NCBI GenBank assembly: GCA_964247515.1
Contig: CAXTVL010000002.1
Span: 1 to 27,752 of the forward strand
Direction: 5' to 3'
Source of the DNA: an uncultured Acetobacteraceae bacterium
GTDB lineage: Bacteria > Pseudomonadota > Alphaproteobacteria > Acetobacterales > Acetobacteraceae
DNA: 27,752 bases
Shown here: piece by piece, positions 1-27,752 of the stretch
Numbering within the stretch: position 1 is the stretch's first letter
How the letters are laid out: every line of letters starts with the position of its first letter
Translations under genes and position numbers: made by a program
Notes under the pieces: generated by a model
Database searches by the model: none
What the model was told of the DNA's origin: nothing
Seen by the model: only the letters and a program-made list of their open reading frames with translations

Positions 1-522
1 GGGCTGGACCGGCTGGGGCAGGGCGGGGCGGGGCGCCTCGCGAGGCTGCGGCACCGGCGGCGGCCTCAGCAACGCCAGCTCGTCCAACGGCGCACGAACC
101 TGCGGGGCTTGCGGCGGCGATGGCGGGACCGGCGATGACGGGGCCGGCGGTGGCGGGCTCGGCGACGGCGGCGCCGATGGGACGGAAGGGGCCGCCTCAG
201 GCGCCTCCTGGCTCGGCGACTTGGAGACCGGCAATGGCGCCGCCGCGACCGGGGCCTGGGCTTGTGGCCGTGTCGGCGCCGTCGGCTTGGCGGACTCGAA
301 TACCATGGCGACGTCGCCCGGCGGCGGCGAGAGCTCCGAGGTCGGCGGCGCGGGAAGTTCGACGAAGCACAGCAGCACGGCCAGGTGCAGCGCGAGCGAC
401 GCGCCGACCACCCACCGCACCCGCCGCCGCCGGGAGCGCCGGTATACCGACTGGGCCGCGCGCAATGGGCGGCGTGGCGGGGCCGAGGTCATCGTGGCGG
501 TTGTTTCGACGGAGGTCGCCAT
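1..522 (-). CDS. TonB-like energy transducer / TonB family protein, N-terminal part (runs off the left edge; absent from the ORF track)
   Basis: Manual translation from ATG 522 (alternative ATG 492): MATSVETTATMTSAPPRRPLRAAQSVYRRSRRRRVRWVVGASLALHLAVLLCFVELPAPP... Basic cluster, one TM helix with S-x3-H (ASLALH) as in TonB anchors, then a long Pro-rich linker, open to base 1. The C-terminal domain is not visible. Confidence 0.7.
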   Translation of the reverse strand, partial: MATSVETTATMTSAPPRRPLRAAQSVYRRSRRRRVRWVVGASLALHLAVLLCFVELPAPPTSELSPPPGDVAMVFESAKPTAPTRPQAQAPVAAAPLPVSKSPSQEAPEAAPSVPSAPPSPSPPPPAPSSPVPPSPPQAPQVRAPLDELALLRPPPVPQPREAPRPALPQPVQP

Positions 523-527
523 CGGGG

Positions 528-601
528 TGGAGGTCCGGGCCGGAATCGAACCGGCATACGAGGATTTGCAGTCCTCTGCATCACCACTCTGCCACCGGAC
601 C
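528..601 (-). tRNA. tRNA-Cys (GCA), 74 nt, CCA encoded
   Basis: Reverse complement GGTCCGGTGGCAGAGTGGTGATGCAGAGGACTGCAAATCCTCGTATGCCGGTTCGATTCCGGCCCGGACCTCCA: acceptor stem, anticodon arm GAGGA-CTGCAAA-TCCTC, T-loop GTTCGATTC, 3' CCA. Confidence 0.97.
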
Positions 602-703
602 CTGTGGCGCACCCAGTCTATACGCGGCGTTATATCGGCGGTGCGGCGGGTCCGGGTCAAGCCGCCCGTCGCGCCGCTTGTGGTTGGTGCCGGTGCCGGC
701 ACC

Positions 704-732
704 TTGGCGCTGCCCCCGCTTGCGCCTAGAAC
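704..732 (+). promoter_or_regulatory. Possible sigma70-type promoter for pcm-tolC-popZ
   Basis: TTGGCG-N17-TAGAAC (CCTAGAAC resembles the alphaproteobacterial GCTANAWC -10), about 30 nt upstream of the pcm ATG. Weak, by eye only. Confidence 0.3.
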
Positions 733-761
733 CCCGGCCAAAGACGCAATGCGAGCTAGAT

Positions 762-1442
762 ATGGAACGTGCCGCCGACCCGTTCGCCGCCGCCCGGGCC
801 TTGATGGTCGACGGGCAGGTGCGCCCGAACAAGGTCTACGACCGGCGGCTGCTCGACGCCATGCGGCGGTTGCCGCGCGAGCGCTTCGTGCCCCCCGCCA
901 TGATGGCCCGAGCCTATGCCGACGAGGACGTGCCGCTGGGTGGCGGGCGTTGGCTGACCGAGCCCATGGTGATCGCCCGCCTGCTGCAGTCCGCCGATGT
1001 GGTGCGGGGCGAGCGGGCGTTGGTGGTGGGCGCCGCCAGCGGCTACAGCGCGGCGCTGCTGGAGGCGTGTGGCGCCCAGGTGACGGCGTTGGAGGAGGAG
1101 CCGGCGCTGCTCGGCGCGATGCGTCCGTTGCTGGCGTCGCTGGCTGCCGGGGTGACGGTCGTCGAGGGTCCGCTCGTGGCGGGCTGGCCGGCGGGCGCGC
1201 CGTACGACCTCGTCCTGGTCGACGGCGCGGTCGAGAGCGAAGTGCCCGCCGCCATCGTGGCCCAGTTGCGGCCGGCGTCGCCGCAGGGCGGGGGGCGCCT
1301 GGTCACGGTGCGCCGCCGCGGCGCCATGGGCCAGGGCTGCGTCGCCGAGGCGGTCGCGGGCGTGCTGCGGTTCCAGCCGATGTTCGACTGCGCGACCCCG
1401 TTGCTCGCGCCGCTGCACCGCGCGGCCGGTTTCGTGTTTTGA
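762..1442 (+). CDS. pcm: Protein-L-isoaspartate O-methyltransferase family protein (226 aa)
   Basis: MERAADPFAAARALMVDGQVRP..., PRERFVP, AYADED, SAM-binding VVGAASGY, PYDLVLVDGAV. Conserved alphaproteobacterial position upstream of tolC. Confidence 0.88.
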   Translation: MERAADPFAAARALMVDGQVRPNKVYDRRLLDAMRRLPRERFVPPAMMARAYADEDVPLGGGRWLTEPMVIARLLQSADVVRGERALVVGAASGYSAALLEACGAQVTALEEEPALLGAMRPLLASLAAGVTVVEGPLVAGWPAGAPYDLVLVDGAVESEVPAAIVAQLRPASPQGGGRLVTVRRRGAMGQGCVAEAVAGVLRFQPMFDCATPLLAPLHRAAGFVF

Positions 1443-1563
1443 TGTCGTGGCGGCCCGCCGACACCGGGGCAGCATCTACAGTGGCAGCATCTCTGCCGCT
1501 GTGGCAGAACCATGCGCGGCGGGCGCACGCGACGCCGGTTTTTCGGACATGGAGGCTTGGACC

Positions 1564-3009
1564 ATGAAGGCGCACTCCGGTTTCAGCCTGGCCATCGTGG
1601 GCAGGACGGTCGTGGGCATGGCCGTCGCGGCCTCGATGGCGGGCGCGGTCCCGGCGCGGGCCCAGGGTCGACCGCCGCGCACGCTGCAGGAGGCGTTGGC
1701 CACGACCTATTCCACCAGCCCCACCTTACAGGCCGCGCGCGCCGCACTGCGCGCCACCGACGAGAACGTGCCGGCGGCGCTGGCCGGCTGGCGTCCCTCG
1801 ATCGTGCTGTCCGGGGATGCCGGCATCAACGGCGACAAGGTCACTTCCATCACCAAGTTCAACAACGTGAGGACGAAGGCTGGCGCCTCGCTCGACCGTG
1901 CGCAGACCGACGCCTCGTTGACGGTGACGCAGCCGCTGTATCGCGGCGGGCGCACGCAGGCGGCCACGCACAAGGCCGAAAACGGTGTCATGGCGACACG
2001 GGCGCAGTTGATCGCGACCGAGGAGCAGGTGTTCACCAGCGTCGTGCAGGCCTATGTCGGGGTGATTTCCAACGCCCAGGTACTGCAACTCGACGCCAAC
2101 AACGAACAGGTGCTGTCGCGCCAGTTGCAGGCGACGAACGACCGCTTCCGGGTGGGCGAGATCACCCGCACCGACGTGGCGCAGGCGGAGGCGGCGCTGG
2201 CCGGCGCCACCGCGACCCGCCAGAGCGCCGAGGGCACGTTGCAGACGTCGCGCGCCACCTACCAGCAGCTCGTGGGCGAGGTTCCGGACAATCTGATCGA
2301 GCCGCAGCCGCTGCGGCTGCCGACCCGCACCGTGCAGGATGCCGTGCGGCTGGCGGCCGACAACAACCCAAACGTGGTGGCGGCGCTGTTCAACGACGCG
2401 TCGGCCAAGGACAACTTCGATCTCACCTACAGCGCGCTGATGCCAAACCTGAGCCTCCAGGGCTCGGTGTTCCGCAACGAGAACCAGGTCCAGAACGGCT
2501 TCATCGGCCAAGGTGGGCAGGTGCTGGCCAACCTGTCGATCCCGATCTATCAGGGCGGCAGCGAGTATGCCGCGATCCGCCAGGCGCGCCAGCAGGAGCA
2601 GCAGGCACGCAAGCAGCTTGACGACTCGCGGCGCACGGCGGTCCAGCTTGCGGTCAGTTCGTGGGAGACCTACGTCGCCCAGAAGGCCACCATCGTCAGC
2701 AACCGCGCCGCGATCCGCTCCAACGAGATCGCGCTCGAAGGCGTGCAGCGCGAGGCCATCGTCGGCAGCCGCACGACGCTCGACGTGCTGAACGCCGAGC
2801 AGGCGCTGCTGATCAGCCGGGTGACGCTGGTGCAGTCGCTCGCCAACTACGTCATCGCGTCGTATGCGGTGGCCTCGGCGGTGGGCCGCCTGACCGCGGC
2901 CGACCTCAACCTGTCGGTGCCGCTCTACAACGTCACCGCCTACTACAAGGCGGTCAAGGATCGCTGGATCGGCACCGGCGACTTCGCCACCGACCAGCCA
3001 GGGCGCTGA
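1564..3009 (+). CDS. tolC: TolC family outer membrane protein (481 aa)
   Basis: GGAGG 8 nt before ATG 1564; signal peptide ending ARA-Q; TLQEALA, QPLYRGG, RFRVGEITRTDVAQAEA, IPIYQGG, GSRTTLDVLNAEQ motifs. Confidence 0.93.
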   Translation: MKAHSGFSLAIVGRTVVGMAVAASMAGAVPARAQGRPPRTLQEALATTYSTSPTLQAARAALRATDENVPAALAGWRPSIVLSGDAGINGDKVTSITKFNNVRTKAGASLDRAQTDASLTVTQPLYRGGRTQAATHKAENGVMATRAQLIATEEQVFTSVVQAYVGVISNAQVLQLDANNEQVLSRQLQATNDRFRVGEITRTDVAQAEAALAGATATRQSAEGTLQTSRATYQQLVGEVPDNLIEPQPLRLPTRTVQDAVRLAADNNPNVVAALFNDASAKDNFDLTYSALMPNLSLQGSVFRNENQVQNGFIGQGGQVLANLSIPIYQGGSEYAAIRQARQQEQQARKQLDDSRRTAVQLAVSSWETYVAQKATIVSNRAAIRSNEIALEGVQREAIVGSRTTLDVLNAEQALLISRVTLVQSLANYVIASYAVASAVGRLTAADLNLSVPLYNVTAYYKAVKDRWIGTGDFATDQPGR

Positions 3010-3686
3010 TGAGCGGGATCGGCGTACCCGGCCAGCCGGGCTCCCGCGGGCCGACCCCAGCGAATCCGAAACCTGGCGCACCGCCTGATGGCGTGGCGGG
3101 ATCCAGCGCCTTGGCGACCGGCTCCGATCCGTCGATGGAAGACATACTGGCTTCCATACGTCGCATCCTCAGCGAAGACGAGCAGGCCGGCGCCCGCGCG
3201 GCGGAGCCGGCTGCGGCCGATCCCCGGGCTTCCCCAGCCGAACCGCACGCCCCGGAGGTGTTCAACCTCGACGCGTCGATGATGGTGGATGAGGCGCCGG
3301 AGCCCGAATCCATCCGCGAGCCGAGTAACCCGGAGCCGGTTCGGCCTGAGTCGGCCCGCCCCGAAACGCCGCGGCCGGCAGCCACACCGCCGCAGCCGGC
3401 ACCGCCGATCCCGCCACCACTGCCACCGCCCCCGAGTGTCGGGGCGGACTCGCTGGTGGCGCCGGCGGCGGCCGCGGCGGCGGCGATGTCGCTCGGCTCG
3501 CTGCGGCGCACGCTCGAAACAGAGCGGCCTTCGCTGCCGCGCAGCAGTGGCTTGTCGGTGGAGGAGCTGGTCCGCGAGGCGTTGCGACCGGTGCTCAAGG
3601 CCTGGCTCGACGAGCATCTGGCCCCGATCGTCGAGCGCCTGGTCCGCGCCGAGATCGAGCGCGTCGTGGGCCGCACCGAGTCCTGA
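3009..3686 (+). CDS. popZ: PopZ-like polar organizing protein (DUF2497), 225 aa
   Basis: TGATG overlap with the tolC stop; SMEDILASIRRILSEDE helix, Pro/Glu-rich linker, poly-Ala helix, C-terminal VEELVREALRPVLKAWLDEHLAPIVERLVRAEIERV; lies between tolC and valS. Start uncertain. Confidence 0.88.
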   Translation: MSGIGVPGQPGSRGPTPANPKPGAPPDGVAGSSALATGSDPSMEDILASIRRILSEDEQAGARAAEPAAADPRASPAEPHAPEVFNLDASMMVDEAPEPESIREPSNPEPVRPESARPETPRPAATPPQPAPPIPPPLPPPPSVGADSLVAPAAAAAAAMSLGSLRRTLETERPSLPRSSGLSVEELVREALRPVLKAWLDEHLAPIVERLVRAEIERVVGRTES

Positions 3687-3723
3687 CGGCTCCTCCCGAA
3701 GCCTCCGACCGAATGGCCGCCCG

Positions 3724-6408
3724 ATGCTGAACAAGAGTTTCTCCCCGGCCGATGCGGAGGCACGCCTGTACGACGTCTGGGAGCGTTCGGGCGCCTTCGC
3801 CGCGAGGCCCGGCAGTCGCGCCCAGCCGTTCACGGTGATGATCCCGCCGCCCAACGTCACCGGCAGCCTGCATATCGGCCACGCGCTCACCATGACGGTG
3901 CAGGACATCCTGGTGCGCTGGCGGCGGATGCAGGGGCGCGACGCGCTGTGGCAACCCGGCATGGACCACGCCGGCATCGCGACGCAAATGGTGGTCGAGC
4001 GCTTGCTGGCGGAGGAGGGCACCACCCGCCAAGCGCTCGGCCGGGCCGCGTTCACCGAACGGGTGTGGCGCTGGAAGGCGGAGTCGGGCGGCGCCATCAC
4101 CCGGCAGTTGCGCCGTCTCGGCGCCTCGCTCGACTGGCCGCGCGAGCGGTTCACCATGGACGAGGGCCTGTCGCGCGCGGTGCGCGAAGTGTTCGTGACG
4201 CTGCACGGCCAAGGCCTGATCTACCGCGACCGCCGGCTGGTGAACTGGGACCCGAAGTTCCAGTCGGCGATCTCCGACCTGGAAGTCGAGAGCCGCGAGG
4301 TGCGCGGGCATCTCTGGTATGTCCGCTACGAGGTGGCCGATGAGCCGGGCCGCTTCCTGACCGTGGCGACCACGCGGCCGGAGACCATGCTGGGCGACAC
4401 CGCCGTCGCGGTGCATCCCGGGGATACGCGCTACCGCGACCTGGTGGGGCGGGTGGTGGTGCTGCCGATCACCGGCCGCCACATCCCGATCATCGCCGAC
4501 GGCTACTCCGACCCGGAGAAGGGCACGGGGGCGGTGAAGATCACGCCGGCGCACGACTTCAACGATTTCGCGGTGGGTCAGCGGCACGGCCTGGCGATGC
4601 CCTCGGTGATCGACCGCGCCGGCCGCATCACCTTGGCCGAGATCGAGGAAGACGGCGCGTTCCTGCGCAGCCTGGCGGGGATCGACCGTGCGGAGGCCCG
4701 CCGCCTGATCGTGGCCGAGCTTGAGCGGCTGGAGGCGCTGGAGCGGGTCGAGCCGCATGTGCATCAGGTGCCGCACGGCGACCGCTCCGGGGTGCCGATC
4801 GAGCCGCTGCTCACGGTGCAGTGGTATTGCAACGCGGCCGAGTTGGCCCGTCCCGCCATCGCGGCGGTCGAGAGCGGGGCCACGCGGTTCGTGCCGCAAC
4901 AATGGGAGAACACCTTCTTCGCCTGGATGCGCGACATCCAGCCCTGGTGCATCAGCCGGCAGCTCTGGTGGGGCCACCGCATCCCGGCCTGGTACGGCCC
5001 GGACGGCGCGGTGTTCGTGGCCCATGACGAGGCGCAGGCGCAGGCGCAGGCGGCGGCGCAGTACGGCGCGGCCACGGCGCTGACCCAGGACGAGGACGTG
5101 CTCGACACCTGGTTCAGCAGCGCGCTGTGGCCGTTCGCCACCTTGGGCTGGCCGGACGCCACCGCCGACCTGGCGCGCTACTACCCCGGCGACGTGCTGG
5201 TGACTGGCTTCGACATCATCTTCTTCTGGGTGGCCCGGATGATGATGATGGGACTGCACTTCAAGGCTGAGGTGCCGTTCCGCGTCGTCGCCATGCACGG
5301 CCTGGTGCGCGACGAGCGCGGCCAGAAGATGAGCAAGAGCAAGGGCAACGTGATCGACCCGCTGGCGCTCATCGACCGTTTCGGGGCAGACCCACTGCGC
5401 TTCGCGGTGGCGGCGCTGACCGGCCCCGGCCGCGACGTGAAGCTCGGCGCCGCCAAGGTCGAGGAGTACCGCGGCTTCGTCACCAAGCTGTGGAACGCGG
5501 CGCGGTTCTGCGAGCTGAACGGGGTACGGCCGGACGCGGCGTGGCGGCCGGCGGACGCCACGCTGCCGCTGTCGCGCTGGGTGCTGGCCGAGACGTCGCG
5601 CGCGGTGGCCGAGGCGACCGCCGCATTGGAGGCGTTCCGTCTCGACGACTACGCGGCGGCCGGCTACCGCTTCACCTGGGGCGTGTTCTGCGACTGGTTC
5701 CTGGAGCTGGCCAAACCGGGCCTCGGCGGCGACGGGGCAACGGAATTGCGGCAGGTCGCGGCGCACGTGCTCGGCATCGTGCTGCGGCTGCTGCATCCAG
5801 CGATGCCGTTTGTCACCGAGGCACTGTGGGACGAGTTGGGCTACGGCCCGGAGGGCAGTCTGATCCGGGCGGAGTGGCCGGCAGCCTTCACGACGCCGGG
5901 GGCGGAGCAGGCACGCGCCGAGCTCGATTGGCTGACCCGGCTGATCGGAGAGGTCCGGGCGGTGCGCGCCGAGATGGGCGTGCCGCCTTCGGCGCTGGCG
6001 CCGGTGTTGCTCAAGGACGCGGCCCCGGACAGTCTCGCCCGCGGCACGCGTTGGGCGGAGGCGATCAGCCGCATGGCCCGGGCCAGCCGTTTCGGGGCGC
6101 TCGAAGGCGACGTACCGCCCGGATCGGCACAATTGGTGATTGGCAGCGAGACCGTGGTGCTGCCGTTGGCCGGGCTGATCGATTTCGGCGCAGAACACGC
6201 CCGGCTCGACCGCGAGTGCGCCCAGGCGGCAAAGAACGGCGAGGTGGCGCGGCGCAAGCTGGAGAACCCCGAGTTCATCTCCCGCGCCAAGCCCGAGGTG
6301 ATCGAGGAGAACCGCGAGCGGGTGCGGGTGGCCGAGCAGGAGGTCGCCCGGCTGCGGGCGGCGATGGCCCGGATCGCGCCGCAGCTCGCGCCCAAGATCG
6401 CGCCATGA
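3724..6408 (+). CDS. valS: Valine--tRNA ligase (894 aa)
   Basis: [60 protein letters not shown]-terminal coiled coil. Confidence 0.98.
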
Positions 6409-7265
6409 GCGAGACCAGCGTACTGACGCTGTCCTGCCGCAACCAACCCGGCATCGTGGCCGCCGTATCGACCTACCTGTTCGAGACCGGCTGCAACATC
6501 CTCGACGCGCAGCAATACGACGACACCGAGACCGGGCGCTTCTTCATGCGCGTGGTGGTGAATACGGTCTCGCCCGGATTGGCCCTGGCCACGGTGCGCG
6601 ACGGTTTCGCGCCGGTGGCGCAGCGATTCGCGATGGCGTGGCGGATGCGCGGCCGCGCCGAGCTCCAGCGCGTGCTGCTGTTCGCCAGCCGGTTCGACCA
6701 CTGCCTCGCCGACCTGCTGTATCGTTGGCGGATCGGCGAGATCCCGATGCGGGTGGTCGGCATCGTGAGCAACCACCCACGCGACATCTACCATCACCTC
6801 GATTTCGGCGACGTGCCGTTCCACCACCTGCCGATCACCCGCGAGACCAAGATGGAGCAGGAGGCCCGCATCTGGGAACTGGTGCGCGAGACCGGCACCG
6901 ACCTGGTGGTGCTGGCGCGCTACATGCAGGTGCTGTCGGATGCGCTGACCGCCAAGCTCACCGGCCGCTGCATCAACATCCACCATTCCTTCCTGCCCGG
7001 GTTCAAGGGCGCCCGCCCGTACCACCAGGCGGCGGCCCGGGGCGTGAAGCTGATCGGCGCCACGGCGCACTACGTGACCGCCGACCTCGACGAAGGCCCG
7101 ATCATCGAGCAGGACGTGGAGCGGATCAGCCACCGCGACACGCCCGACGACCTGGTGCGCAAGGGCCGCGACATCGAGCGCCGGGTGCTGTCGCGGGCCG
7201 TGCGGCACCAGTTGGAGGACCGGGTGATCCTCAACGGCAACAAGACCGTGGTGTTCACCGACTAG
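6405..7265 (+). CDS. purU: Formyltetrahydrofolate deformylase (286 aa)
   Basis: ATGA overlap with valS; N-terminal ACT domain ([16 protein letters not shown]), [62 protein letters not shown]. Confidence 0.96.
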
Positions 7266-9514
7266 CCGAGCAGGTCCTCGATCAGGATCGGCGTCTTGCG
7301 CACCCGGATGCCGGTCGCGTGGTAGACCGCGTTGGCGATCGCCGCCGGCATCCCCACGATGCCGACCTCGCCCACCCCCTTGGCGCCGATCGCGTTCACC
7401 ATCGTGTCGGTCTCCTCGACCAGCTCCACCGTGACCTCGCCGATGTCGGCGCAGGAGGCGATGTGGTAGCTGGCGAGGTCCTGGTTGGCGAAGCGGGCCT
7501 GCGCGCGGTCGACCCGGCTCTCCTCCATGAGCGCGAAGCTGGCGCCCCAGATCATGCCGCCGGCGAGGTTGCTGCGGGCGGTGCGCGGGTTGATGATCCG
7601 GCCACAGGCGAACGCGCCGACCATGCGCTCGATGCGGATGGTACGCAGCAGCGGATCGATCCGCACCTCGGCGAACTGGGCGCCGAACGAGAAGCTGACA
7701 TGGGTCTCCGTCACCGGGCCAGCCATCGCGATGCCGCCTTGCAGGCCATACTGCATCTTGGCATCCGCCATGCCGGTGGGCTTCCAGTCGGCGGCGGCGT
7801 CGACCGAACCGGACGGCGTGGCTTTCACGATGTCGGCCAAGCTGTGCGCGACACCGTCGGCACCGACGATACGCCCATCGGCAAAGTGCAGCGTCGCTGG
7901 ATCGCGGCCGGCGAACGGCGCCGCCTCGGCGGTCGCCACTTGCAGCAGCTTGTCGCGCAGCGCCAGCGCTGCCTGGTGCACCGCCGATCCGGCCGATCCG
8001 GTGGTGATCGAGCCACCCGACATCGGCCCGGAGGGCAGGTTGCTGTCACCCAGTTCGACGCGCACCCGCTCGTCGGCGACACCCAGCGCGTCGGCCGCGA
8101 TCTGGCCCAGGATGGTGTAGACGCCGGTGCCGACGTCATGCGCCGAGGTGCGCACCCGCAGCACGCCGTCAGCGGACAGCGCCACATGGGCGGAGGCTGG
8201 CGCGACCGGGGAAGGATAGGCGGCGGTGGCACAGCCATAGCCGATCAGCACGCCGTCATCGGTCCGCATCGAGCCGACGCCGGGCGTGCGCCGGCTCCAG
8301 CCGAAGCTCTCGGCGCCGCGCCGGAAACACTGCACCAGCGAGCGGCTGCTCCACGGCAGGCCGTCGACCGGGCTGGCCTGCGGCTCGTTCTTCGCCCGCA
8401 GCTCGATCGGGTCCATGCCGAGCGCCACGGCCAGCTCGTCCACGGCACTCTCGTAGGCAAAGAACGACGGCGCCTCGGCCGGCGCGCGCTGGAAGCCGGG
8501 CGTGTTGACGTCAGTGTCGACGGTGGATTCCGAGGTGCGGATGTTCGGGATCGCGTACATCAGCGAGGTGGCGTCGGTGCCGGGGAAGGCCACATGGTCG
8601 ATCGCCGCGCTCTGGCCCACCGCCTCGTGGATCATGGCGACCATGGTGCCGTCGCGTTCGGCGGCCAGCGCGATGCGGTTGCGGGTGGCGGGGCGGAACG
8701 ATCCCACGGTGAACATGGCGTCGCGCGGCACCACCAGCTTGACCGGGCGGCCCAGCCGGCGCGCCGCGGTGGCGATCAGCACGGTGTGCGGCAAGATGGT
8801 GGCCTTGCCCCCGAACGCGCCGCCGACATAGGGCGAGACCATGTGGACGTCCTCGGCCGGGATGCCGAAGATGGTCGCGAGGCCGGCCCGCTGGCCCACG
8901 ACCCACTGGCTCGGGCACTCGATGGTGAGCTTGCCGTCACTCCAGCTCGCGGTGGTGGCGTACAGCTCCATCGGGTTGTGGTGCTGCGCCGGCGTCGAAT
9001 ATTCCTGGTCGACGCGCACCGGAGCGGCGGCGAGGGCGGCGTCGGCGTCGCCGACGCGCACCGCCGATTTCTCTTCCGTGACCACGACGCGGTCGGGATC
9101 GTCCATGGCCGCCCCGGCGTGCTGCGTGGCGTACTCTACGTTCAACGCCCGCGCCGCCTGTTCCGCCGCTTCCTGCGTGTCGGCGACCGTGAGGCCCACG
9201 ATCTGCCCCGAATAATGCACCTCGTCGGAGGTGAGCGGCATGAACGAGGACTGCATGTGGCCGCCCTTCATGGCGAAGGTCTCGGTGCCGAGGTCCTGGT
9301 TCATGTCGCGGTGGGTCAGCACCATCTGCACGCCGGGCACCGCCTCGGCGGCGGCGCTGTCGATGCGGGTGATGCGTCCGCGCGCCACCGGGCTCAGCGT
9401 CAGGGCCGCGTAGGCGGTGCCGAGATGGCCGAAATCGGCGGCGTACTGGGCCGCGCCGGTCGCCTTGGCGGCGCCGTCGCGGCGGGTGGTCGGGAGGCCG
9501 ATGCTGCCGTCCAT
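7262..9514 (-). CDS. Xanthine dehydrogenase family molybdopterin-binding subunit, PaoC/YagR-like (750 aa)
   Basis: [40 protein letters not shown], catalytic-Glu motif [33 protein letters not shown] lies 8 nt before ATG 9514, favouring it over TTG 9520. Confidence 0.92.
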
Positions 9515-9516
9515 GT

Positions 9517-10500
9517 TCAAATCCTCCTGCTGGCGACGAGCGCGGCGCGCGCCACGGCGCGAGCCCCAAGTTCGATCTTGAAGCCGTTCTCGGCCAGTGG
9601 CTTGGCGTCGGCGAAGCCGGCGTGGCCGGCGGCCAGCGCGGTCCGTTCGGTGAGGACGACGCCGGCCAGCGCCGCCTCGGCCGCGCGCGACCGCCAGGGT
9701 CGGGTGGCGACCCCGCCCATCGAGACCCGGGCGTGGCGGACCGTGCCGCCGTCCATGTCGAGCGCCACGGCGGCGGAGACCACGGCGTAAGCGTAACTTT
9801 GGCGGTCGCGCACCTTGAGATAGGTGGAGCGACGCCCGGCCGGGGTCGCTTGCACCAGGAGCGCGGTGATGATCTCGCCGGGCCGCAGTGGCGTCTCGGC
9901 GCCCGGGTCGTCGCCGTACGGAACATGCAGCTCGGACATCGGAATGGTGCGGGCGCCGCTGGCCGAGCGGATCTCGACGCTGGTGTCGAATGCCGCCAGC
10001 GCCGTGGCCCAGTCTCCGGGATAGGTCGCGACACAGCGCTCGGAGCCGCCGAACAGCGCCATCTCGCGGGTCAGCCCCGCCTGCGCGGCGCAGCCGCTCC
10101 CGGGCGCGCGCTTGTTGCAGGCCGAATTGCCGTCACGGAAGTACACGCAGCGGGTGCGTTGCAACAGGTTGCCGCCGACCGTGGCGGCGTTTCGCAGTTG
10201 CTGCGAGGCGGCAAGCTGCAGGCTCTCGGCCAAAGCGGGGTAGTCGCGCAGCAGCGTCGCGTCCTCGGCGACGTCGGCCATGCGGGCCAGGCTGCCGAAG
10301 CGCAGCACCGCGCCGGAGGTGTCGAACGAGGCCAGCTCGTCCAGGTGGCCGATGTCGACGATGCTGAACGGCGCCGCAAGGTCGCCGCGCATCAGGTCGA
10401 CCATGGTGGTGCCGCCGGCCAGGAGTGCCGCGCCCGGGCGCTGCGCCAAATGGAACGCCTCGTCCAGCGTAGCGGGACGGTGATAGGTGAAGGGCTGCAT
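9517..10500 (-). CDS. FAD-binding subunit, PaoB/YagS-like (327 aa)
   Basis: LLAGGTTMVDLM, ASQQLRNAATVGGNLLQRTRC, four-Cys insert C-x9-C-x8-C-x18-C, YLKVRDRQSYAYA, GGVATRPWR, NGFKIEL. Confidence 0.93.
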   Translation of the reverse strand: MQPFTYHRPATLDEAFHLAQRPGAALLAGGTTMVDLMRGDLAAPFSIVDIGHLDELASFDTSGAVLRFGSLARMADVAEDATLLRDYPALAESLQLAASQQLRNAATVGGNLLQRTRCVYFRDGNSACNKRAPGSGCAAQAGLTREMALFGGSERCVATYPGDWATALAAFDTSVEIRSASGARTIPMSELHVPYGDDPGAETPLRPGEIITALLVQATPAGRRSTYLKVRDRQSYAYAVVSAAVALDMDGGTVRHARVSMGGVATRPWRSRAAEAALAGVVLTERTALAAGHAGFADAKPLAENGFKIELGARAVARAALVASRRI

Positions 10501-10501
10501 C

Positions 10502-10999
<498 letters not shown>

Positions 11000-11047
11000 G
11001 TTCGGTCCTCGGCTGTCTCGTTGCGACGGCGGATGGGAAGGCCGGGT

Positions 11048-11072
11048 AACGATGCCGGGCCGCCGACGTTCC
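11048..11072 (-). promoter_or_regulatory. EcfG (sigmaT/RpoE2)-type general stress response promoter for the pao-like operon
   Basis: Minus strand GGAAC-gtcggcggcccggcat(16)-CGTT, an exact match to the alphaproteobacterial GSR consensus GGAAC-N16/17-CGTT, about 50 nt upstream of ATG 10999. Confidence 0.7.
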
Positions 11073-11097
11073 CCGCTATATGGGATTGCGACCGGAT

Positions 11098-11114
11098 ACG
11101 GCATCGTTCTTGCT
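11098..11114 (+). promoter_or_regulatory. Putative sigma54 (-24/-12) promoter for the Tau-like ABC operon
   Basis: ACGGCATCGTTCTTGCT versus YTGGCACGRNNNTTGCW; GG (11100-01) and GC (11112-13) at the correct spacing. Confidence 0.5.
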
Positions 11115-11128
11115 GCGACGCATTGCAA

Positions 11129-11905
11129 ATGATCCGCCGTCCCAGCTCCGACACCCTCCTGTCCCTGCTCTCCGTGGCGGGGTTCTTCGCGGCCTGGTAT
11201 GTCGTGACCGCGATCCCTTTGGTGCCGGTCAACCTGTTGCCGCCATTGAGCCAGGTTGCCGCCGCCTTCGTCGACGTGGTGCGTCACGGCTACCGCGGCA
11301 CCAGTCTCGGGCAGGACATCGGCGCCACGCTCGGGCGCTGCCTCGCGGGGTTCGCGCTGGCGACGCTGCTCGGCGTGCCGCTCGGGGTATGGATGGGCCG
11401 CAGCCGGCGCTGTGCCGCGGCGGTGGACTTCATCATCCAGTTCATGCGGCCGCTGCCGCCGCTGTCCTACCTCATCCTGCTGATCCTGTGGCTCGGCACC
11501 GGCGACGCGTCGAAAGTGGCCCTGCTGTTCCTGGCGGCGTTGCCCACCATCGTCAGCGCCGCCACCTCTGGCGTACGTTTGGTCAACCAGCAGCGCATCC
11601 AGGCAGCGCTGGCGTGCGGCGCCGACGAGCGGCAGGTGTTCCGCTACGTGGTGCTGCCGTCGGCGCTGCCGATGATCCTGACCGGGCTGCGCATCTCGCT
11701 GGCCGGCACGTTCTCGACCGTGGTCGCGGCGGAACTGTTGGCCGCCAGCGACGGGCTGGGCTGGATGGTGTTCTCGGCCAGCCAGTTCCTGCGCACCGAC
11801 ATCGTGATGATGGGCATCCTGATCCTGGGCGCACTCGGCATGGCGCTGAACTGGGGCCTGCTCGCGCTCGACACGAGGCTGGTGCATTGGCGCGGGCGGG
11901 CCTGA
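11129..11905 (+). CDS. ABC transporter permease, TauC/SsuC/NitT family (258 aa)
   Basis: LLPPLSQV, LGVPLGVWMG, RPLPPLSY, WLGTGDASKV, EAA-like QAALACGA, VVLPSALPMILTGLR, VAAELL. Confidence 0.9.
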   Translation: MIRRPSSDTLLSLLSVAGFFAAWYVVTAIPLVPVNLLPPLSQVAAAFVDVVRHGYRGTSLGQDIGATLGRCLAGFALATLLGVPLGVWMGRSRRCAAAVDFIIQFMRPLPPLSYLILLILWLGTGDASKVALLFLAALPTIVSAATSGVRLVNQQRIQAALACGADERQVFRYVVLPSALPMILTGLRISLAGTFSTVVAAELLAASDGLGWMVFSASQFLRTDIVMMGILILGALGMALNWGLLALDTRLVHWRGRA

Positions 11906-12705
11906 TGCGGCGCCGCTTGCCGCCCTGGAGCTGGCCGCCCGGGAGCTGGCCGCCCTGGAGCTGGACCGTCGTCAGCGCCTTCGTGCTCCTGGCCACTTGG
12001 CTCGCGCTGACCTGGGGCGGCTTGGTGCGCGACCTGTTCCTGCCGCCGCCCGGCGAGCTGTGGGACGGTCTGGTCGACCTGATCGACAACGGCTACGGCG
12101 GCGAGCCGCTCTGGACCCACATCGCCGTGAGTCTCGAGCGGGTGTTGGTGGGCTTCGTCACCGGCGCGGTGGCGGGCACGCTGATCGGCCTCGCGATGGG
12201 CACCTGGCACCGGGTCAACGCCGTGCTGATGCCGTTCGTCGAGTTCCTGCGGCCGCTGCCGCAACTCGCGTACTTGATGTTGCTGATCGTCTGGTTCGGC
12301 ATCGGCGAAGGCTCGAAGATCATCCTGCTGTTCCTCGCAGCCCTCCCGGTCGCGGCGGTCGCGGCGCGTGACGGGGTGCGCAACCTGCCGCTGGCGCGGC
12401 TGCAGGTGGCGCGCTCGCTGGGTGCCTCGGACTGGCAGATCTTCCGCCACGTGGTCTTCCCCTCGGCGCTGCCGGAAATCTTCACCGGCGCCAGGCTGTC
12501 GATCGGCATCGTCTACGGCACGCTGATCGCGGCCGAGATCATCGCGGGCCACGATGGCCTGGGCTGGATGATCCTCGATGCCGGACGGTTCCTGCGGTCG
12601 GACTACGTGTTCGTGGGCATCGCCATGATCGGCGCGATGGGCCTGGCGCTGAATGGACTGTTGGTGGCGCTGGAGAACAGGTTTATCCACTGGGCTGGAA
12701 AGTGA
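11905..12705 (+). CDS. Second ABC transporter permease, TauC/SsuC/NitT family (266 aa)
   Basis: TGATG overlap; FLPPPGEL, RPLPQLAY, WFGIGEGSKI, ARSLGAS, VVFPSALPEIFTGAR, IAAEII. Confidence 0.9.
   Translation: MRRRLPPWSWPPGSWPPWSWTVVSAFVLLATWLALTWGGLVRDLFLPPPGELWDGLVDLIDNGYGGEPLWTHIAVSLERVLVGFVTGAVAGTLIGLAMGTWHRVNAVLMPFVEFLRPLPQLAYLMLLIVWFGIGEGSKIILLFLAALPVAAVAARDGVRNLPLARLQVARSLGASDWQIFRHVVFPSALPEIFTGARLSIGIVYGTLIAAEIIAGHDGLGWMILDAGRFLRSDYVFVGIAMIGAMGLALNGLLVALENRFIHWAGK
11920..11964 (+). repeat. Three tandem 15-bp repeats in the permease N-terminus
   Basis: ccgccctggagctgg / ccgcccgggagctgg / ccgccctggagctgg encoding PPWSW-PPGSW-PPWSW. Confidence 0.95.
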
Positions 12706-12736
12706 TTTACGGCAATCCCACGAGGAGGATCGGCTT

Positions 12737-13762
12737 ATGATCGACCCGACCAGCCGACGGACCCTGTTGCGCACCGGCCTGGCGCTCGGCGCCGCACCGC
12801 TGCTGCCCCGACGGGCGCGCGCCGCGACGCCCGGGCGCATCAACATCGCCTTCTTCGTCGGCGCCAGCCCGACCATGATCGCCAAGGGCGATGGCTGGAT
12901 CGAGGACATGACGCACGCGAAGGTGAACTGGGTCGAGGTCGGCTCCGGGGCCGAGATCAACACCGCGGTCGCCGCCGGCAGCGTCGACATCGGCATCGGC
13001 ATCGGCTCCTCGCCCACCGCCGCCGGCATCGCGCAGGAGATCGGCTACGAGGTCGTCGCCATGCTCGACAACATCGGCCCGGCCGAGGAGATGACGGTGC
13101 GCAAGGCCGCCGGCATCCACACGCCAGCCGACTTCAGGGGCAAGCGGATCGCCACGCCGTTCGGCTCCACCTCGCATTTCCGCACCATGGGCTTTCTCAA
13201 GACAAACGGCATGACCCAGCGCGACGTGACGCTGCTCGACATGCGGCCCGACGCCATCGTCGCCGCCTGGCAGCGCGGCGACATCGACGCGGCGTATGTG
13301 TGGAGCCCCGCCAAGTCGAAGGTGCTCGACGCCGGCGGCGAGGTGTTCCGCACCTATGATGCGTTGGAGAAGGCCGGCTACGTGATCGCCGACGTGATGG
13401 TGGCCCGAACCGCCTTCGCCCGCGCCTACCCGGACGCGGTGGTGGCGATCCTGAAGGCGTCCGACCGCTCGCTCGCGATGTGGCACGACAAGCCCGACGA
13501 GGCCGCCGCGATCATCGGCAAGCAGGCCGGCATCAGCACCGAGACGGCGCGCGGCGACCTGCTGCAATACGATTTCGTGCCGCCCCGCGAGCAGCTCAAG
13601 TCGCAATGGCTCGGGCCGCCGGGACAGGCCGGGCATTTCGCCGAGGTGCTGCAAGGCACCGCGAAGTTCCTGGTGGCCCAGCGCAGCATCCGCGCGGCGC
13701 CCTCGCTCGAGGCCTACCGGCGCGCGATCAACACAGCGCCGTTGGCGCAGGCGCTGGCCTGA
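12737..13762 (+). CDS. TauA-like ABC substrate-binding protein with Tat signal (341 aa)
   Basis: GAGGAGG RBS; SRRTLL twin-arginine motif and ARA cleavage; GSVDIGIGIGSSP, GKRIATPFGSTSHF, GDIDAAYVWSPA resemble TauA. Confidence 0.85.
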   Translation: MIDPTSRRTLLRTGLALGAAPLLPRRARAATPGRINIAFFVGASPTMIAKGDGWIEDMTHAKVNWVEVGSGAEINTAVAAGSVDIGIGIGSSPTAAGIAQEIGYEVVAMLDNIGPAEEMTVRKAAGIHTPADFRGKRIATPFGSTSHFRTMGFLKTNGMTQRDVTLLDMRPDAIVAAWQRGDIDAAYVWSPAKSKVLDAGGEVFRTYDALEKAGYVIADVMVARTAFARAYPDAVVAILKASDRSLAMWHDKPDEAAAIIGKQAGISTETARGDLLQYDFVPPREQLKSQWLGPPGQAGHFAEVLQGTAKFLVAQRSIRAAPSLEAYRRAINTAPLAQALA

Positions 13763-13763
13763 C

Positions 13764-14567
13764 ATGCCCGACGACCGCGCCGGCGTCGCGGCGGACGCGG
13801 CGCTGGTCCGGTTCGATGGGCTGGGCGTGGTCTACGACGCCGGGGCCGAGCAGGTGGTGGCGCTGTCCGGCGCCTCGCTGGAGTTCGCTGCCGGGGACTT
13901 CGTCTGCCTGGTCGGGCCGTCCGGCTGCGGCAAGACGACGTTGCTGCAAACCCTGGCAGGGTTCCTCGTGCCGACCCAGGGCTCGGTCACGGTCGAGCGC
14001 CGGCCCGTGACTGGGCCAGGGGCCGACCGTGGCGTGGTGTTCCAGCAGCCGGCATTGTTCCCCTGGCTCAGCGTCGCGGCCAACGCCGGCTTCGGCCCGA
14101 TGGTGCGCGGGCAGGGCCGTGCCGCGCGGGCCGAGATCGTCGAGCGCTATCTGCGCATGGTCGGACTGTGGGAGTTCCGCGACCGCTACCCGTACCAGCT
14201 CTCGGGCGGGATGCAGCAGCGCCTCGCGATCGTGCGCGCGTTGGCAAACGGGCCGAAGATCCTGCTGATGGACGAGCCGTTCGGCGCGCTCGACGCGCTG
14301 ACCCGCGAGAAGATGCAGGAGGAGCTGCACCTGATCTGGCGCCGCACCGGGATGACCGTGCTGTTCATCACCCACAGCGTCGAGGAGGCGGTCTATCTCG
14401 GCACCGAGGTGGTGGTGATGTCGCCGCGTCCCGGTCGCATCATCGAGCGGATCGCGGCGCCGTTCGCGCGGCGCGGCGGCGAGCGCGACAGCCGGGCCAT
14501 CAAGTCGCTGCCCGAGTTCGTCGCCATGCGCGAACAGGTGCTGTCGCTGATCTGGCAAAACGGGTAA
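13764..14567 (+). CDS. ABC ATP-binding protein, TauB/SsuB family (267 aa)
   Basis: Walker A GPSGCGKTT, VVFQQPALFPWL, YPYQLSGGMQQR, LLMDEPFGALD, ITHSVEEA. Confidence 0.95.
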   Translation: MPDDRAGVAADAALVRFDGLGVVYDAGAEQVVALSGASLEFAAGDFVCLVGPSGCGKTTLLQTLAGFLVPTQGSVTVERRPVTGPGADRGVVFQQPALFPWLSVAANAGFGPMVRGQGRAARAEIVERYLRMVGLWEFRDRYPYQLSGGMQQRLAIVRALANGPKILLMDEPFGALDALTREKMQEELHLIWRRTGMTVLFITHSVEEAVYLGTEVVVMSPRPGRIIERIAAPFARRGGERDSRAIKSLPEFVAMREQVLSLIWQNG

Positions 14568-14595
14568 TCGCGGGGGGCAAGCGGAGCGCCGCGAC

Positions 14596-15927
14596 GTGAC
14601 TGTACAATTGACGACACAACAAGCCGGCGTCGATCGCGCGGCATTGCGCGTGGTGCTGCTGTCCAGCCTGGGCGGCGCGCTGGAGTTCTACGACTTCGTC
14701 GTGTTCGGCGTTTTCAACGCCTTCATCTCCGCCGCGTTCTTCCCGTCCGGCGACCCGGTGAGTTCGCAACTCAGCGGGTTGGCGTTGTTCGGGGCCGGCT
14801 ACCTGGCGCGACCGCTGGGCGGCCTGCTGTTCGGCCGGCGTGGCGACCACAGCGGGCGGCGCGGCAGCTTCATGCTCTCGCTGGGCCTGATGTCGGCGGC
14901 GACTGCCGCGATGGGCCTGGTCCCGTCCTACGCCACCGGCGGTGTCGCCTGCACGGCGCTGTTCGTGGCGCTTCGGCTGCTGCAAGGATTTTGCCTCGGC
15001 GGTGAGCTGCCGGGGGCCATCACCTACGCGGTCGAGGTGGTGCCGCGCCGGCACGCGACCCTGGCCTGCGGCGTGGTGTTCGGCTGCGTCAGCAGCGGCG
15101 TGGTGCTGGCGGCCGGGGTCGCGGCGGCGCTGAATGCCACGATGGATGGCCCCAGCCTGGCAGGCTGGGGATGGCGGGTCGCCTTCCTGATCGGAGGCCT
15201 GCTGGGCGGCGTGAGCTGGCTGTTGCGCCGCTCGCTCGAGGAAAGCCCGGCGTTCCTGCGCATGAAGGCGCGACTGGCGGCAGACGCGGCAGCCCGGGGG
15301 CCGCTGCGCGAATTGCTCGCCCGCCATCGCGGCCGGCTGCTGGCCGGCATCGCGGCGACCGGGATCGTGACCACGTTCAATGGATTGCTGTTCGCGCACA
15401 TGGCCGGGTACCTCGCCGGACTGCATTATCCTCGTCCCGCGATCTCCACGAGCCTGACCATCGCCAGTGCCGTGACGTCGGTCACGTTGGTCGCGGCGAC
15501 CTGGGTGGGCGACCGCTGGACGCCGCTCGGCGTCTACCGCATCGGATGCGTCGTGCTCGGCTGCGCCGCTGTCCCGGCCTACAGCGTCCTCGCGGCGCAC
15601 GCGATGCCGCTGTTCCAGGTGTTCTTCCTGATCGGCTTGTCGGCGTGCTTCACCCACGGCACCTTCGCGCTGTTGCTGGCCGATCTGTTCCCGACGCGGA
15701 TACGGTTCTCGGGGGTAGCGCTGTCGATGAACCTCGGTGCCGTGGTGTTCACCGCACTGAGTCCGCTGCTGGCGGCGACCCTGATCGTCTGGACCGGCTG
15801 GCTGGCGGTGCCAGCAGTGCTGATCACAGCGACCGCGCTGCTGGCGTTGGCCGGGACGTTTTATCTCCCGAGATTGAGTGGACAGCTCGACGAGGCCACG
15901 GCCGACGCGTTCGTGGCGGCCGAATAG
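14596..15927 (+). CDS. MFS transporter, metabolite:H+ symporter (ProP/CitA-like) family (443 aa)
   Basis: GGALEFYDF, RPLGGLLFGRRGD..GRR, LRLLQGFCLGGELPGA, WGWRVAFLIGG, LEESPAF, DLFPTRIRFSG; GTG start. Confidence 0.9.
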   Translation: MTVQLTTQQAGVDRAALRVVLLSSLGGALEFYDFVVFGVFNAFISAAFFPSGDPVSSQLSGLALFGAGYLARPLGGLLFGRRGDHSGRRGSFMLSLGLMSAATAAMGLVPSYATGGVACTALFVALRLLQGFCLGGELPGAITYAVEVVPRRHATLACGVVFGCVSSGVVLAAGVAAALNATMDGPSLAGWGWRVAFLIGGLLGGVSWLLRRSLEESPAFLRMKARLAADAAARGPLRELLARHRGRLLAGIAATGIVTTFNGLLFAHMAGYLAGLHYPRPAISTSLTIASAVTSVTLVAATWVGDRWTPLGVYRIGCVVLGCAAVPAYSVLAAHAMPLFQVFFLIGLSACFTHGTFALLLADLFPTRIRFSGVALSMNLGAVVFTALSPLLAATLIVWTGWLAVPAVLITATALLALAGTFYLPRLSGQLDEATADAFVAAE

Positions 15928-15973
15928 CAAACGTTGCTGCGCGGACTGGTCGGCTTTGGTTGGGCAGCTCCGG

Positions 15974-16834
15974 TCAGGCCGGAATCCGGCGGCCGAGAAA
16001 ATCCAGCATGGCCGCGGCGATCTCGCGGCTGTGCGTCTCCAGGGCGAAATGGCTGGTGTCGTAGAACCTGATTTCCGCGTCGGGGATGTCGCGGCGGAAC
16101 GCCTCGGCGCCCGGAGGCAGGAAGTAGATGTCGTTCTTGCCCCACACCGCCAGCAGCGGCGGCTTGTGGGCGCGGAAATATGCCTGCCAAGCCGGGTAGA
16201 GCGCCACGTTGGTGCGATAGTCGTAGATCAGGTCGAGCTGGATCTCATCGGTGCCGGGGCGCTCGAAATAGGCGCTGTCGAGCGTATAGCCGTCCGGCGA
16301 GACGAGTGCGGCGTCGGCACCGGTCAGATATTGGGTGCGGATCGCCTCCGGCGTCAGCGCCGCCCGGCAGGCGTCGCGCGCGGCCGCGGAACCATCCTGC
16401 CAATAGGCTTGGTAGGGTGCCCAAGCGGTGCTGAGGCCCTCCTGGTAGGCGTTGCCGTTCTGGGTGACGATGGCGGTCACGCGCTCGGGGTGGGCCGCGG
16501 CCAGGCGGAAGCCGGTCGGCGCGCCGTAGTCGAATACATAGATGGCATAGCGGCGCAGGCCGAGCGCGTCGGTGAAGCGGTCCAGCGTCTTGGCCAGGTT
16601 GTCGAAAGTGTAGTCGAACTGGCTGCGCGGCGGCGCCACGCTCAGGCCGAAGCCCGGCAGGTCCGGGGCGATCACCCGATAGCGGGCGGCGAGCAGCGGG
16701 ATCAAATCCCGGAACATGTGGCTGGTCGTCGGATAGCCGTGCAGCAGCAGGATCACCGGCGCGTCGGCCGGGCCAGCCTCGCGGTAGAAGACCTCGACGG
16801 GGCCGACGGCCTGGGTCTTGTAGACGGTGCTCAT
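15974..16834 (-). CDS. Alpha/beta fold hydrolase, Asp-nucleophile epoxide hydrolase/haloalkane dehalogenase-like (286 aa)
   Basis: LLLHGYP oxyanion motif, APDLPGFG, nucleophile elbow VFDYGAP, VWGKND, HFALETH. Confidence 0.88.
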   Translation of the reverse strand: MSTVYKTQAVGPVEVFYREAGPADAPVILLLHGYPTTSHMFRDLIPLLAARYRVIAPDLPGFGLSVAPPRSQFDYTFDNLAKTLDRFTDALGLRRYAIYVFDYGAPTGFRLAAAHPERVTAIVTQNGNAYQEGLSTAWAPYQAYWQDGSAAARDACRAALTPEAIRTQYLTGADAALVSPDGYTLDSAYFERPGTDEIQLDLIYDYRTNVALYPAWQAYFRAHKPPLLAVWGKNDIYFLPPGAEAFRRDIPDAEIRFYDTSHFALETHSREIAAAMLDFLGRRIPA

Positions 16835-16976
16835 GGCGGGAAATCCTTCCATTGCGGTCCTGGTTTCGGGTGCGTCAGCGCCGTCAATGCCCGGAGCGAT
16901 GCCAGCAGTTGTGGTCGAGACGAACCTGGCTTGCGCTCGCGGCCGTCAGAATGGACGCCGCATCGGCGACGCAGGG

Positions 16977-17005
16977 TAAATAACTACCGACCGGTCGGAT
17001 GTAAA
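16977..17005 (-). promoter_or_regulatory. sigma70-like promoter (TTTACA-N17-TATTTA) with a palindromic TetR-type operator CCGACCGGTCGG (16987-16998) in its spacer
   Basis: Perfect 12-bp palindrome between -35-like and -10-like hexamers, in the gap between the hydrolase and the divergent TetR. Confidence 0.65.
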
Positions 17006-17062
17006 GTGGCCGCCAAGGCGCCATTTCGGTTCCTGGCAAGCAGCCGAGCGATCGGCTTGGAG

Positions 17063-17632
17063 ATGGGCGTGAAAGTGTCGCAGCGGGACATCGTGGTGGC
17101 GGCGAGGGAGTTGTTCCGAACCGAGGGCTATGCCGGCGCCTCGATGCAGGTCCTGGCCGATCGTGTCGGGTTGCGGAAAGCCAGCCTGTACAGCCGCTTC
17201 CCCGACAAGGAGGCGCTGGTCGGCGAGGTGCTGAAGCTGACCTTCGATGAGATATGCGCCGCCGTGGATGGGGCTGACGCTTGGCCGGCGGCGTATGAGG
17301 CGTTGCTGCGGGCGTTGAGTGACGTGTTGATGGATCGCGGCCGCTGCGTCGCTCTGCACCTCGCCTACGGCACTTCGGCCGATACGCCGCGGGCGTCGGC
17401 AGCGGTGCGTGGGTTCTTCGTCTCCTGCCGCCGCCGTCTTGCCGACACGCTGTCCGCCGTCACCTCGCCCGAGGAAGCCGATCGGATCGCGGTCGACGCC
17501 CTGTCAAGGATCGAGGGCGCCACGCTTTGGCTCGCTATCGACGGCGACCCCACCGCGATGCAACGCGCCCTGGAGCAGTTGCGCGCGGAGGCCGACCGGC
17601 TCCGCGAACACTCCCAGACTCCTCCCCGGTGA
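17063..17632 (+). CDS. TetR/AcrR family transcriptional regulator (189 aa)
   Basis: IVVAARELFRTEGYAGASMQVLADRVGLRKASLYSRFPDKEALV helix-turn-helix; GGAG immediately upstream of ATG. Confidence 0.92.
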   Translation: MGVKVSQRDIVVAARELFRTEGYAGASMQVLADRVGLRKASLYSRFPDKEALVGEVLKLTFDEICAAVDGADAWPAAYEALLRALSDVLMDRGRCVALHLAYGTSADTPRASAAVRGFFVSCRRRLADTLSAVTSPEEADRIAVDALSRIEGATLWLAIDGDPTAMQRALEQLRAEADRLREHSQTPPR

Positions 17633-17643
17633 TCTCCCAAATG

Positions 17644-17666
17644 GTGGCGGGCAGCCGGCCCGCCAC
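17644..17666 (+). terminator. GC-rich hairpin after tetR (no U tract)
   Basis: gtggcgggc-agccg-gcccgccac: perfect 9-bp stem, 5-nt loop, 11 nt after the stop. Confidence 0.4.
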
Positions 17667-17791
17667 GTCGTCACGTCCGGCGGTTTCGCTCACCGACCAG
17701 AAACGTCGCGGTTGTTCCCGGCCTGGCCAGAAAGACGTGTCGCGTTCGTGACCGAGCGCGCGCGACCGGTTGGGTCGGCTAGGATGGCGCG

Positions 17792-19069
17792 ATGCAGCCG
17801 CTCGTCACGCCGCCAGTAGCACCGCCGCCGTCCAGCCTGCTGCGGCGGCTCGGTCCCGGCCTCATCACCGGCGCCGCCGACGACGACCCGAGCGGCATCG
17901 CCACCTACAGTCAGGTCGGCGCGCAGTTCGGCTACGGCCTGGCGTGGACGATGCTGTTCAGCCTGCCGTTCATGATCGTGATCCAGGAGGTCAGCAGCCG
18001 CATCGGCTGCGTCACCGGGCGCGGCATCGCCGACAACCTGCGCCGCCACTACCCGCGCTGGCTGCTGCGCGCGGTCGTGCTGCTGTTGCTGTCGGCCAAC
18101 GTCATCAACCTCGGCGCCGATTTGGGTGCCATGGGGGCGGCGGCGCGGCTGCTGCTGGGCGGCAGTGCCCGGCTCTACACCGTGGCGTTCGGCGTGCTTT
18201 GCGTCTTGGCCGAGATATTCGTCCGCTACGCGACTTACTCCGGATTGCTGAAATGGCTGACAGTCTCGCTGTTCGCCTACGTCGCCGTCGTGTTCGCGGT
18301 TCATGTGCCGTGGAACCGTGCGCTGCTCGCGACCCTCGTGCCTCGCCTTGCGTTCGACCCTGGGCAGGCGACGGCGCTCGTGGCGGTGCTCGGCACCACG
18401 ATCAGCCCGTACCTGTTCTTCTGGCAGTCGTCACTGGAAGTCGAGAACCTGCGTCGCCTCGGCGCCCGCCCGCTGGCCCTGACTCCACGCCTGGCGCCGC
18501 CGCAATTCGCCCGCATCCGCACCGACACCGTGTTCGGCATGGCGGTGTCGAACCTGGTCGCGATCTTCATCATCTACGCCACCGCGGCGACGCTGCACGC
18601 CAGCGGGGTCACGGACATCCAGACCTCGTCGCAGGCGGCGGAGGCGCTCCGCCCGATCGCCGGCGACTTCACCTTCGCCGTGTTCGCGCTTGGAATCGTC
18701 GGCACTGGGCTGCTTGCGGTCCCGGTGCTGGCCGGCTCCGGCGCCTATGCGCTGTCGGAGGCGTTCCGCTGGCGCGAGGGCCTCGACCGGCGGCTGCTGC
18801 AGGCGCGGTGGTTCTACGCCACCATCGCCGTCTCCACCCTGGCCGGTGTCGCGCTGAACTTCACCGCCCTCGACCCAGTGAAGGCGCTGTATTGGAGTGC
18901 CGTGCTCAACGGGCTGCTGGCGGCGCCGGTGATGGCGTCGATCATGCTCGTGGCCGGCAACGGGCGCATCATGGGACGGCTCACGCTGCCGCTGCCGATG
19001 CTGGTCGGTGGCTGGCTTGCGACCTTCGTCATGCTGGCCGCCAGCATCGGCTTCTTCGCGCTGCCGTGA
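17792..19069 (+). CDS. Nramp-related divalent metal transporter (425 aa)
   Basis: LGPGLITGAADDDPSGIATYSQVGA (TM1), ANVINLGADL, GTTISPYLFFWQS (TM6), multiple TM helices. Confidence 0.87.
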   Translation: MQPLVTPPVAPPPSSLLRRLGPGLITGAADDDPSGIATYSQVGAQFGYGLAWTMLFSLPFMIVIQEVSSRIGCVTGRGIADNLRRHYPRWLLRAVVLLLLSANVINLGADLGAMGAAARLLLGGSARLYTVAFGVLCVLAEIFVRYATYSGLLKWLTVSLFAYVAVVFAVHVPWNRALLATLVPRLAFDPGQATALVAVLGTTISPYLFFWQSSLEVENLRRLGARPLALTPRLAPPQFARIRTDTVFGMAVSNLVAIFIIYATAATLHASGVTDIQTSSQAAEALRPIAGDFTFAVFALGIVGTGLLAVPVLAGSGAYALSEAFRWREGLDRRLLQARWFYATIAVSTLAGVALNFTALDPVKALYWSAVLNGLLAAPVMASIMLVAGNGRIMGRLTLPLPMLVGGWLATFVMLAASIGFFALP

Positions 19070-19081
19070 GTCAACCCAATT

Positions 19082-19924
19082 TCATCCTTTCACCGCGCCT
19101 GCCGAGAGGCCGGCGACCAAGTAGCGCTGCAACACCGCGAAAAACAAACAGGCGGGGATCAGGCCCAGCACGGCGGCCGCCATCATCTGCCCCCAATCGA
19201 CCGCGAACTTGCCGATGAAGGTGAGCAGGCCGACGGCGAACGTCTTGCTGCCCTCGTCGTTGATGAGCATGAGCGCGAACAGCAGCTCGCTCCAGGCGGC
19301 GGTGAACACGAAGCCGACCGTGGCGCCCATGCCGGGCAGCGTCAGCGGCAGCACGACGCGCACGATCGCCTGCGGGCGGGTGCAGCCGTCGATGGTGGCG
19401 GCCTCCTCCAGCTCGCGCGGGATGCCGTCGAGGAAGGACTGCATCAGGAAGCTCGCGAACGGCACGTTGAAGGCGGTGTAGACGATGACCAGGCCCAGGA
19501 GCGAGTTGGTCAGATGCAATGTCGCCATGATGCGGTAGAGCGGCGGGATCACCATCACCAGCGGGAAGGTCTGCGTCAGCAGCAGCAGCAAGGCGACCGT
19601 CGCCTTGCCGCGGAACGCCAGGCGCGACAGGGCGTAGCCGGCGGCCGAGGCGATGGCGGTCGCGGCCAGCGCGGTCGCCACCGAGACGGTGATCGAGTTG
19701 ACGAAGTAGCGCGGGAAGTCGCTCTCGCGCAGCACCCGCGCGTAGTTGGCCAGCGTGGTGACCGAGGGCCACAGCGGCGTGCCCTCGGTGTAGAGCAACT
19801 GTCCGGGTGTCACGCTGATCTTGACCGTCCAGAACAGCGGGAACAGCGCGAACACCACGTAGGCCCCGAGTGCCGTCACGAAGCCGGCCTGCGCCAGCGG
19901 GCGCGTGCCTCGTCCCGCGATCAT
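19082..19924 (-). CDS. Carbohydrate ABC (CUT1) permease, MalG-like (280 aa)
   Basis: FPRYFVNSI, AAGYALSRL, EAA loop IPRELEEAATIDGC, AAWSELLFAL, QRYLVAGLSAGAVKG. Confidence 0.92.
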   Translation of the reverse strand: MIAGRGTRPLAQAGFVTALGAYVVFALFPLFWTVKISVTPGQLLYTEGTPLWPSVTTLANYARVLRESDFPRYFVNSITVSVATALAATAIASAAGYALSRLAFRGKATVALLLLLTQTFPLVMVIPPLYRIMATLHLTNSLLGLVIVYTAFNVPFASFLMQSFLDGIPRELEEAATIDGCTRPQAIVRVVLPLTLPGMGATVGFVFTAAWSELLFALMLINDEGSKTFAVGLLTFIGKFAVDWGQMMAAAVLGLIPACLFFAVLQRYLVAGLSAGAVKG

Positions 19925-20784
19925 GCGTAGCGCCGCCGCAGCCGGATCAGCACCAGCGCGTAGGCGAGCAGCAGCGCCAAAAGCAGGATCGACACGGCGC
20001 TGGCATAGCCCTTGTCGAGCGAGGTGAACGCTGTGACGTAGACGTAGGTGGCGACGGTGTTGGTCGATCCCGCCGGGCCGCCCCGGGTCATGACGAAGAT
20101 CAGGTCGGCGAAGGTCGCGATCCAGATGGTGCGCAGCATCACCGTGATCGCGATGGTGGGGGTGAGGAAGGGCAGGGTGATCTGCGCGAAGCGGTCCCAG
20201 CCGCTCGCCCCGTCGATGGCGGCCGCCTCGTACAGCTCCGCCGGGATGGTCTTCAGCGCCGCGAGGATGGTGATGGCGAAGAACGGCACGCCGAACCAGA
20301 CATTGGCGGTGATCGGCCCCCACATCGCGGTCGCGGGGTCGGACAGGATGCTGGTCTGCGGCGTGCCGATGCCCAGTGCGGCCATCCAACGCGGCAGCGG
20401 CCCGATCACCGGGTTGAGCAGCCAGGCCCAGGTCAGCCCGGCCAGGAACGTCGGCACCGCCCAGGGCAGGAACACCAGCGCCTGCACAACGGGGCGGCCG
20501 AGGAACTGGCGGTTGAGCAGCATCGCGAGGCCCAAGCCAAGGCCGAACTGGAGCACGAGGCTGGCCGCGGTCCACCAAAGCGTGTTGCGCAGCGCCTCGC
20601 CCAGCACCGGGTCGTGCAGCATCCGCGCGTACTGGCCGAGCCCCACATAGTCCGAGCGGAACGCGCCGAAGTGCCGCAGCGAGAATCCCACGCCCACGAT
20701 CAGCGGCACCAGCAGGACGCAGCCGAGCAGCACCAGCGCCGGGGCAAGGTACAGCCAGGGCTCGACGACCCGCCGCAACGCCAC
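19921..20784 (-). CDS. Carbohydrate ABC (CUT1) permease, MalF-like (287 aa)
   Basis: GTG start 14 nt after the SBP stop; PWLYLAPAL, VGLGQYARML, FLPWAVP, EAA loop IPAELYEAAAIDGAS, MTRGGPAGST; ATGA overlap with the next permease. Confidence 0.9.
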   Translation of the reverse strand: MALRRVVEPWLYLAPALVLLGCVLLVPLIVGVGFSLRHFGAFRSDYVGLGQYARMLHDPVLGEALRNTLWWTAASLVLQFGLGLGLAMLLNRQFLGRPVVQALVFLPWAVPTFLAGLTWAWLLNPVIGPLPRWMAALGIGTPQTSILSDPATAMWGPITANVWFGVPFFAITILAALKTIPAELYEAAAIDGASGWDRFAQITLPFLTPTIAITVMLRTIWIATFADLIFVMTRGGPAGSTNTVATYVYVTAFTSLDKGYASAVSILLLALLLAYALVLIRLRRRYA

Positions 20785-20798
20785 GCGGCGGGCGGCCG

Positions 20799-22067
20799 CT
20801 ACTTCGAGGCCTTCTTCAGGTAGGCCTGCTGCTCGCCGCCGAGATAGGACGCCCATTCGTCCGCGACCGACTGCGCCGTGCGCTGCCCGAGCAGCGCCTG
20901 CTGGTAGGTCTTGATGGCGATGTTGTCGTAGAAGTTGCCGAAGTTCTCCAGATGCGACGGCACCGAGACCAGGACGTAGTGCTTGGGGTCGTTCAGCTCG
21001 GCGAACCAGCCGGCGAACTTGTCGCTGGCGAAGTACGGGTCGTTCGTCGCGGTCTTGTAGATCGGCAGCGTCCCCACGAACTTCGACCAGGCAAGGTTGT
21101 TGTCGGGCGCTCCGAGGGCCGCGATCAGCTTCCAGGACGCCTCCTTGTCGTGCGAGTTGGCGAACATCGCCCAGCCGCTGTAGCCGAGCGAGGGGAACGC
21201 CCGCCCGCCCGGTCCGGTCGGCAGTGGCGTGACACCGAAATCGGACGCCGGCATCTTGTCGGCGATGCCGAGCAGGGCGTCGGGGTCCTGGTCGAGCAGG
21301 GCGCAGGTGCCGGAGTAGAAGCCGGACACCACCTCGTTGAACGCCCAGCCGACGCTGTCCTTGGGCGCGTAGCCGTGGCGATAGATGTCGACCAGCGTCT
21401 GCAAGCCCTTGACCGAACCCGGCTCGGCGAAGGTCGATGTGCCATCGGCGTTGAAGTAGCCGGGCTTGTCGTCCATCGTGTTCATGAAGATCTGCACGCC
21501 GCCGGTGCCGCCGGGGCCGCCGCGCAGGCAGTAGCCGTACTTGCCGGGCGTGGCGCTGATCTTGGCGCTGTCGGCCACGAACTCGTCCATCGTCTTGGGC
21601 GGGGCGGCGATCCCGGCCTGAGCGAACAGCTTCTTGTTCCAGAACATCGCGCGCACGTAGTAGCCGTACGGCAGCATGTACATCTTGCCGTCGACCACCG
21701 AGCCGAGCTGGGTCGCGCGCTCGCCGAGATCCTTCGCGTTCGGCCATTTCGCGATCCACGGGCCGAGGTCCTGAAGCTGCGCGTTGTTGGCGTAGAGGCC
21801 GAGCCAGCGCTCCGGCATCTCGACCACGTCGGGCGTGTCGCCGGCTTGGACCATGTTGAGGAACTTCTCGAACGCCTGGCCCCAGGGCAGCGACGTCACC
21901 TCGACATGGGTGCCGGGATTGGCCTGCTCGAAGGCGGCCACTTGCTTCTTCAGCAGCTCGGTGCGCGGCGGGCTGGTGATGACCTCGACCAGCTTCAGCG
22001 TGGTGTCGGCGACCGCAGGCGTTGCGAGCGTCGCCGCCACGACGGCGGCCATCCAGGTCCGGATCAT
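20799..22067 (-). CDS. Carbohydrate ABC (CUT1) substrate-binding protein (422 aa)
   Basis: GGAGAG RBS; Sec signal MIRTWMAAVVAATLATPAVA; FEQANPG, GDTPDVVEM, YMLPYGYYVRAMFWNKKLF, PPKTMDEF. Confidence 0.9.
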   Translation of the reverse strand: MIRTWMAAVVAATLATPAVADTTLKLVEVITSPPRTELLKKQVAAFEQANPGTHVEVTSLPWGQAFEKFLNMVQAGDTPDVVEMPERWLGLYANNAQLQDLGPWIAKWPNAKDLGERATQLGSVVDGKMYMLPYGYYVRAMFWNKKLFAQAGIAAPPKTMDEFVADSAKISATPGKYGYCLRGGPGGTGGVQIFMNTMDDKPGYFNADGTSTFAEPGSVKGLQTLVDIYRHGYAPKDSVGWAFNEVVSGFYSGTCALLDQDPDALLGIADKMPASDFGVTPLPTGPGGRAFPSLGYSGWAMFANSHDKEASWKLIAALGAPDNNLAWSKFVGTLPIYKTATNDPYFASDKFAGWFAELNDPKHYVLVSVPSHLENFGNFYDNIAIKTYQQALLGQRTAQSVADEWASYLGGEQQAYLKKASK

Positions 22068-22080
22068 GTGTTCTCTCCCA

Positions 22081-23262
22081 TTAGGTCGTGGCAACGGCGA
22101 GGGCTCGTTCGAGATCGTTCCACAGGCTTTCGACATCCTCCAGCCCGACGTTGAGCCGGACCAGGCGCTCGGTCACGCCGAATTCGGACAGCGAGTTGAC
22201 GCCCGGGGTCTGCCGCAGCGTCGCCATGGCCGGCACCACCAGGCTCTCGTGCCCACCCCAGCTGATGCCGATGCGGAACACCTGCAGCGCGTCGACGAAG
22301 CGCGGGACGTCCACCGCCTCGTCCGCCTCGAACGAGAACAGGCCGGTGGTGCCCGCGAGCGTGGCGCGGCCGGGATGGTTCGCGAAGGCCGGGTGGTGCA
22401 CGCGGGTCACGCGAGGATCCGCGCGCAGCCGCTCGGCCAGCGTCAGTCCCGCGCGTTCGTGCTGCAACAGGCGCAGCGGCAGCGTGCGCAGGCCGCGCAG
22501 CAGGAGCCATGCCTCGAACGGCGACAGCTTGGCGCCCAGCACCGGGTAGGCGCGGGTGTTGACCTGCGCCATGTGCGCCGCCGAGCCGGACAGCACGCCG
22601 GCCACCACGTCCGAGTGCCCGCCGATGTATTTCGACGCCGAGTGCAGCACGAGGTCGACGCCGTGGGCGATCGGCTGCTGGAACAGCGGGGTCGCCCAGG
22701 AATTGTCGATGACGCTGACAATGCCCTGCGCCCGCGCCGCCGCCGCCAGGCGCGGCAGCTCCTGCAGCTCGAACACCATCGAAGTCGGGCTCTCCAGGTA
22801 GAGCATGGTCGCACCGGGTAGGGCCGCGATCACTGCCTCGGCGTCGCTGCCGTCGACGTACTGCACGGTGATGCCGAGGTTCGGCAGCAGCCGCTCGAAC
22901 AGCCGGAACGCGTCGCCGTACAGGTGGCGGACGGCGACGATGCGCTGGCCGGCGCCCACGAAGCCCAGCACCGCGGCGCTGATCGCCGCCATGCCGGAGG
23001 AGAACGCCCGCGACGCCTCGGCTCCCTCCAGTGCCGCGATGCGGCTCTCGAACTCCATCACCGTGGGGTTGTCGCCCCGGCTGTAGATCGGGCGGCGGAC
23101 GGTGCCCGCGAAGGCGTCGGCCATGTCGGCGTAGCTGCGGAAGGTGAACAGCGAGGTCTGGTAGATCGGCGGCACCACCGGGTCCTGCGGCAGGTCGCCG
23201 TCATGCGCCAGGAGCGTCGCGGCGCGGGCGAGGATGGCGGCGCGGTCGGGATGAGGTTCCAC
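22081..23262 (-). CDS. PLP-dependent trans-sulfuration family enzyme (cystathionine beta-lyase/gamma-synthase/Met gamma-lyase-like), about 393 aa
   Basis: VVPPIYQTSLF, YSRGDNPT, FSSGMAAI, YLESPTS, IDNSWATP, Schiff-base motif HSASKYIGGHSD, RGLRTLPLR, SWGGHESL, RLNVGLED. GTG start uncertain. Confidence 0.88.
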   Translation of the reverse strand: MEPHPDRAAILARAATLLAHDGDLPQDPVVPPIYQTSLFTFRSYADMADAFAGTVRRPIYSRGDNPTVMEFESRIAALEGAEASRAFSSGMAAISAAVLGFVGAGQRIVAVRHLYGDAFRLFERLLPNLGITVQYVDGSDAEAVIAALPGATMLYLESPTSMVFELQELPRLAAAARAQGIVSVIDNSWATPLFQQPIAHGVDLVLHSASKYIGGHSDVVAGVLSGSAAHMAQVNTRAYPVLGAKLSPFEAWLLLRGLRTLPLRLLQHERAGLTLAERLRADPRVTRVHHPAFANHPGRATLAGTTGLFSFEADEAVDVPRFVDALQVFRIGISWGGHESLVVPAMATLRQTPGVNSLSEFGVTERLVRLNVGLEDVESLWNDLERALAVATT

Positions 23263-23294
23263 GCCGCCTGGGTGGCACGGGGCGGCGAGGGCCG

Positions 23295-24437
23295 TCAATT
23301 CAGCCGGTCGAGCAAGGCGTCCATCATGCGGTCGCAACGCTCGAGCTGGTCGCGGGTGACGAACTCGTCGGCCTTGTGGCCCTGCTCCATCGACCCCGGC
23401 CCGCACACCACGCAGGGCACCCCGAGGCGCCGCTGGAACAGCCCGGCCTCGGTGCCGAACGCCACCTTGCCCAACGGTCCCGGCCCGGACAGCGCACGCG
23501 CGAGAGACACCACGGGGGCGTCGAGCGGTGTGTCGAGGCCAGGATAGTCGTTGGTCACTTCGATGGCGATGTCGGCCTGCGGAAAGCGCCGCCGCGCCGC
23601 CCGCACCAGTTCGGCGGCGTCGGCCTCGACGTCGCGCAGCACGGCACCGGCGTCGTCGGCGCCGATGTTGCGGATCTCGAACGCCACGTCGCAGCGGTCG
23701 GGCACGATGTTGGGCACCAGGCCGCCGGCGATATGGGCCACGTGCAACGTGGTGTACGGCACGTCGTACGCGGCGTCCCGCGAGACACCCTCGGCCAGCA
23801 GCGCCTGCCGTCGCCGCAGTCGGCCCACCAGGTCGGTCGCGAGATGGATGGCGTTCAGTGCCCGTGGCGCCAGTGCCGTGTGCGCCGCGGTGCCGCAGCA
23901 GGTGGCGCGCGCTGCGATCTTGCCCTTGTGCCCGGTCATCACCGCCATGCCGGTCGGCTCGCCCACGATGCAGAACTCGGGGCGCAGGCCGGACGCCGCC
24001 AGCCGGTCGAGCATGTCGCGCACGCCGAGGCAGCCGAGTTCCTCGTCGTACGAGAACGCCAGGTGCAGCGGCCGCCGGAGTCCGCGCCCGGCTGCCAGCG
24101 TGGCGGCGCGCAACGCGCAGGCCAGGAAGCCCTTCATGTCGGCCGTCCCGCGCCCGAGCAGCCTGCCGTCACGCTCGGTCAGGCGGAACGGGTCGCTGGT
24201 CCAGGCCTGGCCGTCGGGCGGCACCACGTCGGTGTGGCCGGACAGCACCACGCCGCCCGGGCCGTCGCCCACCGTCGCGAACAGGTTCGCCTTGCGCGCG
24301 TCGGGACTGCCGAACAGCCGCGCGCCGATGCCGTGCTCGGCCAGCAGGTCGCGCGCGAAGCCGATCAGCTCGAGGTTGCTCTCACGGCTCACGGTCGGGA
24401 ACGCGATCAGCCGATCCAGCAGGGCCACGCTGTCCAC
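23295..24437 (-). CDS. M20A metallo-amidohydrolase, acetylornithine deacetylase (ArgE)-like (380 aa)
   Basis: LIAFPTVSRESN, LSGHTDVVP, GRGTADMKG, YDEELG, IVGEPT, GHKG, FGTEAGLF, GHKADE; GAGGAG RBS inside the regulator's last codons. Confidence 0.9.
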   Translation of the reverse strand: MDSVALLDRLIAFPTVSRESNLELIGFARDLLAEHGIGARLFGSPDARKANLFATVGDGPGGVVLSGHTDVVPPDGQAWTSDPFRLTERDGRLLGRGTADMKGFLACALRAATLAAGRGLRRPLHLAFSYDEELGCLGVRDMLDRLAASGLRPEFCIVGEPTGMAVMTGHKGKIAARATCCGTAAHTALAPRALNAIHLATDLVGRLRRRQALLAEGVSRDAAYDVPYTTLHVAHIAGGLVPNIVPDRCDVAFEIRNIGADDAGAVLRDVEADAAELVRAARRRFPQADIAIEVTNDYPGLDTPLDAPVVSLARALSGPGPLGKVAFGTEAGLFQRRLGVPCVVCGPGSMEQGHKADEFVTRDQLERCDRMMDALLDRLN

Positions 24438-24442
24438 GCCCG

Positions 24443-25438
24443 CTACTCCTCGCCTGCCACCAGCCGGGCGGCGTCGCCGTCGATCACCAGGCCGCGCACC
24501 ACGCCGGTGCGCAGCAGCGCCCGCACCGCCGCCACCTTCTGCAGGCCGCCAGCCACCAGCACCACGTCGCGCTGACGCAGCCGCTCGAACTCCAGCGCCA
24601 GCGTGCGGTGGGCGAGTTCATGGTCGATCTCGGCCCCGTTCGCGTCGAACAGCCGGCCCAGCGAGTCGGCGACCGCACCTCGGGCGCGCACGCTGCGCAG
24701 TTCGGCCGGCGACAACATGCCCTGCACGCGCAGGAACGCGGTCTCGGCGAGCTCGCCCACGCTGACCAGATAGAGGTCGGCCGAGCGTGCCAGGTCCAAG
24801 GCCTCGGCCACGGTGCGCTGCGACATCAGTACCGCGCGGTCGGCCACGCTGTCGGCGATGAACGGCACCGGCAGGAAGTGGCCCTCGCCGCCGGTGCGCG
24901 CCGCCAGCGCCTGCACCACCTCGAACGGGTTGGAGGCCGAGTTGCGGGTGAGCGAGCCCATCAGCGAGACGAACCGCGCCTGCGGGTTCTGCGCGCCCGA
25001 GAGATGCAGCGCCATCTGCTCCAACGTGCGGCCCCAGCTGACACCCACGGTGATCGGGCGTCCGGTCGCCAGCTTGCCCTTGAGGAAATTGGCGGCCGCC
25101 GCCCCGACACCGCGCCGGGCGATCGCCTCCTGCGCCGCGGCCAGCGTCGGATCGCCGCTGGCGTCGAAGCCCATGGCGGGCGTCGCCAGGCAGAAATCCA
25201 AGCCGTGGCGCCGGGCGATGGCATCCTCGACGCCGAGGTCGCGGATCGCCTCGTGGTTGATGGTGACGCTGACCAGGCCCCGCTCGCGCGCCTCGGCCAG
25301 CAGGCGGACCACGCGGCTGCGGTGCAGGCCGAGCCGCCCGGCCACCTCCTCCTGGGTCAGTCCGCCGACATGGTACAGCCAGGCGGCGCGCACCATGATC
25401 GCCGCGTCCGGCTCGTGCGCGAGATTGAGCGTCAGCAT
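24443..25438 (-). CDS. Sugar-binding transcriptional regulator, SorC/DeoR/LsrR family (331 aa)
   Basis: RAAWLYHVGGLTQEEVAGRLGLHRSRVVRLLAEARERGLV HTH; GVSWGRTL, AVRALLRTG..GLVIDGDAA effector-domain motifs. Confidence 0.92.
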   Translation of the reverse strand: MLTLNLAHEPDAAIMVRAAWLYHVGGLTQEEVAGRLGLHRSRVVRLLAEARERGLVSVTINHEAIRDLGVEDAIARRHGLDFCLATPAMGFDASGDPTLAAAQEAIARRGVGAAAANFLKGKLATGRPITVGVSWGRTLEQMALHLSGAQNPQARFVSLMGSLTRNSASNPFEVVQALAARTGGEGHFLPVPFIADSVADRAVLMSQRTVAEALDLARSADLYLVSVGELAETAFLRVQGMLSPAELRSVRARGAVADSLGRLFDANGAEIDHELAHRTLALEFERLRQRDVVLVAGGLQKVAAVRALLRTGVVRGLVIDGDAARLVAGEE

Positions 25439-25546
25439 GGCGCGACGATACCGCTTGACTTCCGCGATGCCTAACGACGAATGTTCGTGCTGGAGCAATT
25501 GTCGCGGCGCACGTCAGATGTGTCGGAGCGTGAGGAAATGGTCGCA

Positions 25547-26566
25547 ATGACGCTGCCCAACACGCCCTTGGCGGAGCTCTATCGCACCATGCGGCGCATC
25601 CGCAGCTTCGAGGAGCGGGTGGCGGAACTGTATGCCCGTGGGCTCTCCGCCGGCTCGATGCTGCACCTGTCGATTGGCGAGGAGGGGGCGGCGGCCGGGG
25701 TCGCCGCCGCGATGCGGCCGCAGGACAGCTTCACCACGCACCATCGCGGCCACGGCATCTTCCTGGCGCGTGGCGCCGACCCCGCTCGGATGATGGCCGA
25801 GATCGGCGGCAAGGAGAGCGGCTACTGCCGCGGCAAGGGCGGCTCCATGCACATCGCCGACATGGCGCTGGGCCATCTCGGCGCCAACGCCATCGTGGGC
25901 GGCGGCATCCCGCACGTCGTCGGCGCCGGGCTCAGCTACAAGGCCAAGAAGACCGACGCCATCTCGGTCGCCTTCTTCGGCGACGGCGCCATGCAGCAGG
26001 GCGTGCTGTACGAGAGCATGAACATGGCCGCCCTGTGGGACCTGCCGGTGCTGTTCGTCTGCATCAACAACCAGTACGGCATGGGTACCCGGATCGACCT
26101 CGCCACCCGCTCGGTCGAGTTCGACCGCAGGGCCGAGGCGTTCGGCCTCGCCGCCACCATGGTCGACGGCGAGGACGTGGAGGCGGTGTTCCACGCGGCA
26201 CAGGCGCTGGCCGACGGCGCGCGGGCCGGCAAGCCCGGCTTCATGGCGATCTCCTGCTTCCGCTTCTTCGGCCACGGCCGCATGGACAAGAGTCCGTACC
26301 GCACCGCCGAGGAGGAGGCGTTGGGCCGCAAGCGCGACCCGATCGCGCGCGCCCGCACCGCGTTGCTGGAACGCGGCCAGATGGGCGAGGCGGCGCTCGA
26401 CCGGCTCGACGCCGAAGTGGCGCAGGAGATGGACGCCACCATCGACTTCACCGCCGCGGCGAGCGATCCGGCCCCCGCCAGCATGTTCCGCGACGTCTAC
26501 GGGCCGGGCGAGCCGGAGCCGGAGCCTTTGAGCCACCGGCTCGACCGCATCCTGGCGCGGGCCTGA
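25547..26566 (+). CDS. TPP-dependent dehydrogenase E1 alpha subunit, AcoA/PdhA-like (339 aa; alternative start 25538)
   Basis: MRRIRSFEE, HRGHG, CRGKGGSMHIAD, GANAIVGGG, TPP motif GDGA...NN (FFGDGAMQQG...CINNQYG). Confidence 0.92.
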   Translation: MTLPNTPLAELYRTMRRIRSFEERVAELYARGLSAGSMLHLSIGEEGAAAGVAAAMRPQDSFTTHHRGHGIFLARGADPARMMAEIGGKESGYCRGKGGSMHIADMALGHLGANAIVGGGIPHVVGAGLSYKAKKTDAISVAFFGDGAMQQGVLYESMNMAALWDLPVLFVCINNQYGMGTRIDLATRSVEFDRRAEAFGLAATMVDGEDVEAVFHAAQALADGARAGKPGFMAISCFRFFGHGRMDKSPYRTAEEEALGRKRDPIARARTALLERGQMGEAALDRLDAEVAQEMDATIDFTAAASDPAPASMFRDVYGPGEPEPEPLSHRLDRILARA

Positions 26567-27549
26567 TGGCCGCCACCGAGATCACCTATCGCGACGCGCT
26601 GCGCCAGGCGTTGCAGGACGCCATGCGGGCCGACCCCGACATCGTGGTGATCGGCGAGGAGGTCGGCGTCTATGGCGGCGCCTACGGCGTCACCAAGGAT
26701 TTGATCGCCGAGTTCGGCGCGGGCAGGCTGATCGACACGCCGATCAGCGAGCCGGGCCTGGTGGGCGTCGCCGTGGGTGCCGCGATGACCGGGCTGCGGC
26801 CGGTGGCGGAGCTGATGTACGTCGATTTCCTGGGCTTGGTCATGGACCAGTTGGCCAACCAGGCGGCCAAGATCCGCTACATGTTCGGCGGCCAGATCGG
26901 CGTGCCGATGGTGCTGCGCACGCAAGGCGGCACTGGCCGGTCGGCCGGGGCGCAGCACTCGCAAAGCCTGGAGGGCTGGATCATGCACACGCCCGGCCTG
27001 CGCCTCGCGATGCCGGCGACGGCGCTGGACGCCTACCATTTGCTGCGCCACAGCCTGACGCTGCCCGACCCCGTCGTGTTCATCGAGCACAAGGCATTGT
27101 ACACGCGTCGCCAGATGGCCGATCTCGCGGCACCGCCGGTGCCGTGGGGGCAGGCGGTGGTGCGCCGCGCCGGCGGGCACGCGACGCTCGTGACCTATTC
27201 GCGCATGGTCCACGTCGCCCTCGCCGCCGCCGAGACGCTGAGCGGCGAGGGGATCGCGCTCGAGGTCATCGACCTGCGCACGCTGAACCCGCTGGACATG
27301 GCGTCCGTGGCGGGCTCGGTGCAGCGGACCGGGCGCGCGGTGGTGGTGAGCGAGGGGCCACTCACCGGCGGTGTCGCGGCCGAGCTTGCCGCGCGCATCT
27401 CGGAGGAATGCTTCGACTACCTGGAGGATCCGGTGCTGCGCCTGGCCGGGGAGGATATCCCGATCCCGGTCTCCCCCGCGCTGGAGGGAGCGAGCATCCC
27501 GACCGCCGAGCTGATCGCAGCCACCGTGCGGCGGATGCTGCGGCCATGA
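26566..27549 (+). CDS. TPP-dependent dehydrogenase E1 beta subunit, AcoB/PdhB-like (327 aa)
   Basis: TGATG overlap; GEEVGVYGGAYGVTKDL, IDTPISE, GLRPVAELM, AQHSQSLE, EVIDLRTLNPLD, SVQRTGR. Confidence 0.93.
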   Translation: MAATEITYRDALRQALQDAMRADPDIVVIGEEVGVYGGAYGVTKDLIAEFGAGRLIDTPISEPGLVGVAVGAAMTGLRPVAELMYVDFLGLVMDQLANQAAKIRYMFGGQIGVPMVLRTQGGTGRSAGAQHSQSLEGWIMHTPGLRLAMPATALDAYHLLRHSLTLPDPVVFIEHKALYTRRQMADLAAPPVPWGQAVVRRAGGHATLVTYSRMVHVALAAAETLSGEGIALEVIDLRTLNPLDMASVAGSVQRTGRAVVVSEGPLTGGVAAELAARISEECFDYLEDPVLRLAGEDIPIPVSPALEGASIPTAELIAATVRRMLRP

Positions 27550-27752
27550 TCGTCGAGCTCACCCTGCCCCGGTTGGGCGAGACCATGGAGACCGGGCGGG
27601 TCGCGAGTTGGCTGCGCAGCCCCGGCGAGAGCTTCAAGCGCGGCGAGACGCTGCTGGAGATCGAGACCGACAAGACCATCGTCGAGATGCCGGCGCTGGC
27701 CGACGGCACGCTGGTCGAGATCGTGGCCGAGGCCGGCCGCGACGCCGATGTG
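27546..27752 (+). CDS. Lipoyl-domain protein (E2, AcoC/PdhC-like), N-terminal fragment running off the right edge; absent from the ORF track
   Basis: ATGA overlap; MIVELTLPRLGETMETGRVASWLRSPGESFKRGETLLEIETDKTIVEMPALADGTLVEIV with lipoyl-Lys motif ETDK. Confidence 0.9.
   Translation, partial: MIVELTLPRLGETMETGRVASWLRSPGESFKRGETLLEIETDKTIVEMPALADGTLVEIVAEAGRDADV

Follow-up and report, generated by a model that had tools for sequence, protein, structure and literature searches.

A predicted uptake operon with a VbsL-like PLP enzyme beside a SorC-linked Aco operon in a probable mosaic locus of Acetobacteraceae

Gene content and organization of the locus

The window, i.e., the whole stretch of 27,752 nt that was analyzed, ends in a block of nine genes arranged around a divergent control region (Table 1). 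The identity and order of these genes, their tight packing with gaps of 5–32 bp and the 108-bp control region, all of which had been described in the initial annotation, were confirmed by Pfam and NCBIfam searches and by direct reading of the junctions. In the leftward array, the stop codon of sorC is followed after 5 nt by the GTG start of the M20 gene, whose own stop lies 32 nt before the GTG start of the PLP gene. The PLP stop is separated by 13 nt, including the ribosome-binding site GGGAGAG, from the ATG of the gene for the solute-binding protein (SBP), and the SBP stop by 14 nt from the GTG of permease 1, which is joined to permease 2 by an ATGA overlap. On the opposite strand, the start of the E1beta gene overlaps the E1alpha stop; the E1alpha start was placed according to 339-aa orthologues in two related loci (L053 and L054). 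GC3 values of 0.86–0.93 support these reading frames. A comparison with over 100 related loci separated the genes into three units, referred to as Modules A, B, and C.

Table 1. Features of the analyzed locus and their assignment to the three units.
Feature	Position	Strand	Unit	Assignment
Permease 2	19082-19921	minus	Module A	PF00528 (BPD_transp_1), MalG/GlcU-like, CUT1
Permease 1	19921-20784	minus	Module A	PF00528 (BPD_transp_1), UgpA/MalF-like, CUT1; GTG start at 20784
Periplasmic solute-binding protein (SBP)	20799-22067	minus	Module A	SBP_bac_1/8, PF01547 + PF13416; signal peptide
Cys/Met-family PLP enzyme, VbsL-like	22081-23262	minus	Module A	PF01053, E 4e-102
M20 ArgE-like enzyme	23295-24437	minus	Module C	PF01546 + PF07687
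SorC/DeoR-LsrR-type regulator	24443-25438	minus	Module B	HTH + PF04198
Shared divergent control region, sorC/E1alpha	25439-25546			108 nt
E1alpha, TPP-dependent, AcoA-like	about 25547-26566	plus	Module B	PF00676
E1beta, AcoB-like	26563-27549	plus	Module B	PF02779 + PF02780
N-terminal lipoyl domain of AcoC-type E2	27546-27752, runs off window	plus	Module B	PF00364

The importer and its PLP enzyme

Module A, consisting of the PLP enzyme, the CUT1 binding protein and the two permeases, recurs with unchanged gene order and strand (48–94% identity). About 70 such loci were found, distributed over some 20 genera, and many of the bacteria carrying it are soil, plant or lichen bacteria. The SBP orthologues (52–90% identity) directly follow the PLP gene in Module A loci, as was found for 53 of the 80 named loci, and permease 2 orthologues (60–97% identity) follow permease 1, with likewise conserved synteny, in about 70 loci. 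Elsewhere, genes for a MalK ATPase and for a regulator of the GntR/FCD type usually accompany the unit. The order GntR, PLP, SBP, permease, permease, sometimes with MalK, was seen in Mesorhizobium, in Acidisoma, and in 11 further genomes sampled. Module A of the window lacks both this regulator and the ATPase, and its PLP gene stands behind the M20 gene. Clustering of the genes flanking Module A revealed no other recurrent enzyme. The best NCBIfam matches of permease 2, GlcU and MalG, both score under their cut-offs, and the SBP has no close relative among solved structures (best match 3uor, E 6e-27). To judge from sequence and synteny, Module A is a genuine, uncharacterized uptake operon, in which the pairing of importer and PLP enzyme is recurrent and undescribed.

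The PLP enzyme, which had been proposed to be a C-S/C-O lyase, scores above the cut-off of NF004627 (619 bits, cut-off 508), and the lyase and synthase equivalogs of NCBIfam all remain far below theirs. It is 58% identical over 372 residues to the vbsL gene product of Rhizobium croatiense, and the Rhizobium gene of this identity at the vbsA-vbsD-vbsL position adjoins the vicibactin NRPS. The vbs gene order has been reported as vbsLDAGSO (PMC6421345), and a passage of PMC12971057, which cites Heemstra, Walsh and Sattely (2009), describes VbsL from Rhizobium leguminosarum as the PLP-dependent N5-acyl-N5-hydroxy-ornithine epimerase of vicibactin biosynthesis. VbsL is among the closest known systems: it also lies above the NF004627 cut-off and has the family-specific residues D117, K245, and W335 in common with the window enzyme. 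The contexts of the two differ, however. The siderophore biosynthetic cluster to which VbsL belongs also encodes the NRPS, an acyltransferase of the IucB type, MATE export, and FhuD/FecCD uptake, whereas the window enzyme, whose function is a prediction, is part of an uptake operon together with a CUT1 importer. In the phylogenetic tree, the 25 rows from a vbs context form one clade (SH-aLRT 93) that is nested at short distances inside a polytomy of ABC-linked clades. Further Cys/Met paralogues of the window genome, which would be available for trans-sulfuration roles, are placed on branches of 2–4 substitutions per site.

The closest solved structure is that of an archaeal bifunctional L-alanine/L-glutamate racemase (PDB 9iz5, 262 bits vs. 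241 for methionine gamma-lyase). Both proteins carry DN(S/T)W and SWG(G/S)HE motifs that methionine gamma-lyase does not have, although identity is only roughly 40%, the score against the racemase model NF041088 (367) stays under the cut-off of 629, and the racemase comes from another organism and another genomic context. With the trans-sulfuration family (cystathionine beta- and gamma-lyases, cystathionine gamma-synthase, methionine gamma-lyase) the window enzyme shares the PF01053 fold and the PLP-binding residues. Y60, R62, Y115, D186, K211, and R369 are conserved, and the catalytic residues required for elimination are thus all kept, but Cys116 of methionine gamma-lyase is replaced by Asp and its Lys240-Asp241 pair is absent. 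These relationships suggest that the enzyme is probably an amino-acid epimerase rather than a lyase.

Based on these assignments, the CUT1-type binding protein and the two permeases would import a polar compound with a free alpha-amino acid group, with the permeases borrowing a MalK-type ATPase encoded elsewhere. The PLP enzyme would then act on the imported compound at its alpha-carbon inside the cell, most likely by inverting the stereochemistry as an epimerase or racemase and yielding a product usable by ordinary enzymes, with elimination as the alternative. Both this chemistry and the nature of the substrates are predictions.

The SorC regulator and the Aco operon

In Module B, sorC is divergent from the genes for E1alpha, E1beta, and AcoC, which are followed by genes for a separate CUT2 importer of the sugar type and for a short-chain dehydrogenase. 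The lipoyl gene, whose best NCBIfam match is the AcoC model PRK14875, encodes the N-terminus of an AcoC-type E2 that runs off the contig; its C-terminal part was located on another contig of that assembly (C336 of G000), where genes for a Peripla_BP_4-type CUT2 binding protein and for a double ABC ATPase come next. A full-length E2 orthologue in genome G005 comprises lipoyl, E3-binding, and alpha/beta-hydrolase domains. E1alpha is 76–98% identical in G005, G007, and G019, and sorC orthologues (65–92% identity) are divergent from E1alpha-E1beta-AcoC in these three genomes and in L053 and L054, with or without the M20 gene and Module A nearby. At 25475-25504, the control region contains an imperfect inverted repeat resembling an operator (CGACGAATGT, 10 nt, GCAATTGTCG), which occurs in exact form only once in the window. 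All six sorC/aco intergenic regions that were aligned (alignment A2) retain this repeat, including those where the M20 gene and Module A are absent from the place. SorC had been regarded as regulator of a pathway comprising all nine genes; since the divergent layout and the repeat are kept in six loci and the Aco operon is equipped with a CUT2 importer and a dehydrogenase of its own, the sequence context of SorC assigns it to the Aco operon and not to Module A.

The arrangement resembles the AcoABC acetoin dehydrogenase system of the Pseudomonas putida and Cupriavidus necator type in E1alpha, E1beta, and the lipoyl/E3-binding/alpha/beta-hydrolase E2 and, in L053 and L054, in the short-chain dehydrogenase at the operon end. 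It differs by a SorC-type regulator instead of the sigma-54 activator AcoR, by the absence of an E3 gene from the cluster, by the CUT2 sugar-type importer and by sugar kinases and isomerases that are added to Module B-like operons of other genera. With the enterobacterial lsr (AI-2) operon, in which LsrR/LsrK is divergent from LsrACDB-FG, it shares a SorC-family regulator divergent from a CUT2-importer operon and, in G019, an FGGY kinase. In contrast to lsr, however, a TPP/lipoyl cleavage system takes the place of LsrF and LsrG, a kinase is missing at Module B in the lineage of the window, and SorC scores only 95 against the LsrR equivalog (cut-off 486). Module B is probably a SorC-regulated carbohydrate or polyol operon (E1alpha, E1beta, AcoC, CUT2 binding protein, ATPase, permease, short-chain dehydrogenase), in which the acetoin-dehydrogenase-type system would cleave an acyloin or ketose formed from the substrate taken up.

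The M20 enzyme

The M20 enzyme exceeds the cut-offs of NF005710 (492, cut-off 412) and of the N-acetylornithine deacetylase model TIGR01892 (372, cut-off 297.7), and its best PDB match is Escherichia coli ArgE (7rsf, 180 bits). Unlike a housekeeping ArgE, it has orthologues in only four of ten genomes of the genus, in which ArgJ is present, and its genomic partners vary: orthologues elsewhere adjoin DUF1028 or 2-hydroxyacid dehydrogenase genes. Two further M20 paralogues exist in the window genome. Together with the Cys/Met paralogues, this upholds the earlier view that the M20 and PLP enzymes are not the housekeeping ArgE and MetC. The gene lies 5 nt behind sorC in the window as well as in G005, L053, and L054, and by family and position Module C is best described as an accessory ArgE-family deacylase attached behind sorC.

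Separate distribution of the three units

Modules A and B are each found without the other. G001 and G007 contain Module A without adjoining M20, SorC or Aco genes. A SorC orthologue is missing altogether in G001; in G007, Module A lies on contig C2 and SorC/Aco on C11, with the M20 gene 118 kb from the latter. G019 has Module B, whereas the PLP gene is represented there by distant paralogues only. The recurrent co-occurrence expected from the initial annotation holds for the importer and the PLP enzyme. It does not extend to M20, SorC, and this Aco operon, which among the loci examined accompany Module A only in the window's sublineage (window, G005, L053, L054); within the 80 named loci, high-identity M20, SorC, and E1 were found only in that of G005. 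Outside this sublineage, none of the loci examined has the genes as a set, and a lack of co-occurrence in other genomes had been named beforehand as refuting a joint pathway.

L053 and L054, the two nearest relatives outside the pair formed by the window genome and G005 (M20 83–84% identical), can be aligned to the window on either flank, but from the end of the M20 gene to the beginning of the PLP gene each has 3.8 kb of other genes. These unrelated genes, some of them on the opposite strand, comprise a GH5 gene, small proteins and DUF1036 in L053, and an acyltransferase and a hybrid kinase in L054. The tight packing in the window is therefore recent. Altogether, the region is probably not one pathway but a mosaic, made up of three units that were inherited separately and lie side by side only in a small sublineage of the Acetobacteraceae.

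Alternative interpretations

Within such a mosaic, it is conceivable, though rather unlikely, that the enzyme of Module A is a true eliminating lyase, splitting a C-S, C-O or C-N bond in an amino-acid conjugate taken up by the importer to give a leaving group, pyruvate or 2-oxobutyrate, and ammonia. It is a PF01053 member that keeps Tyr115, Asp186, Lys211, and Arg369, and elimination to a central metabolite would explain why one enzyme suffices for a catabolic operon. Canavanine gamma-lyase, moreover, exemplifies recruitment of the same fold to catabolic operons with ABC importers, although its cluster encodes an amino-acid-type instead of a CUT1 importer and additional enzymes (PMC9533460). 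Against elimination stand the equivalog scores, the nesting of the vbs-context rows among ABC-linked clades, and the functions of the characterized relatives, namely epimerase for the sole ones within about 58% identity and racemase for the closest solved structure.

The mosaic reading itself has to be weighed against the single pathway proposed initially, in which a sugar-amino acid conjugate would be imported by the CUT1 system, deacylated by M20, cleaved by beta/gamma elimination and oxidized as oxoacid or ketol by E1/E2 under SorC control from the 108-bp region. The tight packing, the common control region, and the conservation of the entire arrangement in G005 are in line with this proposal, as is Inquilinus, where an AcoABC-type cluster lies divergently upstream of Module A. 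The E1 of that cluster is only about 41% identical to the window's. That Aco genes adjoin Module A twice independently in about 20 lineages is more than we would expect by chance; however, one Inquilinus limosus locus lacks the cluster. Nevertheless, since the modules lie apart in G001, G007, G019, and about 65 other loci, the 3.8-kb stretch separates them in L053 and L054, the Aco arm has its own importer and dehydrogenase, the characterized PLP relatives are an epimerase and a racemase, and AcoC-type E2 systems such as acetoin dehydrogenase act on acyloins and not on 2-oxoacids, a single pathway appears highly improbable. Scarcely less doubtful is the view that M20, the VbsL-like enzyme, and the importer were recruited to work together as a trio specific to the lineage of the window and G005, with the Aco arm being unrelated, for example for salvage of vicibactin-type N2-acetylated ornithine-hydroxamates by import, ArgE-like N2-deacetylation, and epimerization. 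This would fit an ArgE-family paralogue that is dispensable for arginine synthesis, its short distance to the gene of a relative of an ornithine epimerase, and vicibactin units that are reportedly N2-acetylated D-ornithine derivatives; another amidase, FmdA/AmdA, follows the permeases of Module A in Inquilinus, so the deacylase may be a swappable partner. However, Module A occurs without this M20 in G001 and all other genera, in L053 and L054 M20 stays with sorC instead of the PLP gene, and its orthologues elsewhere keep the different partners named above. Moreover, M20 ArgE enzymes are known for L-substrates, and ferric siderophores normally enter via FhuD-type systems rather than CUT1, the Rhizobium vbs locus having Peripla_BP_2/FecCD.

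Independent of how the mosaic arose, no terminator-like site was found within the six-gene leftward array of the window or of G005, where almost no intergenic space is left. In both, the six genes are probably co-transcribed today by read-through from the sorC promoter, which would connect the regulation of the units in this lineage.

Gene Content and Junctions

All genes named in the initial annotation were recovered in place by codon-position GC, Pfam and NCBIfam, and direct reading of the junctions bore out their order and spacing. The leftward genes are separated by 5, 32, 13, and 14 nt, the last two overlapping by ATGA; the intergenic region between the divergent arms, described as a control region shared by both, measures 108 nt. 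The window has a GC content of about 70% and spans nearly all of its contig, which belongs to a fragmented assembly of 584 contigs that is 76% complete. A scan of the leftward array revealed no terminator-like site, a promoter and terminator scan of 18900-25700 found nothing, and an Rfam scan of the window returned a single tRNA only. No public sequencing run shared over 10% of the sequence words, and none of RNA turned up. The remainder of the window (1-19069) looks unrelated to the nine genes considered here.

Annotated features of the window
Feature	Position	Strand	Assignment
tRNA	531-601	-	Rfam
TolC-like OEP gene	1156-3009
Valyl-tRNA synthetase	3283-6408
Xanthine-dehydrogenase-family molybdoenzyme subunits	7262-10581	-
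NMT1-type ABC system	10487-14567
MFS transporter	14551-15927
Alpha/beta hydrolase	15974-16945	-
NRAMP transporter, convergent on permease 2	17792-19069
BPD_transp_1 permease	19082-19921	-	Pfam/NCBIfam
BPD_transp_1 permease	19921-20784	-	Pfam/NCBIfam
SBP_bac_1 binding protein	20799-22067	-	Pfam/NCBIfam
Cys/Met-family PLP enzyme	22081-23262	-	Pfam/NCBIfam
M20 ArgE-like enzyme	23295-24437	-	Pfam/NCBIfam
SorC-type regulator	24443-25438	-	Pfam/NCBIfam
E1alpha	~25547-26566	+	Pfam/NCBIfam
E1beta	26563-27549	+	Pfam/NCBIfam
Lipoyl domain	extends past window end	+	Pfam/NCBIfam

A Conserved Unit of PLP Enzyme and CUT1 Importer

The PLP enzyme and the CUT1 importer form a conserved unit of their own, referred to as module A. 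Within the genus, two genomes (G001 and G007) carry the genes for the PLP enzyme, the binding protein and the two permeases in this order, with no adjoining M20, SorC or Aco genes. The same set of four genes, at 62-75% identity, is found behind a GntR/FCD regulator in Mesorhizobium and Acidisoma, followed in Mesorhizobium by a gene for a MalK-type ATPase. An orthologue was present in four out of 400 sampled genomes of the class, each time in a module A operon with GntR. A phylum-wide search with the family model NF004627 matched 18 of 401 genomes, and seven of the eight loci examined consisted of GntR, PLP enzyme, binding protein, two permeases and MalK, with identities falling as low as 48% for the PLP enzyme and 52% for the binding protein. 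In a species collection, the binding protein gene directly follows the PLP gene at 53 of 80 named loci. Genera with module A include Mesorhizobium, Phyllobacterium, Aminobacter, Chelatococcus, Inquilinus, Taklimakanibacter, Dongia, and Lichenihabitans, and the unit also occurs in Geminicoccaceae, a Steroidobacteraceae MAG and an Acidobacteriota MAG.

The recurrent co-occurrence proposed as support for a common pathway is thus displayed by the importer-PLP pair in the named loci as well as in the class and phylum samples, but not by M20, SorC and AcoAB, which accompany the pair at high identity only at the locus of the closest relative (G005) among the 80 named loci. Clustering of the flanking genes of 66 ABC-linked loci yielded no recurrent partner beyond generic ABC parts and, in two lineages, Aco genes; no further recurrent enzyme emerged.

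Of the CUT1 parts, the window contains the binding protein and both permeases, and the ATPase is absent from it. Most orthologous operons elsewhere carry an ATPase gene; in the window's genus, both the GntR and the ATPase gene have been lost from module A, and MalK-like genes are located elsewhere in the window's assembly (contigs C299 and C43). Among solved structures, the binding protein had no close relative with a bound ligand, and a protein atlas returned generic "sugar ABC" names only. In G001, an IlvD/Edd-family dehydratase gene lies upstream of the PLP gene (L011:12998-14023); it appears truncated or frameshifted, since no more than its C-terminal domain and part of the N-terminal domain share a reading frame.

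Identity of the PLP Enzyme

The PLP enzyme matches PF01053 over its full length (E 4e-102, residues 18-388), with the PLP lysine in an S-x-S-K-Y motif and K211, Y115, D186, R369, Y60, and R62 invariant in 12 relatives. The initial annotation regarded it as a C-S/C-O lyase. However, it remained below the cut-offs of all NCBIfam lyase and synthase equivalogs, including TIGR01328 (309 vs. 549.7 bits), TIGR01324 (261 vs. 365.9) and NF005810 (259 vs. 594), and passed that of NF004627 (PRK05968, "hypothetical protein"; 619 bits vs. 508).

At 25 of the 80 named loci the importer is missing. In Rhizobium rhizogenes and R. croatiense, Pfam annotation shows an operon with an IucB-type acyltransferase, a MATE exporter and, in third place, the PLP gene; a C-A-T-TE NRPS is encoded divergently from this operon, and FhuD/FecCD uptake genes adjoin it. 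The Methylocapsa and Azorhizobium loci have a matching layout as judged by ORF size and strand. The vicibactin cluster has the gene order vbsLDAGSO (PMC6421345), and the importer-less arrangement in Rhizobium is its vbsA-vbsD-vbsL. VbsL is referred to as an acyl-hydroxyornithine epimerase in a passage of PMC12971057 citing Heemstra et al. (2009). Over 372 residues, the window enzyme and the product of the gene at the vbsL position share 58% identity. In a maximum-likelihood tree the sequences from vbs contexts form one clade (SH-aLRT 93) within a polytomy of ABC-linked clades; internal branches measure 0.03-0.3, against 2-4 for the branches leading to the other Cys/Met paralogues of the window's genome. 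The nearest solved structure, an archaeal L-Ala/L-Glu racemase (9iz5), has the DN(S/T)W and SWG(G/S)HE motifs in common with the window enzyme, whereas methionine gamma-lyase (MGL) is devoid of both. General PLP residues are retained, and all members of the clade share Asp117 (Cys116 in MGL), Lys245, and Trp335. Unlike vbsL, the window gene has M20 and CUT1 importer genes as its neighbours and lies outside any vicibactin-type NRPS cluster (vbsS, vbsA, vbsD).

The NF004627 placement, the identity to VbsL, the tree and the motifs shared with 9iz5 let us read the PLP enzyme as an amino-acid epimerase or racemase, most likely VbsL-like; this assignment, based on sequence comparison, is held with some reserve, elimination by a lyase being the main alternative. 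Genomes of the Rhizobium leguminosarum complex (G762, G478, and G653) possess vbsL within the vicibactin cluster in addition to an ABC-linked paralogue with GntR and MalK (in G762 at G762:C1:323097-324281 and G762:C32:25274-26437; loci L057 and L056), and both roles therefore coexist in one cell. The canavanine gamma-lyase cluster was considered as a model and rejected, as its amino-acid-type ABC importer and its homoserine and aspartate enzymes are all absent here. A literature search on D-glucosaminate or amino-sugar-acid ammonia-lyases led only to the unrelated enzyme DgaE; D-glucosaminate or another amino-sugar acid is kept as an idea for a candidate substrate.

The many genes annotated as "cystathionine beta-lyase/gamma-synthase" inside GntR/CUT1 operons encode VbsL-like enzymes, and reconstructions should leave them out of sulfur-amino-acid metabolism. 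Such genes occur in Mesorhizobium, Phyllobacterium, Aminobacter, Inquilinus, and Acetobacteraceae, among others.

The SorC Regulator and the Aco Operon

The SorC-type regulator matches PF04198 at family level and stays below the cut-offs of the family's equivalogs (DeoR 146 vs. 420, LsrR 95 vs. 486). Its orthologues, at 65-92% identity, are divergent from E1alpha-E1beta-AcoC in G005, G007, and G019 as well as at the nearest related loci outside the window and G005 (L053 and L054), and SorC is a part of the Aco arm. In G007 the SorC/Aco pair and the PLP/ABC unit are located on different contigs (C11 and C2, respectively), and G019, a member of another genus, possesses the pair together with only distant paralogues of the PLP enzyme. 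An operator-like inverted repeat at 25475-25504 (CGACGAATGT, 10 nt, GCAATTGTCG), of which the window contains one exact copy, is kept in all six sorC/aco intergenic regions, with or without the M20 gene and the PLP unit; no second copy beyond chance was found near the M20 or PLP gene.

In G005, an uncultured Acetobacteraceae MAG whose proteins are 90-97% identical to those of the window, the third gene of the right arm encodes a complete AcoC-type E2, in which the lipoyl domain is joined by E3-binding and alpha/beta-hydrolase domains. The missing C-terminal half of the window's E2 was found on contig C336 of its own assembly, where genes for a CUT2 binding protein (Peripla_BP_4) and a double ABC ATPase come next. 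The complete operon in L053 and L054 comprises E1alpha, E1beta, AcoC, CUT2 binding protein, ATPase, permease and a short-chain dehydrogenase (SDR). The Aco arm therefore comes with a sugar-type importer of its own and has no need of the leftward CUT1 system. While E1alpha, E1beta and the three-domain E2 (full length in G005, continued on C336) resemble the AcoABC acetoin dehydrogenase system, the operon differs from the latter by its CUT2 importer and by a SorC-type regulator in place of the sigma-54 activator AcoR. The corresponding operon of G019 contains an FGGY kinase between sorC and E1alpha as well as an SDR (L031:8862-10433), and that of G007 a Gfo/Idh/MocA oxidoreductase, a xylose-isomerase-like (sugar-isomerase-type) TIM barrel protein and a ROK kinase (L032:16878-19800). 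These additional sugar-handling genes identify SorC/Aco as a carbohydrate or polyol locus.

The M20 Enzyme and the Origin of the Tight Packing

The M20 enzyme scores above the ArgE cut-offs (TIGR01892, 372 vs. 297.7; NF005710, 492 vs. 412) and is predicted by HMM to be an ArgE-family deacylase. Orthologues occur in four of ten genus genomes, and two other M20 paralogues (about 42% identity) are widespread in the genus. ArgJ is present in G001, G003, G005, and G010, and was not found in the window's own assembly at its 76% completeness. The M20 enzyme is accordingly accessory and not the organism's arginine-pathway ArgE. The argument of the initial annotation against simple arginine or methionine biosynthesis roles thus held, with neither the M20 nor the PLP enzyme being housekeeping.

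The M20 gene lies 5 nt behind sorC in four genomes. Its orthologue adjoins DUF1028 and PIN genes in G007, is near HpaB and DUF1028 genes in G008, and at locus L055 (7037-8970) stands behind two D-2-hydroxyacid dehydrogenase genes. These neighbours, taken together, hint at an older, different association. The DUF1028 neighbours in G007 and G008 are found at L045:9053-9811 and L046:4379-5083.

L053 and L054 match the window in two stretches, one reaching from the Aco operon to the end of M20 and the other from the start of the PLP gene to the convergent NRAMP gene. In between they contain 3.8 kb that are absent from the window and G005, where 32 nt remain; the 32-nt junction is therefore a recent, lineage-specific state. 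The PLP/ABC unit of L053 and L054 must have its own promoter, whereas the six leftward genes of the window and G005 are now probably read from the sorC promoter, and any such coupling is regulatory, by accident of position. Tight packing can thus mislead: a recent loss of 3.8 kb gave three units the look of one operon. The interval itself is a variable spot. In L053 (10140-13939) its genes all lie on the opposite strand and encode a GH5 cellulase-like protein, two small Inhibitor_I36-like proteins and a DUF1036 protein; in L054 (10142-13921) it holds an Acyl_transf_3 acyltransferase gene and, on the opposite strand, a GAF-PAS hybrid histidine kinase gene.

Proposed Functions and Alternative Readings

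Module A would bind, in the periplasm, a polar compound possessing a free alpha-amino acid group, import it and invert it at the alpha-carbon, or, less likely, cleave it, for general metabolism to use; GntR/FCD, where present, would sense the compound or its product. The relationship to VbsL points to a substrate that is ornithine-derived or has an otherwise bulky polar side chain, with a D-amino acid and a hydroxamate-type compound among the candidates. In the case of the Aco operon, a sugar or polyol may enter through the CUT2 system and be oxidized by the SDR, after which the TPP/lipoyl system would split it into acyl-CoA and an aldehyde, with SorC as the regulator. Module A is an uncharacterized one-enzyme uptake operon conserved across some 20 bacterial genera associated with plants, soil and lichens; its substrate, once identified, would establish a new trait of nutrient use or salvage, and rhizobia are tractable for such work.

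The initial annotation combined all nine genes into one pathway for a sugar-amino acid conjugate, with import, M20 deacylation, PLP elimination and E1/E2 cleavage under SorC. Such a pathway gains something from Inquilinus, where a different AcoABC-type cluster lies divergently upstream of GntR-PLP-SBP-permeases (L095:3347-7658 in Inquilinus sp. CA228; also L093, L097, and L104). Its E1 is about 41% identical to that of the window, its AcoC has lipoyl and abhydrolase domains, and an OmpA-family gene precedes the cluster. Aco genes adjoin module A here independently of those in the window's lineage, and two such adjacencies among about 20 lineages are more than chance would lead one to expect. 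Moreover, an FmdA/AmdA-family amidase gene follows the permeases in place of MalK (L095:13315-14325), which echoes the earlier idea of swappable deacylases. However, the adjacency is missing at the I. limosus SA128 locus L101, and with M20, SorC and AcoAB failing to co-occur with the importer-PLP pair, a unified pathway is very improbable. What stands of the initial interpretation is the pair itself and the non-housekeeping nature of both enzymes; the nine-gene pathway is not supported, and the supposed lyase is most likely an epimerase of the VbsL type. A trio of M20, PLP enzyme and ABC importer specific to the lineage, for which the 32-nt junction in the window and G005 would speak and the 3.8-kb interval in L053 and L054 would not, is also unlikely. 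It is a speculative thought, offered with little confidence, that module A might serve uptake and stereo-inversion of an ornithine-hydroxamate-type (or other polar D/L) amino acid from siderophores or fungal/lichen metabolites, the window's lineage having recruited the ArgE-like M20 enzyme and possibly the Aco operon; if true, this would be a previously unknown salvage pathway for siderophore monomers or D-amino-acid conjugates.

L093 (NZ_VCCH02000009.1) is titled Mycobacterium sp. KBS0706, yet the locus is nearly identical to the Inquilinus loci and clusters with them in the tree, which probably means a mislabelled organism or a contaminated assembly.
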